This document shows positions 1 through 64,000 of a stretch of 64,000 nucleotides of DNA, in pieces. The stretch covers positions 15,099 to 79,098 of IMG/VR virus record IMGVR_UViG_3300031260_000038; one strand, given 5' to 3'. The notes beneath the pieces are model-generated. The model did no database searches and was not told the origin of the DNA. It worked only from the letters and a program-made list of their open reading frames with translations. This DNA comes from a virus. Taxonomy: Duplodnaviria > Caudoviricetes. How positions within the stretch are numbered: the first letter of the stretch is position 1; each line of letters begins with the position of its first letter. Made by a program: the position numbers and the translations under genes.

Positions 1-2
1 AT

Positions 3-863
3 TTTTCTGTATGCATGGGAGCTTATGATTTTTCAACAGAAGAATTTGTGTTAGATGAAGGATTTGTTACAGATAATATTTCAAGAAGCCTTGTTATTAA
101 AGGCAAGACAACTTTTCCAGTTATTTCCCTGCTAAGAGTTGACAAGTATAAGAAAAAGGGATATAATATATCTAAGAAAGAAATGCTAAAACTTGCACTA
201 CAAGTTAGCGAGCTAAAGTTTAATAATTGGAATGAGTTTAAGCAACACTTCACAGGAATGTATGGTTCAACAATAGATGTTATCTTTAATGAAAAAGAAA
301 TTGGTGATTTCTCTATTGAAAAAGCATACGATGTTCTTGAAGATTTTGAAAACAATAGTGAAGCTGAAAGATGTGTTCCCTTTGGTTTAACTCTAACAGA
401 ATTGTTATATAAAATTAGCAAAGAAAAGATTAAAGTGTTTTTATTTAAAGAAAGATATTATTTTTATAACGGCTATAAATTTGAAACAATAACAACAAAT
501 AATATTGAAGAATTAGAAATGTTTGAAGTTGTAGATATTAAAGAAGTAATGCCAAAATACCTATACAAATATGTAAAGAAAACTGCTGATAATGGCAAAT
601 ATATTTCCCGCTATTATAAAGACTTTGTGTATGAATCAAATAAAATAGTTAAAACTGATAATAGCAGAGGATTGTTTTTTACGACAAAAGAAAGTATAAA
701 ATCATATAAAGATGTTATTTTTGATAGCAATGCAAATCAAACAGTTATAAAGGTTGCATATAATACAGACGATATTATTAATATTCATGCTTCAGAGATA
801 ACCCTTAAAGAGTGTTATGTAATTGAAGAGGTTTTAAATGAAGAAATTAAAGATATTTATTGA
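3..863 (+). CDS. Phage protein, possibly nucleotidyltransferase-like (5' end outside window)
   Basis: Frame is open from the window edge (FSVCMGAYDF); the SLLRVDKYKKKGY motif recalls phage nucleotidyltransferase-like proteins. Confidence 0.35.
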   Translation, partial: FSVCMGAYDFSTEEFVLDEGFVTDNISRSLVIKGKTTFPVISLLRVDKYKKKGYNISKKEMLKLALQVSELKFNNWNEFKQHFTGMYGSTIDVIFNEKEIGDFSIEKAYDVLEDFENNSEAERCVPFGLTLTELLYKISKEKIKVFLFKERYYFYNGYKFETITTNNIEELEMFEVVDIKEVMPKYLYKYVKKTADNGKYISRYYKDFVYESNKIVKTDNSRGLFFTTKESIKSYKDVIFDSNANQTVIKVAYNTDDIINIHASEITLKECYVIEEVLNEEIKDIY

Positions 864-1422
864 TTTTGATGAAGTTATAGCCGACACTTCTCAAGCCATA
901 TGCGACTATTACAACAATAATTACTACCATAGAGAAGGGTTTCAAGAAGCTATAATAGAGAACATGATGGAATATGACTTTACAGACGCTTGCCCGCTAA
1001 TGACAAGGGCTGAAAGAATGTTTATGTTTGATAATCCTAAATTTTTCGGCTATCTTAAACCTAAAGACAATGTGCATTACGCTTTGAGAAACCCCTATTT
1101 TGAAAAGATACTTTGCACGACAGCCTCGCTAGAAAATACAAGGCTTAAAACCAAGTGGCTTAGAGAGTATGAAATACCAATAGATAATCATATATTCCTA
1201 AGTCATGGTGTGCCAAAGAGTGTGTTGAAAATGGAAAAAGACTCAGTGTTTGTTGACGACCATCATGATAACATAAATACTGTTTCAGCGGGCTTTAGAA
1301 TACCATTTGGCAGAAGAACCAACTGGAACAAAGATTGTAGCGACTACTATACATGGTGTCACGACATGATAGAATTAGATAAGGAGTTGTATAAAATAGC
1401 CGCCTATGAGAAAAACACTTGA
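838..1422 (+). CDS. HAD-family 5'(3')-deoxyribonucleotidase (NT5C-like)
   Basis: IFIDFDEVIADT (DxD motif I) and VFVDD (motif IV); nucleotide-metabolism context. Confidence 0.75.
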   Translation: MKKLKIFIDFDEVIADTSQAICDYYNNNYYHREGFQEAIIENMMEYDFTDACPLMTRAERMFMFDNPKFFGYLKPKDNVHYALRNPYFEKILCTTASLENTRLKTKWLREYEIPIDNHIFLSHGVPKSVLKMEKDSVFVDDHHDNINTVSAGFRIPFGRRTNWNKDCSDYYTWCHDMIELDKELYKIAAYEKNT

Positions 1423-1600
1423 TTATTGTGTCTTGATAAATCCAACTGATAAAATGTCCGTGCTCTCGCTTGAAAAACAGCACTATAGCATAACTAAAGT
1501 TGAACAAACAAAGAAAGGATTTTATGTTTATGGACTAATAATGGAACATGAAGACGCTACTTGCAAAAAAGAATTTGAAAAAAGTAAAAGAAATTATTAG
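1406..1600 (+). CDS. Hypothetical protein
   Basis: 64-aa ORF overlapping the upstream stop. Confidence 0.5.
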   Translation: MRKTLDYCVLINPTDKMSVLSLEKQHYSITKVEQTKKGFYVYGLIMEHEDATCKKEFEKSKRNY

Positions 1601-2875
1601 AAACAAAGCCAACGTGGGCAGAGTTATGATTAAGTATAAAAAGAAAGGAGAGCATAGTGCGAAAAGGAATTAAGTTTAGAGCATATCCGAATAAAGAACA
1701 GCAAGACTTAATAAATCGTACATTTGGCAGTTGCAGACTTGTATATAATAAAGGACTTGCTATGAGAAAAGAAGCTTTTGCTAATGGTCAAAGCGTTGGC
1801 TACAAGCAGACATCTTCTATGCTCACTTCACTGAAGCAGGAAGAAGAGTTCTCTTTTCTCAAAGAAGTTGATTCTATTGCATTGCAACAGTCGCTTCGAG
1901 ACTTAGACAGAAGTTTTAGTATTTTTTTCAAGAAACTTGCTAGATACCCAAAGTTTAAGAGTAAGCACAACAATCGTCAATCATACAGAACCATAAATCG
2001 AGGTAGCAACATACGCATTGCAGGAAGATATATTAAACTACCTAAGGTTGGATATCTAAAAATCAAACAGTCTATGAAAGTAGGTGTTATACACAACGTA
2101 ACAGTAGAGAGAACGCCAACAGGAAAATATTATGTTGTTCTAAATGTAGAATTTGAGCCAAAGATTTTTGAAAATAGTGGTGGGGTAATTGGTATTGATG
2201 TAGGCATTAAGGATTTTTACTCAGACAGCAATGGTAATACAGTATCTAATCCAAAATATCTTGAAAAATCAATGTATAAGCTGGTTCGTGAACAGCGTAG
2301 GTTATCACGAAAACAAAAGTGTTCAAACAATCGTAACAAACAGCGTATAAAAGTCGCTCTGGTTTACGAAAAAGTTGCTAATCAAAGAAATGATTTTTTA
2401 CAAAAGCAATCAACTATATTGGTTCGTGAAAACCAAACAATCTGTATAGAAGATTTAAAGGTGAAAAACATGATGCGTAACCGCAAATTGGCACAGCATA
2501 TTGGTTCTGTATCATGGGCTAAGTTTTTTGAAATGTTGGAATATAAGGCTTTGTGGTACGGTTGTAAGATTAAGAAAGTGCCGACAATGTACCCAAGTAG
2601 CCAAACTTGCAATTGCTGTGGTTATAAAAACCCGCTTGTGAAGAACTTGGCTGTGCGTGTATGGGAGTGTCCTAACTGTCACACAACACACGATAGAGAT
2701 ACGAACGCAAGCATAAACATTTTGAACAAGGGGCTTGCTACTGCCTGAGAAATAGCAGATACCGTAGGGCATACGGAAATATACGCTTGTGGACACTATG
2801 TAAGACGAGTTGGCTTGCCTAAACGCAACAGTGGTTGAAGCAAGAATCTCACGACTTTAGCTGTGGGAGTGTCAA
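1598..2875 (+). mobile_element. IS200/IS605-family TnpB-only element 1 (left end approximate)
   Basis: tnpB followed by subterminal hairpin ctcacgactttagctgtgggag and terminal TCAA (2872-2875); no tnpA. Confidence 0.75.
1657..2748 (+). CDS. tnpB: RNA-guided endonuclease TnpB
   Basis: KFRAYPNKEQ N-terminus; RuvC D (GIDVG), E (IEDL), D (DRDTNA); CxxC zinc finger. Confidence 0.93.
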   Translation: MRKGIKFRAYPNKEQQDLINRTFGSCRLVYNKGLAMRKEAFANGQSVGYKQTSSMLTSLKQEEEFSFLKEVDSIALQQSLRDLDRSFSIFFKKLARYPKFKSKHNNRQSYRTINRGSNIRIAGRYIKLPKVGYLKIKQSMKVGVIHNVTVERTPTGKYYVVLNVEFEPKIFENSGGVIGIDVGIKDFYSDSNGNTVSNPKYLEKSMYKLVREQRRLSRKQKCSNNRNKQRIKVALVYEKVANQRNDFLQKQSTILVRENQTICIEDLKVKNMMRNRKLAQHIGSVSWAKFFEMLEYKALWYGCKIKKVPTMYPSSQTCNCCGYKNPLVKNLAVRVWECPNCHTTHDRDTNASINILNKGLATA

Positions 2876-2891
2876 TATAGATGACCACAAA
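2749..2891 (+). ncRNA. Predicted TnpB omegaRNA 3' part plus flank-derived guide
   Basis: Structured non-coding tail between the tnpB stop and right end; by established TnpB biology the guide starts at 2876 (TATAGATGACCACAAA). Confidence 0.6.
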
Positions 2892-3037
2892 GACAATAAA
2901 TAAATACTAATGCTAGAATAAAAATTGTCTTTGGTAGAGAAACAGACTGGAATAGCGGAATGACAGAAGGGAGAGATTATGATTTTTGGGCTGAAGATGG
3001 AAAAGACTTATATTTTTTCTTAAAAGGTCTAAAATAG
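2877..3037 (+). pseudogene. Frameshifted C-terminal fragment of a second NT5C-like gene
   Basis: IDDHKDN/INTNARIKIVFGRETDWN aligns with VDDHHDNINTVSAGFRIPFGRRTNWN of 838..1422 once one missing base is restored. Confidence 0.6.
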
Positions 3038-3041
3038 AAAA

Positions 3042-3290
3042 ATGTTAAGATATATTTATAAATTTAAGGTTGCGATAACACCAGATGTGTTTCTAAGGGC
3101 AAAAAACAATATTCCAGAAACAGTAACAAAAACAGAAATTAAAAATAATATTTTATTTATTTCAGGAACTTATTGCTGTTATCCAAATGAATCTAAAAAA
3201 ATATTTGAAAACATAAAAAAAGATATACGTTCTTGGTTAGAGATACGAAGCATAAGATTAGTATATCTTATTGATAAAAGTTTGTATTAA
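3042..3290 (+). CDS. Hypothetical protein
   Basis: 82-aa ORF in operon. Confidence 0.5.
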   Translation: MLRYIYKFKVAITPDVFLRAKNNIPETVTKTEIKNNILFISGTYCCYPNESKKIFENIKKDIRSWLEIRSIRLVYLIDKSLY

Positions 3291-3303
3291 GGGGAAAAAT
3301 AAT

Positions 3304-3723
3304 GTGAAAATAAATTATACTATTGATGAAAAAAACAGAAAAATTATAGGTGAATACACATCTAAAAATAATGTTAGATACCGAGCTACAGCAAAGTGTT
3401 TCGCTACAGATGAATATAGCGAAGATAATGGTAAAGATATTGTTAAAGCTAAAATAAAAATTAAACAACTTATTAGGTGTCATAATGAAGAATATAAGAG
3501 AAATGAAAATTTAAGGGAACAATTAGAACGCTCTGAAAAGCGACTGATACGAATAGAAAGCCAATGGATAGAACATGTGGCAGAATTAATTAAGAAGGGA
3601 GTTTGTTGTGATATGAAGGATATTTGCCCTGAATGTGGTAGTACAGAATTTATTTATAATGATGATATAGCACTATATGTATGTGCTGTATGCGGTAAAG
3701 AGCTAAGTATATATATGCAGTAA
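3304..3723 (+). CDS. Hypothetical protein with C-terminal zinc ribbon
   Basis: GTG start after GGGG RBS; CPECGS...CAVCG. Confidence 0.55.
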   Translation: MKINYTIDEKNRKIIGEYTSKNNVRYRATAKCFATDEYSEDNGKDIVKAKIKIKQLIRCHNEEYKRNENLREQLERSEKRLIRIESQWIEHVAELIKKGVCCDMKDICPECGSTEFIYNDDIALYVCAVCGKELSIYMQ

Positions 3724-3735
3724 GGAGAAATTATA

Positions 3736-4026
3736 ATGGATATTGGAGAAGCAGTAACAGCTATGAGATGTGGCTATAAAATAGCAAGAAAGGGTTGGAA
3801 TAGCAAAGACCAATGGATTGCTCTAAATCCCAGTTCTGTAATAACTGTTAGTGAAGGCAGACCTTTGGCAAAAAATATAGCAGTAGGAACAAAAGTAAAA
3901 TTTCAAGAATATGTTATTATGAAAACTGTTCAGAACACTATTGTTCCGTGGCTATGCAGTCAAACAGACTTATTAGCAAATGATTGGATTGTGGTAGGAG
4001 AAGGAGCGGAAGAAATTGACAATTGA
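3736..4026 (+). CDS. DUF2829 / Tad2-like protein
   Basis: GYKIARKGWN and PWLCSQTDLLANDW motifs typical of DUF2829. Confidence 0.7.
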   Translation: MDIGEAVTAMRCGYKIARKGWNSKDQWIALNPSSVITVSEGRPLAKNIAVGTKVKFQEYVIMKTVQNTIVPWLCSQTDLLANDWIVVGEGAEEIDN

Positions 4027-4805
4027 ACAATGGCTAGGGGAAAATAACAAAATAGGAATTGATATTTGGAAACAAAAATATCAACAAAACAATGAAAGTT
4101 TTGAAGAGTGGCTTGACAGGATAAGTAATGGAAATAAAGAAATTAGACAGCTAATAAAAGACAAAAAATTTCTTTTTGGTGGCAGAATATTGTCTAATCG
4201 TGGTATGCAAAATCAAGGTAAAAAGGTAACTTATAGCAACTGTTTCTTTTTAGGAGAAGTTGAAGATACTCTTGAAGATATTTTTGATATAGCAGGGAAA
4301 ATGGCAAGAACATATTCTATGGGTGGTGGCTGTGGAATAAATTTAGGAAAATTAAGACCAAATGGTAGTGAAGTTAATAATAATGCCAAATATTCTACTG
4401 GTGTAATACCATTTATGGATATGTATAGTAAAATTACTGAAACTATTGGTCAATCAAATCGTCGGGGTGCACTTATGATTACATTGCCTGTAGACCACCC
4501 TGATATAGAAGAATTTATATCTTGCAAGGCAAATTTGGATAAAGTTTTAAAAGCAAATATTTCAGTTTTTGTAACTGATGAATTTATGAAAGCAGTAGAA
4601 AATGACGAAAATTTTATTTTAAAATTCTTGGTAGAGCAAACAGGAGAAAAAATAGAAAAAACTATTAGAGCAAAAGAATTGTTTTATGAAATTGCTTATC
4701 AAGCTTGGGATAATGCAGAACCAGGCATTCTTTATAAAGGAGCAATAGATAAATATAATTTAATGAGTAATGTGCCAGAATATAAAATTGGTGGCACTAA
4801 TCCGT
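4016..4805 (+). CDS. nrdJ: Class II (B12-dependent) ribonucleotide reductase, exon 1
   Basis: FLFGGRILSN, TYSNCF, GGGCG, NRRGALM motifs; ends ...GGTNP plus T of the Cys codon. Confidence 0.88.
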
Positions 4806-5058
4806 AAACTAAAATGCGGATGTAAAAGTGAGTGAATTGCTGGAAACCCCTTAGAGCCTTAGATACCAAAGTGTAAAAATTCTAAGGATTGGGCAATCAG
4901 CAGCCAAGCTATCAGAGATAGAAGGTTCAACGACTACTGGAGTTTAGCGATAAACTTAATAACCAGATACAGCGCTCACCTACCGACCATCAATGATTGG
5001 GAGATGATATAGTCTAGACCACAACGAGAAATCGGCTTGGGAAACCAAGTGTGGTAGG
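4806..5058 (+). ncRNA. Group I intron (IA-like, 253 nt, no homing endonuclease)
   Basis: P1 ATCCGT/GCGGAT with U-G at the splice site; P aattgctgg, Q aatcagcag, R gttcaacgacta, S gatatagtct; ends in G; splicing restores NPCGEIPL in frame. Confidence 0.92.
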
Positions 5059-6566
5059 GTGGTGAAATTCCGCTTACAAAAAACTCAGCCTGTTTGCTTG
5101 GAAGTATAAATTTATCTGAATATGTAAAAAACCCATTTACAAAAGATGCTTATTTTGATTTTGCAACACTTAAAAAAGATGTTTTTTATTATGTAAAAGG
5201 GCTTAATGAATGTTTACAAGAAAACATTGAATTTATGCCACTAAAAGAACAAGAAGAAGCGGTAAGAAAATATAGAGCAATAGGTCTTGGCTATTTTGGC
5301 TCTGGTGACATGTTCATAAAAATGGGGCTAAGATACGGCTCAAAAGAGTCTATAGACCTTGTTGATATGATTGGTTATGAAGTAGCGAAAGAAGCTGTTA
5401 TATCAAGTAGTAAACTTGTTAATGAGTTCCCTATGCCTGATATTATTAAAGATAATGCTGAAAAAATATTTTCAAGTAAGTTTTATAAGGCTCATTTTAA
5501 TGAAGGAGAAAAGTATTTACCTATAAACACTTCACTATTAACAAGTGCTCCTACAGGAACATTATCCACAATGTTTAATGTTAGTGGTGGAATAGAGCCA
5601 ATATTTTCATTAAAAATGTGGCGTAAAACAGAATCACTAAATAATGGCAAAGAAACAAGCTATGAAATAGATATACCTGTTATAGAAGGATGGAAAATGG
5701 CTAATAACACAACAGTTTTGCCAGAATGGATTGAAAGGTCTACAGCACTTACTCTTAATATAGAAGAACGAATAAACATTCAATCTGCATGGCAAAAACA
5801 TATTGATAATGCCATATCTTCAACTGTAAACCTTGCTGAAGAAACAAGCGTTGAAGACGTTATGAATTTATATATGTCGGCATGGAAACAAGGTCTTAAA
5901 GGAATAACAGTATTTAGAACAGGGTGTAAACGTGGCGCTATATTAACAACTAAAAAAAAGGAAAGCACAATAACAGAAGAAGATGTTTTTGAAGAAGCAT
6001 TGGCATGGGGAGATACTCTTGACACAAGTGATGATTTAATTGGTCTTAAAAGAAAAATAATGTCTGGTTGTGGTTCGCTACATATTTTAGCATATTTTGA
6101 TTATGAAGGAAGACTTATGGAAATATTTTTAGATAAAGGTTCTACAGGTGGCTGTTTTAGTTATAGCAATGGATTGTCGAGAATGATAAGTATTGCCGCT
6201 AGGTCTGGTGTAGCTTTCGATAAAATAATTGACCAATTAAATTCTACATTACCTTGCCCTAGCTATGTAGGAAGAACTATAGCAAAAGGAGATACAAGTA
6301 GGGGTAAAAACTGTCCTAATGCTATCGCAAATGCTTTAATAGAAATGAAGCAAGAAGTGAATACTATACTTATGCTTGATGAAGGCGGTGTCAAAGAAGA
6401 GATAAAAAATGTAAAAAATAAAGATGATTTGCCACTGTTGACAGAAGACGAAATATTAGATGCTAATATGTGTCCTATTTGTTACAAACAAGGACATGAA
6501 GAAAAACTTAACGCTAATTCTGGTTGCTTTTCATGTTTGAAATGTGGCTATAGTAAATGTGGATAA
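5059..6566 (+). CDS. nrdJ: Class II ribonucleotide reductase, exon 2 (spliced product 765 aa)
   Basis: CGEIPL..ACLLGSINL, RAIGLG, SAPTGTLS, KGITVFR; TSCPD-like domain and C-terminal zinc ribbon. Confidence 0.88.
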
Positions 6567-6583
6567 AAGGAGATATAAATAAT

Positions 6584-6772
6584 ATGTTGTACAGAGTATT
6601 TATTCCAGAAGAAGAATATATGCAGTTTGATTTTAAATCAGATGTAAAGCCAGATAAAGGAGATATTATACTTTATGGCGATACTTCTTATAAAGTTAAA
6701 AGCGTTTGTTTCGGCATAGAGAACAATGTGTGTGATGGGTTTATTGACATTACCGCTAAGATAGTAGATTAA
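6584..6772 (+). CDS. Hypothetical protein
   Basis: ATG after AAGGAG RBS. Confidence 0.5.
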   Translation: MLYRVFIPEEEYMQFDFKSDVKPDKGDIILYGDTSYKVKSVCFGIENNVCDGFIDITAKIVD

Positions 6773-6844
6773 ACAAAAGAGCCGATAAGATAATAGTCAA
6801 AACTTGTCGGCTCTAATCTAAAAAACAATAGGAGAAAAAAATAA

Positions 6845-7276
6845 ATGAATAAAGTTAAGATTAAATATTTTGATAAAGAAATAGACAAAATTGAAAAAAT
6901 TAAAATTGGCAATTGGATTGACCTAAGAAGTGCTGAATCAATTTCTTATAAGGCAGGAGATTTTATTAAACTTTCTTTAGGTATAGGAATGAAGCTACCA
7001 GAAGGATATGAAGTTAATATAGTGCCTAGAAGTAGCACATTTAAAAATTATGGCGTTATTCAGACTAATTCTTTTGGTGTAGTTGATAATAGCTATTCTG
7101 GTAATGGTGATTGTTATTTTTTTGTCGGCTATGCTCTAAGAGATGGGGCTATCAATAAAAATGATAGAATTTGTCAATTTAGACTTAATAAAGTCATGGA
7201 AGATATTGAATTTGAAGAAGTTGAATATCTTGACGAAATTGACCGTGGTGGTCATGGAAGTACAGGTAAACAATAA
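6845..7276 (+). CDS. dut: Trimeric dUTPase
   Basis: DLRS, IVPRSS, GVVDNSYSG, RGGHGSTG motifs. Confidence 0.92.
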   Translation: MNKVKIKYFDKEIDKIEKIKIGNWIDLRSAESISYKAGDFIKLSLGIGMKLPEGYEVNIVPRSSTFKNYGVIQTNSFGVVDNSYSGNGDCYFFVGYALRDGAINKNDRICQFRLNKVMEDIEFEEVEYLDEIDRGGHGSTGKQ

Positions 7277-7297
7277 TAATAGAAGCGGAGACAGCAT

Positions 7298-8134
7298 ATG
7301 CACGTAGGATATAAAGAATTTGTTCTTAACAATGATGACTTGGCAAGGTTTTATCAGGAATTTGTAGATTTAGGTCTTAAATATAACGAATATTTAGTTT
7401 TAGCAGATGAAGAAGGCAAGGTTCTTGATGTTAAAAAATTTAAGGGAGACCATTATGACAATATTTCAAAACATTCTCTTAAAACAGCTTTCTTTGATGA
7501 AATAAAGCCTAAAGATGTATATCAAAGAATGGCAATAGATAGCCTTTTCAATGACCAATTTACAGCCATAACAGGTAGTGCGGGGTCTGGTAAGTCACTA
7601 TTCTCTCTGGCTTATCTTATGAGACAAATAGAAACAGGAAAGCTTGATAAGATAGTTATTATGTTTAATCCTGTAAAGACAGCGGGAACAAAAGATATGG
7701 GTTTTTATCAGGGTTCATTTGAAGAAAAAGCACTACAGCAGTCTATAGGTAATATGCTTATATCTAAATTTGGTGACAAGAGTTTTCTTGAGCTATATCT
7801 TGCACAGGGGAAAATAAGGCTTGTATCTATGGCTGATGGCAGGGGCATGGAAATAGGCGATGGACAGGCACTGTATATAACAGAAGCACAGAACACTACA
7901 GCAGAAGTTATGGGTCTATGTCTATCACGTGTGTCTGATAAAGTAAAAGTAGTTATAGAAGGTGATTATTGTACACAGGTAGACGATAAGTGTTATACAG
8001 GGTCTAAGAATGGTCTACATGCCGCCATAGAGCTGTTTGCAGGAGAAGATATGTTTTCATGTGTTCAGTTTAAGAACGTGTACAGAAGCCGTATAGCCGA
8101 CATTGCGAGCAAATTACTAAGGAGTGATTCATGA
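7298..8134 (+). CDS. phoH: PhoH-family ATPase
   Basis: Walker A GSAGSGKS; GRG...ITEAQN; EGDYCTQVD; YRSRIA. Confidence 0.85.
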   Translation: MHVGYKEFVLNNDDLARFYQEFVDLGLKYNEYLVLADEEGKVLDVKKFKGDHYDNISKHSLKTAFFDEIKPKDVYQRMAIDSLFNDQFTAITGSAGSGKSLFSLAYLMRQIETGKLDKIVIMFNPVKTAGTKDMGFYQGSFEEKALQQSIGNMLISKFGDKSFLELYLAQGKIRLVSMADGRGMEIGDGQALYITEAQNTTAEVMGLCLSRVSDKVKVVIEGDYCTQVDDKCYTGSKNGLHAAIELFAGEDMFSCVQFKNVYRSRIADIASKLLRSDS

Positions 8135-8250
8135 TATATTTAATTTTGTTTGTGGCAGGAATTATTTTTGAAAAATTATTTTCACCTTTAATTGATATGA
8201 TTACAGAATATTGCGGAAAGCCACTTCTTTAGGTGTGGGATGGATAGCAC

Positions 8251-8279
8251 TTGACAACATGCACATTATGTGATATAAT
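8251..8279 (+). promoter_or_regulatory. SigA-type promoter of tnpB-2
   Basis: TTGACA-17-TATAAT with extended -10 TG. Confidence 0.8.
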
Positions 8280-8285
8280 GTAAGT

Positions 8286-9767
8286 ATGAACACGAAATTA
8301 TTTTATACAAACAGTAAAAAAGAGGTAAACACTTTGTCAAATTTTATTCTAACTTTAAAGTTAAATGCTGAGAAATATCAACAAGACATACTGGATAAAC
8401 GACTAGATATAAGCAGAACGATTTATAATAGTTGTTTGGGCGAATTATTTAAAAGATATAACACCATGAGACAATCTAAGGAATATCAAAAAACACTTAA
8501 AATGACAGCAGGAAAAGAAAGAAATAAAAGGTTTAATGAATTAAATAAAAAATATGGATTGACAGAGTATTCACTTCACGAATTTGTTAAGCCTGTACAA
8601 CATCATTTTAAAAACAACATAGACAGTCACACGGCACAAAAAATCGCAACAAGATGTTTTAACGCTTTTCAGAAACTAATGTTTTATCAATCTAAAAAAG
8701 TATGTTTTAAGCGGCATGGAGAAATGAACAGTGTTGAAGGAAAATCCAATAAGTCTGGTATAAGGTTTAAAGACAATAAACTAATATGGAACGGATTAAA
8801 AATAGACGTAATAATTAAAAATAACGATAAATACACACAAATGGCACTAGGAAATAACATTAAATATTGCAGAATCGTTAGAAAACTAATTCGTGGAAAA
8901 CATAAATATTATGTTCAGCTAATATTAGATGGAGTGCCACCAATGAAAATTAACAGACACACTGGCGAAATTAAAAACGGCATAGGCAATGGAAAAGTTG
9001 GTATTGATATTGGAACAAAAACCGTGGCATATGCTAGTAAATACGAAGTCAAGCTGTTAGAACTAGCACCAGAGATAAACAACATAGAAAAAGAAAAACG
9101 CATACTTCAAAGAAAGTTAGATAGACAGCGTAGAGCCAATAATCCTAATAATTACAACGAAAATGGTACTGTTAGGGTTGGCGGTAAATCAGCAAGGTTA
9201 AAATGGACAAAATCTAAAAAATATATTAAAACACAAAATAAATTAAGAGAAATCCAACGCAAGCAAGCCGATATAAGAAAACAATCACACAACAAGTTAG
9301 CCAACCATATTGTTTCATTGGGTAATGAAGTATACGTTGAAACTATGGATTATAAAGAGCTTCAATCTAGGGGTAGAAAAACAAATATTAATAAGAAAAG
9401 GTTTGGCAAATCATTAGCTAACAAAGCACCAAGTATGTTTTTAACTATATTGGACAATAAGTTGAAATGGCACAATAAACGATTGTTAAAAATAAACACC
9501 ATAAAGATTAAAGCAAGTCAATATAACCATGTGAAAGATGAATATATTAAAAAAGACTTGTCTGATAGGTGGAATGATTTTGGTAGTTTCAAAATTCAAA
9601 GAGATTTATATAGTAGTTTTATAATAATGTGCACTAAAGATAACCTAAAAGAAACAGATAAAAAGCTGTGTATCAAAGAATTTGAAAATTTTAAAATGCT
9701 ACACGATATCGAGATTAAAAGAATAAAAAACAGTAAAAGTAAAACAATATCTAGTATGGGGATATAA
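8286..9767 (+). CDS. tnpB: Long TnpB variant lacking the zinc finger
   Basis: RuvC D (GIDIG), E (VETM), D (QRDLYS); no CxxC pairs. Confidence 0.8.
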   Translation: MNTKLFYTNSKKEVNTLSNFILTLKLNAEKYQQDILDKRLDISRTIYNSCLGELFKRYNTMRQSKEYQKTLKMTAGKERNKRFNELNKKYGLTEYSLHEFVKPVQHHFKNNIDSHTAQKIATRCFNAFQKLMFYQSKKVCFKRHGEMNSVEGKSNKSGIRFKDNKLIWNGLKIDVIIKNNDKYTQMALGNNIKYCRIVRKLIRGKHKYYVQLILDGVPPMKINRHTGEIKNGIGNGKVGIDIGTKTVAYASKYEVKLLELAPEINNIEKEKRILQRKLDRQRRANNPNNYNENGTVRVGGKSARLKWTKSKKYIKTQNKLREIQRKQADIRKQSHNKLANHIVSLGNEVYVETMDYKELQSRGRKTNINKKRFGKSLANKAPSMFLTILDNKLKWHNKRLLKINTIKIKASQYNHVKDEYIKKDLSDRWNDFGSFKIQRDLYSSFIIMCTKDNLKETDKKLCIKEFENFKMLHDIEIKRIKNSKSKTISSMGI

Positions 9768-10184
9768 AATCCATATAGGTTTTGATACGAGCCTAATGCT
9801 ATCGTTAAAGTAATTCATTAGAATATGCTTAGATAGTGAAAGCCTTAGAGAAGATAATTAGTTTTTATATGTTGTAATAATTCTTGAAATTATGAGAGTA
9901 TAGAAGAAGTTATAATATCTAAGAACCCTACTGCTTTAGCCGTAGGAGTATCAGAAATGGGATTTCATTGTGATGCACAAGGAGAAGAGATAGAAAGCGA
10001 AGGAGAGCCGATAGATGAACAAGTGTGATAAATGTATGTTTCTTTATACATATTATTCTGAAAGAGAAAATAAATATAAAATAATGTGTGATTATCATGG
10101 AAAAGAAATAGAAAAGATAAAAGACAAAGATTCTTGTAAATACGCCCTTTATAGAAACGATGTAATAAAGAAGAGGAAATATTA

Positions 10185-10811
10185 ATGATAAAAATAGAAC
10201 GTGCTCAAGTATTTGGTATTGATAATGCTTTATATGGCATGCGGCTACCAAAACAATCTAATGATAAGGGCGATAGTTATTGTGATGATGGTATATTTTT
10301 TATTGGTGATAATGACCTAAAGCTTGCACAAACACTAATTAAAGCAGGGTCAGACCATAGAAAGTTTCTTAGGCAGATTTCTGTAAGTATGGCTATAACA
10401 GCCCCGAGATATTGGTGGTCTGAAATGGACACTTATAAAGTGGCTACAGCCGCCAATAGCGAAAGCACCATGCACAGACTAGCTCAAACACCAATAACAA
10501 GAGATTGTTTTAGTTTTGACAGTATTGAAGACTTGTATTATTTAATGGAAGAATCTTTTGAAGACTATGTGCAAGATTGTGAACGTTTAAGATTAAATTA
10601 TCTTGAAACAAAAGATAAAAGATATTGGAGAGCATTAATACAAATGTTACCTTCATCATGGAATCAAACAAGAATGTGGTCTGGTAATTTTGAAGTTTTA
10701 TATAATATTATTAATGCAAGAGATAATCATAAATTATCAGAATGGCCTGATTTTATAGCGGAAATAAAAGATTTACCATATGCGAAAGAACTATTATTTT
10801 TTAATAAGTAA
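10185..10811 (+). CDS. ThyX-like (flavin-dependent thymidylate synthase-related) phage protein
   Basis: HRKFLRQI, TAPRYWWSEMDTY, NSESTMH motifs; context with dut and nrdJ. Confidence 0.6.
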   Translation: MIKIERAQVFGIDNALYGMRLPKQSNDKGDSYCDDGIFFIGDNDLKLAQTLIKAGSDHRKFLRQISVSMAITAPRYWWSEMDTYKVATAANSESTMHRLAQTPITRDCFSFDSIEDLYYLMEESFEDYVQDCERLRLNYLETKDKRYWRALIQMLPSSWNQTRMWSGNFEVLYNIINARDNHKLSEWPDFIAEIKDLPYAKELLFFNK

Positions 10812-10820
10812 AAATGGCAT

Positions 10821-10862
10821 AAAAAAATTGGGAGAACAGTTTAATTACTGTTCTCCCTTTTG
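10821..10862. terminator. Bidirectional rho-independent terminator
   Basis: 11-bp stem gggagaacagt/actgttctccc with A-tract before and T-tract after, where the two transcription units converge. Confidence 0.85.
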
Positions 10863-10866
10863 TTGT

Positions 10867-11013
10867 TTATATTGTAGGTATTATTTCTTCAAGATAGCCA
10901 CGAATGGTTATAGCCACGGCTACGTCTCCACCTACAGCTTCTGCATAGGCATCAAATGTAGTTCCTTCTGGAAACACAAGTGGCAGTTCTAATGGAATAT
11001 CTACTAATTGGTC
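10867..11013 (-). pseudogene. Orphan 48-codon C-terminal gene fragment
   Basis: DQLVDIPLELPLVFPEGTTFDAYAEAVGGDVAVAITIRGYLEEIIPTI-stop; preceded in frame by TAA, no start codon at its 5' end. Confidence 0.55.
10996..11010 (-). repeat. att-like direct repeat (partner 15434-15448)
   Basis: caattagtagatatt vs caattggcggatatt, 12/15, same frame (QLVDI / QLADI). Confidence 0.45.
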
Positions 11014-11030
11014 TTATAAAATCACCCTTC

Positions 11031-12011
11031 TCACGATATGTGATATTTAAAATGAGCCTCTTTTGCTCTGTGAGTTGAACTTGATATATATACTCTAGTT
11101 GTATCTGCTGACCTATGTCCTAGGGCATCTTGTATATCTGAAAGCTCCATGCCAGCTTCGTGTGATAGCGTTGCAAATGTGTGTCTTAATACGTGCGGTG
11201 TTAGTTTTTTAGAAATATTTGTTTTAATACTTATGTTTTCCAAGATTTTTTGTATAGCCCTGTTAGACAAATTGCCATGTGGTTTTTTAAGAGAAACAAA
11301 AAGATGCTCTGAGTCTACATCACGCTGACTGAGGTATGTTTGCAAATAATACAAACATTTTTGTGACAAAAAGGTTATTCTTTCTTTGTCGCCTTTTCCT
11401 ATAACGGTTAGCGTTCCTTGGTCTAGGTTCAGACTAGACAATTTAGCGCCCGCTATTTCAGACAGTCTAGCACCAGTTGAATACATTACTTCTATTAGCG
11501 CCCTGTCTCTTATGTTTTCACAAGCATTTCTAATTTTTTCTAAATCTATTATATTTAATGCTTTTGGAAGTCTGACAGGCTCTTTAATTCTTGAAAATCC
11601 AACCCATATGTTTTCTTTAACGTAGCCTTTGGTCAGCGCCCAGCCGTAGAATGTTCTAAGCACAGTGACGGTGTTGTTCTTAGAGGAATTTTTAATAGAT
11701 AGCTGTCTAATGTATTCCATTGCGTCATTGGTTGATATTTCAGAAATATTGCTAAAAGAACTAAGAAATTTATTGATTAATATTTTTCTATCTTTTACTG
11801 TTAGTGTTGAATAGCCCGCATCTAACATATGTTGACAATACCCCTGAATGATGTCTTCTTTATTAGCTTCCACTATTTCTGAAAACACTTCTTTAACACT
11901 ATATTTTTGCAATAATCTTTGAGCCACCATTCTTAGCAAGTTGTGGTCTGCCGCCGTGTCTAACATTCTAACTGATTCTACCAATTCGTTTATTAGTTTT
12001 TCTTTGGACAT
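11031..12011 (-). CDS. Tyrosine recombinase 1 (XerC/D-like)
   Basis: STGARLSE, GKGDKER, HVLRH, GHRSADTTRVY: catalytic R-K-H-R-H-Y intact. Confidence 0.92.
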   Translation of the reverse strand: MSKEKLINELVESVRMLDTAADHNLLRMVAQRLLQKYSVKEVFSEIVEANKEDIIQGYCQHMLDAGYSTLTVKDRKILINKFLSSFSNISEISTNDAMEYIRQLSIKNSSKNNTVTVLRTFYGWALTKGYVKENIWVGFSRIKEPVRLPKALNIIDLEKIRNACENIRDRALIEVMYSTGARLSEIAGAKLSSLNLDQGTLTVIGKGDKERITFLSQKCLYYLQTYLSQRDVDSEHLFVSLKKPHGNLSNRAIQKILENISIKTNISKKLTPHVLRHTFATLSHEAGMELSDIQDALGHRSADTTRVYISSSTHRAKEAHFKYHIS

Positions 12012-12035
12012 AATAGCACCATCCTTTCAGATGCT

Positions 12036-12064
12036 ATTATATCACAAAGATTTTGTTTTGTCAA
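12036..12064 (-). promoter_or_regulatory. SigA-type promoter of recombinase 1
   Basis: TTGACA-17-TATAAT with extended -10; overlaps a 9-bp inverted repeat. Confidence 0.85.
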
Positions 12065-12085
12065 GTGCTATTTCGCAATATGTGG

Positions 12086-12205
12086 CTATTGTGTAATAAT
12101 TTCAACTTTTTCGCTTTCGGTTATTCTTCCGATTTCCACGAGGTTATTTAGATAAGCTTCGTCTATTTTTCCCATTTGGAACTGTAATTTCAAAAACCTT
12201 ATCAT
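12086..12205 (-). CDS. XkdX-like small protein (39 aa, not in ORF track)
   Basis: MIRFLKLQFQMGKIDEAYLNNLVEIGRITESEKVEIITQ; TAATG coupling to the upstream gene. Confidence 0.6.
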   Translation of the reverse strand: MIRFLKLQFQMGKIDEAYLNNLVEIGRITESEKVEIITQ

Positions 12206-12474
12206 TAAAATCCACCCCCTAAAACATCCACCATCAGCATTTCCAAGGCTTCAAGGCGTTCTTCTGCCGTCGGTTCTTTTTGCCAGTATTTATCAAAATT
12301 TTCTTCTAATTCTGACAACGTAGCGGTTGTCTTAAAAGCCAGTTCATCGTATTCATAAAATGTCTGACCTTCTTCATTCTTGTATTCACGTTCGTTTTTC
12401 CGTAAATACACATCAGCATACTTTCCGATTGGGAAATAAGATATTTTAGGTTGTTTGGTAGTGTATTCTGCCAT
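12205..12474 (-). CDS. XkdW-like tail-fibre-associated protein
   Basis: ATG after GGAGG; C-terminal EPTAEERLEALE motif; directly upstream of the XkdX-like gene. Confidence 0.55.
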   Translation of the reverse strand: MAEYTTKQPKISYFPIGKYADVYLRKNEREYKNEEGQTFYEYDELAFKTTATLSELEENFDKYWQKEPTAEERLEALEMLMVDVLGGGF

Positions 12475-13618
12475 TGTTTTCCTCCTTTTGGTATTGACTG
12501 ATATAATTTTTACAAATATTAACAGCTTCAACTATTTTAAGTTTTCTTCTAATAAACCACGAGTTTGTGTGTTTATACCAACTATAAGCAGATATAATTT
12601 TCCGTGCGATATTTATATTAATTTTTCTTTTCCAGAATTTAACAAAAACACGTCTTGTTTTTAAAAATATTTTAGTTCTAATCGTTGTAGAGTTCTTTCT
12701 AAAAACAAATCCCATCATGTCTATCGGCTCATTGTTTGAAAGCTTGTTCGTTTTCCAGAAATCCTTAATATCTAACAGCAATTCTTCCTTAAGGAATTTC
12801 TTTAACATTAGAAAGGCTCTTTTTACAAATTTCTTGTTTTTACCAGTCAAGATAAAGTCGTCCATATAGAATAAAACGTGTGTTATCAACCTCTTGCGAA
12901 CAACCCCTCTTTTAGTTCTTCTGACAGTGAATAATTTTTCGCTTGCAAAATGATAGGCATAAGACAAATAATAATTACACAAGTATTGAGATAAATATGA
13001 ACCAATTGAAAGACCGCCGTTAAACATTGATAATAATAATTTGAACAACCATATAAGCGTGTTGTTTTTAATATCTCTTTCCAAAAAATATATTAATTTG
13101 TCTTGTGGTATTGATGGGAAACACTTTACGACATCTCCTTTTATAAAATATTTTACTTCATTTCTATCAATCCACCTGCGTATAAATCTTTTGCCATAAC
13201 ATTGTCCTTTATTGGGTAAAGATGCGCATTGAAATACTCCGATTTTTGCCATTAACATCTCTTTAGCACCCTCTATTGCGATATAATCACATATTTGGTG
13301 AAGTGGCGACTGAACCCCTATAGTTCTTTCTTTTTTGCACATATAATCGTACTTGGTGAAATATTGTATAGGTCTTAATTTCAGCGTCTTGTTTCTGATT
13401 TTGCCTGATAAATAATTAGCAATATTTAACACAATGCAATGTATTCTCGTGCGGTCGTTGTTCACAAAACCTGTTATCTCTAAATAACTATAATTTGAAA
13501 ATTTGCAAAACAATCTTCGCACATCTTTTCTGTTCCATTTTCTTTTTAAATATTTATATATGCAACTAACAATAAAATCCATGTTGCATATATCTATGTT
13601 TTTACAGTATCTTTTCAT
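12446..13618 (-). CDS. DGR reverse transcriptase RT1
   Basis: FIKGDVVKCFPSI, GLSIGSYLSQ, FYMDD; no group II intron maturase domain; adjacent TR/VR pair. Confidence 0.93.
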   Translation of the reverse strand: MKRYCKNIDICNMDFIVSCIYKYLKRKWNRKDVRRLFCKFSNYSYLEITGFVNNDRTRIHCIVLNIANYLSGKIRNKTLKLRPIQYFTKYDYMCKKERTIGVQSPLHQICDYIAIEGAKEMLMAKIGVFQCASLPNKGQCYGKRFIRRWIDRNEVKYFIKGDVVKCFPSIPQDKLIYFLERDIKNNTLIWLFKLLLSMFNGGLSIGSYLSQYLCNYYLSYAYHFASEKLFTVRRTKRGVVRKRLITHVLFYMDDFILTGKNKKFVKRAFLMLKKFLKEELLLDIKDFWKTNKLSNNEPIDMMGFVFRKNSTTIRTKIFLKTRRVFVKFWKRKININIARKIISAYSWYKHTNSWFIRRKLKIVEAVNICKNYISQYQKEENNGRIHYQTT

Positions 13619-13749
13619 TATGACCTTTCTAATAATGTCTCAATGGATTTCGCTAAACTACTAACCACTGCTGTAACGATTAATTTTACTTAGTTAAGTG
13701 AGCCGTGCCCGCTTAAAGCGGGGAGACTTGGCACATTGTTTTTTTATTA

Positions 13750-13860
13750 GATTGCCGGGGCAAGATATTCCAGTTCGAGTTCGTCAACGAGTTGTTGCCA
13801 TTCAAGTAACGTAATCCACACTGAGCGTCATTGTTCAGATTACCGAAAGACTGCCATACC
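13750..13860 (-). repeat. DGR1 template repeat TR1
   Basis: 111 bp; 24 differences from VR1, all at TR adenines (17 A>G, 6 A>T, 1 A>C). Confidence 0.96.
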
Positions 13861-13884
13861 TTGCTGTGCCAAGAATCCTCTATA

Positions 13885-13914
13885 AGGGGTTGTCACCCCT
13901 CAATGCTTCGCATT
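13885..13914 (-). promoter_or_regulatory. Candidate DGR1 target-recognition hairpins
   Basis: AGGGGT-GACA-ACCCCT (GRNA loop) and AATGC-GAA-GCATT just downstream of the target stop. Confidence 0.65.
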
Positions 13915-13915
13915 T

Positions 13916-15655
13916 TCACCCCAAACTACGCCTGCGGCTTCGCCCAGTTGCTGAAAGCCGGGGCAAGACATACCAGCCCGAGCCCGCCAACGAGTCGCTG
14001 CCAACCAAGCAACGCAATCCACACCGAGCGCCAACGCTCAGAAGACCGAAAGACCGCCACACCCTTGTACCAGTAACCGGAGAATTTGTATAGATACCAT
14101 CGCCAAATCCAGTAGAAGAACCCGCTAATGACTCAACAGGCACAATTACAGATGGATTATTTTCGTCGATTGCTATTTTGCTAATATACTGCCAAGCGTT
14201 ATTTGTTTGTGTCAATTGATAACCAACTAAATCATAATTAGAAGTTATTGAAGTTGCGTAATTATGACAATCGTAACAAGCGTAAACTTCAATTTTGTAC
14301 GTTCCGGTATTGTCGTTGTTGATTATCAAGTTTTGAATGACTTCATAACCACCAACCATCACTTCTATGCCGTTGATGATAAAGGGTTCTTTGCCTGATA
14401 AATTGTTATAAGGCGAACCATCTTGACCGAGCACGTCATCACAGCCGCCGCTGTTCCAAGGCATTGTTGATATTTTAGTTGACAAGGTGGTGTCGAAAAC
14501 AGCAGAATCCACATAGACAGCGCTGTTGCCATCGCCTAAATCTTCAATAGATGTTATTTTAACTCTATTTGCCAAGTCGTGAACGCTTGCGTTTGCTCTA
14601 TCTGTCGTTGTAGCGTTGCCAACCGAAACAGTCGAACCAACAAGCAAGTAAGCGCCTTCTGCATTTGACACAACAACACGATTAACCCCGGTTTCCGCAA
14701 CCCTATTGGAATACTGGGCATAGTAAGCCTGACAACCTTTCATCACATCGTCTGATATTGTTGTTGCGTATTTAAGCCACATCATCAACTGCACGTAAAA
14801 ATCATCGTGAGAAGTTTTGCCGCTATACTGAGCGCCTTTGGCGGCAAACGCTGTAATTTGTCCATTGTGGCTCATATTCACATATTCAGGATAAACACCG
14901 CTGATGGACGCAAGATTGTTACTTTCGTGTACGTTTCTTCCTGCGACATACTTAGCGAACAGCAAATAAGGTCTGATTGTTCCGTCGGGCTTTTCTGCCG
15001 GTTGTAGAATTTTGTAACCCTCGTATGGAAAATCAGTATACGAAACTTCCCAATAAGTGTCCGTAAATGTTACTTTAAAATACCCCGCCATCGCCATGAT
15101 GTAGACATCGCCGTTCGTGCCGTCACGCCTGAAATTAGAATCGCCTTTTATTGCTGTAACGTGGTAATCGTCGTTTGCATCTACATGAGCGTTGACTTCA
15201 ATCGACCGAAACAGACCGATGTTTTCGTAGTCGTTTCTGCCTTTGATGGTGTTTGTTGACGGTTCACAGACAAGACCCATGCTATCATCAAGTTTTGTTC
15301 CGAGTGGTGACTGTGACACAGAGAACAGATTGAACCTTACAGTGTAGATTTTCCCTGTGCGTTGTGCATTCCAGAATCCACCTAATCCGATATACTCAGT
15401 ACCATTGAAATAAACATCGTTCACGTTTGACGCAATATCCGCCAATTGTGTATCTAGTTCATCTATTGCATCTTGTGTATTAGTAGCCGTAAGTCCACTT
15501 GTAGTATTATTATATTCTAAATCTATTGCTGACGCTTCTGCATAGCTACCTGTGCCATCACCTTTTAGAACGCCGTTTACGTCTCTCATTGTTTGCAACA
15601 TCTCGCCATATTTAGTAGATGCTATCGGCTGACCATTATACATTAAAACAGCCAT
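13916..15655 (-). CDS. DGR1 target: tail fibre / receptor-binding protein with C-terminal CLec/Mtd-like variable domain
   Basis: VR1 at the C-terminus; short N-terminal stalk motif TATNTQDAIDEL. Confidence 0.85.
   Translation of the reverse strand: MAVLMYNGQPIASTKYGEMLQTMRDVNGVLKGDGTGSYAEASAIDLEYNNTTSGLTATNTQDAIDELDTQLADIASNVNDVYFNGTEYIGLGGFWNAQRTGKIYTVRFNLFSVSQSPLGTKLDDSMGLVCEPSTNTIKGRNDYENIGLFRSIEVNAHVDANDDYHVTAIKGDSNFRRDGTNGDVYIMAMAGYFKVTFTDTYWEVSYTDFPYEGYKILQPAEKPDGTIRPYLLFAKYVAGRNVHESNNLASISGVYPEYVNMSHNGQITAFAAKGAQYSGKTSHDDFYVQLMMWLKYATTISDDVMKGCQAYYAQYSNRVAETGVNRVVVSNAEGAYLLVGSTVSVGNATTTDRANASVHDLANRVKITSIEDLGDGNSAVYVDSAVFDTTLSTKISTMPWNSGGCDDVLGQDGSPYNNLSGKEPFIINGIEVMVGGYEVIQNLIINNDNTGTYKIEVYACYDCHNYATSITSNYDLVGYQLTQTNNAWQYISKIAIDENNPSVIVPVESLAGSSTGFGDGIYTNSPVTGTRVWRSFGLLSVGARCGLRCLVGSDSLAGSGWYVLPRLSATGRSRRRSLG
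13953..14063 (-). repeat. DGR1 variable repeat VR1
   Basis: Encodes VWRSFGLLSVGARCGLRCLVGSDSLAGSGWYVLPRLS vs TR1 VWQSFGNLNNDAQCGLRYLNGNNSLTNSNWNILPRQS. Confidence 0.96.
15434..15448 (-). repeat. att-like direct repeat inside target 1 (codons Q70-I74)
   Basis: 12/15 identity to 10996-11010; at the end of the stalk. Confidence 0.45.
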
Positions 15656-15679
15656 TTAATCACTCTCCTTAAATTATAC

Positions 15680-15708
15680 TTGACAAATCCCTTATTTTGT
15701 GCTATACT
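15680..15708 (+). promoter_or_regulatory. SigA-type promoter of recombinase 2
   Basis: TTGACA-17-TATACT with extended -10 TG; back-to-back with the target-1 RBS. Confidence 0.8.
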
Positions 15709-15729
15709 AATTAAAAAAGGAGATTTGTT

Positions 15730-16590
15730 ATGATTGAAAATTTTTGTACTTACCTTTATTCTGTAAAAAACAGGTCACATAGAACGATAACTGAATATCG
15801 TTATGACCTATTGCGTTTTGAAAAATTTATTGGAAAAGACCTAAAAGATGTAGATAGCGGCGACATTATTTCTTATCTAAAAAAGATGTCAGACGAAAAG
15901 AAGTCTAGTGCCTGTAGAGCTAGAAAACTAAGCTCTATTAAATCGTTCTACCGCTATCTACAAATGTTTGGTCATGTTACGGTCAGCCCCGCCGTAAACA
16001 TTGGTACGCCCAAAATTGAAAAGAGATTGCCTAAATATTTATCCCTAGTCGAAGCTGTTAGGCTTGTTGATGTAGCCAAGCAAAACAAAGTTGAGTTTTA
16101 CAGACTAAGAGATACCTGTATGATACAAATGTTTCTTAACTGTGGTTTGCGTCTATCTGAACTTGTTGAACTGCAACTGACAAGAATTAGCGGTGATAAA
16201 ATAGAAGTTATTGGAAAAGGCAATAAACAAAGATTTATTTATATGAACAATGCTTGTCAAAAAGCTCTTTCAGAGTGGCTTAATTACCGACAAGAATATT
16301 CCTGTGACTATGTTTTTAGCACGAAAAGAGATAACAAAATATCCAAAACAGCTGTTCAGTCAGTTATAAAGAATTATTTCAGAAAAGCTGGTCTTGACAC
16401 AACTAAATACCATGTTCACAGCCTACGACATACGTCTGCCACACTAATGTATCAGTATGGCAAAACAGACGTGCGTGTGCTACAACAATTTTTAGGACAC
16501 TCTACGATAGAATCAACCATGATATATACTCACGTTAATGACAACCAATTAAGGTCTGCTGTTATTAACAATCCACTGGCTAACCTATAG
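15730..16590 (+). CDS. Tyrosine recombinase 2 (XerC-like), antisense to the surrounding operon
   Basis: NCGLRLSE, GKGNKQR, HSLRH, GHSTIESTMIY: catalytic residues intact. Confidence 0.92.
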   Translation: MIENFCTYLYSVKNRSHRTITEYRYDLLRFEKFIGKDLKDVDSGDIISYLKKMSDEKKSSACRARKLSSIKSFYRYLQMFGHVTVSPAVNIGTPKIEKRLPKYLSLVEAVRLVDVAKQNKVEFYRLRDTCMIQMFLNCGLRLSELVELQLTRISGDKIEVIGKGNKQRFIYMNNACQKALSEWLNYRQEYSCDYVFSTKRDNKISKTAVQSVIKNYFRKAGLDTTKYHVHSLRHTSATLMYQYGKTDVRVLQQFLGHSTIESTMIYTHVNDNQLRSAVINNPLANL

Positions 16591-16594
16591 GCGA

Positions 16595-16610
16595 AATCTT
16601 AATTTGGTTC
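16595..16610 (+). repeat. 16-bp inverted repeat, left copy
   Basis: aatcttaatttggttc, 4 bp after the recombinase-2 stop; exact reverse complement of 19661-19676. Confidence 0.8.
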
Positions 16611-16710
16611 AATCTGAGTAATTAATTCCCGTGATAGACTTGTATTCTTCTTTTGTAATACGCTTCATTTTGACTAAAAATTTATACAACCTTATTTCAG
16701 CATCGCTCAC
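16609..16710 (-). CDS. XkdX-like small protein (33 aa, not in ORF track)
   Basis: MSDAEIRLYKFLVKMKRITKEEYKSITGINYSD; RITKEEYxxITG motif; GTGA coupling. Confidence 0.7.
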   Translation of the reverse strand: MSDAEIRLYKFLVKMKRITKEEYKSITGINYSD

Positions 16711-17015
16711 TTAGCACCCCCTCCTGACAACAAAACTATTTCTGTTAAATCTGCCAACAATTGGTTTAACTGTTCATTCTCAATTTCTTCTTGCGTTTTT
16801 TGCCTCAATACTATCCATGATTTTCCGTCACGAATAATATTGGACAGCAGTTTCATGTCTTGATATGTTTCTATTTTTTCTCCGTCTGATATTTCTACCA
16901 AGGACAAGTTATTTTCAAAAATTGAATCTTCAATAACTTGTCTGGCAATATAATTGTTTCCGTTTAATTCAAGGTTTTCTATAATTGTTCCGTCTGCCAA
17001 TTTTATGTGGTACAT
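16707..17015 (-). CDS. XkdW-like tail-fibre-associated protein
   Basis: C-terminal KTQEEIENEQLNQLLADL motif; upstream of the XkdX-like gene. Confidence 0.55.
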   Translation of the reverse strand: MYHIKLADGTIIENLELNGNNYIARQVIEDSIFENNLSLVEISDGEKIETYQDMKLLSNIIRDGKSWIVLRQKTQEEIENEQLNQLLADLTEIVLLSGGGAK

Positions 17016-18190
17016 TGATTGACCCCCTTTAATTCGTTATATAAATTATTCATATTTGTTCGTTGCTGTCTGCTCATTAGTTTGTAGTGATTGTTGAACC
17101 ACGATGTAAACAAACACTCAAAATCTTTTTTGTCTAAAACAGGAGCAAGTTTTTTCATTTTTCTCCGCATTGCTGTTAGTCTTTTGGGATTTATTTTCTT
17201 TATAATTCGACCTGTTTCTGTTAGCGAATATTGTATTTGCAAAAATCTCCAACAACTTGATAACTTGCAAATTCTTGTCTTTTTAGTGTTTATTGTGATT
17301 CCTATTTTTGTAGATTCCTCGACTATTTCTTTTAGCAGTGATTCTAAATAATTTTTATCTTGGTGAATTACATAACTGTCGTCCATGTACCTGCCGTATA
17401 GCTTTACGCCCTTAACAATTTTTATATAGTTGTCTAAGTCTTTAGGATAAGCTATGCCAGCAACCTGAGCTACTTGGTCGCCTATATTAAGATGCTTGTC
17501 CATTATTTTGCCGCCAACACATAACGCTTTATCTATATTTTGATATTCTAAAGAGTTAAATAATTCTTGCATGCATACGGAATATTGTTCGTCACTCATA
17601 TAGGAAACATCTACCCGAGACTTTTCAATAGCTTTTTCAAGAACCCATAAAGCGTCATTTTTAATTCCTATTTCTTCAAATATTTTTAGAAAATAATCGT
17701 GTCTTATATTGTCAAAGTATTTGCTGAAATCTATTAACAATATATATCCATCGTTGCTACCGTGCTTAGAGTAAAATCGTCTTAAATGTCTTTCAAACCT
17801 ATCCCTTGTAAAGCCAATACCCTTACCTTCTAAACTTGCTCCGTTATCATGTATAAGGTATTTTTTTATTACAGGAATCAACTCTTCTGTGCATAGACAA
17901 CTTTTAACCACCCTGTCTCTTATGTGCTCTCCTGTTATTAATCTTGTTTTCCCTCTTTCTTTTAATATAAATTCTGAACCATCAGACAATTCAAACGTTC
18001 GATTCTTTATAGATTTATAAGTTTCTGATATTTCTGGCAAAAACCTCATTTCATATTTTTGAACAGAGGCTTTCCAATCACTATTCTTCTTGGTCTTTTT
18101 ATAAGCTTTATAAAGATTATTAGAATTAAATGTTTCATGCTCACAGCTACAATTCTCGTAAGAAGTAGCGTCATGTTTAGTATTTACCAT
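17003..18190 (-). CDS. DGR reverse transcriptase RT2
   Basis: IRDRVV, LLIDFSKYFDNIRH, LNIGDQVAQ, YGRYMDD; follows avd and TR. Confidence 0.94.
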   Translation of the reverse strand: MVNTKHDATSYENCSCEHETFNSNNLYKAYKKTKKNSDWKASVQKYEMRFLPEISETYKSIKNRTFELSDGSEFILKERGKTRLITGEHIRDRVVKSCLCTEELIPVIKKYLIHDNGASLEGKGIGFTRDRFERHLRRFYSKHGSNDGYILLIDFSKYFDNIRHDYFLKIFEEIGIKNDALWVLEKAIEKSRVDVSYMSDEQYSVCMQELFNSLEYQNIDKALCVGGKIMDKHLNIGDQVAQVAGIAYPKDLDNYIKIVKGVKLYGRYMDDSYVIHQDKNYLESLLKEIVEESTKIGITINTKKTRICKLSSCWRFLQIQYSLTETGRIIKKINPKRLTAMRRKMKKLAPVLDKKDFECLFTSWFNNHYKLMSRQQRTNMNNLYNELKGVNQCTT

Positions 18191-18251
18191 ACGGAAGGAT
18201 ATTTTCTCCTTTCTTTAATGCAAATCGGTCAAATGCCTTTTTAATTGCAAA

Positions 18252-18342
18252 ATTGAAATCGGGACGCGCGCCAAGAGAGTAAGAAGCGTTGTTGTTGTTG
18301 GCATTACCGTTGTTGTTGACATTGGCAAAGTTCGTCGATGAT
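18252..18342 (-). repeat. DGR2 template repeat TR2
   Basis: 91 bp, AAC-rich; 16 adenine and 4 non-adenine differences from VR2. Confidence 0.94.
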
Positions 18343-18362
18343 ATTAGAAAATACCCCATGGA

Positions 18363-18896
18363 TTAGTTGTTAAAATTTTTAGCAAACTTGTTGTCAGACT
18401 TTCTCCATCCTTTTATCAAAGATATCTCTTTTTCTATTCCATCTGAAAAACGTAAGTACTTATCAATATCAACTGGTAGCGTTTCAATTGCATATTGAAG
18501 CTCTTGTAGTAATCTGTTGCATTGACCTATCGCCCTATCCTGATGTATTCGCCTTTCAATCAATTCTTCTTTATAGTGAGGATAAATGCTGTTGGCTACA
18601 AAAATGTGTTCCTGAACACTTCTAAGACAGTCCATAACTGAATCTCTCTGGTCTATGATAAACCATTCTTCAAACGAGTTTGTCTTTTCCTTCCTATCAT
18701 CGTAATGCTTCTTTTCCGCATCGTTTAATTCATGATATGGTCGTTTCCCAAATGTTTTTGCTAAATATTCTTCTGACTTCTTACTACTGTAGCCAAAATC
18801 TCTCAAAAGCAAGTCTGTTATCTCTTTTCTGACTTTATAAAAATGATGAAACACCTCAAATTGAGATTCTTTTCTTTTTCGTTTTACGACTGACAC
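18363..18896 (-). CDS. avd: DGR accessory variability determinant (Avd-like four-helix bundle)
   Basis: MSVVKRKRKES start, basic and helical, C-terminal LIKGWRKSD; sits between target and TR. Confidence 0.85.
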   Translation of the reverse strand: MSVVKRKRKESQFEVFHHFYKVRKEITDLLLRDFGYSSKKSEEYLAKTFGKRPYHELNDAEKKHYDDRKEKTNSFEEWFIIDQRDSVMDCLRSVQEHIFVANSIYPHYKEELIERRIHQDRAIGQCNRLLQELQYAIETLPVDIDKYLRFSDGIEKEISLIKGWRKSDNKFAKNFNN

Positions 18897-18933
18897 TTAA
18901 TTTCTCCTTTTGTAAAATGTTTTAATTATCTAC

Positions 18934-18948
18934 GCCCCATAAAGGGGC
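18934..18948 (-). promoter_or_regulatory. Candidate DGR2 target-recognition hairpin
   Basis: GCCCC-TTTAT-GGGGC 5 bp after the target-2 stop. Confidence 0.6.
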
Positions 18949-18953
18949 TTGAT

Positions 18954-20492
18954 TTAAGAAATACAGAAAGCGGGACGCACGCCATAAGAGAGAGAAGCGC
19001 CGTAGTTGCCGGCAAGACCGTCGTTGGTGACATAGGCAAAGGTCGCCGATGATGAAACATCTCTCAACCAATAGGATTGCCTCGTATTCACGGATTGTGG
19101 GTTTGATGCAAATAGTGGGAATTGCGATTTATCCACATATACATTATTCGCCAAGCTAGTCCCTTGCGTTGCGTTGCCATAATGCTTAGTGCCATATACA
19201 TTAGCTTCAGTCATCAGTTCTACCGTTGAGTCATACCACGATCCACCACTTGTATACCCACTGGTTACCGCATTATGTAAATAGTTTCTATGACTTACCA
19301 CATGACCGCTAAAGGCGTTATTTATGGTGGTTTTTGCACTATTTAACCCAGATACATACATTTTGCTGCCAACATAAGCACCTGTTGTAATGTTAGTGTC
19401 ATTCATCACATGATTATACAGTGCTGTGTCTGGCACTATTACAGCGTGATTAGCGGTAAGCGCTGTATCGCCTGTATTGTGGTAATAATTGAAACAAGCT
19501 ATTCTGTAATTAATTCCACCGATAGTCCAATAGTCGCCAACATATAGGTCGTCAAATGTGCCGCTTGAAATGGCATTGTATTGCTCTGTTGTGACAGCCG
19601 AACCTAAATATTTACCCCTGAATATAGAGTTGTGAAACCCTGCGCCACTTGAAATTGGTAGAACCAAATTAAGATTAGTGTCTAATTTATCAATTGAACT
19701 GGTAACAGTTTCACCATCTGTTACATAATTATTTTCTGTATAAAGCCTGTCACCAACATTGTCATTTGTGTCTTTTAATTCCATATCTAACTTGTCTATG
19801 CTTGCAGTTAAAGCTTCACCATCTGTTACATAATTTTCTTCAGTATAAAGCTGAGAACCTTTATCTTCACCTATTTCTTGTAAAGCATCTTCAACAGTGT
19901 TGCCGCTATAATATCCGCCGCCATCTGTTATACTTATTGTGTTAGCGTTGTTTATTAAAAGGTCTCCTTCTACATCTGTTATAATATATACTTGGTCTGA
20001 TTCAATTTTACCCTGTGCATCAAGAGCATCATATTCAGCCTGAGTTAAATATATGGCTGTAATTTTATACCAACTGCTATCTGGTGGCCCTGCTTCACCG
20101 CCACGCATTACATCAAATTTAATTTCACCGCTACTTATTCTTTCGTCTGCATCAGTAATTGTTATTTTTATTGTTACTTTACCTATAAAAGCAAACACAG
20201 CAGGATTTATTTGTAAAACTATTTCTCCATCAACTATATTTACATCATTACCAAAACTTTGGGTATATACAGGTTCACATTGATTCTCAATATAATAATG
20301 AACATCAATTGTTTCTGTTGTAAGTGTTAATTTAGCGCCATTTTTTTGTACTTCAATATAAAAAATATTGCCATATAAATCACCACGACTAAAAAAAGGA
20401 ACAACATATTTATATGTTTGATTATTATATGGAGCTATAATATGTTTACCTGTATATAAATCAAGCCAAACTTTGTATTCTTTTTTAGCCAT
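18954..20492 (-). CDS. DGR2 target: baseplate-anchored tail fibre (BppU-like N-terminus, stalk repeats, CLec-type C-terminus)
   Basis: FSRGD N-terminal motif, LTQAEYDAL motif, 35-aa repeat, C-terminal YWLRD...GVRPAF. Confidence 0.87.
   Translation of the reverse strand: MAKKEYKVWLDLYTGKHIIAPYNNQTYKYVVPFFSRGDLYGNIFYIEVQKNGAKLTLTTETIDVHYYIENQCEPVYTQSFGNDVNIVDGEIVLQINPAVFAFIGKVTIKITITDADERISSGEIKFDVMRGGEAGPPDSSWYKITAIYLTQAEYDALDAQGKIESDQVYIITDVEGDLLINNANTISITDGGGYYSGNTVEDALQEIGEDKGSQLYTEENYVTDGEALTASIDKLDMELKDTNDNVGDRLYTENNYVTDGETVTSSIDKLDTNLNLVLPISSGAGFHNSIFRGKYLGSAVTTEQYNAISSGTFDDLYVGDYWTIGGINYRIACFNYYHNTGDTALTANHAVIVPDTALYNHVMNDTNITTGAYVGSKMYVSGLNSAKTTINNAFSGHVVSHRNYLHNAVTSGYTSGGSWYDSTVELMTEANVYGTKHYGNATQGTSLANNVYVDKSQFPLFASNPQSVNTRQSYWLRDVSSSATFAYVTNDGLAGNYGASLSYGVRPAFCIS
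18963..19053 (-). repeat. DGR2 variable repeat VR2
   Basis: Colinear with TR2 at a constant offset of 711 bp. Confidence 0.94.
19661..19676 (+). repeat. 16-bp inverted repeat, right copy (codons N273-L278 of target 2)
   Basis: gaaccaaattaagatt; at the stalk / C-terminal domain boundary. Confidence 0.8.
19710..19835 (-). repeat. Stalk repeat in target 2
   Basis: 21-bp exact direct repeat (19710-19730, 19815-19835), period 105 bp; LYTExNYVTDGExxTxSIDKLD twice. Confidence 0.85.
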
Positions 20493-20495
20493 GAA

Positions 20496-20870
20496 TTATC
20501 TACCTACTTTCATTTTTATTTCTGTAGAACTAAAAGCTTGTTCGTTAATTTCATTATGAATAAAAACTTTAATATAATAACTACCAATTTTAGCCGTAGT
20601 TAAATCTATTATTGCTTCAAAATTTGTATCTAAATCAAATATATATATTGGAGATTCTTCATCTTCATAATATAAATGTAATTTGCCTATATCATTAATA
20701 TCATAGAGATGGTCAACACCTTCTATATCAACCATCTCTATTTTTATCATTATAAAATCTCCAACATAGGCAAATATTTCATTATTGATTATATTTAACT
20801 CTTCATCTAAAATTATATTTTTGTTTTCATAAATATAAGGCTTTATAATATATTTTTTTATATTTGCCAT
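20496..20870 (-). CDS. Probable baseplate/tail protein
   Basis: Beta-rich 124 aa directly upstream of the tail fibre. Confidence 0.45.
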   Translation of the reverse strand: MANIKKYIIKPYIYENKNIILDEELNIINNEIFAYVGDFIMIKIEMVDIEGVDHLYDINDIGKLHLYYEDEESPIYIFDLDTNFEAIIDLTTAKIGSYYIKVFIHNEINEQAFSSTEIKMKVGR

Positions 20871-20882
20871 GTATTATCACCC

Positions 20883-21275
20883 TTACTTTATTTCCTTTAC
20901 TGCTTTTTCTATCTGTGCAACTATAAGTGCGTTTAATGCACCTGTAGCTGTTTCAATAACATTCATGCCACTTTCAGACATAATTTCTTTTGTCCTTTCA
21001 AAAGATTTATCAAAAGCAATTTTAGCATCTTCTTTTGTAAAAGTATTGTCAGATTTTAGTGCCGCAACAAATGTTTGTTGTGTTTCGGCTACAGCGGTCA
21101 TAACCGCCTGTTCAAGCTCTGATTTTGCTTCTTTAAAAGCATCTTGTATTGTTTTGTTCTTTATTTGTTCTATTTTAGCATCTGCTAAACTGGTCAGGGT
21201 TTTTACACCCCAAGCCAGTAGCGGAACTATAACAGATGTTATTATTATCATAATAATTTCATTTATATCTAACAT
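20883..21275 (-). CDS. Holin (LL-H-like)
   Basis: Single N-terminal transmembrane helix with charged tail; adjacent to the endolysin. Confidence 0.7.
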   Translation of the reverse strand: MLDINEIIMIIITSVIVPLLAWGVKTLTSLADAKIEQIKNKTIQDAFKEAKSELEQAVMTAVAETQQTFVAALKSDNTFTKEDAKIAFDKSFERTKEIMSESGMNVIETATGALNALIVAQIEKAVKEIK

Positions 21276-21304
21276 TTTTTTATTCTCCTTTTATACATTG
21301 TTAA

Positions 21305-22501
21305 TTATTTATCAAATTTAATAAGAGTAGTTATTGTTTTAGGGCCTGTAATACCATCAACTTTGAGACCATTCCGATATTGGAACGACATTACAACTTT
21401 TTCTGTAAGCGGCCCATAAGAACCATCAACACCATATGGCGAAAGATTATACCCCGCTCTAATCAATACTGTCTGAATCCATTTAACACCATTGCCACGA
21501 CTGCCACGTTTAAAAACAGAACTGGTAGAAGGTCTTGTATATGGATTTTTCCACGGCTTAACAGGGTTTTTAGCCATAGCCAAAGATGCAGGACCAAATA
21601 TACCATCAATTACCAGTTTATAATCCTTTTGGAAAGATTTTACCGCTGATTCTGTGGCAGGACCAAATGAACCATCGTCTACAAGGGCGTAGCCGAGCTG
21701 TGATAGCTTTTGCTGTACCCACTTAACATCATTACCCTTGTCTCCACGCCTAAGCGCCTTAGTAGGCTCTACGGGCGATTTAGATGGTGTTACAGGCTGT
21801 TGCGAGCCAGAAGACGTTTTAAATTTTATAATTTGACCGACATTAATTTCTTCTGGATTTTTTATCCCATTAAACTCTGCAAGCTCCTTATATTTAGAAC
21901 CATCACCGAGATATTTTTCAGCTATAGCCCAAAGACTATCTCCCGCTTTAACAACATAGCTGTCAGTATCAATAATTTCTGTTTCTTTTGTATAATCAAT
22001 ATAAGGACATTCACCCCAATTTTTCCAACCACGCTCTTTAAGCTTTGTTTTTACAACGCCATAATCAACGCCACGTGCTTCAATAACTTCACCGTTACCA
22101 ATATAAACGCCTACATGACCCTTTGAAAAAACAAGAATGCCTTCTATATCTGGCATAGTATCTATATTGCCATTAACTTTTGTACGCCCATACATACCGT
22201 CAGCACTTACATCTGTATCTCTATCATATTTAGGGTTTTTATCATCACCTTGCCACCAAAGAAAGCCTTTAATAAGACCAATACAATCAGCACCACGCTT
22301 ACCTACAGCATCACCATCTCCATCAAGTCTACCACGATATGTTTTTGCTTTATATGCCGCTGTATATTGTTTGGGAAATCTTCCTGCCGCCGACTCAATA
22401 CTTGCCGCTGTTACAATCTGTCCGTAATGTGCGTAAGTATAATTCCATTTTTCTGCTAAAGCCTTTTTTGCAAATGCTACTAATTCTTTGTTTGTTTTCA
22501 T
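21305..22501 (-). CDS. Endolysin: NlpC/P60-like catalytic domain, LysM, two PG-binding domains
   Basis: ADCIGLIK and GHVGVYIG; YVVKAGDSLWAIA (LysM); DGxFGPxT twice. Confidence 0.88.
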   Translation of the reverse strand: MKTNKELVAFAKKALAEKWNYTYAHYGQIVTAASIESAAGRFPKQYTAAYKAKTYRGRLDGDGDAVGKRGADCIGLIKGFLWWQGDDKNPKYDRDTDVSADGMYGRTKVNGNIDTMPDIEGILVFSKGHVGVYIGNGEVIEARGVDYGVVKTKLKERGWKNWGECPYIDYTKETEIIDTDSYVVKAGDSLWAIAEKYLGDGSKYKELAEFNGIKNPEEINVGQIIKFKTSSGSQQPVTPSKSPVEPTKALRRGDKGNDVKWVQQKLSQLGYALVDDGSFGPATESAVKSFQKDYKLVIDGIFGPASLAMAKNPVKPWKNPYTRPSTSSVFKRGSRGNGVKWIQTVLIRAGYNLSPYGVDGSYGPLTEKVVMSFQYRNGLKVDGITGPKTITTLIKFDK

Positions 22502-22517
22502 AGTTTATTCTCCTTTT

Positions 22518-23039
22518 TTACTCAAAAATCATTTCTATATAATCGCCAAATTCAGGCTCTATATAAAAATTTTCAATTACTTCTATCGGTATTTTGTCAA
22601 AATCAAAATTAAAATCTACAGATAATAATTCTTCCATTTCTTTGTTGTAATCAGCTACATTATCAATATCATAAATTATAGTATTATTATCAATAGTAGC
22701 CATAATAAAAGACCTATCTTTTTCTGATAGTTTATTAATGTCTATTGCTTTAATATATAGCCCGCTATCCTTTTTTATAATTTCAATATCAACTCTTGAC
22801 CTAATTACTTTAGCTTGAATATCAGAAATAATAACAAATTGATTGTAATTACCAGAATCATCTTTTTTACAATATTCATCTAATATATTTTTTACCTGTT
22901 CATCAAGAATTGTTATTTCGTCATTTATAATTTTTGATAGCCGCTTTAACTGTATTGCATATTTAACATTCATTTTATATTTTGACAGTAATTCTAATGT
23001 TTTTGCAAACTTTTTTATTTCAAAATATTTAATTTGCAT
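22518..23039 (-). CDS. Hypothetical protein
   Basis: 173-aa ORF in late operon. Confidence 0.55.
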   Translation of the reverse strand: MQIKYFEIKKFAKTLELLSKYKMNVKYAIQLKRLSKIINDEITILDEQVKNILDEYCKKDDSGNYNQFVIISDIQAKVIRSRVDIEIIKKDSGLYIKAIDINKLSEKDRSFIMATIDNNTIIYDIDNVADYNKEMEELLSVDFNFDFDKIPIEVIENFYIEPEFGDYIEMIFE

Positions 23040-23040
23040 A

Positions 23041-25410
23041 TTATTTGTTTTTCTCCTTTAATTCTTTTAATTCATCTCTTAGTTTCTTATAGCCTTGAAT
23101 AGCAAGCATCGCAATAGGTAATGGCTGAAGACCGTGATTTATTGTTCCGTCTTCTAATTCTTCCTTAATACCTATATATTTATATGCTTTATGGTCGCTA
23201 ATTTCATCAGCTATAACGCCAAGTTGTATTGCTGATTGTGATATAGTTTTATCTTTTTTGTCTTTATTAACTTTGTAATTATAAGTACATTCTTTAGCCG
23301 CTATAAGGTCTAATAAATCTATAAAATCTTCTTCATAGACTTCATCATTAGAGACTTTATCATTAGCGGTAGCTGTATTAGTGTTAGCCGCCACTGTTTT
23401 TATGTTATCAACTATAGCTGTAGCTTCATTAGCGGTAGCTATACTGTTTCTATTAGTTATTGTTTTAATATTAGCTATATCTTTACTTATTACTGGCTTA
23501 ATATTTTCTTTGTCTTTTAAACCTGATGTTTGTATAGTGCCATTAACAGCATAGACAGCTTGCCAGCGCTTTGAAGATTCTCCAAGACCTATAGCACCGT
23601 CAGTAGAAGGGCGTAAAGTTGTAGCATATACAGATAAAGGTAACTCATTAGCACCAAGATATATATCAGAAGACGTTCCACCAATTACAACTTTATTAGA
23701 CTCTGAATGAACAAAATAGGGAGCAACAACGAGATAATTACTTATAACACTTGTACAAGTTACATCACCATTGATTTTCATATTACTATAAAAAATATGC
23801 CTTTGTGTTTGTCCATTAAAGTCAGTGCTATTATTCAAAACGTATTGTCGGTTAATAAAGCCATCAGATTGTCTTATACCAAACCCCAAAAGAGATGCGT
23901 TATGTGAACACACTATATCCAAGGACCTTTTAGAAGGATCACCTAAAACATTATAAGTGGCAGAAATCGCTCCTGATAATTCATTATTTTCATAAAAGTA
24001 AATGTTATTACCATAAGTCGTGTTAAATTCCTCCCCATCTTCATAAACCCGTGGTGTATTTAGTTTTCCTAAAACTTCTAAATTTGAGCCGTTCCAAGTT
24101 AAACAATCATTGCCAAAAGAAAAAGTGCCATCATTAAGATTAAGCCAACTATTATTGTTTTGACTTTTAAGAATCCCTGTAGTAACATAGTCTGCCACAA
24201 CTTCTGTAGTTTGTATAACTTGCTCTACAGCCTTAACCCTAATAGTTCCATCATTATTAACAGCATAACTTGATTTATTTAGGTTTTTAAAAAGCATTGG
24301 TATTTCTTTTTTTCTGTCAACAAAATTAGCTGTCTCTAATACTACTTCATAAGGTTTATCATAACTAATACTATAACCGACAATCATTTGTAAAAAATAT
24401 TCATCAATAACATTATCTGAAAATTCTACACTCTTGCCTAAAAATAAATTATCTGCCGCATTTTCATCAAGATATGTTAAACTAACACTAACTTTTGGCT
24501 GAGATAATTCTTCTAACTTCTTAATAGCACCATTATAAAGAGTAGGAGCATCTACATAATTGCTATCTCTCCAAACATACTCTTTTCTGAATATTGCAGG
24601 ATTAGCTTCTATTTCAGCCATAGTATAACCACGACTTGTATAATAATCATAGTTTTCAATATAGGTATAGCCACCTGTTTCTGTTATTAAATCAATGTCT
24701 TCACCAGTAACAGGATTAGTGCCGCCAAAAGCATAAAGCCTTGTTGTTAATTCACTTATATCTCTCGCCACTTGTATGTTTTTAGTATTTAATGCCGTAA
24801 GTTGTAGCGGATTAGCAGGATTATATAAATCTTTATTGTATAAATTAACTAAATGGACAGCGCCGCTAAATCCATCTCTGAAACCACTCTCAAAAATAAC
24901 ATAGCAATCATATAGCTCCGCTAATTCTGTTATTGTTTGAAACAGCGATTGTTCTTTTGTTTCTATTGTTCTATAAACTTCAGGAGCAATAATAGCCCCT
25001 ATCTGCCAACCATATTTAGGTGTTTCTCCATCATATAAAATTGCTCTTAATCCATCTTCAGGTAAAAGTGGAGCAAGTGTTTCTTCTACTACCATTTTTG
25101 ACTGCAATGTCTTAGAATAGTGCATACACTCTATTGACCAACTATATTTACCATTAGCCGACATCATTTTTGTTTTTTGCACTACTTCATAAAATTCGTG
25201 CTGATAATAAATTAAAACACCATGTTCTACTTCTTTTGAGTTAGGATTTTCAACAGGTAATTCAAAATTTAATTTAAATATTTCATTTATTTTATAACTA
25301 ACTGTTGGGTTTAATGGAGATGTGCCATTTCTGTTGTATAAATCACAAACAGGATTAAACAACAAATCATAAACTTCCATAATTCCATTTTTTTCCATTT
25401 TTATAACCAC
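23041..25410 (-). CDS. Tail spike / baseplate hub (Tal-like) with C-terminal S74-like chaperone
   Basis: TTRLYAFGG motif; KRWQAVYAVNGTIQTS...KENIK; follows the distal tail gene. Confidence 0.75.
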   Translation of the reverse strand: MVIKMEKNGIMEVYDLLFNPVCDLYNRNGTSPLNPTVSYKINEIFKLNFELPVENPNSKEVEHGVLIYYQHEFYEVVQKTKMMSANGKYSWSIECMHYSKTLQSKMVVEETLAPLLPEDGLRAILYDGETPKYGWQIGAIIAPEVYRTIETKEQSLFQTITELAELYDCYVIFESGFRDGFSGAVHLVNLYNKDLYNPANPLQLTALNTKNIQVARDISELTTRLYAFGGTNPVTGEDIDLITETGGYTYIENYDYYTSRGYTMAEIEANPAIFRKEYVWRDSNYVDAPTLYNGAIKKLEELSQPKVSVSLTYLDENAADNLFLGKSVEFSDNVIDEYFLQMIVGYSISYDKPYEVVLETANFVDRKKEIPMLFKNLNKSSYAVNNDGTIRVKAVEQVIQTTEVVADYVTTGILKSQNNNSWLNLNDGTFSFGNDCLTWNGSNLEVLGKLNTPRVYEDGEEFNTTYGNNIYFYENNELSGAISATYNVLGDPSKRSLDIVCSHNASLLGFGIRQSDGFINRQYVLNNSTDFNGQTQRHIFYSNMKINGDVTCTSVISNYLVVAPYFVHSESNKVVIGGTSSDIYLGANELPLSVYATTLRPSTDGAIGLGESSKRWQAVYAVNGTIQTSGLKDKENIKPVISKDIANIKTITNRNSIATANEATAIVDNIKTVAANTNTATANDKVSNDEVYEEDFIDLLDLIAAKECTYNYKVNKDKKDKTISQSAIQLGVIADEISDHKAYKYIGIKEELEDGTINHGLQPLPIAMLAIQGYKKLRDELKELKEKNK

Positions 25411-26192
25411 CTGTATCTGGGCTTAATATAATAATCAATAGCCGCTGTATCTGCAAATGTTACAGTAATTGTAAATCTACCCGCAGGGAAAACAGGCCAC
25501 CAACTTTCTTCAATAGTTGAGCTGTAATATCCATATAAATTATAATCAATATCATAATCCTTTATATAAGAATTTAAAGAATCAATTTCTATATTAGTAG
25601 CTGATTCAGACAAGCTCCAACTAACACTATCACCATATTCACTAGATTTAATAGAAACTGCTGTACCAAGAGTTATTCCAGATAATCTAATTAGTGGGTA
25701 ACTTTCTATTGTGCTATTACTATAAATATCTAATGTTAAAGTGTCTATTCCTGCCGCTTTAGTTCCTTCTAATATAGTTTCTTCTATTTCATAAAAATAT
25801 GGGTCATGTGCTATAAATCTTAATTCCGTAGCATATGAATTAACTCCAAGTCTGTTTAAATCTACAGCGCCGCTATCAAGCCTACATTTTAATTTTTTAT
25901 TGTCATCTTTAAAATAAAAATCTTGTTCTGTCTTTGTGTTTAGCCAAGCAGATATATCATATTTAGAAAATTTATCAAGGTCTGTAAAAACAACAGGAAC
26001 AGAAAAGATACGTGGAGAAAGGTATGTGTCAAATACCCTTGCTCCATCATATCTAATTGGTCTATCTGTTATATATTCTCTTGAAGGCATTAAGTTCATA
26101 TTTGTATATCCACTAAGCCCCGCCACCATTCCACCAAAACTAGAAAGGTAACGACCATTAAAATAAAAATCTGTTATGTCAACGTATTTCAC
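25401..26192 (-). CDS. Distal tail protein (Dit)
   Basis: DFYFNGRYLSSFG start, RFIAHDPYFY; follows tape measure. Confidence 0.75.
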   Translation of the reverse strand: MKYVDITDFYFNGRYLSSFGGMVAGLSGYTNMNLMPSREYITDRPIRYDGARVFDTYLSPRIFSVPVVFTDLDKFSKYDISAWLNTKTEQDFYFKDDNKKLKCRLDSGAVDLNRLGVNSYATELRFIAHDPYFYEIEETILEGTKAAGIDTLTLDIYSNSTIESYPLIRLSGITLGTAVSIKSSEYGDSVSWSLSESATNIEIDSLNSYIKDYDIDYNLYGYYSSTIEESWWPVFPAGRFTITVTFADTAAIDYYIKPRYRWL

Positions 26193-26213
26193 TTATTCTA
26201 TCGCCCCTTCCTA

Positions 26214-29200
26214 TTATCTAAACCCTTGACTTGCAAGAGTGTTTCTTATTTGTGAAACAAGTATATTGTTATTTCTATCAACATCATAAGGCGTATTGTT
26301 GTTTATATTATTGATAATTTTTACTAACTCACTATTAAAAGAATTTCCACCATTTTCTACACGCTCAAACTGAGCAATAAGTTTAGGAAAATACTTATAA
26401 ATCATATCATCAAAAGTTTTTGTTTGATGTTCTGTTAGTATTCTCTCTTTGTCATGAACCATTGCTAATCCTTCTCCCTTTGTCATTGAGCCACCAGATA
26501 ATACAGGAACACCACCACTCTTAAATGTAACTAACTTAGGCCATGTTTGAGGGCCTACTTTACCATCAATGCCAAGACCATATTTAGATTGAAAGGCTCT
26601 AACAGCCGCTTCAGTAGCAGGACCATATTTTCCATCAATACCAGCTGAGCCAACACTGTAACCTTTTGCTACAAGATTTCTCTGTATTCTTTTTACCGTT
26701 TCACCCGCTGAACCACGAACAAATACTGTGTTTGGATATGGTATTGCACTTGTTGTTGGTTTAGGGGCGGGAGCAGGAGTGGGCTTAGGAGCAGAAGCAA
26801 CAATAGAAGGAGAAGAAGGTTTATAGCTTATATTTGGAACTGAAACACCAGATTTAACAGTCTTAATGCTATCTAAAGCTTTATTAACTTCTGCTGTTAT
26901 TTCTTTAGCCATGCTTCCACCAAGAAGTTGTCCTATCCCGCTAAATGTTGGTTCGTATTGTTTCAATAAATTTACAATAGCGTTCATATTATTTGATAAT
27001 AATAGCTTATTGGCTTCATTATAAAGATTAGCTTCACTTAAAAGTTTTTCATAATATTCTTCAGCTTTAGCTATTTTTTCATCATATGTTTGATTACTTG
27101 CTTCAGCAGATTCTTTAACCTTTGCTATTTCTTTATCAATCGCCGCTATCTGAAGGTTTTTTCTAAGCTTATTAACTTCTGCTTGTAATTCAGCTGTTCT
27201 CTTTTTACCTAAAACAGAATCATCTAGCCTTGACATTTCAAGCTTTTTCTCAAGAGTTTTAAGATTAGCTTGGTCTTGCTGTTCTGTACTTTGTAGTGCC
27301 GCTTTTTCAGCTTCAAGTTGTGCTATTCTTTCATCAAAAGCCTTTTGTCTTGCTGTTCGCTGTGCTTCAATAGCTTTAATTGCCGCTGACTTTTCTTCTT
27401 CATATTTTGCCCTAATAGAAGAAACAAGTTTAGCTTGCATAGATTCAACAGCACTAACAGCATCATCATAAGCTTTTTGTACTTCTGCACTATAATCTTT
27501 TTGCATCGAAAGTAAATTTTCATAATGTGAAACTGTTAATTTTTCAACATCTGTCCATGTATTTTCTGCTTTAGATTTAATAGCATTATAAGTACCCTTA
27601 ATAGAATTAATTTCTTTATTAATTCTGGCTAAAGCCACTTTAGCTGAAATAGCACCTTGTTCATAAGCATTACTAATAGCTATTCTAATAAGCTCAAATC
27701 TGGCTTCAGTATTGTCTAATAACCTTTTTTGCGCTTCATCTTGCGCTCTTTCGGCTTCTGATGCTGAAGATGAAGCTGAACTACTTGTGTCTTTAGCTAT
27801 TTTTTCAAAATTAGGAGAAGTTGTTCCATATGTTTTTGTAGAGCCAAGTTGTGCTTGTAATCCTGTTATTTTAGCTATATCTGCATTGTAGCTTCTTACA
27901 TTAGATTCAAGATTTCTCTTTGCTATAGTAGCTTCTCTTACCGCTGTTTTACGGCTACCTGTTCTTGACAAAGTGCTTGCATAAGTTTCAGAATATATTA
28001 TTGAACTAGCGGCAAATGATTCAGCATTTGAAAGAGCTTGCATAGCTTCTATTTGTTTTTTGTATGCATTTAAAGCGCCATTAGATGTATCTATTATTGC
28101 TTTCAACCTATCAGAAGAAGCTGTTGCTGTAGTTTTAGCAAGATTCAATTCTTTATTTATTAAAACATCTATCGCACTTGCATTAATGTTTAAAGTATTA
28201 GTGTTGGCATCGTAATATTGCAATAATTGTGGGTACTTATTCAAAAGCTCAGATATTTGCTTAGAATTTAGTTGTTGATTATTCGCAACTGTATAATAAG
28301 CATCTGCAAGCATTAAAGAATTAGACGAAGCATTATCAAATGTTTCTGATATTTTCCTTGCTTCTTCTTCAGCCGCCGCTAAATCTTCTGTTAAATCTTC
28401 TGTTGCAGATGATGCATGAGCTGTAGCTCTATTTAACCCTTCCATTCTATTTTCCATAGCAGAAACCCTACGAATTTCAGCTTCTGAAATAGGTTCTGTA
28501 ATACCAGAAAGAGCCTTTAATCTTATATTTTCTTCTATAATTTTATTATGTTTTTCTATTTCTTCAGATAAAAGTTTTTGAGCACTTTCTAAATCTTTAA
28601 GTTCTTTTTTAGAAAGATGATTAGTTTCAAGATTTTTTTCTAATTCTTTATTTATATCTTCTAAAATTAGCTTAAAATCGTTGCCCCTGTCTCTTGCTTC
28701 TGGTGTATTAATCCCATAAAGAATATTAGATGCTCTTGCCGCTTTTTTTACTATGTCATTAGAAAAAGTTTTTACAGGTCCTAAATAATTTTCATAATCA
28801 CTAAAACTACTAAAAAATGCTTCTGCCATTTGAACAGCTGTTTGATTAGTTAAAACTAATTGCCCCGCTTGTTCTATACTCAATGTTCTTAAAGCTTCTA
28901 TATTATCTTCTATGGCACTTGTATTGTTTATAAAAGCACCTGTAGTAGTATCAATAAATAAAGGCAATTTTTCTTGTTCTGTTCTAACAGCGTTTATAGC
29001 ATCTGCTGATTCTTCATATTTTGTTTTTAATAAATTAGCAACTTCTATAAGTCTGTTGTCTTCATCAATAGTTCTTCCTTTGGTTTTAGATAATTTATCA
29101 TATTCATTTATTAAAGAATTTATTTCAACCTGAGAATCCCTAAAAGTATTTGCAGATTCTATAGCAGTTTCAGCCAATCTTTCAAGTTCGGCATTGCCTT

Positions 29201-31298
29201 CTTTGGATTTTTGTATAAATTGTGTTATAGCAAAAACCAATACTGTAGCTATTATTCCTGCTAAACTAGAAAATCCTGCCCCTGTATTAGCCGCCGCCGC
29301 TTTACCATTTTTTAAACTTTCAATAAGACCATTATGATTTTTCATTCCTTTTGCGGTTGCAGATGCGAAAGCTCCTACAGATTTTATAACTTCTTTTAGT
29401 GGCGTAATTAAAGCAACAAACCCCTTATGTATCAAAGATGTCTTATTAGATAATGCCGCTAAAGTTAATGTCAAGGCAACGTTAGCTAAACCTAATTTAT
29501 TAATAAAGTCAATAAAACCTGTACCAAAACTAATAAAAGACTTCATAGCATCTGTTTCAATAGTGTCTTGCCACATTTTTGTAACAGCATTATTAAACTC
29601 ATTAACTTTTGCTGTAATTGACTCTGTATAAATAGCGTTTTCTTCTAGTGCTGAACCTGTAGAATTAACTGCTTCTCCAAGCTGTTTTTCTACCATTGTC
29701 CAGTTATCCATTAATCCCAAGAAAACGTCCATTTGTCTTTTATTAGCAAGGTCTGTAGCTAATTGTTGTTTTTGTATAGAGTCTAATGTTCCCCATTTCC
29801 CTGCAAGCTCAGTAAGAACGTCCATAGTATCTCTTAGCTCGCCATTCATGGTAATACTAATGCCCGCTATGTTTTTAAGAGCCAGTCCTGCTTTAGCAAA
29901 AGAATCTTCATCAACTTCTGCTTCTGCATCTTTTATCTGTCTAATATTAGCAACAATAGTTCTAACAGCTCTACCAATTTCAGAACCTTCGCGCTGAGTT
30001 GCCGCTGTCGCTGTACCAATAATAGCAATAAATTGGTCAATAGAAAATCCTGCTGTATCAGCAACATTAGCCGACATTTTAATAGCATCTGACATTTTAC
30101 CAATAGTAGTTGCATTATTATTAGATACATTATTCATTGCATCTATAGTATGTGCAAGCTTTTCATAATTACCGTTTAGCTTAAATCCTGCATTAGCCGC
30201 AATAAGCGTCTCATTAGCTGTGTCAGCAGTAACATCACCAACGTTTTGTAATAACAAGGATAACTCTGTTAATCCTGTTAATTGAGTATCTCTAAATCCT
30301 GCCTTTGCAAACATTTCATAAGCAGATAAATAATCCTGAACAGTCCTACCAAAAGCAGAAACTTCTTCTGAAGCTCGTCTAGCAAGTGCTGTAGCTGAAT
30401 CAGCTGTCATATCAGTAACTTTTCTGATATTTACAAGAGCATCATCAATTTCTCTAAGAACTTCTAACCCTTGTTTAAACTCTTGCCATACCTTATAAAC
30501 AATAAATCTGGTAGAAATAAATTGAGATAAAACTTTAACAAAATCACTAGCAGAACTTTTACTTCTATTAAATTCTGTTGTAAGCCGCTTCATCGCCGCT
30601 TCATTTTCCTGTGTTACAGCAACTGCCCTACGCTGTTCATCTGTTAAATCAGAAAAATGCTTGCCACTACCAATAACATTCATAGCCGCAGTATAGTCTT
30701 GAGAATATTCAGCATTAATTCTTTTCAGATTTTCAATAGCATTTTCATAGGACATTGTTTTGTTTCTGTATTGTTCTTCTATACTTTTTGCAACTTTACT
30801 AGCAGATGTTTTTTCGTTAGCCATAAGCTTGTTATTATATTGAGTGCTCATAGTAAGCAATCTCTTATAATAATTTTCCCAAGCTAAATAATTTTTATCT
30901 GTAGGTTGACCACCCTGCTCTATAATACGGTACATTTCCTTTTGTGCCGCCAAAGCTTCACGCTGAGCTTTATTAATGGCTTTAGTTATGTTTTCTTGGT
31001 CTCCAAAAGCAAATTGTATTCTTATAGCGTTCTCTCTTGACTTTATTATATTATTAAGGCTTTTAACTTTTTTTACTACATCTTTTTCGATATTTTTATC
31101 ATCAATATTTATTTTTATAGTGGCGGGCTTTTTAGCTAATCCGCTATCCACCTTAGCTACTATTTCATTTATATCTTTATTAAGAGTAGTTTTACTAATA
31201 GTAGGCTTAATAGTAACATTTTTTAATTTTTCTGATAATTGTTCTTTTATCTTATTAACATCAATAATAGCATCTACTAAAATTTGGAAATCGCTCAA
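26214..31298 (-). CDS. Tape measure protein with C-terminal PG-binding domain
   Basis: 1694 aa, Ala-rich and helical; TP901-type IDDALVNIRKVTD; GIDGKYGPATEAAVRAFQ. Confidence 0.9.
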   Translation of the reverse strand: MSDFQILVDAIIDVNKIKEQLSEKLKNVTIKPTISKTTLNKDINEIVAKVDSGLAKKPATIKINIDDKNIEKDVVKKVKSLNNIIKSRENAIRIQFAFGDQENITKAINKAQREALAAQKEMYRIIEQGGQPTDKNYLAWENYYKRLLTMSTQYNNKLMANEKTSASKVAKSIEEQYRNKTMSYENAIENLKRINAEYSQDYTAAMNVIGSGKHFSDLTDEQRRAVAVTQENEAAMKRLTTEFNRSKSSASDFVKVLSQFISTRFIVYKVWQEFKQGLEVLREIDDALVNIRKVTDMTADSATALARRASEEVSAFGRTVQDYLSAYEMFAKAGFRDTQLTGLTELSLLLQNVGDVTADTANETLIAANAGFKLNGNYEKLAHTIDAMNNVSNNNATTIGKMSDAIKMSANVADTAGFSIDQFIAIIGTATAATQREGSEIGRAVRTIVANIRQIKDAEAEVDEDSFAKAGLALKNIAGISITMNGELRDTMDVLTELAGKWGTLDSIQKQQLATDLANKRQMDVFLGLMDNWTMVEKQLGEAVNSTGSALEENAIYTESITAKVNEFNNAVTKMWQDTIETDAMKSFISFGTGFIDFINKLGLANVALTLTLAALSNKTSLIHKGFVALITPLKEVIKSVGAFASATAKGMKNHNGLIESLKNGKAAAANTGAGFSSLAGIIATVLVFAITQFIQKSKEGNAELERLAETAIESANTFRDSQVEINSLINEYDKLSKTKGRTIDEDNRLIEVANLLKTKYEESADAINAVRTEQEKLPLFIDTTTGAFINNTSAIEDNIEALRTLSIEQAGQLVLTNQTAVQMAEAFFSSFSDYENYLGPVKTFSNDIVKKAARASNILYGINTPEARDRGNDFKLILEDINKELEKNLETNHLSKKELKDLESAQKLLSEEIEKHNKIIEENIRLKALSGITEPISEAEIRRVSAMENRMEGLNRATAHASSATEDLTEDLAAAEEEARKISETFDNASSNSLMLADAYYTVANNQQLNSKQISELLNKYPQLLQYYDANTNTLNINASAIDVLINKELNLAKTTATASSDRLKAIIDTSNGALNAYKKQIEAMQALSNAESFAASSIIYSETYASTLSRTGSRKTAVREATIAKRNLESNVRSYNADIAKITGLQAQLGSTKTYGTTSPNFEKIAKDTSSSASSSASEAERAQDEAQKRLLDNTEARFELIRIAISNAYEQGAISAKVALARINKEINSIKGTYNAIKSKAENTWTDVEKLTVSHYENLLSMQKDYSAEVQKAYDDAVSAVESMQAKLVSSIRAKYEEEKSAAIKAIEAQRTARQKAFDERIAQLEAEKAALQSTEQQDQANLKTLEKKLEMSRLDDSVLGKKRTAELQAEVNKLRKNLQIAAIDKEIAKVKESAEASNQTYDEKIAKAEEYYEKLLSEANLYNEANKLLLSNNMNAIVNLLKQYEPTFSGIGQLLGGSMAKEITAEVNKALDSIKTVKSGVSVPNISYKPSSPSIVASAPKPTPAPAPKPTTSAIPYPNTVFVRGSAGETVKRIQRNLVAKGYSVGSAGIDGKYGPATEAAVRAFQSKYGLGIDGKVGPQTWPKLVTFKSGGVPVLSGGSMTKGEGLAMVHDKERILTEHQTKTFDDMIYKYFPKLIAQFERVENGGNSFNSELVKIINNINNNTPYDVDRNNNILVSQIRNTLASQGFR

Positions 31299-31320
31299 TT
31301 ATTTCACCACCTTTCTTTAA

Positions 31321-31848
31321 TTATTTTATTTTAATTCCAAAATTTCTGTATTCTTTTTTTATAAAATCTATAACTTTTTTAGATAAAGCCCCGCCATCAA
31401 CACCACCAGAAGATATTTCTTCTAATGTTTTTTCAAAATAACCAACGCCATCATAAGCATAAACACTTGAATTATTTCCTTTTTCAAGCCATTCTATCAC
31501 AAGCATTGGTATAGGGTCTCCATTCCAAGTGTCAGACAAATCTAATGACATATGCTGATTCCAACTAGAACCAAACACTTCATTAGCTGTTATTTTATTT
31601 TGCCAATCAAAATAAATACGAACAGATGTTTGGTTTCCAAACACTCCTGTTAGCTCATTGCTAATAGAGTCTAATATCTGATTCGTTCTTTCGTAATATC
31701 TTGGCTCATTAGCCTTGTACCACAATGTATCTAAATTTTTTCTAAGTAATTCGGCTATATAATTAGATGTATTAAGCATAACTTCAGCAGTTATACTATT
31801 AAGTTTTTCTTGTAATCCTGCATATGTAGTTATGCGTGTTTTAGCCAT
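31321..31848 (-). CDS. Probable tail morphogenesis protein
   Basis: PRYYERT motif; position upstream of tape measure. Confidence 0.4.
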   Translation of the reverse strand: MAKTRITTYAGLQEKLNSITAEVMLNTSNYIAELLRKNLDTLWYKANEPRYYERTNQILDSISNELTGVFGNQTSVRIYFDWQNKITANEVFGSSWNQHMSLDLSDTWNGDPIPMLVIEWLEKGNNSSVYAYDGVGYFEKTLEEISSGGVDGGALSKKVIDFIKKEYRNFGIKIK

Positions 31849-31862
31849 CTATACCACCTTCA

Positions 31863-32444
31863 TCATTCTTCTTGTTTGCCATCTAACACTTTGTTGAAAT
31901 TCTTAATAACACCATTAATGCCACTAAGTTTCTTCGTACTAAACCCTTCAAACGTTTCTTTTGTCTTATCTATTACTTGATTCATTTCCTGAATATCTGG
32001 AACTTGTGTCTTCATATTCTCAAAAAAGTCAAGAATAATATTTATAACGCTATTGTTTTTTTCAATTAAAGAATTGACTTCTTTTTGAAATATTTCTTTC
32101 AATAAAACAATATCGTCTATAATAAACTCTATATTATAAAGTACCTTTCCTGATGGTGTTTCTTTAAATTCTGATACCATATCATAAACATCAAACAGTT
32201 GTGATACATCTTCATCAAATTCTATGTTTGTATAATTTGAAACAATAAAATAAAAAGAAATAATATCATAAAACATATTATTAATTGAGCTAAATCCTTT
32301 TTCATCTACTTCTACTACTGCATTAGCAAAACTCTGAGCTATTTCATATTTCTCTATAATAGGAATATAGCTACGCTCAACACAATTTTCTATAAACATT
32401 TCTTCGTTCATTTCCTGCTGTTTCATAAATTCTTCAAATTTCAT
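31863..32444 (-). CDS. Hypothetical protein
   Basis: Acidic 193-aa ORF. Confidence 0.5.
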   Translation of the reverse strand: MKFEEFMKQQEMNEEMFIENCVERSYIPIIEKYEIAQSFANAVVEVDEKGFSSINNMFYDIISFYFIVSNYTNIEFDEDVSQLFDVYDMVSEFKETPSGKVLYNIEFIIDDIVLLKEIFQKEVNSLIEKNNSVINIILDFFENMKTQVPDIQEMNQVIDKTKETFEGFSTKKLSGINGVIKNFNKVLDGKQEE

Positions 32445-32490
32445 TTTTTAAATCTCCTTTTATTCTTTTAATTAAATAGAGATGACAGAA

Positions 32491-32931
32491 TCAACTGCCA
32501 TCTCTCTTATCTATTGTTTCCCTACGTATCAGATATTGCTGTATTGTATTGTAACTTTTTGTAACTTCTCCATTAGCCCCATTTTGTTTAAGACCATCAA
32601 GACAAGCGAATAAACCTTCTATAATATATTTATCAGCTTCTATAAGTCTTTCAAGATAAAAAACACTATTATCATTAGCAACTTTAACCTTGTCAACCTT
32701 TTCTGAAACTCCTTCTATTTTAGTATTAAGTTTTTCTATTTCACATTTGTCAGCCTTTTCATTTATCTGACTATTCATATATTCACAATTTGTCACACTT
32801 ACCACTTCTTCTCTTATTTTTGGTTTTAAAAACCATTTCCAGAAAAAAGTAAGTATTGTTGCTAATCCTACTAACGTTCCTACTATTGTACCAACTACTT
32901 TTTCTACATCTGTCAAAAATTCCATTAACAA
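32491..32931 (-). CDS. Membrane-anchored protein (possible second holin)
   Basis: N-terminal transmembrane helix, then coiled coil. Confidence 0.45.
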   Translation of the reverse strand: MLMEFLTDVEKVVGTIVGTLVGLATILTFFWKWFLKPKIREEVVSVTNCEYMNSQINEKADKCEIEKLNTKIEGVSEKVDKVKVANDNSVFYLERLIEADKYIIEGLFACLDGLKQNGANGEVTKSYNTIQQYLIRRETIDKRDGS

Positions 32932-32939
32932 ACCACCTG

Positions 32940-33470
32940 TTATCTTTCGGTATGTTTGTCTGCCGCATAAGCCATCATTATAGCATCAGCTTCATCTTGT
33001 GTTACCTTTACTCCAAACAACTCATTTGATAGTCTTTGTGCATAAGCCTTTTCAAAAGCACGATTTACTTTTCTTTTTTTACCAGAAGCATCTTCTTGAT
33101 GTGTAGGTATTCCTGCATCTTTTTTCCAGTTAGGTATTCTATAAACGACGTAATTTATTTCCTTTTCATAACAAGCGGCTGATATAACACCTAAAAGCGC
33201 CGCAAGTTTTGTATGAGTATCATGGTTATTATTGTTTTGAATACCTTCTATAACAACAAGGTCTGGTCTTATTTCTTCTATTTTGTTTAAAATAAAATTT
33301 TTAATTTGAGCACAACGCCTAGACCAGTGCATTATATCATAATTATATCGTTTATTGTCTCCTGTATATTTAGTGCCTTTAAAAGTAATCCTGCCATAAT
33401 CAATTAATTTCCCATCTTCTACTACAGCCCAACCTGTTTCTGTAGCTTGGTCAAAAGCTAATACTTTCAT
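32940..33470 (-). CDS. RuvC-like Holliday junction resolvase
   Basis: VLAFDQATETGWA, VVIEG, DEADA. Confidence 0.75.
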   Translation of the reverse strand: MKVLAFDQATETGWAVVEDGKLIDYGRITFKGTKYTGDNKRYNYDIMHWSRRCAQIKNFILNKIEEIRPDLVVIEGIQNNNNHDTHTKLAALLGVISAACYEKEINYVVYRIPNWKKDAGIPTHQEDASGKKRKVNRAFEKAYAQRLSNELFGVKVTQDEADAIMMAYAADKHTER

Positions 33471-33640
33471 TTGTCGCTCTCTCCTTCTACTTTATCATAA
33501 GGAAAGACTTTTAAAACAAATGTTTTTCCACAAAGACAACAAATAGCATTATGTTTTTTAGGTTCTTCCATAGTTAAATTTAACTTGTCTATCACAAGAG
33601 CAGACGAACCATCTTCGTTTATATGTTTACAGCCTTCCAT
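33467..33640 (-). CDS. Small Cys-containing protein
   Basis: MEGCKH...CCLCG after GGAG RBS. Confidence 0.45.
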   Translation of the reverse strand: MEGCKHINEDGSSALVIDKLNLTMEEPKKHNAICCLCGKTFVLKVFPYDKVEGESDK

Positions 33641-33761
33641 TCCAAATCTCCTTAAAATTAAACAAAAAAATGGGGCAAGCCACACCAATATTTTCCAAAT
33701 AATATTGTTTTTATTGAAGTGAACTTGCCCTATTTTATATCTATAACTATACCATTATAGA

Positions 33762-33935
33762 TTATTTGTCTTTTTGTGAACAGCTTTGTTTAGATGATGT
33801 ATGCACGTATCTACCACGATTAGGACACCATCTTTGTTTTATACAGATATTGTTAAGAACTTTACACCAAAAAGGTTTGGTTCTTGTATCTTCTTGTAAC
33901 AAAGCATTTTTACACAATTCTTCATCTCTGAACAA
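33762..33935 (-). CDS. Small Cys-rich protein (57 aa, not in ORF track)
   Basis: TTG start; LCKN...FWCKVLNNICIKQRWCP. Confidence 0.45.
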   Translation of the reverse strand: MFRDEELCKNALLQEDTRTKPFWCKVLNNICIKQRWCPNRGRYVHTSSKQSCSQKDK

Positions 33936-33951
33936 TTAAATCAGCCCCTAA

Positions 33952-34947
33952 TTAGGAAACGACAACTTTAACAACATCAGAAATGCCATCAAGTTCGACT
34001 GTTACATAAGTTGTTCCTGCCGCAACACCAGTAATAATACCAGTAGCCGCAACAGAAGCTGTAGCGGGTGTCTCTGATGTAAATGAAAGGTCAGCATTAG
34101 CAAGCAGTACAGGAGCATACTGAGCACCTCTCAGTCCATAAACTGAAAGAGTCTGTGTATCACCAACACCAAGAGCTATAGTAGCGGGTGTAGCCGCCAA
34201 AGCTGTATAAACAACATCATGACCAGTAATAGAAACCATCAGGTCTGCATACAAGCTATCGCCACAACCAGAAGCATAAGCCAAAGCAGTACCACCAAGA
34301 TTCGTACTAGAAACACCATCAGGTGTCATAGCAATCTCGATAGAACCATTAAGCTGTAGTCTCGGAATTATAATCTGAAGCTTGCCAATTATACCAGTAT
34401 TATCACCGATATCAGCGTTAAGAACAGCCTTAACAATCTTAGGAATACCCGCACCTGTAATGCTGATTTTTTCAACATTAGGAATAGATGACTGATAATA
34501 AACTTCAATAGTCTCACCTGCTAAAGCCGCAAATGTTACATTTTTATTATCGACACCAGAAGGTACTGCCGAATAAGTTGTGCCGTTATGTCTTGCAAAA
34601 ACAACATCATTAACAGCAGACTTAGCTAAAGTTCCTGCACCTGTTTCGTCAAGAACTACACACTCTCCAAACTGATAAAGGTCTTCAGAACCAGTCTGAA
34701 TAGCATTACCTGTCTGCAAAGCCAAAAGTTGATACTCGAAAGCGGCGCTTGTCATTGCAAGGTCAACAACACGGCTATGTTTATACTCATAAACCTTTTC
34801 GTTACCTTTACCAGCTCTGATTTCATTAGTATCAATACTAGAAGTAATAGATGTATCTGTATTGGCTTTTGCAACACCAATAAGAACATCTGTTGAAGGG
34901 TCAAACAGAGCAACCTCTGCGACACTTACTACAAATAATTCATTCAT
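33952..34947 (-). CDS. Major tail protein with C-terminal Ig-like domain
   Basis: EIRAGKGN motif; C-terminal ATGIITGVAAGTTYVTV. Confidence 0.75.
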   Translation of the reverse strand: MNELFVVSVAEVALFDPSTDVLIGVAKANTDTSITSSIDTNEIRAGKGNEKVYEYKHSRVVDLAMTSAAFEYQLLALQTGNAIQTGSEDLYQFGECVVLDETGAGTLAKSAVNDVVFARHNGTTYSAVPSGVDNKNVTFAALAGETIEVYYQSSIPNVEKISITGAGIPKIVKAVLNADIGDNTGIIGKLQIIIPRLQLNGSIEIAMTPDGVSSTNLGGTALAYASGCGDSLYADLMVSITGHDVVYTALAATPATIALGVGDTQTLSVYGLRGAQYAPVLLANADLSFTSETPATASVAATGIITGVAAGTTYVTVELDGISDVVKVVVS

Positions 34948-34962
34948 TATTAATTATCCCCC

Positions 34963-35769
34963 TTATTTTTGAGAAACTTTTTCATTAAATTCACCAACAA
35001 ATTTTGATAAAGCTATTCTTGCAGAACCATACTCGTCTATGTCTTCAAGATGTCTAAACCAATGCTGTAACTCTTCTTTAAATTTAACATTACCAGAAAG
35101 CTCAGCCGCTTTGTTGACTCTCCATTCGTCTATATTTACCATTCTTCTAACATTATTAAGAAATTTATAAATAGGCTCTTGCTTAATTTCTTCATAAGAA
35201 AAACCAGTCCAAACATGGTAATAATCTACCATATCTTCTGTTGTAACTTTCCCTGTATGATTTAGTTTAGCTCGCTCTGCATTAACTTCATCAAGCCGTT
35301 TCTCCATCTCTTCACTAAGAGTGTAATCAACATCTTTTAAGCCATTAACTTTGAGCAAATAAAGTCTTAATTTCTCAAAACCATCTTCATCTAAAATTTG
35401 CTTGTCTTTAATGTTTTTGTCGTAATGGTTATATAACATCTTATATTGTCCATCATCATCATTTATAAAATTTAATGATAAATATTGTTCTTCTTCAAGA
35501 GAAAGTATAAAAACTGTTAAAAACATATTTCTATACATATCACCTTCTCCATCAGGCTTACTAAATAAATAATTAAATAAAAAATTCAAATAACTAGACT
35601 TTATAATATTTATATCAGGTATTCTATTTTTCTTTTGTTTTAATACAGAAATAGCATACATAAAATTTAAATAATATTCCATTTTTACAGGATATATCAT
35701 TAGCCCTTCAAATGGTATAGCATCACCAAACAAGTTAATATAATTAACATTCATCGTTAGAAGCACCAC
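34963..35769 (-). CDS. Virion morphogenesis protein (unknown)
   Basis: Position in SPbeta-like head-tail block. Confidence 0.45.
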   Translation of the reverse strand: MVLLTMNVNYINLFGDAIPFEGLMIYPVKMEYYLNFMYAISVLKQKKNRIPDINIIKSSYLNFLFNYLFSKPDGEGDMYRNMFLTVFILSLEEEQYLSLNFINDDDGQYKMLYNHYDKNIKDKQILDEDGFEKLRLYLLKVNGLKDVDYTLSEEMEKRLDEVNAERAKLNHTGKVTTEDMVDYYHVWTGFSYEEIKQEPIYKFLNNVRRMVNIDEWRVNKAAELSGNVKFKEELQHWFRHLEDIDEYGSARIALSKFVGEFNEKVSQK

Positions 35770-36292
35770 CTGTTAGAACAAATCCAAACAATTGATAGCC
35801 TGTCATAACATCATTATAAAATTTATATTTTAACATGTCTTGATGTCTATTATTAAAGAAAGCCATTTTACCTATACTACCAACATCTTCACCATTTAAT
35901 TCTGATAGTATTTCAATTATAATCTGCATTACCCTACGTTGACCGTTTGATAATACCCAAAGTTCCTGATGACAAACTATATCAAAGCTATATCTAACTC
36001 TGCCCTTATATGGGTCAATTGAGCTAATGCTTGCTTCATATATTCTAATTTCTGCTCGCTGTCCTTCAGTAACAAAGTAAGTAGGAGCAATATTAAATAT
36101 TCTACATTTGTCTCTATCAGTTTGTCTTATAAGACCTAATTTTTGGTCTTGTGTTAAGTTGGGTTTATCAAGAGCATTAGCATCAGGGTAATAAAGTAAT
36201 TTAGCTATTTTATCATTATTAACAATCTTTATGGCAATATTATTATAAATATCGTCTAATCTGTTAAAATTTGTCCAATTGCTCATGTCCAC
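35744..36292 (-). CDS. Probable tail terminator / neck protein
   Basis: KIAKLLYY, FDIVCH motifs; position. Confidence 0.4.
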   Translation of the reverse strand: MDMSNWTNFNRLDDIYNNIAIKIVNNDKIAKLLYYPDANALDKPNLTQDQKLGLIRQTDRDKCRIFNIAPTYFVTEGQRAEIRIYEASISSIDPYKGRVRYSFDIVCHQELWVLSNGQRRVMQIIIEILSELNGEDVGSIGKMAFFNNRHQDMLKYKFYNDVMTGYQLFGFVLTGGASNDEC

Positions 36293-37509
36293 ATACTCCT
36301 AATGCCTATCTCTTTAGTCAATATATCACCGTTTTCTCCTTCAGCCACCAGTATAAAACTTTTAGCCGTTGCAGGAACTGTGACATCACAACTAAAATTA
36401 TCAATTTGTGTTATCTTAATAGTGTTATCTACACAACTGAAATCATAAATGTTTGAAATATTATTTTCAACTAAATATCTGTAAGTTCCACCAAATCTTG
36501 TAATGTCTTCGCCAACAATGTATGCCGTTGCGTTTGCCGCCTTAACTTCAATTGTTATAGTTGCAGAAATGAGAGGGTTCGCATCTAAAGCAATTGTTAT
36601 AAAAGCAAAGCCTTCAGACAATGCAGTAACATTATTTCCATTAATAGAAATAATTTCATCATTACTACTTGTTAAAGTACAGCTTTCAGACACAATATTT
36701 GCCGATTTATATACATTATAAACAACTGTTTCACTATCACCAATATTTAAAGAAAAATCACCAGTAGAAGCCACAATGGAATAATCACCGCTAACAACAT
36801 TGTCAGCAATTCTATTTACCATATCGTCATAATCTTCATTAAACTGATGTTCTTCAGCTGAAATTTCTATAAGTCCTTTATGTGTAGTTTTTTCAACATT
36901 AGCTACACGCCATGCCATATCATTAAAAATAAATCGCATATCACGCTTAATCTTTAATGAATTTTCATTTTCTTGCAAAACAACAAATCTCTGGTTTCCA
37001 CCAAGTCTCATTGTTTTATCAAAATCAACATTATTATAAGTATAAGTAAATTTAAAATAGTCAATTACACAAGGTTCTTCTAAAATATTACCATATTCAT
37101 CTCGCCACTTTAGGCTAGAATTACAACGCCTTAAAATTCCACTTTTAGTAATAGATGTTATATTGTCTGTATTAAAACAAAGCCAATAATCATTATTGTA
37201 AGTGAATCTAGCGCCAATACGAAAATCAATATCTACAGAAGAAGGCAATATTTTTAGATAATCGTCACCTATATAGGCGTTTTTGTCAGGCGTTAAAACC
37301 CGCTCAAGCCTAGCAGTTATATCACTAAAACTGTTAGAACCCACGATGCTTTCATAACCAACCTTAAATACATCTGTTGCCATTTCAAATTCTGAATCTA
37401 TTTTAGATTGCATTTGTTCTTTTTGATATTCTCTATAGTCGCTAACTTTAGAAGAGTTTGCTCCAATGAGAAAATCATTTGTCTTTATAACCTTCCCCAC
37501 TAAGTTCAA
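36283..37509 (-). CDS. Head-tail connector region protein with Ig-like domain
   Basis: SSNDEIISINGNNVTALSEG. Confidence 0.5.
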   Translation of the reverse strand: MNLVGKVIKTNDFLIGANSSKVSDYREYQKEQMQSKIDSEFEMATDVFKVGYESIVGSNSFSDITARLERVLTPDKNAYIGDDYLKILPSSVDIDFRIGARFTYNNDYWLCFNTDNITSITKSGILRRCNSSLKWRDEYGNILEEPCVIDYFKFTYTYNNVDFDKTMRLGGNQRFVVLQENENSLKIKRDMRFIFNDMAWRVANVEKTTHKGLIEISAEEHQFNEDYDDMVNRIADNVVSGDYSIVASTGDFSLNIGDSETVVYNVYKSANIVSESCTLTSSNDEIISINGNNVTALSEGFAFITIALDANPLISATITIEVKAANATAYIVGEDITRFGGTYRYLVENNISNIYDFSCVDNTIKITQIDNFSCDVTVPATAKSFILVAEGENGDILTKEIGIRSMWT

Positions 37510-37849
37510 CTCCTATCTTCTCGACTATATCTATACATTCAAAAACACGCTTTTTATACCTTTTATGTTGAGCACTATTCTTGTTATCAAAGAATAATTT
37601 AGGCATGGCTGAAAGTTTAGCCATTAAATCAACAAAGAAAAAACTATCTTTAAAAACAACTTCCTGTGCACCGTCAAGCTCGGCTATGATAGACTCATAA
37701 TAACTTTTAAAGTCATCTTCGCTACCTTCTCTGACAGGAAGTAGTTTGTATATTTTGCCAACAAGTCTTTTGATATAATTTATTTTTTGTTCTTCAGAAA
37801 AGTAAAAGCTCATTATCTTCGCCGCCTGTCTGACAAAGCAGTTTTCCAA
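37475..37849 (-). CDS. Hypothetical virion protein
   Basis: KIYKLLP...KKRVFECI; position. Confidence 0.45.
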   Translation of the reverse strand: MENCFVRQAAKIMSFYFSEEQKINYIKRLVGKIYKLLPVREGSEDDFKSYYESIIAELDGAQEVVFKDSFFFVDLMAKLSAMPKLFFDNKNSAQHKRYKKRVFECIDIVEKIGVELSGEGYKDK

Positions 37850-38463
37850 GAAAGCAACTGCATTTTCTTTTCGGCTTCTTCTCTAATAGAAATATACCAA
37901 TTATTTTTTTCTTTAAGACTGTTAGCTTCGGATATTAGCTTGAAATCCTTATCATTTATTAATCTTCTTATATCAAGTAAAAAATTTCTTTCTTTTTCAG
38001 CCCATGCCTTTACCAAAAATAAAGAAAGTATTTCCTGCTCTGCTAAATCTAAATCATCATTAAACTGTCCATCTATATAAATATTAACTATTACATTATC
38101 TACACCTTCTGATGGTATTATTGGCAATGTTACTACATAATTATCTATGCTTATTGCATATTTTGTTCCATCAATTGTGCAATAAAAACTTGCATTAGTT
38201 AAATCTAAAGTTGTATCAGTCAAATTAAATGTATTTGTTTCCCCATCACCGCTGAATATTTCTGTATAAAAAGTCGGCTCGGTAAAATTATTCAGTTTTA
38301 TAGCAGTAGCCGCAGGCATAACAAAATCGGCAATAGCCGCCTTCATTCTCTGGTACATAATACCATAAAAATCCTGTGGGCTTTCTCTGTAATTTTTAGA
38401 AAGAATAGGGTCATCAAACCTTGAAATGGCTTGACTATAAATTGTGGTAAATCCTATCACCAC
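37813..38463 (-). CDS. Probable head-tail adaptor
   Basis: FTTIY...DDP start; position after capsid genes. Confidence 0.45.
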   Translation of the reverse strand: MVIGFTTIYSQAISRFDDPILSKNYRESPQDFYGIMYQRMKAAIADFVMPAATAIKLNNFTEPTFYTEIFSGDGETNTFNLTDTTLDLTNASFYCTIDGTKYAISIDNYVVTLPIIPSEGVDNVIVNIYIDGQFNDDLDLAEQEILSLFLVKAWAEKERNFLLDIRRLINDKDFKLISEANSLKEKNNWYISIREEAEKKMQLLSWKTALSDRRRR

Positions 38464-38474
38464 TCAGCCCCCCT

Positions 38475-39194
38475 TTACCCTGCCATCTTTTTAGCTTTTT
38501 TGTATTCATCAGCAATAGCTTGTATGTCTTTATCACTAGCTTCGCTAAGAGCTTCTATTTTGTTCTTATCATTAAAACCACTAATACCTTCAACACTATT
38601 TTTTACAAACATATCAACAATCATAGCCTTATACTTATCATTCGTTCTCTTATAAAGACCAACAAGACTTTCGGAATCAAGCTCACCAAGTTTGTCCATC
38701 ATCTTTTTATCAATAAAATCTTTATATTTTCCTTCAAGACCAAAATTCTTAATAAGCTCGCTGTCATCAAAAACAAATGCACCAGACTCAGCAAATCGCC
38801 TATTCATTCTAGCAACGTTAGCGGCGGCTTCATATCTAATATATTGTTTATCACCATAACCATAAAGAGTTACAAATTCTCCTGCATGACCGCTTTTAAG
38901 TGTTAAACTTTCGCCGTCATACATGCAAAGAATAGAAACAATTCTATTAGGGTCAGGACCATTATAAACATTAGTTGTTTCAGCCGTTACCGCAACTGGC
39001 TTCTCGGCTAATTGTTTTTGTAGTTGTGATATTGTTTTCTGCTGTTCTTCAATCAGCTTCATAATAGCATCAATATCAGCACTATTGTCTCTTTTTTCAA
39101 CAATATCAGGAACTACGGGTTTAGTCACAGCCGCCTTCGGCTTACTTGCTGTAGTAGTTTTTCGTGTTGTAGTTTTCTTAGGTTCTGTTGCCAT
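38475..39194 (-). CDS. Hypothetical virion-associated protein
   Basis: K/T/P-rich N-terminus; directly downstream of capsid. Confidence 0.5.
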   Translation of the reverse strand: MATEPKKTTTRKTTTASKPKAAVTKPVVPDIVEKRDNSADIDAIMKLIEEQQKTISQLQKQLAEKPVAVTAETTNVYNGPDPNRIVSILCMYDGESLTLKSGHAGEFVTLYGYGDKQYIRYEAAANVARMNRRFAESGAFVFDDSELIKNFGLEGKYKDFIDKKMMDKLGELDSESLVGLYKRTNDKYKAMIVDMFVKNSVEGISGFNDKNKIEALSEASDKDIQAIADEYKKAKKMAG

Positions 39195-39273
39195 TTTTTA
39201 AATTCTCCTTTTATTCAATTAGGGGCAAGGCTTACGCCCCACCCCCGCAAAAATCAAATATTATTTTTAATTA

Positions 39274-40446
39274 TTAGCCTAAGTCCATGATACCATACCA
39301 TGCTGATGTAGCAACTGATACGCCATACTTATGCTTAACAGAGATAACAAGCTCTCTATCAGCCATTGTCTCAGGAGCTGACTCAATCTGCATTGAACCA
39401 CCTTCCATAACAATCTTAACAGGTCTGTCACTTACTAGCGGCAAGAAATAAAGTCTGGTGTCATCTGCCAACATTTCAAAAGTACCTGAACTATGTACAG
39501 TACCCTTCTTGATAGCATTAGGCATCAGCATCAGGTTAGTACCCTTATAAGTACCAACATAACCCGCATTAACATACTCAGGCGAAATTCCATACAGAAG
39601 ACCATCAGCAGAAGGAATTACTGAACCAAGAGCTGTTCTTGTACCTGTAACAAAAATAGAAGCATTAGCATTAGCCGCAGAAATTCTATCACTCATTGTC
39701 AGCCAGTTAGCATCAGTAAAACCACCAAGTTTCAGAGCGGCAGGGAGCGTAGCATAACTATCATCAAGAGTCTTATAAACTCTATAACCGATGTCATGAG
39801 CAAAGCTGTTAGCAACTCTTGTTACCCAATCGCCCAAGTCAAATCTGCCTGTTACCATCTTGAACCAGTCAATAGCGATAGTAACATCGTAATTCTCTGT
39901 CTTAACAATAAACTCTGTGTCATAGATTCTCTGGATAGCTCCATGTCTCTCACCAGTAGAACTTCTGTTTACTGTGAACAACTGGCTAGAAGGAACTTCA
40001 AACTTAGCTGTATCACCAAAAGCTGTATCTCTTACTTCGCCAAATCCTGCATAGTTGAAAGCAACGATACCAGATGTGATTGAAGGGAGGGCCATAGCCA
40101 TAATAGCATAGAACCTGTTCTGGAAAGAACTGTTTTTCTTAATCATAGGGTTCTTCATTGACTCAGGATTCTCGATGTCAGCATAGTCAATGCCTTCGCA
40201 AGAATACTTTAGAATAGCCTTTGAAAGAGCCTTATTCTTTTCGTCATAATCCTTATCGTCAGAATATGTAGAGAAAAAGCTGTTTTTCTCTGCCATAACT
40301 GCCTGATTGTAAGGTGTAATCAAAGAATTTCCCTTATGCTGTTTGTACATGAAGTGTTTTGAAAGGTCAACCAGACCTTCTACACAAGCATTGAAAGTTT
40401 CGCCTGCGGCGGGAACTGTCTCTGCACTAAAAAACTTATTAATCAT
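39274..40446 (-). CDS. Major capsid protein
   Basis: 390 aa after protease and decoration genes; FGEVRDTAFGDTAKF; Ala/Gly-rich, highly-expressed codon usage. Confidence 0.75.
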   Translation of the reverse strand: MINKFFSAETVPAAGETFNACVEGLVDLSKHFMYKQHKGNSLITPYNQAVMAEKNSFFSTYSDDKDYDEKNKALSKAILKYSCEGIDYADIENPESMKNPMIKKNSSFQNRFYAIMAMALPSITSGIVAFNYAGFGEVRDTAFGDTAKFEVPSSQLFTVNRSSTGERHGAIQRIYDTEFIVKTENYDVTIAIDWFKMVTGRFDLGDWVTRVANSFAHDIGYRVYKTLDDSYATLPAALKLGGFTDANWLTMSDRISAANANASIFVTGTRTALGSVIPSADGLLYGISPEYVNAGYVGTYKGTNLMLMPNAIKKGTVHSSGTFEMLADDTRLYFLPLVSDRPVKIVMEGGSMQIESAPETMADRELVISVKHKYGVSVATSAWYGIMDLG

Positions 40447-40503
40447 TTTGTAATATCTCCTTTATTATTTCTTAAATTTTATTGTAATTTTAATACTTAT
40501 TTA

Positions 40504-41067
40504 TTAAGGGTTTACTAAATCAGCGATAGGTGTATTCCTAACAACTCTAACAAGAGTTCCTGCACCAACATATGTGTTTCCAACTACGACAGGAATGTCT
40601 CTAGCAAGAATTTCGCCTGCAAAAGCATAACCAGTAATAGCATCAGCAAGAATAAATTTACCTTCCTGTCCAGCTGTTGTATCGACAACAATGTATTTCT
40701 GTGTAGTATAAGTACCATTAATAGCTGTATTCTCAATTACAAATTCATCAAAAGGCTGAAGAACTCTTGCTCTTGTAGCATAATTAGCAGGATTGTAAAA
40801 AGCTCTCGGGTCTTTCAGACCAACGTCATAACCTTCAGCAGTACCATTACCATCACCATCAATGATAGCAACGATGTCAGCGGCGGTAGAAGTCAATTCT
40901 GCTGAAAAGCAGTTAGCATCTGTCTCACCAAAAATTGTATCAGTAGGAGCACCAATAACAACGGCTGTACCGTTGTCACAGTCAGCATCAAGAACGACAG
41001 TCTTTACAAGAGAGTCAATGTTCTGTGAAGCCATCAAGCTAGGCTTAAAGATTTTGTGTGTATTCAT
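40504..41067 (-). CDS. Probable capsid decoration protein
   Basis: Between protease and capsid; DCDNG motif. Confidence 0.55.
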   Translation of the reverse strand: MNTHKIFKPSLMASQNIDSLVKTVVLDADCDNGTAVVIGAPTDTIFGETDANCFSAELTSTAADIVAIIDGDGNGTAEGYDVGLKDPRAFYNPANYATRARVLQPFDEFVIENTAINGTYTTQKYIVVDTTAGQEGKFILADAITGYAFAGEILARDIPVVVGNTYVGAGTLVRVVRNTPIADLVNP

Positions 41068-41089
41068 GTTTAATTATCTCCTTTATTTT

Positions 41090-42787
41090 TTATACTTTTT
41101 CAATTATATCCCAACAGCCATTTTTGGCTTTGGTTTCCTGCTTTTTACCAACAGGAATTTTATAACTAACATCTTCAAAAGAACCATTCTTTACGATATG
41201 ATACAAAATATCTTTTTCAAGTTTTTCTGCATCTTCATAATGAACAATCTTTTCTGTCCACTCAGCCGTACCTTCTTTGCCAAGTTTCTCTTCATAAGTT
41301 TTAACTACTTTTGAAAGCTCTGCATTAAGTTTTTCCTGCTCGTATTTTTCGTTTTTACAAGCGAACTCTTCTTTTTCAGCCTTCTCTTTTTCTAGTTCAG
41401 CTTTTGTAGTATCAAGCTCTGCTTTAACTTCTTCAAACTGAATATTCTTTTCATTTAATTCGTTTTCTTTTGCGGTTTTTTCTTCAAACACCTTAGAAAC
41501 AACTTTATTAAATCCGTCTGATTCCATGTAAGAGACTGTTTCAGAACCATCTTCTGCAACTTCGCTAAGTGCAAAACGTATATTAAGTTCCTTTTCATCT
41601 TCTTCCATTAGCAATGTCTCTTCGCCTTCTGCATCTTCACAAGGTTCTACAGCGTATTTCTTAGCAAAGAATTTCATAACGCCATCTTCAATCTTAGCAT
41701 AAGATACAAAATTGTCGTTTACGGATATTAAGTTGTCACCAAATTGTTCAGAGAAAAAAGCCATAATTTTTTCGTTGAGCAAATCAGCACCACCTTCAAA
41801 TTTGATGTTGTCAAATTCTTTCCAAACACCAATCTTTTTTTCTACCTTGATTAATCTAGCGTTTACTGCTGAATAATAAGGCTCGTCTTTATTGCGTTCC
41901 AAGAACCCTCTCGCACTCGAAACCGCTTTTCTGTTATAAACAAGTTTGCCATTTATTATTTGACAAACAGGATAACCAAGTTTTTCTGATGGAGCATCTA
42001 ACCACCCATCTTCTATTAACATATAACATTTTTCAACAAGCTGTTCGTAATTTTCTGCCGCAAGTATCTGCTTTCTAAGCTCTATCTTATCGACATCACC
42101 CCAATCGGTGTCTGACACGCTTGTTTTCTTTAGGTCAATTTTAATTCTATCACCGTAGCCGTATTCAGGTTCGCTCTCAAAAGCAAGCATAAGGGATTGT
42201 GAAAAATTATCAAAGTCTTCTTTTACTATACTCTTAGCACCCCTAATACCAGTTTTCCTATCTTTACCTAAAAATGTTACCGATAATGGCGTAAAATCTT
42301 TTATAACCTGAACACCATTATCATCATAATAATCGTCAACAACTATTTCCATTGAAATGTTATTCATTTTATTCTTTAATAACAACGATTCAATATCTCT
42401 ATTTCTTTCGCTCCAAATAATTGCATCAGCAACTATCCACTTTTTACCATCTTCTTTACTAATACTTATTCTAGGATTACCACTTTCAGGAATAAGACCG
42501 ATAGGCGTTTCAATATATTCATATTCACCCCAACCATCTTCGTCTACACCTTTAAATAAAACTTCATGTCCTAAAAAATCTTTCTTAGCTTTTTCGTATT
42601 TAGCTGAAAGAGAAATATTCCTAAATTTTTGAACAGCAGAGTCTAAACTCTCAGCAAGGAAATTAGACTTATTAGGATTTTCCCCTTCGCTAACAATCCA
42701 TAATTCTACTGGCAAAAATCTTTTATCTCTTTTATAAGAAGTATCTTCAAAATGTTTAATTATACATTTTACAGTTTTAAGAATCAT
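41090..42787 (-). CDS. Prohead protease / scaffold
   Basis: GHE, ETPIG, SMEI, TFLG motifs; acidic coiled-coil C-terminus. Confidence 0.7.
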   Translation of the reverse strand: MILKTVKCIIKHFEDTSYKRDKRFLPVELWIVSEGENPNKSNFLAESLDSAVQKFRNISLSAKYEKAKKDFLGHEVLFKGVDEDGWGEYEYIETPIGLIPESGNPRISISKEDGKKWIVADAIIWSERNRDIESLLLKNKMNNISMEIVVDDYYDDNGVQVIKDFTPLSVTFLGKDRKTGIRGAKSIVKEDFDNFSQSLMLAFESEPEYGYGDRIKIDLKKTSVSDTDWGDVDKIELRKQILAAENYEQLVEKCYMLIEDGWLDAPSEKLGYPVCQIINGKLVYNRKAVSSARGFLERNKDEPYYSAVNARLIKVEKKIGVWKEFDNIKFEGGADLLNEKIMAFFSEQFGDNLISVNDNFVSYAKIEDGVMKFFAKKYAVEPCEDAEGEETLLMEEDEKELNIRFALSEVAEDGSETVSYMESDGFNKVVSKVFEEKTAKENELNEKNIQFEEVKAELDTTKAELEKEKAEKEEFACKNEKYEQEKLNAELSKVVKTYEEKLGKEGTAEWTEKIVHYEDAEKLEKDILYHIVKNGSFEDVSYKIPVGKKQETKAKNGCWDIIEKV

Positions 42788-44355
42788 TAACTAAGCCCCC
42801 TTCCTTCGCTTGTGTTAGCACCGCTTTCAGCACTATCTATAGAACCATCACTTGTCATTTCTTCTTCATCTAATGCGGGTCTACCACCATTGCTCTCTTC
42901 ATCAGAAGATGTTGTAAATGATGTAGGCGGTACTCTAAACATATCATAAATACCAAAAGCATCAACAAGTTCCATAGAACTCTTAGCAGTAACCAAATCT
43001 TGATTACTAAAACTTAAATATTCAAGGTACATATTAGTATTACCACTATCTATCATTTGTTTTACTTCTTTAAATCTTTCGCCATCAGTAAAAACATTTC
43101 CAGACATAACAAAACTACAAGAATCAAAATTCATTATCTTAAAGTGCATATTTATAAACTTCATAAATTGTCCATATATACCATCTATAAATCTTGATTC
43201 AATTATTTGCTGTGTTTTAATAGCACTCATAGAAGGTTTGTCGCTTGTATTAATAAGACCACCAAGAGCTTCATTATAGAAGTTAGAAATACTATCTCCA
43301 ACAATATTATTTCTTGTCTGTGAGTTATCAAAACTAAATGATTTAAAGTCTTCAAACGGAGCGGCTACAAAGTCAACATTGTCTGGCAAACTTGCCCTAA
43401 TAGAGTTTTCATAAAGAACACAAAGTTCAGGCGTAATTGCTGTGTCATCAAGATAAGCACCAGATTTATTGTTCTTTTGTAGTGGAACAGTAGCAGTCAA
43501 TATCTGATTTAAAGGTATTTCAAGTAACTGCTGTTGTAACAATTTATAACTATCTAAATCGTTAGCGTTAATAAATTGTGCCATTAGTGGCGGTACTGCT
43601 TCAGCAACTGTTTCATCAAAACTAAATACAAAGGCATCTTTTATAGGTATTTCAGCCCAATATAAAAATTTCTGGTAACGCTTTTCTACCTGAAAAATAT
43701 CAGGAACTTTGCCAATTATTTTATTTTTGATAGGGTCATAAACCTTGTTTAATTGATTATATATCTCTCTAAATGATTCAGGAAAATAATCAACACTAAC
43801 ACCTTCTGTTATAAAATACATAAAATTAAATGCTATCTGATAACCATAAGGCGTTCTATAAACAACCTTCCACCAATCAGAAGGCAATCTCTGTAGAACC
43901 ATTCCGCTATTAGTATCTCTAACAGCATAGGCGACCTTACCTTCACGCATCACTTCTAAGACTATTTCCCTAAATGTTTTCTTAGGGTCTATAGATTTTA
44001 TCCATTTTACAGCTTGTTCATATTCGTTCTTAAAAACTTTTGCCTTAATAGCACTATTCGGCTCTACCCACCATCTATAACTAAGAATATCAGAATACAA
44101 ATGAGTTTCTTTCATTATCTGTGTTATAGAATTATAAAAATACCAACTGATAGCTCTAAGAGATTGCTCATTATCAGCGGGATTCTCTAACATCTTTTGT
44201 AGCTCAGACCTTGTTTTTCTGCTAGGTGATGTCTTTACCTTTTTGAGTCTATTATTTTGTGAATAAGGATTAAAAACTGCCTGAAAAGAATTTTTAACAT
44301 CAAGCTCTTCAGTTAATCTTTTCCACATATCATATGCTTTCATTTCTTCAGCCAA
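42787..44355 (-). CDS. Portal protein
   Basis: 522 aa directly downstream of terminase; acidic tail with GGRP. Confidence 0.7.
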   Translation of the reverse strand: MAEEMKAYDMWKRLTEELDVKNSFQAVFNPYSQNNRLKKVKTSPSRKTRSELQKMLENPADNEQSLRAISWYFYNSITQIMKETHLYSDILSYRWWVEPNSAIKAKVFKNEYEQAVKWIKSIDPKKTFREIVLEVMREGKVAYAVRDTNSGMVLQRLPSDWWKVVYRTPYGYQIAFNFMYFITEGVSVDYFPESFREIYNQLNKVYDPIKNKIIGKVPDIFQVEKRYQKFLYWAEIPIKDAFVFSFDETVAEAVPPLMAQFINANDLDSYKLLQQQLLEIPLNQILTATVPLQKNNKSGAYLDDTAITPELCVLYENSIRASLPDNVDFVAAPFEDFKSFSFDNSQTRNNIVGDSISNFYNEALGGLINTSDKPSMSAIKTQQIIESRFIDGIYGQFMKFINMHFKIMNFDSCSFVMSGNVFTDGERFKEVKQMIDSGNTNMYLEYLSFSNQDLVTAKSSMELVDAFGIYDMFRVPPTSFTTSSDEESNGGRPALDEEEMTSDGSIDSAESGANTSEGRGLS

Positions 44356-44372
44356 AGATTTTCACCACCCTT

Positions 44373-46073
44373 CTATCTGTCGAAAAATCTACTTTTTCGC
44401 CGCTGTATTTTTTGTATCATTGGCTGTGTTGTTCTCTTTTGTTTTTTAGTTGCTATAATATAATCTGTTAAATCTGTCGTTTTTCTTTCAACGCTATACT
44501 TAAAAGTTCTTATAAACCATATCCCATAAGCGGTAGCCGCCCAACGGTCTTTGTCTATCTTGCTTAAATTTTTAACAACAGAATAACCTTTGCCAGCACC
44601 ATTTTGTTTAAGCTTCAAGTTTGAAACTTCTTCTATAAACAAATCAGTATTAAGATATGGTAAGACTTTTTCTTCGTAGCCCGCACCTGTAGCGACATCA
44701 TATTCATTTAAATTCTTCTGAACAAGCAATCTTAATTGACCACTTTCTACAGCATCAATAAAAGAAACAATAACATCTGTATTAGCACTTTGCGGCTTCA
44801 AGTCAAACATAACTCTCACATAGTTATTTGTATCAGGTTTTGCTTCTGTATTAAAAGTAACAAAACAAGGATAAACTTTACCATTATCATCTTTTGACTC
44901 TTTTAATAATTCATCTCTTAGTCCATTACCAAGACCATTAGAATCAATAATAACAGCCGAACAGTTAAATCCAAAGAACAATTGTTTGGTATATAATGCA
45001 AGTTCAGTAAAAGTAGCTGTGCCAGATAAAACAAACATGTTGACTAAATCTATATGTTTTAACATACCAGATTCATCTCTAATTGCTTCTAGTATAGCCA
45101 AAGCATTTTGGTTATTATTGTCTTTTTCTGAACGAGCAACGTCAACCGCCAAATAAAGTTCTCTATTATCTTTATTGTCAAATAGTGGCAACTCTAATTT
45201 TCTGCTGTTGAATAATTTATTAGGACTTACAAGACTACCATCGCCCGCTCCCGCCCATATAGAATCATAATTCTGAGCAAAAGACAAGGCTGAATTTTCT
45301 TCTTTTTTCTTTAACATTTGCTCTTTTGTTGGGCCTCTGCCAAACCAACAAGCAAGTTGCCAATCTGCTGTCATAACAAATCTACCATTAAGTTCTGCCA
45401 TGTCATCTATCATACCATTAAGTCTTATAAATTCGTCTGAACCCCTAAACCCCGCTGTTGTAAAAAAGTTTATTTGACCATTAAGTTCATAAGGATTTTT
45501 AATTCCTAATTTACCAGTAGTTCTTCTAGGCATTGCAGGAATAGGCTCAAGCACATCTAAAAACAATTCATTGTTTAAAAGAGCGCTCTCTTCTATATTT
45601 AACCTGTGTCTACGTTGACCCTTAGATGTTTGAGCATTAGCAAGAATACTTATTGTAGAGTTGTTGTATAGCGTTACATTAATTTCGTTCTTGTCTATTT
45701 TTAATTTTCTAATTTCATTATTAAGAATAGGCCAATATCTCTTTATCTCCATTATTTTAGCACCTAAAATAGATGCCGCATTTTCTTTAGTTTGAGCAGA
45801 CATAGCCAAATCAACATTAGGATAAAAAATAGCTATCAAAAACATAGCTAAAGCTTCTAAAAACGTCTTTGACCAAGACCTAGGCATGACACCATATACA
45901 GAAAAAAATCTAAGTTGTGCTCTAAGAAATACACGTTGGTCAAAGTCTAAAACAATTCTACCTTCATCTGGCGTAATGGCATCTAAAAATAAATCAGGAA
46001 ACCATATACAAAAAGCTCTAAACTTAGCCCAAGACTCATATTGCTTTTTCTCAATATCTAGCAATTCCATCAC
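44373..46073 (-). CDS. terL: Terminase large subunit
   Basis: PRSWSKT, RRHRLNIEES (Walker B), LAVDVAR nuclease motif, DKDRWAA. Confidence 0.85.
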   Translation of the reverse strand: MMELLDIEKKQYESWAKFRAFCIWFPDLFLDAITPDEGRIVLDFDQRVFLRAQLRFFSVYGVMPRSWSKTFLEALAMFLIAIFYPNVDLAMSAQTKENAASILGAKIMEIKRYWPILNNEIRKLKIDKNEINVTLYNNSTISILANAQTSKGQRRHRLNIEESALLNNELFLDVLEPIPAMPRRTTGKLGIKNPYELNGQINFFTTAGFRGSDEFIRLNGMIDDMAELNGRFVMTADWQLACWFGRGPTKEQMLKKKEENSALSFAQNYDSIWAGAGDGSLVSPNKLFNSRKLELPLFDNKDNRELYLAVDVARSEKDNNNQNALAILEAIRDESGMLKHIDLVNMFVLSGTATFTELALYTKQLFFGFNCSAVIIDSNGLGNGLRDELLKESKDDNGKVYPCFVTFNTEAKPDTNNYVRVMFDLKPQSANTDVIVSFIDAVESGQLRLLVQKNLNEYDVATGAGYEEKVLPYLNTDLFIEEVSNLKLKQNGAGKGYSVVKNLSKIDKDRWAATAYGIWFIRTFKYSVERKTTDLTDYIIATKKQKRTTQPMIQKIQRRKSRFFDR

Positions 46074-47116
46074 AACACTTCTTCCGATTCTTCCTGTGAA
46101 TCAACTTCTCTATAAGTAATCCACTTTTCTAATCTTTTTCTGTTTTCTTCTGTATTGTCTCCCTTAAAAATATCTTCGCCATACTCTTCTATAAATTTAG
46201 CTTTTTCTTTGTCATAAAATTCATAAATTTCAGGATATGTAATATCGCCCATGCCCTTAACTCTTCTTACTCCATTTATTATCTCAAAAATAGTAAAATC
46301 AATAGAGTCTTTGGGCTTTAACTGATATTCTTTTATGCAATCCATTAATTCATCGAATTTTTCAACTTCTCTAAACCATTCGCTAAAAGTGTTTTTCCCG
46401 CCTAAATCAGCTTCGGTCATCTGTTTAGGATTAATCTTAGCCGCATCAGCTGTTTTTCTAGCTTCTTCAAACCAAGACTTAGCGTTTATAGATTCATTGT
46501 TGGCTAAAGCAAGTTCGCCTTTAACCTGAAATCTTATATACTCCTTGAGTTTTTCAGTATGAAAAGCCGTTTTTTCAGGATAAGAAGGTCGTAAAATTTC
46601 ATATTTTTTTTCAAAAGATTCATATTCAACTGGTTTATAACCCCTGCCCCATCTGTCAAGAACTTCTTCTGTAATCTCAAATGGTTTATCCTTTTTTAAT
46701 ACTTCTTGAGTATTATCAACTTCATAGCCGCTAAAATCAGAATCATCAAAGCCACCTGATGCAGAATTTCTTCTATTAAGGTTCTTGAAATATTCACCAA
46801 CAACTTCATTGCCACTTTCAAGAGCCTTCTCTACATATTGATAAATAAATGGTTTATCAATAGTTTTCAATAAATCTATAAAATTATCTAAACTAAAATC
46901 ACCATTTTGGTCTTGAGCTTTTTCTTTTAAACAATCTTTACAAATTGTCATTTTGTTTAAGTTAGTAGATTTGTCAGCATAAAAGTTATCTGCTGTCTTT
47001 TGTTTTGTGCAATGTGTACAAGTTAATATCCATTCTTTTTCATTTTGTGGTCTTGAAGGCTTGACCACTTTAGGCGGTTTCACTTTTTTTAATCCTTCAG
47101 GTAAATTGTCAATCAA
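46070..47116 (-). CDS. Zinc-finger protein, possible terminase small subunit
   Basis: CTHC...CKDC; coupled to terL. Confidence 0.45.
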   Translation of the reverse strand: MIDNLPEGLKKVKPPKVVKPSRPQNEKEWILTCTHCTKQKTADNFYADKSTNLNKMTICKDCLKEKAQDQNGDFSLDNFIDLLKTIDKPFIYQYVEKALESGNEVVGEYFKNLNRRNSASGGFDDSDFSGYEVDNTQEVLKKDKPFEITEEVLDRWGRGYKPVEYESFEKKYEILRPSYPEKTAFHTEKLKEYIRFQVKGELALANNESINAKSWFEEARKTADAAKINPKQMTEADLGGKNTFSEWFREVEKFDELMDCIKEYQLKPKDSIDFTIFEIINGVRRVKGMGDITYPEIYEFYDKEKAKFIEEYGEDIFKGDNTEENRKRLEKWITYREVDSQEESEEVL

Positions 47117-47150
47117 GTCTTCTCACTTCCTTTTTTTCATTAAAAAAAGA

Positions 47151-47294
47151 TTAGCCTTGTTTGGCTAACCTTTTAGTTTTGGCTTTCTCAAGCCGCTTTT
47201 TAATTTTTTCTGCTTTTCTAAGTTTATTTATTTCTCGTCTGCCTTCTATTTTATACTTACTATACTTGTCTTTTGTCTTTTTGTTTTTTGCCAT
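47151..47294 (-). CDS. Very basic 47-aa protein (not in ORF track)
   Basis: MAKNKKTKDKYSKYKIEGRREINKLRKAEKIKKRLEKAKTKRLAKQG; ends in a terminator hairpin. Confidence 0.55.
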   Translation of the reverse strand: MAKNKKTKDKYSKYKIEGRREINKLRKAEKIKKRLEKAKTKRLAKQG

Positions 47295-47358
47295 ATATAA
47301 CACAATCCTTTCATTCATCTATATGCACCGAATATTATACAACATTTGATGCTAATTT

Positions 47359-47433
47359 TGGAGGTCACATTCGGAATTGAACCGAAATCCAAGCATTACA
47401 AGTGCCTTGTTTTTCCTATTAAACTATACGACC
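47359..47433 (-). tRNA. tRNA-Thr(UGU)
   Basis: Cloverleaf; anticodon loop CT-TGT-AA; TTCAATT T-loop; encoded CCA. Confidence 0.85.
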
Positions 47434-47479
47434 ATGTTAGCCAATTATTTCTTTGATAGGAAACTGGTAAAACCCCATT

Positions 47480-47553
47480 TGGAGCGGATAGAGAGACTTG
47501 AACTCTCACAAAAAGTTTGGAAAACTTTTATGCTACCATTACACTACACCCGC
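47480..47553 (-). tRNA. tRNA-Gly(UCC)
   Basis: GCGGGTG/TATCCGC acceptor stem, anticodon TCC, U73, CCA. Confidence 0.9.
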
Positions 47554-47557
47554 ATAT

Positions 47558-47701
47558 TAGCCACTAGCCGCCGATTCGCTCTAGGCGCATGCCAGATAGT
47601 GACTGTCCACTTTTCGTTCATCAGAGCCAGAGAATACTACATGTAGTTGTCTCATGAAAGTGGGAACATCTCTGATATATCCACCGCCTGTGCACTGGCT
47701 A
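47558..47701 (-). ncRNA. Candidate structured RNA between tRNAs
   Basis: Terminal stem TAGCCA/TGGCTA, AGGCG/CGCCT, internal hairpins; GC-richer than surroundings. Confidence 0.35.
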
Positions 47702-47788
47702 AATGAAAACATACAAAAAAATCATTCATTACTGAAAACTCCGCAGAGCCAGTATTTTGCCATTGTCCGCAGACTTTGACTTAACTGA

Positions 47789-47864
47789 TGGTACTCTGAA
47801 AAGGATTTGAACCTTTGACCTACGCTTTAGAAGAGCGTCACTCTGTCCTCTGAGCTACCAGAGT
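47789..47864 (-). tRNA. tRNA-Arg(UCU)
   Basis: ACTCTGG/TCAGAGT acceptor stem, ACGCT-CTTCTAA-AGCGT, CCA. Confidence 0.9.
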
Positions 47865-48094
47865 ATATTTGCAAGGAAAACACCCAACCTTGCTTGTCTA
47901 AACAGGAATAAAACAGCTTTCACAGCCAAGCCGCCCTATTTGATTAGACTTAATTTTAGTCGAGACTGCTGTGCCAGTCGGTGACTATGGTGATTTATAT
48001 AAAAGAGCCTGTAGTCCATAGATACTACAAGTATTCTTTTCATTTGAAGCCGACCTTTTATTAGTCGCATATCGGCTAACGACAATTATTTAAG

Positions 48095-49414
48095 TTATAC
48101 TATATTGCTATACCAAACATCTCTTAGTCCTGTATTCTCATTCCAAATAAAACACATCATTGTCTTAGAAACGCTTGTGTATGCTTGCTGATGTTCCCAA
48201 TAAGAAGCATTACATAATGTTGGCAAATGTCTTACTAAAATTCCACCAACTTCTTTTTCTTCCACTATATTAAGCTTAGTCGCTATAGTTTCAATAGAAT
48301 GAAAATGTCCTGCATGAACTTCAGCAAATTCGCTTTGACCATACTCTTGTTTAGCCTGATGCTGTAACCAATGTGGCATATTTTTCTTTGCCAAATCGCC
48401 GTGAGTCCAACCAACCAAGCATTTACCAAAAAGTCTAAACTTATGTGGATTAGGAGAAGTGTCAAAAACAACACTCTTATCTCGTCTGTATGCTTTTTCT
48501 ACAGCCTTCAACAACATTAACCCTGTTACTCTATCATGATTACCCGCCACGTAAATAACTTCTGTAGGGGCAATAGTGGCAATAGTATCAATAAAGTCAA
48601 TTATCATATCCAAAGTAGTTGTAAATATCTTAGATAGCCTACCATCTGTTTGCTGAAATGTTCCCTTAGTTGTTTTCTGCTCTTCATTATCAACATGAAG
48701 CAAATCACCAAGAGTAACTAAAACAATTTTTTTAAAACTTCTACCATTACAGCGGGAAACAATATCCATTGCACATTGCTGAAATCTTTCTTTTACTATT
48801 TTTAAGTCATAATCAGCGCCAGTTTCTTTATTCCACGCCAATAGACCGCTATGTAAGTCTGGTAAACAAATTTCAAGAACTTCGCCGATAGGGTCATACT
48901 GTAACGGTTTAACGTTAGGCTTTTCATTTGTAAAATCTTTGTCTTTAAAATATTTTTCTATTTCTTCAAAATCAAAAACTTGTTTTGATGGTTTAACAGA
49001 AAGTTTTGACTGGTACAAAATAATCTTTTGACCACCTTTTTTCTGTGCTTGCCAAAAATTATTTTTATATCCAACAATTTCCCACATACCGACTTTAAGA
49101 CCATGTGCCTTAATCATCATGTCTGGCGTTACATCTTCACCTTCAATTAGTTCTATGATTTTTGTAAAAGTGTAACAACCATTGTTATATTCAACTGTCT
49201 GCTTATATCCTTCGTCAATAGCTTCTGGTGGCTTGTAGCCGCCTATCTTACGCTTTCTGTCTCTAACACGCTCATTATCCCACCAAGTAGTATTAAAGTG
49301 CTTATTAAGACGCTGTGCCGCTTCTCGGTATGTTATATTAGGAAACTCTTGATATATCTTAGAAACAATTTTATTAGCTTCTTCTATAGTCCAAGTTCTT
49401 TCAACCATCGACAT
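48095..49414 (-). CDS. Calcineurin-like metallophosphoesterase / nuclease
   Basis: DLH, GD, GNHD, HGD, GHFH motifs. Confidence 0.8.
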   Translation of the reverse strand: MSMVERTWTIEEANKIVSKIYQEFPNITYREAAQRLNKHFNTTWWDNERVRDRKRKIGGYKPPEAIDEGYKQTVEYNNGCYTFTKIIELIEGEDVTPDMMIKAHGLKVGMWEIVGYKNNFWQAQKKGGQKIILYQSKLSVKPSKQVFDFEEIEKYFKDKDFTNEKPNVKPLQYDPIGEVLEICLPDLHSGLLAWNKETGADYDLKIVKERFQQCAMDIVSRCNGRSFKKIVLVTLGDLLHVDNEEQKTTKGTFQQTDGRLSKIFTTTLDMIIDFIDTIATIAPTEVIYVAGNHDRVTGLMLLKAVEKAYRRDKSVVFDTSPNPHKFRLFGKCLVGWTHGDLAKKNMPHWLQHQAKQEYGQSEFAEVHAGHFHSIETIATKLNIVEEKEVGGILVRHLPTLCNASYWEHQQAYTSVSKTMMCFIWNENTGLRDVWYSNIV

Positions 49415-49760
49415 CTACTCCATCATCAATAATTATTGCTTCAAGCTTCTTTTTTATTTCAGGAGAAATCTTAATGGCAAGCTTTCTCATTGGTCTAATC
49501 ATAATCTTTTTTCCATAAAGAAGACCTTCTCTTCTTCTTGTTTCTCTTAGTCTTATGTTCATGAACCCCTTCATTGAAATATGAAATCCTTCAAAAATAA
49601 GATTTTTAATAGCATCAATAAAAGCATCATAAAACATTGAACAAATTTCATACTTAAAACCAGTATATTTAGAAATTCTTACACAAATATCTCTTTTGTT
49701 AGCTATTGGTGCATCAATGGTGAATATAATCTTTTCTCTCTTTACTCCATCATCAGCCAT
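49401..49760 (-). CDS. HU/IHF-like DNA-binding protein
   Basis: ISMKGFMNIRL...IRPMRKLAIKISPEIK pattern. Confidence 0.6.
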   Translation of the reverse strand: MADDGVKREKIIFTIDAPIANKRDICVRISKYTGFKYEICSMFYDAFIDAIKNLIFEGFHISMKGFMNIRLRETRRREGLLYGKKIMIRPMRKLAIKISPEIKKKLEAIIIDDGVDVDG

Positions 49761-50676
49761 TTTTTGTCACTTCCTTTACTTCCTTTAATCCATTTATGTT
49801 CATATCAAAAAAATAATATTTATCATATTGTTCATAACATAATATTTTATCTTGTACAAAACCCTTGTCAGCCAAAGGATTACACTTATAAACTTTATCT
49901 TTTACTTGCCAACATTTATCATTAAAAGTAAAATAACCATCAACATCCACTCTACACCACTCAGCTATGAACGGCTCTTTAGGATTTATTAGTCTTTCAT
50001 ATTTGACTGGTACTCGTGGCTTGATTTTTACTTTTGTATCAAGAATCCATTCTTCAATTTCTTCTGTATTATCGTAAGTATAAATTCTATCCATTGCTCT
50101 TGTCAAAGAATTTTTCCAACGCTTTGTTTGACCAACATTTCTTTTTTCTTTTTTCTTTTTTTGTTGTTTATTTAAAATATTAATTTCTGGTTTGTTAGTT
50201 GGTTCTCCTATAGAATCTTCTTTTTCTACTAATAAATCGTTAAAAAAATTAGACACTTCATATTTTTTAATTTTTTCCCAACTACGCTGGTCAAGAATGT
50301 TTTCCCCTTCTATTCCGGCTATATAATAATCAGCCAAATGTTCTAATGTATTTGAACAAAAATCTTGTAAAGAATCCTTTTGGCTTTTAAAACAATATTT
50401 AGTTTCCCATAAAAACTCCAACTCTTCTTCAAGAGTTCTGTTTTCTTCGCATGGTGTTAACAATATTTCTTTTATTTTTTGATTTTTTTCTTCTAAAGAA
50501 ACAATATTTATTTTAGATAAATAATATCTTTCTCCATCTATTAATTTAGAACCTATCCTTCTATCTTTTTTTAACTTAACTATATTTTCAGGTTCTTTTT
50601 CATAGCATCTTGTTTGATAAACAAGATGTAATCCCTTTCCATTTATCTTTAAATGTTTTTTGTCTTCTATTTTCAC
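49753..50676 (-). CDS. Hypothetical protein
   Basis: 307-aa ORF. Confidence 0.55.
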   Translation of the reverse strand: MKIEDKKHLKINGKGLHLVYQTRCYEKEPENIVKLKKDRRIGSKLIDGERYYLSKINIVSLEEKNQKIKEILLTPCEENRTLEEELEFLWETKYCFKSQKDSLQDFCSNTLEHLADYYIAGIEGENILDQRSWEKIKKYEVSNFFNDLLVEKEDSIGEPTNKPEINILNKQQKKKKEKRNVGQTKRWKNSLTRAMDRIYTYDNTEEIEEWILDTKVKIKPRVPVKYERLINPKEPFIAEWCRVDVDGYFTFNDKCWQVKDKVYKCNPLADKGFVQDKILCYEQYDKYYFFDMNINGLKEVKEVTKNG

Positions 50677-50740
50677 TTAATATGTCCTTTCATGGTTTAG
50701 GCGTGTGAGAGCCGTTTTTTGCAGATTTTTGTCAAGGAAC

Positions 50741-51259
50741 TCAATTTCGACATGATTTACACTCAGGTCTATATCCATCTCCTAAGTTGTTTGGCGTAAA
50801 ATATCTAACATTCAATGTTCTGCCACATTTAGCGCAAGTTTTGTATTTGCTATCTTTATTAACTTTAACCTTGCCACTAATTTCTAAACTGTTAATTAAA
50901 TCTAAATGATAACTTTTTTGAATACGCTTTGCCGCAGAACGAACAATACCCAATATTTCCCGCTTAGTCGCATTTATTTCATTAGCAAGAAAATTCAAAT
51001 CAAAACCATAAGCAAGCCTATCTATATAATATTTTTGTTTTGGAGATAAATTAGTTCTGGCTATCATATTATCTAAATCAATATAAACTATTCTTATAAA
51101 TTCTCGATATTCATATTCTGGTGTCATACTACAATTATCTTCAACAGGTTTATCAAGCTCTGCCCTATGTACTATTAGCCCCATTATAGTATCAATATCG
51201 TCATAAGATATTCCAAGCCATTCAACATTTTTATATAAGTCACGCTTAACTCTTCCCAA
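50741..51259 (-). CDS. Sigma-70 region-4-like HTH protein with C-terminal zinc ribbon
   Basis: LSPKQK...LA.EI....I.....SA.KRI; CAKC...CKSC. Confidence 0.5.
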   Translation of the reverse strand: MGRVKRDLYKNVEWLGISYDDIDTIMGLIVHRAELDKPVEDNCSMTPEYEYREFIRIVYIDLDNMIARTNLSPKQKYYIDRLAYGFDLNFLANEINATKREILGIVRSAAKRIQKSYHLDLINSLEISGKVKVNKDSKYKTCAKCGRTLNVRYFTPNNLGDGYRPECKSCRN

Positions 51260-51314
51260 TACTTAATCGCCCCTTTGCAGTTGTAATAAAAGTTAGCTTT
51301 AACCAACTATCTCT

Positions 51315-51343
51315 ATTATAACATATTTTTATCAATTTGTCAA
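51315..51343 (-). promoter_or_regulatory. SigA-type promoter
   Basis: TTGACA-17-TATAAT. Confidence 0.8.
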
Positions 51344-51353
51344 GTCTTTTTTA

Positions 51354-51617
51354 TTAAAAATGTTCGATACCAAGAAAATTTAATATTTCTTCTGGCAAAA
51401 ATCCAACATAACAATACTGAACAGGTATTTTTCCACGCTTCTCAAACATTTCACAAACATCATCAAGCTCCACATTTATAAGACCTTCTTCAGAATTACA
51501 AACAAGAGTAGTATTAACACCTACACCAATATTTTTACCATCAACAATTACATCTTCTCCACGATATAACATAAGCTTTGAATATCTACAATTTTCACAA
51601 TTTTTCTTTTTAAACAT
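51354..51617 (-). CDS. Cys-rich hypothetical protein
   Basis: CENC..C..C. Confidence 0.45.
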   Translation of the reverse strand: MFKKKNCENCRYSKLMLYRGEDVIVDGKNIGVGVNTTLVCNSEEGLINVELDDVCEMFEKRGKIPVQYCYVGFLPEEILNFLGIEHF

Positions 51618-51814
51618 TAAATTATCTCCTTAAAATCCTTACAATCATTTGTTGTCAAATCACTAAATACATGTTTTTCACCGCTATATATGCACTCTTT
51701 ATTTTTACAACGGTATATATGAATATATTTTTCATTTGATGTTTTCTTTATAGTAATATCACTATACAAACACAAACAACATTTATTGAATTTATAAGTT
51801 TTAACTGCTACCAC
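51617..51814 (-). CDS. Cys-rich hypothetical protein
   Basis: Coupled small ORF. Confidence 0.45.
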   Translation of the reverse strand: MVAVKTYKFNKCCLCLYSDITIKKTSNEKYIHIYRCKNKECIYSGEKHVFSDLTTNDCKDFKEII

Positions 51815-52020
51815 TCCATTTCATCATCTGTAATTTTATAACCATCTTTCATTTGTTTATTTAGCTTTGAATTTTCACTTTCTAAAAAGATAGGAACTAT
51901 ATCAAAATCTGGTTTAACGTTGCTGTTTCTACAAAATGGACAGCACTTAACTTCTAAAGTTTCAAACTTTTTCATTACCTTAAAATATTTACCACAATTA
52001 TCACAAGTAAATTTATACAT
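51808..52020 (-). CDS. FmdB-like zinc ribbon protein
   Basis: YKFTCDNCG...CPFC. Confidence 0.55.
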   Translation of the reverse strand: MYKFTCDNCGKYFKVMKKFETLEVKCCPFCRNSNVKPDFDIVPIFLESENSKLNKQMKDGYKITDDEMEW

Positions 52021-52105
52021 TATTTATCACCTTTATCTTCGGCTAAAACTATAGCTATATACGTTATTACAAAGCATATACCAAGTGCCACAACCACTTC
52101 AAAAC

Positions 52106-52612
52106 TCATAAATTTCTCCTTAATTCGCTATATTCTTCAAACATAGCTTCTACCACCCCTATCCGCTGTAGTGATAAAACCCATTGACCAGACCATTCTT
52201 CGCTATTTTTAAACCCGTTCCATAATCTACAATGTTCTTCTGCTAATTCTAATATCTTTTCAGAAACATATTCTTTTTCTTGTAGCCGCTTTATGCGTTT
52301 TGCTTTTATCGCCGCTATCTCTTCAGAAGACATTTCATAATAAGTAAGACCTAATCCATAATCATTATCAATCTTTTTAATAGCATCTTGTATAGATATG
52401 TTATAAATATTTTTTACAAAATCTATTGCAGAACCGTGTGCTTCACAAACAAAGCAATGGTAAGCATCTTCATATATTTTTAATGATGGTTTGGTATCAT
52501 TATGAAACGGACAAAGAGCAAAACCAGAATTGTTTATCTCAAAGCCCGCATCACTAACGACATTATATAAGGAGACATTATCTTTTATTTCTTGAAAAAC
52601 GTCATAATACAT
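52106..52612 (-). CDS. CHC2 zinc-finger protein (primase zinc-binding domain)
   Basis: LCPFHNDTKPSL...HCFVC. Confidence 0.8.
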   Translation of the reverse strand: MYYDVFQEIKDNVSLYNVVSDAGFEINNSGFALCPFHNDTKPSLKIYEDAYHCFVCEAHGSAIDFVKNIYNISIQDAIKKIDNDYGLGLTYYEMSSEEIAAIKAKRIKRLQEKEYVSEKILELAEEHCRLWNGFKNSEEWSGQWVLSLQRIGVVEAMFEEYSELRRNL

Positions 52613-52614
52613 TA

Positions 52615-52815
52615 TTACAAAAACTCTACTTCTATTTTTGTTTTGAATTTTCTTGAATATTCATCATCAGCCACAACTTCTTCAAAATTAATAAATGGTC
52701 TAATTTTTTCTGCTATTTCATCTACTAGAATAGAAGACACAAGCATTTCTTTTTGTGATGGTGAAGAATCATCAATAACTTGTTTTCGCAAATTTACAAT
52801 AGCATTTATAATCAT
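52615..52815 (-). CDS. Hypothetical protein
   Basis: 66-aa ORF. Confidence 0.45.
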   Translation of the reverse strand: MIINAIVNLRKQVIDDSSPSQKEMLVSSILVDEIAEKIRPFINFEEVVADDEYSRKFKTKIEVEFL

Positions 52816-52971
52816 TTAATTGTCTAGCCTTTCTAAAATTTCTATAGTTTTTAATACAGCTTGTTTTGCATCGTCGCTAAGAACCATATCACCACTATCA
52901 CTATATTCGAGAAATGGTGTCATGTCTTCTGATATATATTCTAATATGTAAATAATTTCACTTATTCTCAC
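52816..52971 (-). CDS. Hypothetical 51-aa protein (not in ORF track)
   Basis: GTG after G-rich RBS; MRISEIIYILE... Confidence 0.45.
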   Translation of the reverse strand: MRISEIIYILEYISEDMTPFLEYSDSGDMVLSDDAKQAVLKTIEILERLDN

Positions 52972-53084
52972 TTATTGTCACCCCCCCTTAACAACTCTAA
53001 ACATATCATCTTCCCATCAATAAAACTTTCGTATTTTTCATCATTAGGAACAATGGTTAAACTGTGCACAGAACTGCTATTAGT
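52968..53084 (-). pseudogene. 3' part of a FETNSSS-motif gene interrupted by TnpB element 3 (5' part at 54546-54575)
   Basis: Joining the flanks gives MKVIRRGVFE|TNSSSVHSLTIVP...DNK-stop, in frame and coupled to both neighbours. Confidence 0.8.
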
Positions 53085-54545
53085 GTGAACCTCACATGAC
53101 TAAAGTCACGTGCTTCTAGTATCACTACTAGATTTTCCTGTTTCTTAGACCTCGTAACCTACTATCTCCACAGGCGTACATTCGGATAGTTCCTACCCTA
53201 TGATTTATATTACTTTCCCCAAATCTTCTATCCCTTTATTTAGTATATTGATACTAGCATTTATGTCTCTATTATGCTTAGTACCACATTTAGGACAATC
53301 CCATTCTCTTATGGATAAATTCTTTACTTCTTCATTTTTGTAATTACACATGTTACACAATTGACTACTAGCATAAAATCTATCTACTTTATGATATACC
53401 CTTGCATTCCATTCTGATTTATATTGTAATTGTCTTGTTGACTCGTACCATGATACATCATGTATTAACTTTGCTAAATTATGATTTTTAACCATGCCTT
53501 TTATATTTAAGTCTTCACTAAAGATAAATTGGTTTTCTTTAACTATTCGTGAAGATATTTTGTGTAAGTTGTCTTTTCTGATATTGGTTATTTTCTCATG
53601 CAATCTAGCAACCTTAATTCTTTGCTTATGAAAATTATTACTACCCTTTTGTTTCCTTGCTAACTGCCTTTGTAGCTTAGCTAATTTCTCTTCGTATTTA
53701 TAGGTTAGTTTTTTATTATCTTCTGTTTCGCCATCGCTTGTAACAAGTAAACTTGATATACCTAAATCTAACCCTATTGCATTATTGTTTTTAGGCAACT
53801 CTTTATGCTCACATTCTACATTTAAGCTAACAAAATATTTACCACTTGGCACTTGGCTAATTGTTGCTGACAATATTTTCCCAGTGAGTTTTCTATGAAG
53901 TTTACATTTAACCCATTTTAATTTAGGCAACTTTATTTGGTTATTAGAAAAATCCAACTCTATGTTATTATTAGTAAAATTTGTTTTATAAGATTTGTTG
54001 TTGTTTCTTTTGCTTTTAAACTTAGGAAATCCTTGATTATTATTGCCTCGCTTAATTTCCCTAAAGAAGTTTTGATAAGCTGTATCTAAATCATAAATAG
54101 AATTAGTTAAAGCAAACTTATCTATTTCTCTTAACCAAGGATATTCTTTTTTCATTACTCTGTTACATTGATTGTTACAGTTAATTTTAGACAAAGACTT
54201 TTGCTCTGTTTTATACAATTCTATTCTCATGGCTAAAAAATGATTATAAACAAACCTACAACACCCAAAAGTCTTGTTAATTTGTGCCTTTTGTTCTTCA
54301 GTTGGGTATATTCTGTACTTATAACCTTTAATTACAGTCTTCATAGATAAATTCACTTCTTTTCTACTTTGATTTTTTACCTTTAATATATTCTCTTGTT
54401 TGTAAAATTTTATGTCTATACTTAATACACCATACTATATGATACTTAATAAGTCAAGTATAATATGGAGGTATGATTGGTATTTATAATAACATCTGTT
54501 TCGCCACTAGTTCGTAACTTCAGTCATGAGAATGCGTGGCGATAT
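53085..54545 (-). mobile_element. IS200/IS605-family TnpB-only element 3
   Basis: Follows TTGAA; left hairpin ctcatgactgaagttacga; right hairpin cacgtgactttagtcatgtg ending TCAC; ends fixed by the restored ORF. Confidence 0.88.
53205..54356 (-). CDS. tnpB: RNA-guided endonuclease TnpB
   Basis: YKYRIYPTEEQ; RuvC D (GLDLG), E (SEDL), D (NRDINA); zinc finger. Confidence 0.93.
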   Translation of the reverse strand: MNLSMKTVIKGYKYRIYPTEEQKAQINKTFGCCRFVYNHFLAMRIELYKTEQKSLSKINCNNQCNRVMKKEYPWLREIDKFALTNSIYDLDTAYQNFFREIKRGNNNQGFPKFKSKRNNNKSYKTNFTNNNIELDFSNNQIKLPKLKWVKCKLHRKLTGKILSATISQVPSGKYFVSLNVECEHKELPKNNNAIGLDLGISSLLVTSDGETEDNKKLTYKYEEKLAKLQRQLARKQKGSNNFHKQRIKVARLHEKITNIRKDNLHKISSRIVKENQFIFSEDLNIKGMVKNHNLAKLIHDVSWYESTRQLQYKSEWNARVYHKVDRFYASSQLCNMCNYKNEEVKNLSIREWDCPKCGTKHNRDINASINILNKGIEDLGKVI

Positions 54546-54571
54546 TTCAAAAACTCCCCTTCTAATTACTT

Positions 54572-54832
54572 TCATTGTTTTTTCTCCTTTAATATTTTAT
54601 CAATATCTTCTTGATACAATTCTCTAATATGTTCAGCTATTTCATTACAGCGGCTTTTTATATATTCATCAGATTCTATTGGCAAAAGAAAATGTGTTGT
54701 TACATTTTTATCTTTTAACCACGGCTTATACTCCATTAATAAAACTGGAATTGCTTGTGTTTTATGCGCTATTTTACTAAGAGCCTTTGCATATAGTTTT
54801 TGTAATATATTCATTGACATACCTCGTACCAA
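54572..54832 (-). CDS. Hypothetical protein
   Basis: Small ORF in operon. Confidence 0.45.
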   Translation of the reverse strand: MVRGMSMNILQKLYAKALSKIAHKTQAIPVLLMEYKPWLKDKNVTTHFLLPIESDEYIKSRCNEIAEHIRELYQEDIDKILKEKKQ

Positions 54833-55065
54833 TAATGAAAAGCATTATTATCATATAATAAAAAATCATCATTTTCATTTTTTACAATCCAGTCACCCTT
54901 TTCAAGATAAATATTAATGTTTTTAATTGATTCATAAAATACATATGAGCTTGTTACTTTATTATATTCTATTAGTGGACAAAACAACATACAATCTACA
55001 TCATTGTCGCCAGTAAATTGCATAGCTTCTACTATTTCTGGCTTCTTCTTATATTTCATAATCAA
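54811..55065 (-). CDS. Widespread small phage protein (KKPxxVEA...GDWIV family)
   Basis: KYKKKPEIVEAMQF; GDWIVK. Confidence 0.55.
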   Translation of the reverse strand: MIMKYKKKPEIVEAMQFTGDNDVDCMLFCPLIEYNKVTSSYVFYESIKNINIYLEKGDWIVKNENDDFLLYDNNAFHYWYEVCQ

Positions 55066-55658
55066 TACCTCTCATACTTTCTTGTAAATATTTCATCATC
55101 TTTAATATCAAAGTTTCTTTGAAGTTCGTATAGTCTTTCCCTGTATATTAGTGGCGTAAGCTTCTTGTCTCCCTCTTTGCGTCTTTCCTTAATTTTTTCT
55201 TTTAATTTGCACTTAATCTTGAATAGTTCGTTTTCTATCCTTGCACCTTCACAATCACAATAGCAATATTTGTATTCATCTCTGTGGTCATACACAGTGT
55301 TTACCTTGCTTCTTTCACCACAGTAAGAACAAAATGGAACAGTTTTTGTATGACCATCTTCAAACACAAGGATTTCTTGGTGTTCTGTATTTGAATATTT
55401 GTCAACATAGCTCTCTAGGAAAATACACTCTATTTTTGCCCTTTCCTTTAACACATCTAAGTATTTCAGCATGCTTTGTAATTGATATTCTAACACATCT
55501 TTTGGACAAGTGGGAGAAAATTCTAACTCACCATTTTCCCATTTTTCTAACATTGTTGACAATGACTTTATCCTTAACTCTAACTGCCAATATTCAGCAC
55601 GAAATCTTTCTTTGTAGTTATCGCTCAACATCGCCGCCGCTGTTTCTTCTAATTTCAT
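55062..55658 (-). CDS. crAss001_48-like domain fused to a Cys-rich domain
   Basis: DNYKERFRAEYWQL...PTCP...QL..M..Y; CSYC..CYC. Confidence 0.5.
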   Translation of the reverse strand: MKLEETAAAMLSDNYKERFRAEYWQLELRIKSLSTMLEKWENGELEFSPTCPKDVLEYQLQSMLKYLDVLKERAKIECIFLESYVDKYSNTEHQEILVFEDGHTKTVPFCSYCGERSKVNTVYDHRDEYKYCYCDCEGARIENELFKIKCKLKEKIKERRKEGDKKLTPLIYRERLYELQRNFDIKDDEIFTRKYERY

Positions 55659-55660
55659 AA

Positions 55661-56029
55661 TTAATACCTTTCAAGATATAGTCCATTTATTTCTTCCTTG
55701 CTACCACTAACTATATAAGCATCTATTATTGTGTCAGCAGAAGAAAGACTTTCATCGGCAAAAGTAACAAATACCTGTGTTTCATCATCTAAATTTTCTA
55801 TGATTTTCTTTAACTCTTTTACTGTCATGTTTTTGTTCTCCTTTAATAAAAAGAATTTTTTAATTTCATTTTTTTCAATATTATTAATTTTTATACTATG
55901 GTTTTTGTATGTTTCTATACCAGCCGCTTCTAATATTTCCAAAAATTTATTAGGATTTGATATTTCTATAAATGATTTTTCTATTGACCGCCAATTAAGA
56001 CCAAAATCATCTATATCATCATCTTTCAT
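55661..56029 (-). CDS. Hypothetical protein
   Basis: C-terminal MTVKELKKIIENL motif may be a separate small gene. Confidence 0.4.
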   Translation of the reverse strand: MKDDDIDDFGLNWRSIEKSFIEISNPNKFLEILEAAGIETYKNHSIKINNIEKNEIKKFFLLKENKNMTVKELKKIIENLDDETQVFVTFADESLSSADTIIDAYIVSGSKEEINGLYLERY

Positions 56030-56053
56030 TTAATTATTTTTTAGTGTAACTAC

Positions 56054-56082
56054 ATTATATCATATTTTTTAACTGTTGTCAA
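56054..56082 (-). promoter_or_regulatory. SigA-type promoter
   Basis: TTGACA-17-TATAAT. Confidence 0.8.
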
Positions 56083-56316
56083 CAACATTTGCACAAAACA
56101 TTACTTTTTTCTAATGTTTTATGTAATCATCTATATGTTACTTTTGGCTTGACAATTAAGATTCCTCTGCTAAAATTTCTTCTAATATCATTACAACTCC
56201 ACTAATCCAATTTTGTACACCGTTATAATCAACAATTTCTTTAATTAAATTATCATCATTTAACTCTTCAAGGTATTCACCATAATTAAGAAGCTCTGCT
56301 ATTATTTCTGTATTCA

Positions 56317-56784
56317 TTATTTCTCCAATCGTCTTCCGCAGTTCGGGCAGTAGCGCCAGTCCTCTTGATAAACATAATCGTCACTGCACGTTTCACAACT
56401 GGTTGTTTCCGTTTTGGAAATAGCCACTTCTTCAACTGTTCGATCTTTTCGAGTAGTTGGCTGATACGCTTGCAGGGCGGCGATGGCAAGTAATTCTTTT
56501 TGGTTAACTTGTAATAAAAAATTCGGCATTTCCCCACCATACTGCTTTTTTATTTCTTCTTCTTGGTCTTTACGATATTTAAGAGAACTCTCAAATAGTT
56601 TTATCGCATCTTGCACTTCCTCGCTCTTGACCGACTGGCGAGCGATGGCTTCGTTAGCAAAATCAATAACTGACCGTAAACATTTAACATTTACTGCGAC
56701 TCTCTCTACATTCTGTTCCTCACCATATTCAAGTTCATATTCAATATTACGGACGTCTTCTTTCAATTCATCAAAATCCATCAT
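56317..56784 (-). CDS. Hypothetical protein with C-terminal zinc ribbon
   Basis: CETC...YCPNCG. Confidence 0.55.
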   Translation of the reverse strand: MMDFDELKEDVRNIEYELEYGEEQNVERVAVNVKCLRSVIDFANEAIARQSVKSEEVQDAIKLFESSLKYRKDQEEEIKKQYGGEMPNFLLQVNQKELLAIAALQAYQPTTRKDRTVEEVAISKTETTSCETCSDDYVYQEDWRYCPNCGRRLEK

Positions 56785-57311
56785 TTATATTCCACCAACA
56801 CTCTTGTCAACACCCTTTCTGCCGCTTCTGTCTCGCCACACAACATAAGAGAGATCGCCTTTTTAATTCCTCTCTCTAATTTAAACAACCTTATAGTTTT
56901 ATCTTGTAGAGACATACTTCCCGGAAGCATATATCCTTCCAGAATGTTTTTTAATAAAATAACACAATCTTCTTCTGTTATAGGATAATGGTTGCTTATA
57001 ATACTGGCTATTTCTTTTTCTGAAAACACTTTAACACTTTTATAGTCTATCTCGCCAAGCTGAAAAAACTCCATGCCTTTGTATTCAAATACTTTTCTCG
57101 GCTGTTCTCCGTCATATAAAATTTCTTTTGTTTCAACACCAATTTCTTTAGCCAGCTTGTCAATGCCGCTATATATCTGAACACTGTTTTTATTAATGCC
57201 GCCGCTAAATATCAAAGAATTGTCAAAAATGTTGACAAGATTTTCTAACTCTTCGTGTACCGACATATTTGCCGCTATAAATCTATCTATATTTGTTTTT
57301 GCTTCGCTCAT
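56781..57311 (-). CDS. Hypothetical protein
   Basis: 176-aa ORF. Confidence 0.5.
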   Translation of the reverse strand: MSEAKTNIDRFIAANMSVHEELENLVNIFDNSLIFSGGINKNSVQIYSGIDKLAKEIGVETKEILYDGEQPRKVFEYKGMEFFQLGEIDYKSVKVFSEKEIASIISNHYPITEEDCVILLKNILEGYMLPGSMSLQDKTIRLFKLERGIKKAISLMLCGETEAAERVLTRVLVEYK

Positions 57312-57385
57312 TTTTTTACTCCCCGCCGTAAGGCTCTGGCTTCAATGTTTTTTCCACATCGACTAATATGAAGTAATATTTCAGA

Positions 57386-57580
57386 TTAGTCGGAAGTTCT
57401 TCGGGTTCGCCTGTTCCATGCTTCGATTGCTTCTTCTTTGCTGTATTGTTTTGCAAATCCAAATAATAACCCACAATTACCACAGTCTACATGCCATTCG
57501 TCATCCCAAAATCCATAATTATCCTCTTTGGTTAAATTTGCTTTACCCCCACAAAATGGACATGTTTTAATTTCCATCAC
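57386..57580 (-). CDS. Lar-family restriction alleviation protein
   Basis: KTCPFCGG...CGNC...AIEAWNRR. Confidence 0.75.
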   Translation of the reverse strand: MMEIKTCPFCGGKANLTKEDNYGFWDDEWHVDCGNCGLLFGFAKQYSKEEAIEAWNRRTRRTSD

Positions 57581-57623
57581 TCGTCACCCCTTTCCGCACG
57601 ATATTCTTCGCCCCTTGTCTGCT

Positions 57624-57845
57624 TCATTCACCACCATACGGCTCTGGCTGTTTTATCCAAGCAATAACATCGTGTGACACAGAGCCTGACGGTAATACAT
57701 ACCAAAACCATTTCCCCGCCCACTCTGACCTGTCCGCTTGTCTAACCGTTCTACCAAAATTATCTTTTATTGTTACAAGGTATCTACCTTCTTTATTTGG
57801 TGGATTTTTTATTCCCCATTTCATTGTTTTGGTCTCCTGTTCCAC
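57624..57845 (-). CDS. DUF551-like small protein
   Basis: PPNKEGRYLVT...VIAW..PEPY. Confidence 0.5.
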   Translation of the reverse strand: MEQETKTMKWGIKNPPNKEGRYLVTIKDNFGRTVRQADRSEWAGKWFWYVLPSGSVSHDVIAWIKQPEPYGGE

Positions 57846-57994
57846 GCATTAATCGCCTCTTCGCTATTTAATCTTGCTATTTCTGCCCCACATTCTTCAC
57901 AATATACACTATAAACAATACCATGCTTTTTTTGTGTTTCATCGTAGCCCGCTTCACTACCACAAAATGGACATGACCTTAACATTTCTTCCAT
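57821..57994 (-). CDS. Second Lar-family protein (57 aa, not in ORF track)
   Basis: LRSCPFCGS...CEEC...AINAWNRR. Confidence 0.7.
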   Translation of the reverse strand: MEEMLRSCPFCGSEAGYDETQKKHGIVYSVYCEECGAEIARLNSEEAINAWNRRPKQ

Positions 57995-58169
57995 TACTTA
58001 ATCTCCTGTTTTAATATTTGTCTGATTTTATCCAGTTTATTCTGCAACTCAATAGCCAACACCGCTTGCTCATAGATTGGCTTGTAGCAAACTTCACGTA
58101 GATATTTAGGACATTCAAAACCTTCCATCTTTATTTTTATTTCTAATTCAGTCAGCATTATTCAACCCC

Positions 58170-58370
58170 CTATAACTCTCTATATGTATGTTTTAATAAT
58201 TCTATATCACCAACGTATTTATCATTAGGGTGTATAAAACATGGAATTTTTTCAAGAATACCGCAAAAATTTTTTCTAAACAGGGTTTTATAGACAGGTT
58301 CGACGCTCCATAGGTCTAATAAATCTTGCCGCTGTTTTTCTAGCCAATCAATATATTCATATGCTTTCAT
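58170..58370 (-). CDS. Hypothetical protein
   Basis: 66-aa ORF. Confidence 0.4.
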   Translation of the reverse strand: MKAYEYIDWLEKQRQDLLDLWSVEPVYKTLFRKNFCGILEKIPCFIHPNDKYVGDIELLKHTYREL

Positions 58371-58371
58371 A

Positions 58372-58690
58372 TTATTTTTCCCCTTCTTGTGAACTTATTA
58401 TATCATACAAATCTTCAATTGTCAACTGTCCTTTTAAAACTGTTTTTTCTGGCTCATTGTAAAACCATGCTCTTTTACCATCTGGCTCAAAAGGAATATT
58501 AAATTGTCCACAAGCAACCCACTTTTTAGCCCAATCTGTAGCTGTAGAGCTATACATTCCGTAAAGAGAACGCTTAAAATATTTTTTGCCATAAACTTTT
58601 TCACAAAAATTACAACAATCGCCACATCTCTTATCTTCAATTTTACCATATCGTCTGTGCATAGCATCTATCTTTTTAAGTATCATAAAT
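58372..58690 (-). CDS. Cys-rich hypothetical protein (start approximate)
   Basis: CGDCCNFC; GQLTIEDL; the track's longer 5' extension overlaps the YopX gene. Confidence 0.45.
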
Positions 58691-59032
58691 ATTACCAATA
58701 ACAATATCATATTTTTGAGGACAACAATCAGCCAAAAGCATACTGTCATAGTCATCTGGATAAAATACAGCCATAAAAGCAGAATGATTATTGTCAAATT
58801 CAACCCTGTAAATATCGCCTTCATCTGTTTGTAAAATATCTCCGCTATAAATTTCAGTACCATTCCTGTCGTACTTGCCTGAAAACTGTCCTACAGTTTC
58901 ATGAATAACGTCATGGCTAATATAAAAATCGCTACTTATAATTATATGTTCTGAAAGTATGTGGGCATATTTATAATAACCATAAACCCATAATCCATTT
59001 TGTTTTTTGCCCCTAAATTTATACTTCATCAC
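58676..59032 (-). CDS. YopX-family protein
   Basis: KFRGK..W.YG; VGQFSGKYDRNGTEIYSGDI; VIGNIY. Confidence 0.8.
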   Translation of the reverse strand: MMKYKFRGKKQNGLWVYGYYKYAHILSEHIIISSDFYISHDVIHETVGQFSGKYDRNGTEIYSGDILQTDEGDIYRVEFDNNHSAFMAVFYPDDYDSMLLADCCPQKYDIVIGNIYDT

Positions 59033-59083
59033 TATTACCCCACTCTATAGATATATTGGCAATATTATGTCTACCTACTTTTG

Positions 59084-59317
59084 TTATTTCATAGAAAACC
59101 CACGGTTTGTTAAAAGTTCATGTAAATACCTTATAATGGCATCTGTATATTCAGGTGTTGTTTTAGATGGTTTACAAAAAGCCGTAAATCTACCGTTTTG
59201 AATTGATTTGTTGATTTCTTCAAAAACTTCTGCCGCTATTTTCCCTTTTTCTTCTTCAAGGGTGCTATTTTTTAAAGACTGTTCATACGCTTCTTTGGCT
59301 GTTATAAAATTCATCAT
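59084..59317 (-). CDS. Hypothetical protein
   Basis: FITAKEA start. Confidence 0.45.
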   Translation of the reverse strand: MMNFITAKEAYEQSLKNSTLEEEKGKIAAEVFEEINKSIQNGRFTAFCKPSKTTPEYTDAIIRYLHELLTNRGFSMK

Positions 59318-59775
59318 TATTTATTCTCCTTGTCATGTATATTGTCTATAACTTTAATATTATATTGTTTAACAGTATTATATGTTAATCTTTTAACAGA
59401 ATCTTCAGTAATAATAGAAAAACACCCATTTTTTATATCATGCTTTATAATTCCATTTTCAACAAATGTTTGGCTTTTGTCTTTAGTATAAGTAATTTTA
59501 ATAGTATATTCAATAATGTCATCAGTATAAATCTCAGTGTATACTTTATCTCTTAATCCAGTAAATTGCCCCACTGTTTCTTCAATGACTTCAACTGCAT
59601 TTAGCGGGCGTTCCATGTTCCAGTCTGCGAAACCGCTTTGGAATATTAAGTGAACAACATCTGATTCTTTTAGATAATCGCCTATTGGTGAAACTTGCCG
59701 CTTAATATATTTTACATAGTAGCCGTATTCCCATTTCCCGCTGTCTTTATTTTTCGCCCTAAATTTATATCTCAT
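59317..59775 (-). CDS. YopX-family protein
   Basis: KFRAK..W.YG; VGQFTGL.D; IYTDDII. Confidence 0.8.
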   Translation of the reverse strand: MRYKFRAKNKDSGKWEYGYYVKYIKRQVSPIGDYLKESDVVHLIFQSGFADWNMERPLNAVEVIEETVGQFTGLRDKVYTEIYTDDIIEYTIKITYTKDKSQTFVENGIIKHDIKNGCFSIITEDSVKRLTYNTVKQYNIKVIDNIHDKENK

Positions 59776-59791
59776 TATTTAATTTAACTCC

Positions 59792-59983
59792 TTATAAATG
59801 ATAATTAGTGAACTGTTTTGTCCTATTTATTTCTTCGTAGACAAGGTACAATAAAATATTTTTATACTCATTGTCTAACGATTCATAGTAGTCACAGCCC
59901 ATGCCTACTGATTTGTCTATGCACCATTCTTCTTCTAAAATTAAATTTTTAATTTCTTCTAATGTTTCAATATCAATTTTCAT
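59792..59983 (-). CDS. Hypothetical protein
   Basis: Small acidic ORF. Confidence 0.4.
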   Translation of the reverse strand: MKIDIETLEEIKNLILEEEWCIDKSVGMGCDYYESLDNEYKNILLYLVYEEINRTKQFTNYHL

Positions 59984-59986
59984 AAT

Positions 59987-60193
59987 TTATTCTCCTTCGT
60001 TTAAAAAAACAACCATATCAGGGCTGTAAACAACCCTATCCAAAATATTTCCAATGTATATTTTAACATATCCACCAATATGATTTTCTACATAAAGCAT
60101 TTTTGTTATTTTTTCGCCACCAATAAAACCTCCTAAAAGAAAAATTTCTTTGTTACCCCTGTTTTTATATACCGCTTTAACTTCTATCGCCAT
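59987..60193 (-). CDS. Hypothetical protein
   Basis: Small ORF. Confidence 0.4.
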   Translation of the reverse strand: MAIEVKAVYKNRGNKEIFLLGGFIGGEKITKMLYVENHIGGYVKIYIGNILDRVVYSPDMVVFLNEGE

Positions 60194-60534
60194 TATTTTA
60201 CTCCTTCTTTCTTACGCCATTCAAGCTTCATATATTCGTAAATCAGCCCCGACACTACATCAAGCGGGTCTTTTTCAATAGTTATCTCTCTTGGCTCTTC
60301 TCCCGCTAAAACTAATTTATAATTAATATTAAGATTATCACAAATATTTTTTATTTCGCTAACATTAATACCCATATAGCCGTTTAATATTTTCTTAAAA
60401 AGATATGGTGATAACCCCACCACTTCTGCCACCTGTTCTTCGCTAATTCCTGCCGATTCCAGATTATGCCTAATTATTTTTCCAATTTTCTTATAATAGG
60501 CTTCGCTACCATTTATATCTTTGTTATCATTCAT
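60193..60534 (-). CDS. XRE-family HTH regulator
   Basis: IGKIIR...GISEEQVAEVVGLS...IC..LNI. Confidence 0.7.
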   Translation of the reverse strand: MNDNKDINGSEAYYKKIGKIIRHNLESAGISEEQVAEVVGLSPYLFKKILNGYMGINVSEIKNICDNLNINYKLVLAGEEPREITIEKDPLDVVSGLIYEYMKLEWRKKEGVK

Positions 60535-60535
60535 A

Positions 60536-60910
60536 TTATTTTGCCTTCAAAAGTTCCCCCGCTATATCAGATTTGTCATGTATATTACCAATAACTTCAA
60601 GCCTTGGATATGCAAAATATTCATATTCGCCCCTGCTATCTCTAAATCTAAAACCACAAACATCTTCACACCATGCGGCTACAGCGGCTACATATACATG
60701 AACATCACCATAAATATCACCAAGTTTTACTTTAACAATATCATTTTCATATATTTTAGTGCCATTTTTATCGAACATTCCTGTGAATCTTTCAACAATA
60801 CCTTCAGTCCACAAGGCGTTGCCATAAAATAAACTTCCTATAGGCGTTATTGACCATAATCCACCGCTACCATATGATTCTGTAACTTTATCCCATACTC
60901 TATATTCCAT
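60536..60910 (-). CDS. YopX-family protein
   Basis: MEYRVWDK; FTGMFDKNGTKIYENDIV; EVIGNIH. Confidence 0.8.
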   Translation of the reverse strand: MEYRVWDKVTESYGSGGLWSITPIGSLFYGNALWTEGIVERFTGMFDKNGTKIYENDIVKVKLGDIYGDVHVYVAAVAAWCEDVCGFRFRDSRGEYEYFAYPRLEVIGNIHDKSDIAGELLKAK

Positions 60911-60940
60911 AATTATTTCCCCTTTCTTTACTATACACCC

Positions 60941-60969
60941 ATTATACCACAGCCACATCAGCTTGTCAA
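60941..60969 (-). promoter_or_regulatory. SigA-type promoter
   Basis: TTGACA-17-TATAAT. Confidence 0.8.
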
Positions 60970-61077
60970 GTTCGATTTCTGCGAAATCTTCACTATAAAG
61001 CTCAAAAACAAAATTTTCTTCACCAAATGTTCAATTGTTTCAATCTTCGCAAAATATTTAAAAATAAAATTTTACCA

Positions 61078-61371
61078 TTAAACCTTAAATACAACTTTTC
61101 GCTTACTGGTTTTAATAAGATAGCCCCGCTCAATCAATTCAGCAAATGCTTTATGATAACCATTCTGTGACATTCCAGTTCTCTTTTTTACATCTTCTGG
61201 TGATAATCTCCATATTTTTCCCCACTGAACCCGATATAAATACATAAATAACTTAAAGCTATTCCCACTCAAGGTAGTCATCGCCCGCTCTAAATCAGCT
61301 ATATTAACAACAATATATGGAACTTCGCTGTCTCGCCGCTCCGCTGTTATAGTATAAAAGTTATTATGCAC
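61078..61371 (-). CDS. Winged-HTH protein (replication-initiator-like)
   Basis: LSGNSFKLFMYL...GMS...HKAFAELIERGYLI. Confidence 0.55.
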   Translation of the reverse strand: MHNNFYTITAERRDSEVPYIVVNIADLERAMTTLSGNSFKLFMYLYRVQWGKIWRLSPEDVKKRTGMSQNGYHKAFAELIERGYLIKTSKRKVVFKV

Positions 61372-61459
61372 TTGCTTTATCTCTCCTGTTTTCCGCTACC
61401 GCTATTTTATCACATCTTTATAAAAATGTCAAATTTCAAAACACCAAAAAATGGTGTGT

Positions 61460-61680
61460 ATAATATTAATTATACTAATAGTAATCTTATATACTAATAT
61501 ATACTATATACTAATAGAGTCTTATTAATTATTAGTATATATTAATCTTAATTACTAATATATATTAATTACTAATATAACCTTAAAGATTATATACAGT
61601 AATTAATCTTATATACTAATATAATCTTATTACTAAAGATAATAACTATATACTCTATTAATCTTAAATACTATATATAT
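61460..61680. repeat. AT-rich iteron-like repeat tract
   Basis: TACTAAT at least six times and TAATCTTA five times. Confidence 0.55.
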
Positions 61681-62026
61681 GTTTTTTTCTTTTGTATTAC
61701 TTTTCTTTGTTTAAGCACTTTTGATAATATTTTCTCCGCTTTAGTGTTTGTAGTATCGTGTCGTATTATTTTATTTCTCCATGTTATCTTTTGTGCGACA
61801 CTCTTCAATTTTTTTGACAAAAAATCGAAATATTGAAATTTATTATCAGTAAAAATTAAAAATTTACGATAGGAGACGTTTTAAGGCACTTGTAGTATTA
61901 AGATGATAAATTACCCTACTTTGATAATAGAACGTGTTTAAAGTGCATTTACGGTCATTTAAAGACCATTTGTGATTGACATGTTAGCTGTAGTAACCAT
62001 TTTATGACCAATATTTAATAAAATGC

Positions 62027-62056
62027 TTGACAAAAGTGTTAATTGTATGTTATAAT
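62027..62056 (+). promoter_or_regulatory. SigA-type promoter
   Basis: TTGACA-18-TATAAT. Confidence 0.75.
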
Positions 62057-62094
62057 GGGATTGAACAAAATTTTATGAAAGGAGATAATTTAAT

Positions 62095-62373
62095 ATGATT
62101 AATCTTTATGATGATAAGTTTCTTTATTGTGATGAAAGACAATATATTCTATGTGAGTCTTTTGTAAATAAGAAAACTGGTGAAATTGGTTATAAAAACC
62201 ATAAGTATTTTACTAATCTTAGTTCTATTATTAGAATTGTTAAAGATGATATGACTAAAACTGCACTCAAGAAATCTGAAACCCTTAATGACTTTCTTAG
62301 CGCCATTAAAGAACTGAACAGAAAAGCAAATACCATTAAGGAAAAAATTGAACAATATGTTAGCGGGGAATAG
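62095..62373 (+). CDS. Hypothetical protein
   Basis: AAGGAG RBS; D..QYIL....YF..L motif. Confidence 0.6.
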   Translation: MINLYDDKFLYCDERQYILCESFVNKKTGEIGYKNHKYFTNLSSIIRIVKDDMTKTALKKSETLNDFLSAIKELNRKANTIKEKIEQYVSGE

Positions 62374-63416
62374 CCGAGTGACTATTAAGCCGAGAGAGAT
62401 GATAGCGGAAAATGCTATTGTCTCTTTTTTATTGCGGAGCTTTTTTGCGTAGCCGTTATGATAGCTTATCAGCGTGTTTTATGTTAAAGTAATGGTGTTA
62501 TATTACTTTTATGTTGAAACGCCTTTAAGGTACATTTACGCTCGACTGCGGTGGTCTCATTACTGATATGTTATTATGATAATTAAATAATGTTGTTGTT
62601 TCAATGCTTCAAGGTGAAAATGCTTGCTAAAGCGGGTACTATCATCTTGGGGCTTTTTATTTGCCTTGAAGTTATCGTGACGATGCGAGTAGCCGAGACT
62701 GTTATATGTCTGCTAATGTATGAAAATGAACCTATCTCGTTTTCGATGACAGTTAACAGTGTGATGTTAGTTCATGTTGTTGTTTTTGTTTTGTTTTTTG
62801 TTGTTTTTGTGTGAGTGAGAGTACATATACTAAAATCTGGCACGAACAAATGTTTTGTTTTGTAAAGTAACCGGATGTTATATCATATCATGATATAAGT
62901 ACGTATAACATATATATTATATGAACGTATGAGCTATGATAAACGATAATTGACATGCTATGTAATATTGATTATTAGATATTGTAATATCGATAATTTG
63001 ATACCAAATAATCCATATTTTAAAATTAACACTATTTTTCATGTTATTTTATGTAAAATTAACATTTTATTATAAATATTATAAACAATATAATCATTTT
63101 ATCATAACAATATCTCATAATACATCATAATATATCATGATACATCAATAATCATATCAACTAACATGGATAATATGACATATAATAATCAATATTACAT
63201 CATGTAATAGTTTAAACATGGATAATATGTCAACTAAAATAATGCTTGACATAATGATAAAACTATGTTACGTGCGTGCACGTTCATTATAATATTATGG
63301 TATGAGCAGCACCAATTATTTGTTAACAATTTGTTCATAAACAATATATATTTTATTCATATTTGAACGATATACTTAACTCATACAAACAAACAAACAA
63401 ACACGGAGGTGACATT

Positions 63417-63722
63417 ATGAACAAATTTTTAGTATTCGAGGCCGATGTATGGCCAGACGGTAACAGTTTTTCAGTAAACATGTATTATCCATTAATTGAA
63501 AATTACACGGGCAAACAATTAACAATTGAATTATCAGACGATTCAGACGATATTGACATTATTAATACTCTTATTAATAATCAAATTATCGATGATAACA
63601 TATTAAATCAAGACGATTATACAATTAACATTGAATATCTTTACAATGATATTATAGTGACAATAAATGACTTGATAGACACTGAGGCAACGCCTATTAT
63701 TATAGAATTATGTGAGGTATAA
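63417..63722 (+). CDS. Very acidic 101-aa protein
   Basis: ATG after GGAGGTGA; about 21 D/E vs 2 K. Confidence 0.6.
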   Translation: MNKFLVFEADVWPDGNSFSVNMYYPLIENYTGKQLTIELSDDSDDIDIINTLINNQIIDDNILNQDDYTINIEYLYNDIIVTINDLIDTEATPIIIELCEV

Positions 63723-63727
63723 TAAAA

Positions 63728-64000
63728 ATGAAACAATTTGAAAATAACGCCGTAACTATGTTTCAATATAAAAACAATCGTATTAATTCAAAAAGTAAAT
63801 CAGTATATTTTACTCATTTAATATCAGACGATAAAATAGCAGACGATAGAATTTTATCACAATTTTGCAATACAGTTTCTGAAATTGTAAATAACGCAAT
63901 TATTTACAAAAAAAATATTGAATTGTCAGCTTATGTATTTTTTGACAAAAAATCAAAATATATCAACGCAAACAAACAATATTATTATTGTATAGAGCCA
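63728..64000 (+). CDS. Hypothetical protein (runs off window)
   Basis: Open frame MKQFENNAVTMF... to the window end. Confidence 0.5.
   Translation, partial: MKQFENNAVTMFQYKNNRINSKSKSVYFTHLISDDKIADDRILSQFCNTVSEIVNNAIIYKKNIELSAYVFFDKKSKYINANKQYYYCIEP

Follow-up and report, generated by a model that had tools for sequence, protein, structure and literature searches.

The tail-fibre locus of this phage places a DGR directly beside a tyrosine recombinase, which raises the question of whether DGR1 is a mobile cassette inserted into a fibre gene by that recombinase, as the first-pass annotation had proposed, or whether the end of this fibre is exchanged in some other way. We analyzed a window of 64,000 nt from the IMG/VR record IMGVR_UViG_3300031260_000038 (record positions 15,099-79,098; the whole record comprises 79 kb), in which the following features are relevant:

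15730..16590, plus strand: recombinase 2, Xer-like, 286 aa, divergent from target 1; conserved left flank
15440..15655, minus strand: fibre anchor, codons 1-72 of target 1, ending ...IDELDTQLA; conserved in relatives
15434..15448 (15448 to 15434), minus strand: left 15-mer CAATTGGCGGATATT (QLADI, target 1 codons 70-74); contains the swap joint 15437/15438
13916..15437, minus strand: exchangeable variable domain of target 1, starting at codon 73; phrog_17147 matches residues 74-575
13957..14063, minus strand: VR1, within the variable domain, a 107-nt repeat of TR1
13754..13860, minus strand: TR1, a 107-nt repeat of VR1
12446..13618, minus strand: RT1, DGR reverse transcriptase (RVT_1 match, E 6e-9)
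12205..12474, minus strand: W, small gene (ORF) with no assigned family; its C-terminus ..RLEALEMLMVDVLGGGF resembles a coiled-coil end
12086..12205, minus strand: X, 39-aa ORF, last gene of the swappable block; stop TAG at 12086-12088, the right joint
12074..12094, minus strand: best partner of the stalk end, ACACAATAGCCACATATTGCG versus ACACAATTGGCGGATATTGCG (15451 to 15431); 17/21, direct, straddling the right joint
12012..12085, minus strand: recombinase-1 promoter region (TTGACA-17-TGnTATAAT, 12064 to 12036), where the conserved right flank begins
11031..12011, minus strand: recombinase 1, Xer-like tyrosine recombinase, 326 aa (Phage_integrase, E 1.7e-37)
10867..11013, minus strand: orphan frame, the last 48 codons (3' remnant) of gene Y, with amino acid and DNA homology to Y
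10996..11010 (11010 to 10996), minus strand: right 15-mer CAATTAGTAGATATT (QLVDI), native Y coding sequence
10830..10857, no strand: bidirectional hairpin terminator with an 11-bp stem, common to the Y-bearing contigs

Alternative ends on a conserved fibre anchor

Five sister contigs form an allelic series for this locus. They are short metagenomic assemblies (0.9-4.9 kb), so that a single shared phage backbone is not demonstrable and the order of events is unrooted. One and the same anchor carries unrelated C-terminal modules in this series: the DGR domain in the window and in L001, a GDSL/SGNH esterase domain (1.3 kb) joined to the 72-codon anchor and directly followed by recombinase 1 in P0020/L129, a short tip of 73 residues in P0029/L130, where divergence begins after codon 67, and a stub in L128, in which the last ~13-17 codons of W are fused to the anchor and homology to target 1 ends at 15452. 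Identity of the anchor to that of the window amounts to 89% for P0020 and 73% for P0029, each from its own residue 1, and the anchors of L001 target 1 and P0020 are identical (72/72). Up to codon 72, L129 is 97.9% identical to L001; it equals L001 through ...CAATTGAATGA and then diverges, the break lying inside the left 15-mer. Residues 42-75 of target 1 belong to a widespread fibre repeat. The other ends found on the anchor in L128, L129 and L130 support the earlier proposal that the C-terminus of a tail gene was swapped, and place this swap at the end of the stalk.

The gene orders of the sister contigs point to the position of the right joint. L025 shows the N-terminus of recombinase 2 (divergent), a spacer, Y and the same terminator, and in L128 the anchor fused to the W C-terminus is followed by X, Y, the terminator and a convergent ThyX-like gene; both have an intact Y and no recombinase 1. 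L129 consists of recombinase 2, the anchor with its GDSL/SGNH domain, recombinase 1, a Y remnant, the terminator and the ThyX-like gene. A right flank that starts immediately past the upstream stop codon is common to the window, L001 and L129 (for L129, 92% identity to the window over the BLAST-aligned positions 12080-10422, with manual comparison putting the start of the flank at 12085). We thus place the right joint at the stop codon of X, upstream of the recombinase-1 promoter. The esterase allele L129 has both recombinase 1 and the orphan, at 92% identity, so that these two form part of the conserved right flank and not of the cargo, in disagreement with the first-pass annotation, which had included the recombinase in the mobile unit. 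Taken together, the alleles of L025, L128 and L129 define an exchangeable unit of 3.35 kb (12086-15437) that comprises the variable domain, TR1, RT1, W and X. Identity between the window and L001 ranges from 100% (DGR2 block) down to 35-70% (X and the recombinases), with no single sharp cassette edge.

The orphan frame and gene Y

The start-less frame past recombinase 1 had been taken for the former end of the fibre. It is present as described: CAATTAGTAGATATT begins 20 nt past the recombinase-1 stop codon (11031-11033), and the frame has 48 sense codons (DQLVDIPLELPLVFPEG...IPTI, then stop), with a TAA upstream and no ATG, GTG or TTG at its head. Its product aligns with residues 207-255 of P0001, a phage protein of 255 aa (Y), at 94% amino acid identity over 98% of the query, and a search for longer proteins containing the orphan returned the P0001 cluster only. 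Y matches phrog_8198 (E 2e-15) and has an N-terminus (MYETIVKTLL...) unrelated to target 1. At the nucleotide level, L128 and L025 match the window at 85% identity over the stretch running from 11018 through the terminator, which is conserved in L025, L128 and L129; DNA homology to Y thereby extends to at least 11018, i.e., at least 8 nt upstream of the right 15-mer. In the intact Y of L025 and L128, CAGTTGGTAGATATT is found at the codons of the right 15-mer, with no recombinase nearby. The 79-kb record contains a single match to Y. The Y remnant of L129 is more decayed than the window copy, with three indels and loss of the stop; the two copies align at 85% identity and with 5 gap columns, versus 94.7% and no gaps for recombinase 1. 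The orphan is thus evidently the decaying tail of an unrelated gene.

Two other identities were considered for this frame. That of a displaced fibre end was rejected, the frame being the 3' remnant of an independent gene with an unrelated N-terminus, an outcome that the first-pass annotation had itself named as refuting, and so was that of a silent cassette, the only start-less frame being this same remnant. No protein in which the anchor is joined to the orphan was found among 5.8 billion proteins, and L025 and L128, which lack the DGR, have other joints than the empty allele expected by the first-pass annotation. A start-less frame beside a recombinase can therefore be a gene remnant rather than a silent cassette.

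Exchange at the distal end of the late operon

We consider it probable (roughly 0.62) that a recombination hot spot lies at the distal end of the late operon, where tips are exchanged on a fixed fibre anchor by ordinary recombination, and that the orphan is a leftover of Y. Target 1 consists of the conserved 72-codon anchor, presumably the part that docks to the tail, and of an exchangeable tip. In the window genome the tip module is a complete DGR (a lectin-like variable domain with VR1, TR1, RT1, W and X), and in sister phages an esterase domain, a 73-residue tip or deletion stubs occupy exactly the same place. The left joint falls in the last stalk heptad, between IDELDTQL and A, and the right joint on the stop codon with which the module's last gene ends. 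A unit made of the promoter and recombinase 1 would have replaced the X-Y spacer and approximately the first 205 codons of Y, leaving behind the orphan, now decaying. Related phages may exchange modules by recombining either homologously, within the conserved flanks, or illegitimately, at the repeated motif of the stalk, and selection would keep the in-frame joints. Excision and integration by recombinase 1 at the two 15-mers is not considered the route.

Recombinases and repeats at the joints

Recombinase 1 has ~50 extra N-terminal residues, without a recognised arm-binding domain, and it is matched best by XerA/XerC/XerD in PDB and NCBIfam, although none of these matches reaches the equivalog cut-offs. 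It is 97.5% identical at the amino acid level in L129 and 63% in L001. Recombinase 2 is 78% identical in both L001 and L129, and L025 contains its N-terminus. Whatever the cargo, the two recombinases flank the fibre gene in the window, L001 and L129, and more distant relatives of recombinase 1 (38-51% identity) adjoin tail-fibre genes in 7/7 loci examined. A perfect 16-bp inverted repeat has one arm at the position of target 2 that is homologous to the joint (IDKLDTNLNLV) and the other 4 nt past the recombinase-2 stop.

Some of these observations speak against ordinary exchange. The 17/21 direct match falls exactly on the right joint, as a recombinase-served cassette would show, and the recombinase-2 repeat, the fibre-adjoining relatives of recombinase 1 and the two flanking recombinases point in the same direction; a site-specific contribution is therefore possible. 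In its full form, which we regard as unlikely, both recombinases would be fibre-locus enzymes acting at the last stalk heptad (ID-LDT-L...) as crossover site, with the DGRs as cargo. Recombinase 2 would invert the entire DGR2 block, using its perfect 16-bp sites, and recombinase 1 would recombine the stalk end with a site at the X stop and its own promoter, so that tips are excised or exchanged. The 17/21 pair, the top-scoring 21-mer over 10800-15419 on both strands, indeed straddles both independently defined joints, but a score of 17 is reached by 5/60 shuffles (8%), the pair weakens to 13/21 in L001 and 10/21 in L129 (hand count), and its central 6 nt differ, while tyrosine recombinases need an identical overlap region. 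We regard it as a lead. The 16/16 inverted repeat is kept next to recombinase 2 in L001, L127 and L129, and L129 is homologous to the window only as far as the inner edge of the recombinase-2-side arm; yet no inverted repeats were found in the fibre loci of recombinase-1 relatives, and the identity profile of the window versus L001 has no step at the joint. Within the 79-kb record, there is no silent alternative tip and no exact 12-mer that the stalk end shares with anything else. The record has two tyrosine recombinases besides recombinase 1; the third Xer-like enzyme of the record, located at its start, could be the lysogeny enzyme.

It is rather improbable that recombinase 1 is itself a lysogeny integrase or a multimer-resolution enzyme, acquired as a promoter-plus-gene moron and lying beside DGR1 by coincidence, with an attP or resolution site that may lie in the retained Y remnant or the terminator region. 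Its own promoter (12/12 to the sigma-70 consensus, with TG), its position at the late-operon end next to the convergent terminator, and a unit that starts and stops at gene boundaries would all be compatible with such a role, as would its absence from alleles with intact Y and its relatives in Bacillaceae genomes, which are annotated as integrases. However, the enzyme is Xer-like, its ~50 additional residues are unassigned, two other tyrosine recombinases are available in the record, and its relatives lie inside tail-fibre modules and not beside repressor genes.

The putative att pair of the first-pass annotation is real as sequence: QLADI at target 1 codons 70-74 is on the same strand and in the same frame as QLVDI, with 12/15 identical positions. 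Such a repeat does not exceed chance expectation. The window contains 3 occurrences of the 15-mer with up to 3 mismatches, versus 2.33 +/- 1.44 in shuffles, 42% of which reach 3. In the 164 nt past recombinase 1, 11 windows match target 1 at 12/15 or better (shuffle mean 4.4, sd 3.6; 5.5% reach 11), and a better in-frame match than the 15-mer pair exists, CTATGCAGAAGC, 12/12, at 10937-10948 and 15534-15545. An integrative element made of DGR1 and recombinase 1, whose excision at these sites would fuse anchor codons 1-69 to the orphan as the original fibre C-terminus, is thus very improbable: the left 15-mer does coincide with real swap joints, and a site past the recombinase stop plus one at the stalk end matches the geometry of the recombinase-2/target-2 pair, each in the sense of its gene, but the pair drops to 8/15 in L129 (hand count), Y carries the right 15-mer natively and is homologous beyond it, and the right joint of the swapped block lies 1.07 kb away. 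The comparisons do not support an att-flanked element moved by recombinase 1, and give no sign that this enzyme moves the retroelement-mutated tip.

DGR1 as a retroelement

DGR1 is a canonical DGR. TR1 and VR1 differ by 22 mismatches over 107 nt, 22/22 of them at template adenines (27 A in TR), and RT1 starts 135 nt from TR1. RT1 would copy TR1 into VR1 with errors at adenines and thereby diversify the tip. No ORF fits between target 1, TR1 and RT1, and there is no avd/atd gene; avd-less DGRs are catalogued, and the absence of avd does not exclude membership. W and X have no Pfam or PHROG match; homologues of W adjoin the target or the RT in L001, L002, L120, L121 and L125. For X, XkdX-like is a putative label only, the Pfam search being without match.

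RT1 is 97% identical in L001 and 57% in L002. The variable domain is found behind other N-termini: its relatives in L002, L003 and L112-L125 match target 1 only from residue 50-91 on. A tyrosine recombinase (PF00589) is present in 0/5 records with RT1/target-1 relatives, three of which are 94-100% complete (CheckV). The recombinase is thus not intrinsic to this type of DGR.

The DGR of Bordetella phage BPP-1 (mtd-atd-TR-brt) likewise has a tail-fibre gene whose 3' end differs from TR only at adenines, and TR and RT follow directly downstream of this target. Unlike it, DGR1 has no avd/atd between target and RT, its target domain belongs to phrog_17147, and the element represents one of several alleles of a swappable tip. 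The usual description of DGRs is that of appendages fixed to their target gene. The natural allelic series of this locus shows that a complete DGR behaves as one interchangeable tip on a fixed anchor, with an esterase tip as the alternative, and offers a concrete example, with exact joints, of how a single recombination step can give a phage lineage hypermutable host recognition or deprive it of this ability.

Comparison with other exchange systems

The Rin shufflon of Bifidobacterium prophages contains several Rv cassettes that are silent and start-less, with exact 11-bp rix sites between them in inverted orientation; variants arising by inversion have been observed (Mavrich et al., 2018; PMC6109161). 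Both systems have a constant N-terminus and a variable C-terminal part of the receptor-binding protein, a joint at the boundary between the two, and at the far end an Xer-like tyrosine recombinase without a detected arm-type domain, which holds for both enzymes of the present locus. Unlike Rin, the DGR1 unit has one tip, no silent cassette in the record and no exact crossover repeat at its joint (unit 2, formed by recombinase 2 and target 2, has the 16/16 inverted pair); its variants occur only between genomes, and its cargo includes a whole DGR. If a Rin-like reading were true, module swapping and hypermutation would be combined, with complete DGRs as cargo.

As in integrase-borne elements and integron cassettes, a tyrosine recombinase lies next to a block that some relatives have and others lack. 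In contrast to these, there are no att-type repeats beyond chance, the recombinase lies outside the exchanged block, and the empty alleles L025 and L128 have different joints and no recombinase.

In classical phage mosaicism, C-terminal domains of fibres or receptor-binding proteins are exchanged on conserved N-terminal anchors (P2/Mu/P1 fibres, lactococcal RBP heads). The DGR1 locus resembles it in the identical anchor with unrelated C-terminal domains in close relatives, in joints at a domain and a gene boundary, and in the patchy identity along the locus. It differs in that the module, being more than a domain, includes the machinery for its own diversification (TR, RT and two small genes), and that the alternative allele is an enzymatic (esterase) tip.

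A complete DGR as one allele of a swappable fibre tip

The genes at the end of the late operon are laid out as follows.

21305-22501, minus strand, endolysin
20883-21275, minus strand, holin
18954-20492, minus strand, target 2, followed by avd2 and TR2
17003-18190, minus strand, RT2
16707-17015, minus strand, small gene beside RT2
15730-16590, plus strand, recombinase 2
13916-15655, minus strand, target 1, followed by TR1
12446-13618, minus strand, RT1
12205-12474, minus strand, W
12086-12205, minus strand, X
12064->12036, minus strand, perfect sigma-70 promoter of recombinase 1
11031-12011, minus strand, recombinase 1
10867-11013, minus strand, orphan frame of 48 codons
10830-10857, bidirectional hairpin terminator
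10185-10811, convergent, ThyX-like gene

DGR1, which comprises the fibre gene target 1, its repeats TR1 and VR1, and RT1, is a canonical DGR and an ordinary member save for its missing avd; all 22 differences between TR1 and VR1 fall at template adenines. The first-pass annotation had proposed that DGR1 and recombinase 1 form an integrative element bounded by two att-like 15-mers, one at the stalk end of target 1 (left, QLADI, 15448->15434) and one in the orphan frame (right, QLVDI, 11010->10996), the orphan being the displaced end of the fibre.

When residues 1-80 of target 1 were run in a full phmmer scan, residues 42-75 proved to be a very widespread fibre repeat, and only two protein cluster representatives, P0020 and P0029, had the anchor (codons 1-72) from their own residue 1. 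The first 72 residues of P0020 (501 aa) are identical to those of target 1 in the related locus L001, and are followed by a GDSL/SGNH esterase domain. Its contig, L129, carries this anchor-esterase fusion, preceded by the end of another fibre-like gene, a 16-mer and recombinase 2, and followed by recombinase 1, a remnant of gene Y, the terminator and the ThyX-like gene. It is 97.9% identical to L001 up to codon 72 and 92% identical to the window over the BLAST-aligned 12080-10422 (recombinase 1, 97.5% at the amino acid level), and the intervening 1.3 kb were found in L129 alone. At the left joint, L129 equals L001 through ...GATACACAATTGAATGA, 11 nt into the left 15-mer, and diverges beyond; on the right, the shared flank starts directly after the X stop in the window and in L001, and 8 nt after the esterase stop in L129, which by hand comparison places the flank start at 12085. 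The joints of L129 thus give an exchanged block of 12086-15437 in the window (variable domain, TR1, RT1, W and X). Read from these joints, recombinase 1 and the orphan are part of the flank, outside this block. The proposed swap of a fibre C-terminus is hence upheld by the esterase allele, while its right end moves from beyond recombinase 1 to the X stop.

Two further contigs carry the anchor with other endings at this hot spot. In L130 (P0029) it runs to codon 67 and continues into a 73-residue Phage_tail_C tip. In L128 it runs to codon ~68, from where an in-frame fusion adds the last ~13-17 codons of an L001-type W, with X next in line. Full-length W with this same C-terminus occurs in DGR loci that are more distant (L002), and a derivative formed by deletion is hence the best reading of L128. 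Relatives of the variable domain (L002, L003, L112-L125) match from residue 50-91 only, behind other N-termini. All sister contigs are short; chimeric assembly of L128 or L129 was considered and is unlikely, as the joints share no long words and L129 was reported from two samples. We infer the direction of events from which of the forms are truncated. A search for the anchor in IMG/VR and 185,579 genomes returned only the generic fibre repeat, with no more sister alleles and no host prophage, and window positions 10000-21000 had no DNA match among INPHARED phages, where the orphan peptide gave chance matches only.

Classical fibre-module mosaicism is the known system closest in its working to the DGR1 locus. 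The novelty is modest and concrete: at this swappable tip a complete DGR and an esterase are alternative alleles, and the swap joints are located to a few bases.

The orphan frame is a remnant of gene Y

An att-flanked integrative element is a model that the DGR1 locus fails in every feature tested. Both 15-mers do exist, 12/15 identical and sharing strand and frame, and the head of the orphan frame indeed has no start codon. Yet copies with up to three mismatches number 3 in the window against 2.33 expected, a count that 42% of shuffles reach, and ~4 windows of at least 12/15 are expected by chance between target 1 and the 164 nt after recombinase 1, so that the pair loses its meaning as a repeat. 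The same two stretches hold a stronger one, an exact in-frame match of 12/12 at 10937-10948 and 15534-15545. This match, CTATGCAGAAGC (YAEA), lies in the orphan and at codons 37-41 of target 1, is also found in the Y genes of L025 and L128, and is probably due to chance.

Against longer proteins, the 48 orphan residues matched one cluster only, P0001 (255 aa), at 94% identity across the query and with the same end point. P0001 represents gene Y, a member of phrog_8198 (function unknown), and its first 206 residues share nothing with target 1; the orphan is thus not a displaced fibre C-terminus, and an unrelated N-terminus of this kind is the result that the first-pass annotation had itself set against its model. 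Y had no match in Pfam or among PDB sequences searched by profile, its Atlas matches were viral hypothetical clusters only, and the 79-kb record holds no second copy. Intact Y is carried by two short contigs, L025 and L128, the latter coming from a cluster look-up; additional copies were sought in IMG/VR and JGI metagenomes with peptide patterns and an exact 28-mer, and none were found. L025 reads, in order, the N-terminus of a recombinase-2 homologue in divergent orientation, a ~70-nt spacer, Y and the same terminator hairpin; in L128 the order is anchor joined to the W C-terminus, X, Y, terminator and convergent ThyX-like gene. Along the DNA, the window begins to match Y at 11018, which is upstream of the right 15-mer by at least 8 nt, and the match extends through the terminator. 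The right 15-mer (QLVDI) belongs to Y's own coding sequence and occurs in both intact copies, neither of which is accompanied by recombinase 1.

The Y remnant is decaying. In L129 it has undergone two single-nucleotide indels (one deletion, one insertion), and a 4-nt deletion has taken out the stop; between the window and L129 it is 85% identical with 5 gap columns, versus 94.7% and 0 gaps for recombinase 1.

The spacer before Y (AAGGTAT..TCAAG, then AAAGAAGGATAATTT-ATG; L025 61-129, L128 316-352) resembles the target-1 spacer (AAAAGGTATGATTTGTCAAG; L001 3310-3361), weakly, over an 8-mer plus a 5-mer. From this likeness, the block from target 1 to X may once have lain between ~20-nt direct repeats, with L025 as the one-copy form.

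Recombinase 1 and the DGR unit

Recombinase 1 had been taken as cargo of the DGR1 element, but it is absent from the intact-Y alleles L025 and L128, and L128 still has what is left of the module (W end, X) immediately before Y. Judged from these alleles, recombinase 1 is not part of the DGR unit. The promoter and recombinase 1 form a unit reaching from just past the X stop to ~3-13 nt past the recombinase-1 stop, and this unit has taken the place of the X-Y spacer together with some 205 codons of Y. Recombinase 1 might have deleted the 5' part of Y by way of QLVDI as a pseudo-site, a reading with no support beyond the chance-level 15-mer. None of the five records with RT1/target-1 relatives has a PF00589 match (three of them being 94-100% complete). 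Compared with L001, the window is a patchwork (DGR2 block 100%, RT1 ~97%, target body ~77-88%, X 35-50%, recombinases 60-75%), with no identity step at the joint.

The recombinase-1 promoter matches the sigma-70 consensus at 12/12 positions, with an extended -10 TG, and is kept in L001 and L129, so that recombinase 1 probably does not depend on the late operon for its expression.

Over ~2.2 kb, the DGR2 block (avd2, TR2, RT2 and the small gene; 16620-18900) shows ~100% identity to L001, whereas the adjoining recombinase 2 is only 65-83% identical over most of its length and recombinase 1 about 50-77%. This suggests that the DGR2 block recently moved between diverged backbones, or that the recombinases turn over fast.

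Possible site-specific recombination at the fibre locus

A site-specific role for the recombinases at the fibre locus, as in the Rin shufflon, seems to us unlikely. The DGR1 locus shares with that system the layout of constant part, variable part and Xer-like recombinase, but it has neither silent cassettes nor exact sites. Recombinases 1 and 2 are both Xer-like with no arm-type domain detected, as described for the Rin invertase, and in 7/7 loci examined, relatives of recombinase 1 (38-51% identity) neighbour tail-fibre genes of the same orientation, although a repeat search in fibre loci with such relatives revealed no convincing invertons. The best 21-mer partner of the stalk end, among both strands of 10800-15419, coincides exactly with the right joint (12094-12074, a direct repeat of 17/21); this score, however, is reached in 8% of shuffles, the pair is weaker elsewhere by hand count (13/21 in L001, 10/21 in L129), and its central bases differ. 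Also in favour of such a role are a third Xer-like recombinase at the start of the record and a perfect 16-bp inverted repeat, with one arm at the homologue of the joint in target 2 (IDKLDTNLNLV versus IDELDTQLADI) and the other 4 nt past the recombinase-2 stop. The latter arm is kept in L001, L127 and L129, and it is at the inner edge of this arm that L129 ceases to resemble the window.

The 16-bp arms lie at 16595-16610 and 19661-19676, and that in target 2 encodes NLNLV at the stalk end. According to a hand translation, inversion at these arms would end target 2 after four more codons (VQSE*), and would thus look like an on/off switch rather than a tip swap.

The third recombinase, a tyrosine recombinase (L169, positions 3-704 of the record, G000:C1), lies outside the window, is cut by the record start and has plus-strand genes after it. 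Its identity to recombinase 1 is 26%, against 24% between recombinases 1 and 2. An exact 14-nt match links window positions 19673-19686, which abut the target-2 arm, with its coding region (~440-453 of G000:C1), where roughly 0.03 would be expected by chance. A dyad-symmetric repeat of 20-33 nt (L035 7885-7991, L036 7891-7968), which could be a recombination or operator site, lies at most ~100 nt upstream of the recombinase gene in two loci whose enzyme is a 38%-identical relative of recombinase 1.

Follow-up and report, generated by a model that had tools for sequence, protein, structure and literature searches.

The mosaicism of phage tail fibres is usually ascribed to rare recombination events, illegitimate or homologous, whose products are then sieved by selection; under such selection, in the established view, junctions would be expected at domain borders. 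Defined units can also be moved by tyrosine recombinases: integron cassettes are promoterless gene units bounded by recombinase sites and located beside the gene of the enzyme, and in engineered cassette exchange with heterospecific lox or FRT sites, the combination of identical arms and different spacers allows exchange but not excision. Among natural systems, the dif modules of Acinetobacter plasmids lie between two tyrosine-recombinase sites with different spacers, and single-module exchange has been modelled as cointegrate formation followed by resolution (PMC13141974). The Rin shufflon of Bifidobacterium and Eggerthella prophages, with which Min, Gin and Cin are grouped as near systems, joins a constant N-terminus to a variable receptor-binding C-terminus at an in-frame crossover site; one site lies inside the expressed gene and one just past its 3′ end, an armless tyrosine recombinase is encoded next door, and a stored array of tips is reached by inversion at identical asymmetric 11 bp sites (PMC6109161, PMC8778435). 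Lastly, DGR surveys report lineages without avd (PMC5758913) and describe frequent horizontal transfer, but give no mechanism for it; they do not identify a recombinase or a site by which DGRs pass from one target to another, and the word ‘recombinase’ has no mentions in them (PMC5758913; bioRxiv 2020.04.01.020958).

The locus described here belongs to the minus-strand late region of a 79 kb phage genome, of which a 64 000 nt window was analysed (all coordinates are those of the window, and features are on the minus strand unless stated). Target 1 (13916–15655; 579 aa) is probably a virion receptor-binding or tail protein, with matches to phrog_17147 over residues 74–575 and to the tail protein phrog_5302 over residues 442–567. 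It consists of an invariant N-terminal stalk (codons 1–68) and a swappable C-terminal domain that ends in the DGR variable repeat VR1 (13957–14063). VR1 is 79 % identical to the template repeat TR1 (13754–13860), and all 22 of the 22 differences fall at template adenines, showing that DGR1 is a real DGR with the VR, TR, RT and adenine-specific changes of the Bordetella BPP-1 type. The reverse transcriptase gene RT1 (12446–13618; 390 aa; RVT_1, phrog_1423) adjoins TR1, following it after 132 nt. The gaps around TR1, of 53 and 132 nt, leave no room for an avd gene, which is absent from the DGR1 module; DGR2 has Avd. Two small genes come next: W (12205–12474; 89 aa), which occupies the position of XkdW-like fibre accessory genes and matched no family in Pfam, PHROG or NCBIfam, and the XkdX-like X (12086–12205; 39 aa; TIGR01669, E 0.005, below the cut-off). 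Recombinase 1 (11031–12011; 326 aa; PF00589) is an Xer-like tyrosine recombinase with R-K-HxxR-H-Y catalytic motifs, and is preceded by a sigma-70-type promoter (12036–12064; a perfect 12/12 with an extended −10). A second tyrosine recombinase (15730–16590, plus strand; 286 aa), divergent from target 1, branches with generic XerC/D and apart from recombinase 1 in our tree, and is grouped with the inverted repeats around DGR2 as a separate system.

Two CRCAAT-N8-ATTGYG palindromes in direct orientation, with unlike 8 bp spacers, delimit the swappable part of this locus. Site A (15431–15450; CACAAT-TGGCGGAT-ATTGCG) lies in frame over codons 69–75 of target 1 (TQLADIA), and is constrained by the protein that it encodes. 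Site B (12074–12093; CACAAT-AGCCACAT-ATTGCG), 3357 bp away, is found where the XkdX-like gene gives way to the promoter of the recombinase, 10 bp before the −35, and its left arm is made by the final codons and stop (TQ*) of X. The motif, which was derived from A and B themselves, has exactly these two exact matches in the 79 kb genome (0.017 expected), and the sites are identical at 18/22 positions (P about 0.0006 for two random 60 nt windows). In a scan with a matrix built from other phages, in which the arms are conserved and the spacer is free, B ranked first and A second of 158 140. Because 11-6-11 palindromes alone are common here (45 at 9/11 or better), the symmetry of B was not counted as evidence. 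The Tyrovirus recombinase site, a single 11-6-11 attP-like site and not an A/B pair, was considered and rejected (PMC9703825).

Comparison of related alleles locates the exchanges. L087 follows the stalk of L001 nearly base for base to spacer A, then carries a GDSL domain on that stalk and rejoins at spacer B, with 7/8 spacer bases in common at each end. A third allele, L090, matches L001 at 127/130 positions to the left of spacer B and L087 at 130/130 to its right, which confines the exchange to 8 bp. The L087/L001 junction and that between L208 and the window map to site A. Such a double-junction swap recurs in two unrelated lineages, in one of them between a DGR and a non-DGR form: L035 and L036 are 99.8 % identical outside both sites, and a DGR module in one stands against a 0.76 kb non-DGR tip in the other. 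Between L230 and L233, too, the difference runs from one site to the other. Among the 27 alignment ends close to sites, 11 fell inside them, where about 0.4 were expected. In the replaced modules, the left spacer is shared with the left and the right with the right (L087/L001/L090, L035/L036 and L026/L234), the signature of a double crossover. Not every rearrangement follows this pattern: the deletions in L085 and L211 take no account of the sites, L237/L238 possess a right site without a clear counterpart on the left, and the DGR1 domain stands behind unrelated N-termini in L002/L003 without a site. Our best reading, which we consider probable, is that the 3.36 kb module is exchanged between genomes by two site-specific crossovers.

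The same spacer pattern bears on an integron-like alternative, in which A and B recombine to excise a 3357 bp promoterless, one-site circle that inserts where the stalk of another phage ends, with unlike spacers tolerated since only one strand pair is exchanged. As in integron cassettes, a promoterless unit lies between putative recombinase sites near a recombinase gene. However, there is a single module with no array and no attC-sized site, a domain is fused in frame rather than whole genes being carried, and the integron integrase model TIGR02249 scores 82 bits against a cut-off of 265. None of the related loci has an empty A/B allele, a circle junction or modules in tandem array, and the spacers of replaced modules bear the double-crossover signature; we regard excision as a circle as distinctly unlikely.

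As in Rin (PMC6109161), a variable tip follows a constant region and an armless tyrosine recombinase is encoded alongside, and A and B could be the invertase sites of a Rin-type switch that has lost its alternative tips, with recombinase 1 flipping the segment. The sites are near-palindromic, and at the neighbouring DGR2 locus there are inverted repeats that match exactly, with an alternative tip in the inverted state at that locus in L086. Nevertheless, A and B obtain better matrix scores as direct than as inverted sites (27.1 versus 19.8 and 22.9 versus 17.2), the window spacers mismatch when inverted, and no relative has an inverted allele or a silent tip on the opposite strand. Unlike Rin, the locus has one tip with no inverted partner and unlike spacers, and the alternatives sit in other genomes; an inversion switch is very improbable.

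The arrangement is closer to that of the dif modules, in which the spacers at either end of replaced forms agree almost completely, left with left and right with right, and spacers are shared in this way by L087/L001/L090 and L035/L036. The pdif sites of plasmids belong to host XerC/XerD, have a 6 bp spacer and are inverted around one module. By contrast, A and B are copies of another quasi-palindrome, with an 8 bp variable centre, and are direct; they are associated with tail genes of phages and a neighbouring phage recombinase, and one of them is within a reading frame. Their arms resemble pdif arms only loosely (PMC13141974, Table 1). The near absence of the A pattern from bacterial chromosomes was counted against identity with host XerC/XerD sites: the strict pattern was found once in 802 bacterial genomes, and the module of that match lacked a right site.

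In numerous unrelated Bacillota phages, tail-tip modules are flanked by this site pair, and a gene of the recombinase-1 family often follows directly. Nineteen of the 20 matches to the A pattern in IMG/VR encode an in-frame xQLA(D/E)I(A/V) in called ORFs resembling tail genes. Downstream of the module, a same-strand half-site was found in 9 of 13 evaluable loci (0.55 expected, and 1 on the other strand), under a half-site rule and a 1.6 kb window that were fixed after the data had been seen and with several of the loci related; in 4 of the 13, the full palindrome is present with at most one mismatch. In the reverse test, five of seven matches to the B pattern end a tail module, three of them with an in-frame left site. 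Half-sites also occur within 1.2 kb upstream of 14 of 57 recombinase-1-family genes (4.2 expected, and 2 on the other strand). Over whole recombinase loci the full palindrome was not enriched (15 seen, 12–17 expected), nor were B-like 11-6-11 sites enriched ahead of distant recombinases when looked for directly; the enrichment signal appears with the half-site near the recombinase gene. A blind check of TPELB_ph1 (PP197244.1) revealed an in-frame left site, a right site 3 bp past the stop of the tail gene, and then a recombinase. For L243/L244, which have QLNE left sites, the right site is absent from the approximately 1 kb of sequence at hand.

These data can be set against mosaicism at boundary sequences, in which short conserved sequences are used by phage single-strand annealing recombinases or by illegitimate recombination, selection favours intact domains, and no site-specific enzyme takes part. 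The left site would then be a protein motif, and the right site a regulator operator or similar. Indeed, the stalk motif encoded by A is a recurrent one, B reaches the promoter of the recombinase, selection would be expected to leave junctions at domain borders, and a PF00589 gene is missing from four of the five paired-site records tested, one of the four being complete. If crossovers are site-specific in those phages, the enzyme acts in trans or is another protein. Mosaicism of this kind leaves unexplained why a coding motif and a non-coding gene end have the same palindrome, its arms conserved and its spacer free, why exchanges fall inside 7–8 shared bases between unrelated flanks, and why right sites are over-represented ahead of a single recombinase family and often lie directly at stop codons, far from any promoter. 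We consider it unlikely, and give about even weight to the general proposal that Bacillota phages practise a natural recombinase-mediated cassette exchange, in which a phage tyrosine recombinase family swaps tail-tip modules, DGRs included, at paired CRCAAT-N8-ATTGYG sites, with the (S/T/A)QLA(D/E)I junction and the XkdX-like TQ-stop as the imprint of the site.

A larger unit had been proposed in the sequence-only reading of this DNA: a 4.4 kb integrative cassette of DGR and recombinase, inserted at QLADI and displacing the original C-terminus of target 1, now an orphan frame. Its observations of the sequence were confirmed. A 15-mer lies 20 bp past the recombinase 1 stop (11033–11031), at 11010–10996, in a 48-codon frame (11013–10870, stop 10869–10867) without an upstream start; it is identical at 12/15 positions to the QLADI codons 70–74 of target 1 (15448), in the same strand and frame, and recombination between the two would, as computed, delete 4438 bp and leave a 116 aa fusion. 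The C-terminus of target 1 has truly been swapped, with the left junction rightly placed at codons 69–75. However, the 12/15 match, although real, is at chance level: the orphan 15-mer has 14 matches of 12/15 in the window, and in trials with random 40–71 nt stretches, 17–29 % attained 12/15 when compared with the initial 450 nt of target 1 (7–11 % in a given frame). The right junction is at 12074–12093, not at 11010.

Nor is the orphan the original end of target 1. Its full-length homologues P0006/P0007 (255 aa; 94 % identical to the orphan over 48 aa) have an N-terminus unrelated to that of target 1, and the resemblance to the intact gene continues for about 10 bp to the left of the repeat. 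Judged by sequence similarity, the orphan (10867–11013) is a pseudogene, the last 48 codons (208–255) of an unrelated all-beta phage protein of phrog_8198 whose 5′ part has been lost; it is unrelated debris of a gene truncated beside the recombinase, and is frameshifted in L087/L090. In the predicted structure, the orphan forms the last three strands, and the 15-mer lies within a beta-sandwich. The possibility that the 15-mer is a third, cryptic site was rejected, its score in the real-site matrix being background (rank 20 724 of 158 140). The 20 bp after the recombinase stop may be the old ribosome-binding site of the 255 aa gene or decayed coding sequence; no relative was found with a recombinase followed by the intact gene. 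Foldseek gave weak beta-sandwich matches alone for the P0006 model (pLDDT 66; TM about 0.2). The orphan itself retrieved nothing useful from IMG/VR, a representative-protein profile search or Atlas, P0006 coming only from the ‘longer’ protein search, and the stalk query of metagenomes returned a generic repeat motif alone. A bidirectional intrinsic terminator (10830–10857) closes the late region against a convergent thy1-like gene, and is also found 3′ of the intact 255 aa gene in L084/L085.

The recombinase is likewise not part of the moving unit, since L087/L088 keep it (95 % nt identity), together with the orphan, without any DGR. RT1 is 96 % identical in L001 but the recombinase only 69 %, so the two were inherited separately, and an RT is found near just 1 of 80 recombinase homologues. 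No related assembled locus showed a stalk–orphan fusion or circle junction. With the orphan ending an unrelated protein and the recombinase not cargo, the 4.4 kb cassette is refuted by the criterion set with the proposal, and we give it scarcely any credence. The idea of a mobile DGR survives in part: the DGR does travel with the tip, in a manner that fits replacement between genomes and not integration.

In the exchange that we favour, the moving unit would be the 3357 bp between A and B, comprising the variable domain, TR1, RT1, W and X. Recombinase 1, encoded just past B and thus outside the swapped module, and kept in the non-DGR allele L087, is the candidate enzyme for both sites. A tyrosine recombinase, most likely of its family, would join like sites of two phage genomes inside one cell, A with A and then B with B, via a cointegrate, placing a new tip in frame on the constant stalk. 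The unlike A and B spacers would hinder excision, so that the module is exchanged and not lost, and the DGR would ride as cargo and afterwards fine-tune the tip. The shared arms and unlike spacers recall the heterospecific lox and FRT sites of laboratory constructs, of which this would be a natural counterpart. In contrast to surveyed DGRs, DGR1 lies with its target domain between exchange sites that have been mapped.

Apparently, a site-pair route by which phages trade host-recognition parts has not been described so far; our literature search, with subscription journals mostly outside its coverage, found no description of this site. With a 20 bp site defined, an enzyme family as candidate and crossovers resolved to the base, fibre mosaicism and DGR transfer both become testable, and the system is a possible source of a new recombinase with heterospecific sites. 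If the model is true, it would give a function to the unexplained ‘extra integrase’ between the tail and lysis genes of many Bacillota phages, and would explain a recurrent protein junction motif. It would also provide a site-specific route for shuffling receptor-binding domains between phages and for bringing DGRs onto new stalks, with two layers of receptor diversification at one locus: module exchange, and then DGR mutagenesis.

The window belongs to a phage record of 79,098 bp, whose host is probably a member of the Bacillota, judging from gene content and relatives. On the minus strand, tape measure, tail and lysin genes are followed by a BppU-type tail gene with DGR2, then target 1 (a tail gene whose constant stalk bears a swappable C-terminal domain) with DGR1, the small genes W and X, the tyrosine recombinase 1, a start-less 48-codon orphan frame and a bidirectional terminator. 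A second, divergent tyrosine recombinase lies between the DGR2 tail gene and target 1. DGR1 is an ordinary avd-less DGR (PMC5758913). The promoter of a TnpB-like gene (8286) shares 78% identity over 36 nt with the recombinase-1 promoter (8244-8279 and 12036-12071).

Related loci define the ends of the swappable unit. The GDSL gene of relative L087 has the stalk of another relative, L001, with 1 difference in ~220 nt, diverges directly after the TQLN codons and returns to shared sequence just upstream of the recombinase promoter. In the window, those two points are marked by a direct repeat with 18/22 identity that is unique within it (P about 0.0006). Its two copies fit CRCAAT-N8-ATTGYG and are the only matches to that pattern in the genome, where 0.017 would be expected. 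The copy at 15431-15450 (site A) codes for TQLADIA; the one at 12074-12093 (site B) overlaps the X stop codon, with its end 10 bp upstream of a perfect promoter. The two spacers are unlike each other. L087 has 7/8 spacer bases in common with L001 at A and 7/8 with L090 at B, and around spacer B L090 itself is L001-like on the left (127/130 bases) and L087-like on the right (130/130). L208 and the window differ in the stalk as far as site A, beyond which their sequences are identical. Because the junctions in relatives fall at A and B, the swapped unit comprises the variable domain, TR1, RT1, W and X, or 3,357 bp.

The sequence-only reading had paired the QLADI codons of target 1 with a 15-mer of the orphan, which it took for the original end of target 1. 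Its sequence facts were all correct on recheck of the window, but the 12/15 match is at chance level: the orphan 15-mer has 14 equally good matches in the window, and trials with random stretches reach 12/15 at rates of 7-29%, according to the rule applied. A search among longer proteins found 94% identity over the orphan in P0006 (255 aa), of which P0007 is a second copy. Both belong to phrog_8198 and align over their full length with other phage proteins of 240-270 aa, and their residues 1-207 have no similarity to target 1; with full-length homologues beginning in an unrelated N-terminus, the orphan is not the lost end of that gene. In a predicted model of the full-length protein, it forms the final three strands of a beta-sandwich. 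The intact 255-aa gene stands upstream of the same terminator in L084 and L085, where recombinase 1 is absent, and the orphan is frameshifted in L087 and L090. The orphan is a pseudogene with its 5' part deleted. The named repeat and orphan are a coincidence, although the reading had located a real junction of an exchangeable tip module that carries the DGR. L085:1-320 is a tip-less allele, in which a target-1-like stalk is joined directly, away from site A, to a W-like C-terminus, followed by X and the intact 255-aa gene. In L084:1-130 that gene is directly divergent from the second recombinase, with no target 1 between.

Recombinase 1 had also been placed inside the moving unit. This is contradicted by L087 and L088, where a 501-aa gene with a GDSL domain precedes the retained recombinase 1 (95% nucleotide identity) and orphan and where TR, RT, W and X are missing, and by L001, where RT1 is at 96% but the recombinase only at 69%. 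An RT lies near the recombinase gene in 1 of 80 homologues. In a tree, the site-linked recombinases spread across a single broad family of phage enzymes, separate from both generic XerC/D and the second recombinase of the window; recombinase 1 itself sits on a long branch, and its exact placement is uncertain. L211:2815-5195 has lost the orphan and most of TR1 and RT1, leaving a frozen DGR target, and an IS605/TnpB element cuts its recombinase 1 to 224 aa.

DGR2 has a separate system, with a site unrelated to A and B: a 16-bp inverted repeat (16595-16610 and 19661-19676) that bounds it and adjoins the second recombinase. In L086:8348-9061, two non-DGR tips lie in opposite orientations between the same inverted repeats, which is a Rin-like inversion switch. 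An unrelated small siphophage (L201-L207, L210) carries the DGR2 module (domain, Avd, TR, RT2, W2 and XkdX) and both inverted repeats nearly unchanged, with a different N-terminus in front, holin and lysin after, and no recombinase.

The A/B pair recurs in other phages. A scan of IMG/VR for the A pattern found 20 loci, of which 19 encode xQLA(D/E)I(A/V) in frame, each inside a called ORF resembling a tail gene; among 802 bacterial genomes the pattern was found once. A same-strand half-site followed within 1.6 kb of the gene in 9 of 13 evaluable loci (0.55 expected), as a full palindrome in four, three of these 1-13 bp past the stop. Scanning in reverse, for the B pattern, yielded seven loci, five at the distal end of a tail module, three with an in-frame left site and one with a recombinase-1 homologue next. 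Half-sites were enriched upstream of recombinase-1-family genes (14/57 against 4.2 expected). A matrix built on 24 distal sites from other phages, circular for the left arm and partly so for the right, ranked B first, A second and the orphan 15-mer 20,724th among 158,140 positions. The next-best match in the genome (score 16.9) is a weaker palindrome in a coding region, at 3402-3421 (+). Phage TPELB_ph1, retrieved purely as a recombinase match, has both sites at the predicted places. Outside the two sites, L035 and L036 are 99.8% identical; between them, one has a 3.2-kb DGR module (23/24 differences at adenines) and the other a 0.76-kb plain tip, with the same recombinase next. The difference between L230 and L233 likewise runs from site to site, and across 28 loci, some of them related, 27 alignment ends come near a site, 11 of them falling inside it (about 0.4 expected). 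In L026 and L047 the right site, upstream of a recombinase-1 homologue, has a centre of 6 bp, against 8 bp in the related L044 and L234.

The sites are paired in direct orientation, with conserved arms, variable spacers and junctions within them, and among exchanged modules left spacers are common to left and right to right. We infer two crossovers between phage genomes in one cell, A with A and B with B, which would replace the module in frame. Tyrosine recombinases generally require matching overlap regions, so the unlike A and B spacers would restrict excision; pdif sites are cited likewise for this need (PMC13141974). The enzyme may be of the recombinase-1 family; such a gene is absent from 4 of 5 paired-site records, and it would therefore act in trans in phages without it. 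Since L002 and L003 carry the DGR1 domain behind unrelated N-termini without sites, the site system is not the sole route.

Closest in working, to single-module exchange, are the dif modules of Acinetobacter plasmids (PMC13141974), and the layout resembles that of the gene expressed from the Rin shufflon (PMC6109161). Defining features of each of these two systems are lacking, however, as are defining features of integrons and of integrative elements. We found no description of the site pair in the literature searched.

Some site-bounded segments (L233, L234, L230, L238) hold extra non-tail genes, such as an acyltransferase-like gene in L230; the module can therefore carry morons. In a replication region of L065 (9167-10470), three small genes are flanked by two full sites, which have near-identical spacers and each directly follow a stop codon; a broken recombinase-1 homologue lies nearby. 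The system may move non-tail genes too. Overall, the tip module belongs to a widespread and apparently undescribed paired-site system, and the chances are about even that this represents phage-encoded cassette exchange in its own right.

Follow-up and report, generated by a model that had tools for sequence, protein, structure and literature searches.

Two DGR modules in tandem

The window analysed here is a 64,000-nt stretch of the IMG/VR virus record IMGVR_UViG_3300031260_000038, and all positions refer to it. Region 11031-20492, from the genome of a large uncultured phage, carries a tandem of two complete DGRs that are real, evidently active, and unrelated to each other. Downstream of either DGR come two small ORFs and an Xer-like tyrosine recombinase gene. 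Module B runs in the order target B, Avd, TR_B, RT_B, a 102-aa ORF, a 33-aa ORF, and Rec1. Module A consists of target A, TR_A, RT_A, an 89-aa ORF, a 39-aa ORF, and Rec2, with no avd gene. Rec1 lies on the plus strand (+), and every other gene of the two modules on the minus strand (–). The RTs, targets, and small ORFs of the two modules showed no significant pairwise similarity, and Rec1 and Rec2 are 24% identical. This agrees with the original prediction that the layout is not a recent duplication. The predicted two-fold gene order was also found, with unrelated parts, but its ‘XkdW-like’ label has no sequence support. Three TnpB/IS605-OrfB-like genes were also detected, at 1657-2748, 8286-9767, and 53205-54356.

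In DGR A, the reverse transcriptase RT_A (12446..13618, –) matched phrog_1423 (E = 2e-53) and RVT_1, and its translation contains IGSYLSQ and YMDD. The template repeat TR_A (13754..13860, –) corresponds to VR_A (13957-14063), located inside target A (13916..15655, –), a 579-aa tail protein (phrog_17147, E = 1e-126; phrog_5302, ‘tail protein’). TR_A and VR_A are 107 nt long and differ at 22 positions, all of which (22/22) are TR adenines. Across natural copies of VR_A, 24 columns vary, 22 of them at TR adenines. DGR A is without avd; in relatives, the avd position is occupied by an unrelated 89-aa ORF. Its homologues come after RT_A in L001 and L002; those of L011, L012, L014, and L016 are placed between target and RT.

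In DGR B, RT_B (17003..18190, –) matched phrog_1423 (E = 1e-53) and RVT_1, and contains YMDD with the variant motif IGDQVAQ (Ser to Ala). Next to TR_B (18255..18342, –) is the gene for an Avd-like accessory protein (18363..18896, –; phrog_3206 ‘Avd protein of DGR’, E = 2e-6), which is 100% identical in 11 further contigs. Target B (18954..20492, –) is a receptor-binding protein of 512 aa; its N-terminus is BppU_N-like, its C-terminus is a DUF6273 region, and it contains VR_B (18966-19053). A GC-rich hairpin just 3′ of its stop (18934..18948, –) is possibly the DGR target-recognition hairpin. Over 88 nt, TR_B and VR_B showed 18 mismatches, 14 of them at TR adenines. The remaining four trace to positions where the relatives' TR has an adenine and the TR_B of this phage has another base; against the relatives' TR, all mismatches (18/18) fall on adenines. 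Four natural VR_B alleles gave 25 variable columns, 22 of which are at TR adenines. A search of the whole 79-kb record showed that each TR pairs with its own VR only, as predicted. The targets of both DGRs are tail receptor-binding proteins, in line with the target part of the host-range reading proposed earlier.

Small ORFs and recombinases

The 33-aa ORF (16609..16710, –) belongs to the XkdX family (PF09693 Phage_XkdX, E = 3e-6, 27.6 bits, above the cut-off). The 39-aa ORF (12086..12205, –) had no Pfam match at E ≤ 5, and was called XkdX-like by position only. Of the two, only the 33-aa ORF has a sequence match in support of the ‘XkdX-like’ label. The 102-aa ORF (16707..17015, –), without any family match, goes with the RT_B family and is conserved after RT_B in L023-L036. 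The 89-aa ORF (12205..12474, –) goes with the RT_A family and matched neither Pfam nor PHROG. For these two ORFs, an XkdW assignment finds no support in the sequence: neither matches Pfam XkdW, and their families are unrelated to each other (hhalign probability 0.7%).

Rec2 (11031..12011, –; 326 aa) is the Xer-like tyrosine recombinase of slot A (PF00589, E = 1.7e-37), with RLSE, KGDKER, HVLRHT, and LGH..Y motifs in its translation. Rec1 (15730..16590, +; 286 aa) converges on cassette B and matched PF00589 (E = 2e-34) and PF02899 (E = 1.6e-16). The catalytic motifs are intact in both. The two best promoter matches of the region are those of Rec1 and Rec2. The Rec2 promoter (12036..12064, –) is a consensus sigma-70 element (TTGACA-17-TATAAT with TG; 12/12) and ranks first; its region is more conserved in L001 and L199 than the Rec2 gene. 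The Rec1 promoter (15680..15708, +) is near-consensus (TTGACA-17-TATACT with TG; 11/12). In both proteins, SAM-like core-binding and catalytic domains were the only ones detected. They scored 227 bits (Rec1) and 177 bits (Rec2), below the NCBIfam XerC/XerD equivalog cut-off of 335 bits. No arm-type domain was detected in either protein, which speaks against a lambda-type lysogeny integrase. A third Xer-like gene lies at the contig start.

Cassette B is bounded by an inverted repeat

The backbone of the locus provides two tandem slots, each with a constant receptor-binding-protein N-terminus and, at the end of this part, a short site in frame. Both DGRs are enclosed in head cassettes of their own, each of which holds the C-terminal receptor-binding part with the VR, Avd where present, TR, RT, and two small ORFs. 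Past the cassette, a second copy of the site is found beside an Xer-like recombinase gene with its own consensus promoter.

In slot B, the two copies form a 16-nt inverted repeat. The left arm, IR-L (19661..19676, –), is in frame at codons 273-277 of target B (NLNLV), at most 7 residues before the C-terminal head domain. The right arm, IR-R (16595..16610, +), starts 5 nt past the Rec1 stop and has a 2-nt overlap with the stop of the 33-aa ORF. The match is perfect (16/16), the longest match in 200 shuffles being 12 nt. The arms delimit cassette B (19676..16595, 3,082 bp).

Comparison with L019 and L022 gave an identity of 60-68% at 19677-19754, 100% from 19676, and 99-100% through to 16595. 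Past 16595, the identity was 50% in L019, where a holin gene comes next, and ~91% in L022, where Rec1 comes next. Relative to L199, the 3′ end of Rec1 was 92-94% identical and IR-R matched 16/16, and the interior of cassette B was at 30%. Homology breaks at the two edges of IR-R in these comparisons (L019 and L199). Logan contigs break at the repeat arms, and one of them, L283, ends exactly at the outer edge of IR-R. The site core is kept downstream of the Rec1 orthologues in L001, L022, L199, and L198 (68-79% identity). It follows the gene in four contexts, down to 68% protein identity. In L198, the core matches 12/12 amid otherwise unrelated intergenic DNA.

Similar arrangements were found in other lineages. 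In L097, the same 16-mer flanks, as an inverted repeat, two opposed alternative fibre C-termini, both starting with NLNLVQ. L024/L025 represent a second DGR lineage with its own inverted repeat. The repeat of L025 is a different 14-nt sequence, reached in 0/200 shuffles. Its left arm precedes the head domain by 27 nt, and the 99.9% identity between L024 and L025 extends precisely to the outer edge of its right arm.

Cassette B had a single orientation throughout the ~15 contigs that carry it, with no flipped or excised form among them. The predicted flipped junctions were absent from the viral collection. Slot B contains one head only, and the other arm read inward gives NLNLVQSE*. Therefore, inversion would yield only a truncated fibre.

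Terminal inverted repeats that match perfectly, together with identical copies in unrelated contexts, would also fit a transposon-like element. Cassette B could be such an element, with 16-18-bp terminal inverted repeats and a transposase acting in trans, and the genome has its TnpB-like genes. We regard this as highly improbable. The flanks are without target-site duplication, the left repeat is in frame and always at the same fibre domain junction, and the 16-mer also bounds the unrelated two-head segment of L097. Furthermore, elements of the IS200/IS605 type are not known to use terminal inverted repeats.

Cassette A is bounded by direct sites

Cassette A lies between site A1 (15431..15452, –), its upstream boundary, and site A2 (12074..12095, –), its downstream boundary. 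A1 is in frame in target A (..DTQLADIA..). A2 overlaps the stop of the 39-aa ORF and is just upstream of the Rec2 promoter. The sites constitute an 18/22 direct repeat, reached in 1/60 shuffles, and both are 7-8-7 imperfect palindromes with different spacers. ACACAAT-N8-ATTGCG occurs only twice in the 79-kb record, at A1 and A2. In L001, the site A copies match at 15/22 only.

L199 has the same backbone, both recombinases, and all sites. Its slot A holds a DGR-less GDSL-esterase head between the same N-terminus (89% aa identity) and Rec2 (97.5% aa identity). At A2, the nucleotide identity to L199 drops from 91-97% to background within 12074-12095. At A1, it is at background up to 15442, 100% at 15443-15452, and 86-89% beyond. 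The breakpoints in both slots indicate that relatives swapped cassettes exactly at these sites. The repeats noted earlier in both modules, a recombinase-side site with its copy in the target, thus proved to be real recombination junctions, as homology breaks there.

The recombinases may instead be housekeeping enzymes (a lysogeny integrase or an Xer-type dimer resolvase) at the end of the tail operon, with the cassette boundaries produced by homologous or illegitimate recombination at a conserved fibre motif (IDxLDT..). In the DGR-free Clostridia phages TPELB_ph1 and phiCp-D, homologues of Rec2 (31-33% identity) are indeed located between the final tail gene and the holin gene. Outside phages, Rec1 is closest to Xer-like genes on Clostridia chromosomes (45% identity). 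The third Xer-like gene and the lack of a flipped form among the contigs and in the viral collection fit this explanation as well. Nevertheless, we find it unlikely. The downstream boundaries IR-R and A2 are non-coding motifs, yet they repeat the in-gene site, and five independent homology breaks each fall within ~8 nt of a site. The site core remains beside Rec1 though the surrounding DNA diverges, and the invertible two-head segment of L097 is bounded by the same 16-mer. That no arm-type domain was detected in Rec1 or Rec2 is a further point against a lambda-type integrase. For the distant Rec2 homologues, shared repeats were not enriched, in a test of low power.

Recombinases and DGRs are separable

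The original prediction envisaged a recurring module in which recombinase and DGR are linked. Our survey of DGR RT neighbourhoods covered 135 loci with relatives of RT_A or RT_B, and an adjacent Xer-like recombinase was seen only in the lineage of this phage. DGR-free Clostridia phages carry Rec2 homologues at their tail end. By the refuting condition given with the prediction, the linkage is not DGR-specific.

A dedicated six-part unit of DGR and recombinase, inherited and transferred as a whole, would account for the identical gene order assembled twice from unrelated parts, and Rec1 still adjoins cassette B in L001, L022, L280, and L281. This explanation is improbable and largely refuted by the cases in which the two components occur apart. 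L199 has the recombinases without DGR A. In L017-L021, cassette B is 99-100% identical and directly precedes the holin and amidase genes, with no recombinase there. Moreover, RTs and recombinases have not diverged in step: between this genome and L001, the nucleotide identity is 95-100% for the DGR cores, 69-82% for Rec1, and 59-68% for Rec2. Judged by these comparisons, the recombinases belong to the fibre slots, and the DGRs are their cargo.

Proposed mechanism

We propose that the slots receive DGR head cassettes that are exchanged at the sites, with Rec1 and Rec2 as candidate enzymes and with cassette B perhaps flipping; we assign this reading a probability of about 60%. Points against it are the single orientation of cassette B, the shortness of site A with its imperfectly matching copies and different spacers, and the missing enrichment of shared repeats near distant Rec2 homologues (in the low-power test). 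In L017-L021, L024/L025, and L097, moreover, the recovered fragments (21-51% complete) have the repeats but no recombinase, so the enzymes named are candidates only. Rec1 and Rec2 would catalyse the exchange by site-specific recombination. Since the two 16-bp sites of slot B are inverted, Rec1 could also flip the 3,082-bp cassette, like Rin, Gin, or Rci. Once flipped, the cassette would leave the fibre truncated, with ..NLNLVQSE* as its end, and the Rec1 promoter would come to lie upstream of the head, avd, TR, and RT genes. For slot A, direct sites with different spacers should make excision in cis less likely and leave room for exchange with a matching partner genome.

In engineered cassette exchange, inverted or heterospecific lox/FRT flanks block excision and permit exchange with a like-flanked cassette. 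Slot B resembles this with its inverted identical sites, and slot A with its direct sites of different spacers. Unlike the lox/FRT system, which is a laboratory design, the natural counterpart proposed here is deduced from breakpoints only.

Under the proposed mechanism, host recognition could be changed coarsely by a head swap or flip and finely by adenine mutagenesis. As a plug-in unit, the DGR would bring along the domain it targets. More tentative, and somewhat less likely than not, is the wider claim that Xer-like recombinases move self-contained DGR head cassettes among the receptor-binding-protein genes of unrelated phages, through site-specific recombination of the cassette-exchange type at short in-frame sites, and that in this phage the same enzyme flips cassette B. 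DGRs are usually regarded as immobile. If the claim is true, they would gain a defined route of horizontal spread, and coarse and fine host-range switching would be coupled in one locus.

Comparison with known systems

The closest likeness is to the Rin shufflons of Bifidobacterium and Eggerthella prophages, in which a XerD-like invertase lies beside fibre C-terminal cassettes (Mavrich et al. 2018, PMC6109161; PMC8778435). In both cases, the receptor-binding-protein gene has, next to its variable C-terminal part, a gene for a XerD-like tyrosine recombinase that lacks an arm-binding domain, and short asymmetric sites mark the constant/variable junction. Slot B shares the inverted sites with one at the fibre junction, whereas the second slot, A, uses direct sites. 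Rin systems have several silent alternative heads; here, one head and a complete DGR lie between the sites. At least two alternative C-terminal cassettes, as in Rin, occur at the same site in L097, but not in slot B. Only one orientation of cassette B was seen among the contigs, and the evidence here is between-genome exchange at the sites. Among Eggerthella prophages, the clades with Rin are not those with DGRs (PMC8778435).

A further likeness is to the invertible fibre segments of Mu (G/Gin), P1 (C/Cin), and p15B (Min). As in our locus, one inverted repeat lies within the fibre gene where its constant and variable parts meet, the other adjoins the recombinase gene, and the segment is common to otherwise unrelated phages (Mu, P1). 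The Gin/Cin/Min systems use serine invertases and are known only with two or more opposed heads and without an enclosed retroelement. By contrast, the present locus has an Xer-like tyrosine recombinase, a single head (slot B), and an enclosed DGR. These segments are also cited in PMC6109161. The R64 shufflon (Rci/sfx) and the BV01-like fibre shufflon (PMC13596623) share the short directional sites, the recombinase beside the fibre or pilin 3′ end, and truncated products from some configurations; they differ in their multiple cassettes, observed inversions, and absence of a DGR. None of the papers searched described a shufflon combined with a DGR.

The BPP-1 DGR of Bordetella phage (mtd-avd-TR-brt) has the same order of target with 3′ VR, Avd, TR, and RT. 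BPP-1 and the phage DGRs surveyed in PMC5758913 also share the adenine-specific differences and a tail receptor-binding protein as target. Compared with these systems, our phage is distinguished by two unrelated DGRs, the absence of avd in DGR A, and cassettes bounded by recombination sites. PMC5758913 reports horizontal DGR transfer, and the passages covered contain no site-specific mechanism and no use of the word ‘recombinase’. The site-bounded cassettes and the cassette swaps seen in our sequence comparisons suggest a route by which whole DGRs may move between phages.

Results

The original prediction placed two DGRs in tandem with the same layout, and gene calls and family scans reproduced this twofold arrangement. 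The parts of modules A and B proved to be unrelated; Rec1 (slot B) and Rec2 (slot A), the tyrosine recombinases beside the cassettes, share 24% identity. Each TR was matched by one VR only in the 79-kb record, as had been claimed. The XkdW- and XkdX-like labels held in part. The 33-aa ORF belongs to the XkdX family (PF09693), and the 89-aa and 102-aa ORFs gave no family match and no match to each other. A homologue of the 89-aa ORF was found between target and RT, the usual avd position, in distant RT_A relatives (L011, L012, L014, and L016; L-numbers denote contigs or loci of other phages or metagenomes). This ORF may be an accessory factor of the avd-less DGR A lineage.

TR_A (13754–13860) and VR_A (13957–14063) differ at 22 positions, all of which (22/22) are template adenines. 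For TR_B (18255–18342) and VR_B (18966–19053), 14 of the 18 mismatches fall at template adenines. The other four trace to TR_B itself, in which three former adenines and another base have been replaced. The changed place reads TCTAACTCTAATGGCGTG in relatives. At the 3' end of TR_B (18262–18287), comparison with L001, L017, L018, and L022 revealed AAC to TAC, AAT to CTT, and one further substitution, with a third version present in L019–L021. It appears that the template has itself undergone mutagenesis or conversion from a VR. Among natural copies, 22 of the 25 variable columns in four VR_B alleles and 22 of the 24 in VR_A were located at TR adenines, and the neighbouring cassette DNA was 97–100% identical. 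To judge by these allele patterns, both DGRs are active in nature. VR_B also varies in length within its AAC-repeat part (+3 nt in L020 and L021, −18 nt in L022), which is unexplained by simple adenine substitution.

Inspection of the edges of cassette B showed a perfect 16-nt inverted repeat, AATCTTAATTTGGTTC. Its right arm (16595–16610) lies 5 nt past the Rec1 stop codon, and its left arm (19661–19676) is read in frame within target B as NLNLV (codons 273–277), directly before the head, the C-terminal receptor-binding part. Between the arms, cassette B was 99–100% identical in other phage contigs (L017–L021). Upstream of the left arm, the identity in these contigs dropped to 60–68%. Beyond the right arm it was 50%, with holin and amidase genes in place of Rec1. 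In L022, cassette B was flanked by an L019-type fibre N-terminus on one side and by Rec1 on the other. In L199, Rec1 (78%) and an intact right arm (16/16) precede a different cargo. In L198, which has a Rec1 orthologue (68%), a 12-nt core of the site was kept and the downstream DNA was otherwise unrelated. Logan contigs of cassette B from several runs (L283, L284, and L286) stopped at the arms or within 16 nt of them, a pattern compatible with the cassette having more than one flank in the same sample. Searches of viral contigs for a flipped cassette B junction, and for any cargo beside Rec1 and its site, returned nothing new. In metagenome contigs, a 29-mer found no match and an 18-mer gave chance-like single matches only. 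We rejected a transposon reading because target-site duplications were absent.

Slot A is bounded by a repeat at 15431–15452 and 12074–12095. Both copies have the form ACACAAT-N8-ATTGCG, which occurs nowhere else in the 79 kb. Our genome and L199 have a common backbone here, comprising the ThyX-like gene, the terminator, Rec2 (97.5% at the amino acid level), and Rec1, and the first 75 residues of target A are 89% identical in L199. Exactly between the two slot A sites, L199 carries a GDSL-esterase head without a DGR. L198 lacks both Rec2 and the entire slot A. The site pair is weaker in L001 (15/22), and the spacers differ. Taken together, comparison of these loci showed that the cassettes are discrete, that their edges coincide with repeated sites beside recombinase genes, and that the cargo at the slot sites is interchangeable.

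The 16-mer of slot B was also found in L097, where it forms an inverted repeat bounding a 671-bp segment (5412–6082). This segment encodes two opposed alternative fibre C-termini, both beginning with NLNLVQ, and corresponds to the classical invertible-fibre design. When the L097 fibre was used to look for relatives, L097 itself was the only match. When 21 lineages of the RT_B family were screened for repeats linking the head junction to the DNA that follows the RT, cassette B and L025 alone were positive. L025 represents a diverged DGR lineage; its inverted repeat, CTTGCTGCGCATAA, is 14 nt long, differs from that of cassette B, and lies in the equivalent places (4552–4565 and 7908–7921). Its right arm reads LAAHN* inward. 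L024 and L025 are 99.9% identical until the last base of this arm, where the homology ends. The recovered fragments of L097 (29 kb), L109, and L019 contained no tyrosine or serine recombinase, and those of L018, L020, L021, and L025 no tyrosine recombinase.

In both Rec1 and Rec2, which are Xer-like, a SAM-like core-binding domain accompanies a catalytic domain whose motifs are seen in the translations. No arm-type domain was detected in either, and neither reached the equivalog cut-offs for XerC/XerD. The two genes have separate promoters, which rank first and second among the sigma-70 matches across 11.5 kb. A third Xer-like gene precedes the window (genome bases 1–704) and is cut off by the contig start; a search around it revealed no matching site. 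Outside phages, Rec1 is closest to chromosomal Xer-like genes, which have no similar site downstream. In Clostridia phages that lack DGRs, Rec2 homologues are found at this same tail-end location. At 47 Rec2-homologue loci, we found no enrichment of exact repeats shared with upstream genes, in a survey of low power, since site A itself would fail the test. Inspection of TPELB_ph1 for sites gave nothing convincing. Inside the Rec1 gene, a 23-nt inverted repeat (15838–15860 and 15951–15973, 83%) encloses a promoter-like site on the minus strand (15892–15865), directed toward target A; this is probably a chance occurrence.

The two units had been proposed to exemplify a recurring module combining recombination with adenine mutagenesis. 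The survey of RT relatives argued against a dedicated module. Of the 95 viral and 40 genomic loci examined, our own lineage alone had an adjacent Xer-like gene, and a few others had larger integrases 1–5 kb away. RT and recombinase divergence was discordant between our genome and L001. The recombinase does not belong to the DGR.

Discussion

We infer that Rec1 and Rec2 are the enzymes acting at the slot sites. Cassette B may be able to invert. Inversion would leave fibre B truncated, ending in ..NLNLVQSE*, and the Rec1 promoter would then lie upstream of the DGR genes. Exchange would be favoured over loss in both slots, in slot B by the inverted identical sites and in slot A by direct sites with different spacers. 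No excised or flipped cassette forms were seen in the viral contigs searched.

Fibre shufflons driven by tyrosine invertases are already known from Rin (PMC6109161, PMC8778435) and from BV01-like phages (PMC13596623). A large survey treats DGRs as retroelements whose mobility functions have been lost and reports their horizontal spread; the portions consulted mention no recombinase or site-specific route (PMC5758913). We found no DGR enclosed by such sites in the full-text literature searched. Here, an entire DGR and its target domain, 99–100% identical across phage backgrounds, are delimited to the nucleotide by putative recombination sites. The same sites serve non-DGR heads and, in another phage (L097), a classical invertible two-head segment. 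If the recombinases act as proposed, these phages use both exchange of modular heads and hypermutation in place, with implications for how host range evolves in gut and rumen viromes. For engineering, the head would then be portable, self-diversifying, and insertable at a defined site.

The IMG/VR record (79,098 nt, GC ~32%), of which the window covers bases 15099–79098, has no terminal repeat, and its completeness is estimated at 45% by CheckV. A minus-strand gene run from ~62000 to 11000 encodes the portal, virion proteins, Dit- and Tal-like tail proteins, and a 1694-aa ORF of tape-measure size. Modules A and B form the extreme end of this late operon, downstream of the lysis genes. At a bidirectional terminator (10830–10857), the operon meets convergent plus-strand genes of nucleotide metabolism (RNR, dUTPase, PhoH, and ThyX-like). 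Fibre genes are usually followed by lysis genes. This order is inverted here, the NlpC/P60-LysM endolysin (21305–22501) and the holin (20883–21275) lying upstream of both receptor-binding-protein slots, which therefore look like an add-on to the end of the operon. An open frame downstream of Rec2 (10867–11016) was considered as a displaced fibre C-terminus; none of the fetched loci contained a homologue, and the idea was not adopted. Three TnpB/IS605-OrfB-like genes were located at 1657–2748, 8286–9767, and 53205–54356. The ribonucleotide reductase barrel domain is divided between two ORFs (4016–4807 and 5094–6566) separated by ~290 nt; an intron, a frameshift, or the remnant of an intein could account for this split.

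Follow-up and report, generated by a model that had tools for sequence, protein, structure and literature searches.

The tail-fibre gene in the phage DNA studied here (a stretch of 64,000 nucleotides, hereafter "the window") contains a short sequence whose inverted copy lies directly beside a tyrosine recombinase gene, and a complete DGR is located between the two copies. The question is whether the copies are the sites of a fibre-switching system and how a DGR came to be enclosed by them. Our comparison of this locus with related contigs makes it probable that the two 16-mers are the crossover sites of a tail-fibre switch of the Rin/shufflon type, in which the segment between the sites was replaced here by a DGR cassette.

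The exact 16-mer AATCTTAATTTGGTTC and its exact reverse complement (Table 1) were located precisely where the earlier sequence-only reading of this DNA had placed them. The distal copy is separated by a 4-nt gap from the recombinase-2 stop codon (TAG, 16588-16590), and the proximal copy corresponds to codons 273-278 of the 512-aa fibre. No copies other than these two arms occur in the window with up to two mismatches, and the 79-kb record has no extra copies of the first 15 nt with up to one mismatch. Taken by itself, the repeat would be no more than chance could give; it is the comparison of contigs that establishes it as real. At 67% A+T, the window contains 11 distinct exact inverted pairs of at least 16 nt, with arms no more than 5 kb apart in 3 of the 11, which speaks for a chance origin in AT-rich DNA. 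This explanation is contradicted by all comparative evidence (sister genomes, cassette edges, and site invariance) and is extremely improbable; it was ruled out since both arms coincide exactly with the cassette boundaries in independent backgrounds.

Table 1. Features of the locus in window coordinates
Feature	Position	Strand	Evidence
Promoter-like site upstream of recombinase-2	15680..15708	+	TTGACA, 17 nt, TATACT; TG before second hexamer
Recombinase-2, 286-aa XerD-like tyrosine recombinase, putative invertase	15730..16590	+	Pfam, XerD alignment
Distal putative crossover site (left arm of the sequence-only reading)	16595..16610	+	Exact-repeat search
XkdX-like gene, 33 aa	16609..16710	-	phrog_134 1.7e-6; PF09693 "weak"
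102-aa ORF in XkdW position	16707..17015	-	Kept inside cassette in all contexts
DGR reverse transcriptase RT2	17003..18190	-	RVT_1 5e-12
Template repeat TR2	18255..18342	-	Alignment to VR2, differences at TR adenines
Avd-like accessory protein, 177 aa	18363..18896	-	phrog_3206 "Avd protein of DGR" 2e-6
G+C-rich hairpin directly past fibre stop, downstream of VR2	18934..18948		5 G-C pairs
Tail fibre and DGR target, 512 aa	18954..20492	-	BppU_N and DUF6273 matches
Variable repeat VR2, C-terminal end of fibre head	18966..19080	-	Alignment to TR2
Proximal putative crossover site, stalk/head junction, in frame N-L-N-L-V	19661..19676	-	Exact-repeat search

Unrelated fibres have the same 16-mer at the same stalk/head junction, and its first 15 nt are unchanged in 15 different flank combinations, including fibres that are only ~40% identical at the protein level. 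Given the codon usage of this phage, the chance of identical five codons is ~0.015 per lineage, and this stretch is kept constant in the fibre family at the DNA level. A check of the site position in homologous phages, proposed in the sequence-only reading, places the site at the constant/variable boundary, invariant in its DNA.

The window fibre consists of a constant N-terminal part with 105-nt stalk repeats and a head that starts from codon 278. As for the rest of the segment, the earlier listing of VR2, avd, TR2, and RT2 between the arms is correct, while the XkdW-like label lacks family support (the 102-aa ORF matches no family in Pfam and PHROGs) and the XkdX-like label is weakly supported. 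The XkdX-like gene ends in a TGA stop that overlaps the distal site at its inner edge. The features of a DGR are present: a reverse transcriptase, a TR/VR pair with adenine differences, a VR at the 3' end of the target gene, and an Avd-type protein, the latter having no match in Pfam. The order target(VR)-avd-TR-RT, the adenine-specific variation of VR, and the hairpin after VR are shared with DGRs of the Bordetella BPP-1 type, and our hairpin has the position of the hairpin known to follow VR in the DGR of the Bordetella phage. Among 11 contigs, the polymorphism of VR2 falls on 22 TR-adenine versus 7 non-adenine positions, and outside VR2 the cassette is ~99-100% identical among contigs; the DGR is active, with ongoing diversification.

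The original content of such a segment is suggested by the Logan contig L053, which represents the same phage: its flanks match the window at 99.6% and 97.9% identity. Only 682 nt lie between the same two sites of L053, and they hold two fibre heads arranged tail to tail. Head A is fused to the fibre (389 aa), whose N-terminal part is common to the window fibre, and head B is start-less and in frame with the site adjoining recombinase-2. Head B aligns over its full length with the heads of two further fibres at 38-39% identity (E 3e-13 and 7e-12) and is a genuine fibre head. In a second phage, L066, the exact inverted 16-mers are 655 nt apart, the B-type head is expressed, and the A-type head is silent; the start of its head A is 80% identical to that of L053 and has the opposite orientation. 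Homologous two-head segments thus occur in opposite states in two different phages. One site would stand in frame at the stalk/head junction and its inverted copy would close the variable segment, with the recombinase 4 nt beyond; in the sister genome L053, where the segment holds two opposed heads, inversion would swap the receptor-binding tip of the fibre. The start-less, opposed, in-frame head present in L053 and L066 is absent from the window segment: reading from the distal site, a stop closes the frame after 3 codons, leaving no alternative start-less head. The L053-type fibre search found this phage in very few samples.

In the window, a 3.05-kb cassette would have taken the place of the two-head segment, exactly from site to site; it comprises the VR2-bearing head, avd, TR2, RT2, and two small genes. 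Its interior is 97.5-99.8% identical across three phage backgrounds, which are the window, L002/L008 (recombinase DNA 78% and target-1 83% identical), and a siphovirus-like phage (L005-L009), and outside the outer edges of both sites the identity among backgrounds is ~55% or noise. Homology to the cassette-bearing contigs of other phages stops exactly at 16595, and homology to L053 stops at 16612, the distal site's inner edge; for the proximal site, identity to other backgrounds falls from ~100% to ~55% at the outer edge. The identical RT2 protein is encoded in 24 contigs representing two kinds of phage background. One contig of a wastewater run spans exactly 16595-19682 at a depth of 173 vs 45 and ~0 on the flanks, as would be expected if the cassette has several contexts. 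A transposon with terminal inverted repeats was rejected, the cassette having no flanking target-site duplication. We suppose that this cassette recently entered three or more phage backgrounds through crossovers within the sites. The simpler history suggested by these data is a recent cassette swap, in which a two-head switch that already existed received a DGR-bearing head. Unrelated phages from sludge and wastewater communities carry the cassette with almost no change.

Sharp cassette edges could also be produced by homologous exchange at a short shared sequence, which argues against a role of the recombinase. According to this alternative, the 16-mer is a conserved linker for homologous head exchange (for example, by ERF-type annealing), recombinase-2 serves as the phage integrase or in dimer resolution, and no inversion takes place; sharp module edges would then be expected at the sole sequence that is shared. 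The siphovirus background does encode an ERF-type annealing protein and a Gp157-like protein, and in some fibres (L062, L064) the 16-mer occurs once, the 5 kb analysed containing no inverted partner. However, a linker leaves unexplained why an inverted copy of the sequence stands at the segment's far end, why L053 and L066 possess a start-less, in-frame, opposed head expressible only after inversion, and why the spacing between site and recombinase stop is fixed at 4 nt in diverged lineages. We consider this explanation quite improbable and prefer crossover sites of an inversion system linked to recombinase-2 at the fibre constant/variable boundary, as the sequence-only reading had supposed; the two heads of L053, the opposite state of L066, the cassette edges, and the site invariance all support that part of it.

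Recombinase-2 presumably catalyses the recombination events. The protein comprises a SAM-like core-binding domain (Phage_int_SAM_1) and a catalytic domain (Phage_integrase, 2e-34) without an arm-binding domain, and its full-length alignment with E. coli XerD 1a0p (E 2e-34) retains all of the catalytic R, K, H-x-x-R, H, and Y residues. Two classes were rejected for it: the chromosomal XerC/XerD dimer-resolution recombinases, because its scores of 227 and 215 bits are under the NCBIfam equivalog cut-offs (335 and 330 bits), and the serine invertases (Gin, Cin, Min, Hin), because only tyrosine-recombinase domains are present. The 4-nt spacing is held in three lineages, while the recombinase DNA is only 78% identical. 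The closest relatives found are two phage proteins (78% and 68% identical) followed by bacterial XerD-like proteins at ~45%, and the GenBank phage collection contains neither a recombinase more than 36% identical nor any DNA relative. The 68%-identical recombinase, on the 2.1-kb contig L098, is frameshifted and the site there is degenerate, which makes this contig uninformative. Several cassette-bearing and two-head contigs are 25-50% complete with no recombinase in the recovered part, and the Phage_integrase profile gave no match in the partial records L066, L006, L009, and L007.

The DGR-bearing segment may still flip. When we inverted it by hand, the fibre ended in ..NLNLVQSE-stop at 280 aa and the XkdX-like stop (T|GA) was retained, reproducing both earlier statements, and the inverted VR-avd-TR-RT would lie downstream of the recombinase-2 promoter, a layout also as claimed. 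A flip would therefore yield a headless fibre and turn the DGR genes into the transcription direction of the recombinase. As the inverted segment of this phage offers no alternative head, flipping would look costly here, a point against our preferred reading. The sequence-only reading interpreted this as a selected phase switch between a state with the fibre displayed and a state with the fibre off, in which avd-TR-RT are read from the recombinase-2 promoter. Such a switch agrees with the near-consensus promoter (11 of 12 consensus matches, the best in the region, and a consensus match only), which directs recombinase-2 transcription toward the segment, and with the lack of any terminator-like site between this gene and the distal site; recombinase-2 transcription, now antisense to RT2, would be sense after inversion. 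Both sites are perfect, the recombinase is intact, and in two lineages, with recombinases 22% different, the cassette adjoins recombinase-2. However, the cassette interior is ~99% identical in all backgrounds, which indicates that cassette and recombinase came together recently everywhere and gives no sign of long-term selection. Moreover, in one cassette-bearing phage a holin gene occupies the place of the recombinase beside the site, and VR is diversified there too, so the DGR works without the switch. The inverted state was also seen in no contig examined. We regard the selected phase switch as unlikely.

The inverted DGR segment was searched for at the contig level and was absent from more than 30 contig records, several of which represent the same contig twice. 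Scans for the inverted junction returned fibre-intact arrangements only from viral contigs, a single chance match in an unrelated context from metagenome contigs, and two chance matches in unrelated proteins from genome contigs, so that no host was assigned. Four contig-level runs (X1, perhaps the source sample, two from sludge, and one from wastewater) had no strand-changing joint among the joints listed, and exact-protein look-ups with recombinase-2, the gene upstream of the fibre, the 102-aa ORF, RT2, and XkdX found the fibre-intact orientation only. Among the proteins of 213-681 aa retrieved with the 389-aa fibre, there was neither the 280-aa truncated form nor a fusion of the N-terminal part to head B. 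Of the two orientations predicted earlier, the fibre-intact one was thus recovered and the inverted junction of the DGR segment occurred in no contig. This absence is weak evidence because consensus contigs cannot reveal minority states.

Among the known systems, the locus is likened by its layout to the Rin shufflon of Bifidobacterium prophages (Mavrich et al. 2018, PMC6109161), found in Eggerthella lenta prophages too (PMC8778435). [quoted passage not shown] Of these Rin-type features, our locus has the XerD-like recombinase beside the segment and the short inverted sites at the junction and the far end. The differences are the repeat size (11 bp in Rin vs 15-16 bp here) and sequence, the several Rv cassettes of Rin vs one segment with two sites, and the content of the window segment, which, unlike Rin, holds a complete DGR and one head only. 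In the Eggerthella study, rin and DGRs were found in different prophage clades rather than together (PMC8778435). [quoted passage not shown] Unlike the window, it has three small non-homologous cassettes with no retroelement inside, and its activity was shown by reads, whereas activity is predicted for our locus.

The invertible segments of Mu (G segment/Gin), P1 (C segment/Cin), and p15B (Min) carry two opposed fibre C-termini for one constant N-terminal part and adjoin the invertase gene, and L053 and L066 have the same design. Those invertases are serine recombinases acting with gix/cix sites and an enhancer, while a tyrosine recombinase is present here; the locus would work like these systems but is outside that family. 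In the R64 plasmid shufflon (Rci, sfx sites), a tyrosine recombinase swaps the C-terminal segments of the adhesin PilV. Only one side of the sfx site plus the spacer is conserved, which resembles the one-sided 15-mer of our locus. The R64 system, in contrast, serves a plasmid pilus and has several segments, and Rci is longer than recombinase-2 and a different protein.

Phages have two classic programmed means of altering their receptor specificity, fibre inversion switches and DGRs, which to our knowledge were described until now as separate systems. Our literature search found no described DGR bounded by recombinase crossover sites or located inside an invertible fibre segment. Here, a whole DGR lies inside a fibre segment of the invertible type, bounded to the base by the probable crossover sites. 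We suggest tentatively, as a possibility rather than a probability, that an active DGR with its target head forms a portable cassette addressed by a site-specific recombinase. If this is true, the sites used for head flipping would also let the DGR-plus-head unit pass between unrelated phages, as in recombinase-mediated cassette exchange, and in the window phage the same sites would flip this unit off and on. Two mechanisms of host-range diversification would then be coupled, and DGRs would have a dedicated route for horizontal spread. If the recombinase uses these sites, they would represent a natural pair of short sites with a small recombinase for cassette exchange, and a concrete mechanism by which DGRs may move between phage genomes as head-plus-mutator modules.

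The window was drawn from a 79-kb IMG/VR record with a completeness estimate of 45%. On its minus strand, tail genes, an endolysin-like gene, a holin-like gene and a 124-aa gene precede the fibre gene, which is followed by an Avd-like gene, TR2, RT2, a 102-aa ORF and a 33-aa XkdX-like gene. Beyond them lie recombinase-2, on the plus strand, then the second DGR (target-1, TR1/VR1, RT1) and a second recombinase. In a close relative that is 93–97% identical (L004), a 173-aa gene and a 789-aa tail gene are separated by about 2 kb of additional DNA (L004:3462-5436; window 23030-23057), which is absent from the window.

The sequence-only reading had described a 16-mer next to recombinase-2 and its reverse complement within the fibre gene, and a search of the window bore this out, with exactly two copies present. 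The window (67% A+T) contains 11 distinct exact inverted pairs of at least 16 nt, three of them with arms no more than 5 kb apart. The repeat taken alone is thus unremarkable, and its significance had to rest on other evidence.

Positions of the two 16-mer copies and of the genes associated with them in the window
Feature	Position	Strand	Remarks
Recombinase-2 gene	15730-16590	+	SAM-like core-binding domain and catalytic domain
Distal 16-mer copy	16595-16610	+	begins 4 nt past the TAG stop of recombinase-2
Fibre gene, 512 aa	18954-20492	-	proximal site at codons 273-278
Proximal 16-mer copy	19661-19676	reverse complement	fibre codons 273-278, read as N-L-N-L-V

Inversion of the segment by hand gave the outcome proposed earlier: the fibre ends three codons past the site, at 280 aa, and the XkdX-like stop, whose codon straddles the inner edge of the site, is preserved. 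A TGA with its GA supplied by the inverted site forms the end of the last gene in two unrelated cassettes, namely the XkdX-like gene (window 16609-16611) and the B-type fibre head of another phage contig, L061 (L061:6053-6056). The fibre gene also contains 105-nt tandem stalk repeats (window 19702-19883), within which several Logan contigs (L056-L058, L060) terminate; these breaks are due to the stalk repeats, not to recombination sites.

Contigs with the same DGR, drawn from IMG/VR, Logan and JGI assemblies, represent three backgrounds: the window lineage; the L002/L008 lineage, in which recombinase-2 DNA is only 78% and target-1 83% identical to the window; and a smaller, siphovirus-like phage (L005-L009, L089-L093) with a fibre of about 330 aa, where the gene past the distal site is a holin, then an amidase, and not a recombinase. 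In each, the sequence enclosed by the sites is 97.5–99.8% identical to the window, VR2 excepted. In a 50-nt profile, an identity of about 100% gives way to about 55% at the outer edge of the proximal site and to noise at that of the distal site, and in five contigs BLAST homology stops at 16595. The limits of the cassette therefore coincide exactly with the two sites.

The flanks reassort, as the recombinase flank and the other fibre-stalk type occur together in L008. In one wastewater run, a single contig spans 16595-19682 at a depth of 173, against about 45 for the fibre stalk and about 0 for the recombinase, which is the look of a node common to several contexts; one sludge run contains a further, distinct flank beginning at 16596. 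All of these data are from metagenomes, with most sites and cassettes contributed by one related sample series plus sludge and wastewater runs. In Logan contig L060 (SRR29026315), identity to the window is only 87.5% for the head outside VR2 (window 19100-19660), against 98–99% for RT2, avd and the small genes; variation in the head can thus be independent of the rest of the cassette.

The comparison that weighs most is with L053, a Logan contig of 46.6 kb from run SRR25046494. It is of the same phage: identity to the window is 99.6% leftward of the distal site and 97.9% rightward of the proximal site. L053 keeps both sites, the proximal copy being altered at the 16th base, only 682 nt apart. 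Its fibre (389 aa) has the N-terminal 277 residues of the window fibre followed by a 111-residue head A. From the distal site beside the recombinase, a 111-residue head B runs on the opposite strand in frame with N-L-N-L-V and has no start codon of its own. Head B is a bona fide head, matching those of two other fibres along its whole length (38–39% identity, E 3e-13 and 7e-12). A head readable only once inverted is the signature of a switch of the Mu-G/P1-C type.

The opposite state occurs in L066, found in the IMG/VR scan for the 16-mer, where exact inverted copies lie 655 nt apart, a B-type head is joined to the fibre and the A-type head is silent. Over its first 80 nt, the L053 segment is 80% identical, in reverse orientation, to the far end of the L066 segment. 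In the silent head of L066 (L066:5732-6066, minus strand), resemblance to head A of L053 is confined to the first ~64 residues. The 3' portion of this silent head overlaps the last part of the expressed one and has a degenerate or frameshifted appearance.

The position of the site in homologous phages, proposed earlier as a check, proved to be conserved: the 16-mer is found, read as N-L-N-L-V, where stalk meets head in other fibres (P0004, P0005, P0006) with a protein identity of only about 40%. In L061, one of these, whose contig stops 36 nt beyond it, the inverted copy lies directly after the head, and the stop T|GA overlaps the site as in the window. In 15 distinct combinations of flanks, the site is invariant in its first 15 nt and varies once at the 16th, both flanks being free to vary, and with the codon usage of this phage the chance of five identical codons is about 0.015 per lineage. 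These data show that the site is kept constant as DNA. The remaining 16-mer matches in IMG/VR and those in prokaryote genomes were rejected as chance, since they fall in unrelated frames. Three IMG/VR contigs (L071, L073, L081) have the exact 16-mer 37 codons into a tail-fibre-looking but unrelated protein, where it is in frame and encodes N-L-N-L-V; these matches may be coincidental or reflect a more remote use of the site.

The two sites are very probably the crossover sites of a fibre-head inversion system. Recombinase-2 and E. coli XerD (1a0p; E 2e-34) can be aligned from end to end, with the catalytic residues R, K, H-x-x-R, H and Y all present, and in profile scoring recombinase-2 falls below the XerC/XerD equivalog cut-offs. 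It is most likely the enzyme acting at the sites, because its 4-nt spacing to the site is fixed in lineages otherwise diverged by 22% and because, like Rin as described (PMC6109161), it is built as an XerD-like protein without an arm-binding domain. A recombinase-2 relative (68% identical) in L098 (ENA ERZ1305919) is broken by a stop and followed by a terminator-like hairpin, a degenerate site (2 mismatches in 15) and an adjoining ThyX-like gene.

Tyrosine-invertase fibre switches are already known in phages, such as Rin (PMC6109161, PMC8778435) and the BV01-like shufflon (PMC13596623). The L053/L066 layout belongs among them as a previously undescribed example. The Eggerthella study found rin and DGRs in separate prophage clades (PMC8778435). 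A full-text literature search and the nearest papers gave no published DGR inside an invertible fibre segment or bounded by recombinase sites, and the window locus is therefore counted as a variation on the known fibre switch.

The window layout most likely arose by replacement of the two-head segment with a DGR-bearing head cassette, both crossovers falling inside the sites. The near identity of the cassette across backgrounds shows that such replacement was recent and repeated. The exchange could proceed either by the site-specific enzyme acting between two genomes or by homologous recombination at the sole common 15–16 nt; an ERF-type protein encoded by the siphovirus-like background bears on the latter route.

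DGR1 may form another exchangeable module, one whose sites are in direct orientation, because its RT1/TR1 are closer to L002 (94–98% identical) than are recombinase-1, the target-1 stalk and recombinase-2 (72–85%). A 15-nt direct repeat (12/15 identical) lies on the minus strand at window 10996-11010 and 15434-15448, 20 nt past the recombinase-1 stop and at codons 70-74 of DGR target-1; its pattern matches only these two places.

DGR2 itself is active. TR2 and VR2 differ at TR adenines, and in a comparison of 11 contigs that covered both background types VR2 varies at 22 TR-adenine positions versus 7 others, while the cassette outside VR2 is nearly invariant among the contigs compared. Since VR2 is diversified in both kinds of background, diversification is independent of a neighbouring recombinase. 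TR2 of the window (18268-18281) has five clustered differences from the other cassette copies, the surrounding DNA being identical. The sequence-only reading had seen in this locus a selected switch between fibre display and mutagenesis, which is possible but unsupported: the cassette was paired with the recombinase recently in each lineage, and the DGR is functional without such pairing. All cassette-bearing contigs are fibre-intact with none inverted, and four runs compared with the locus gave no strand-changing joints, both results being for consensus contigs, in which a minority orientation would be lost.

As its sites are perfect and its enzyme intact, we lean towards expecting that the segment in the window still flips. 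A near-consensus promoter-like site lies upstream of recombinase-2, and no terminator-like site was found between this gene and the segment. The flip, if it occurs, would leave a headless fibre and place the DGR genes in line with recombinase transcription.
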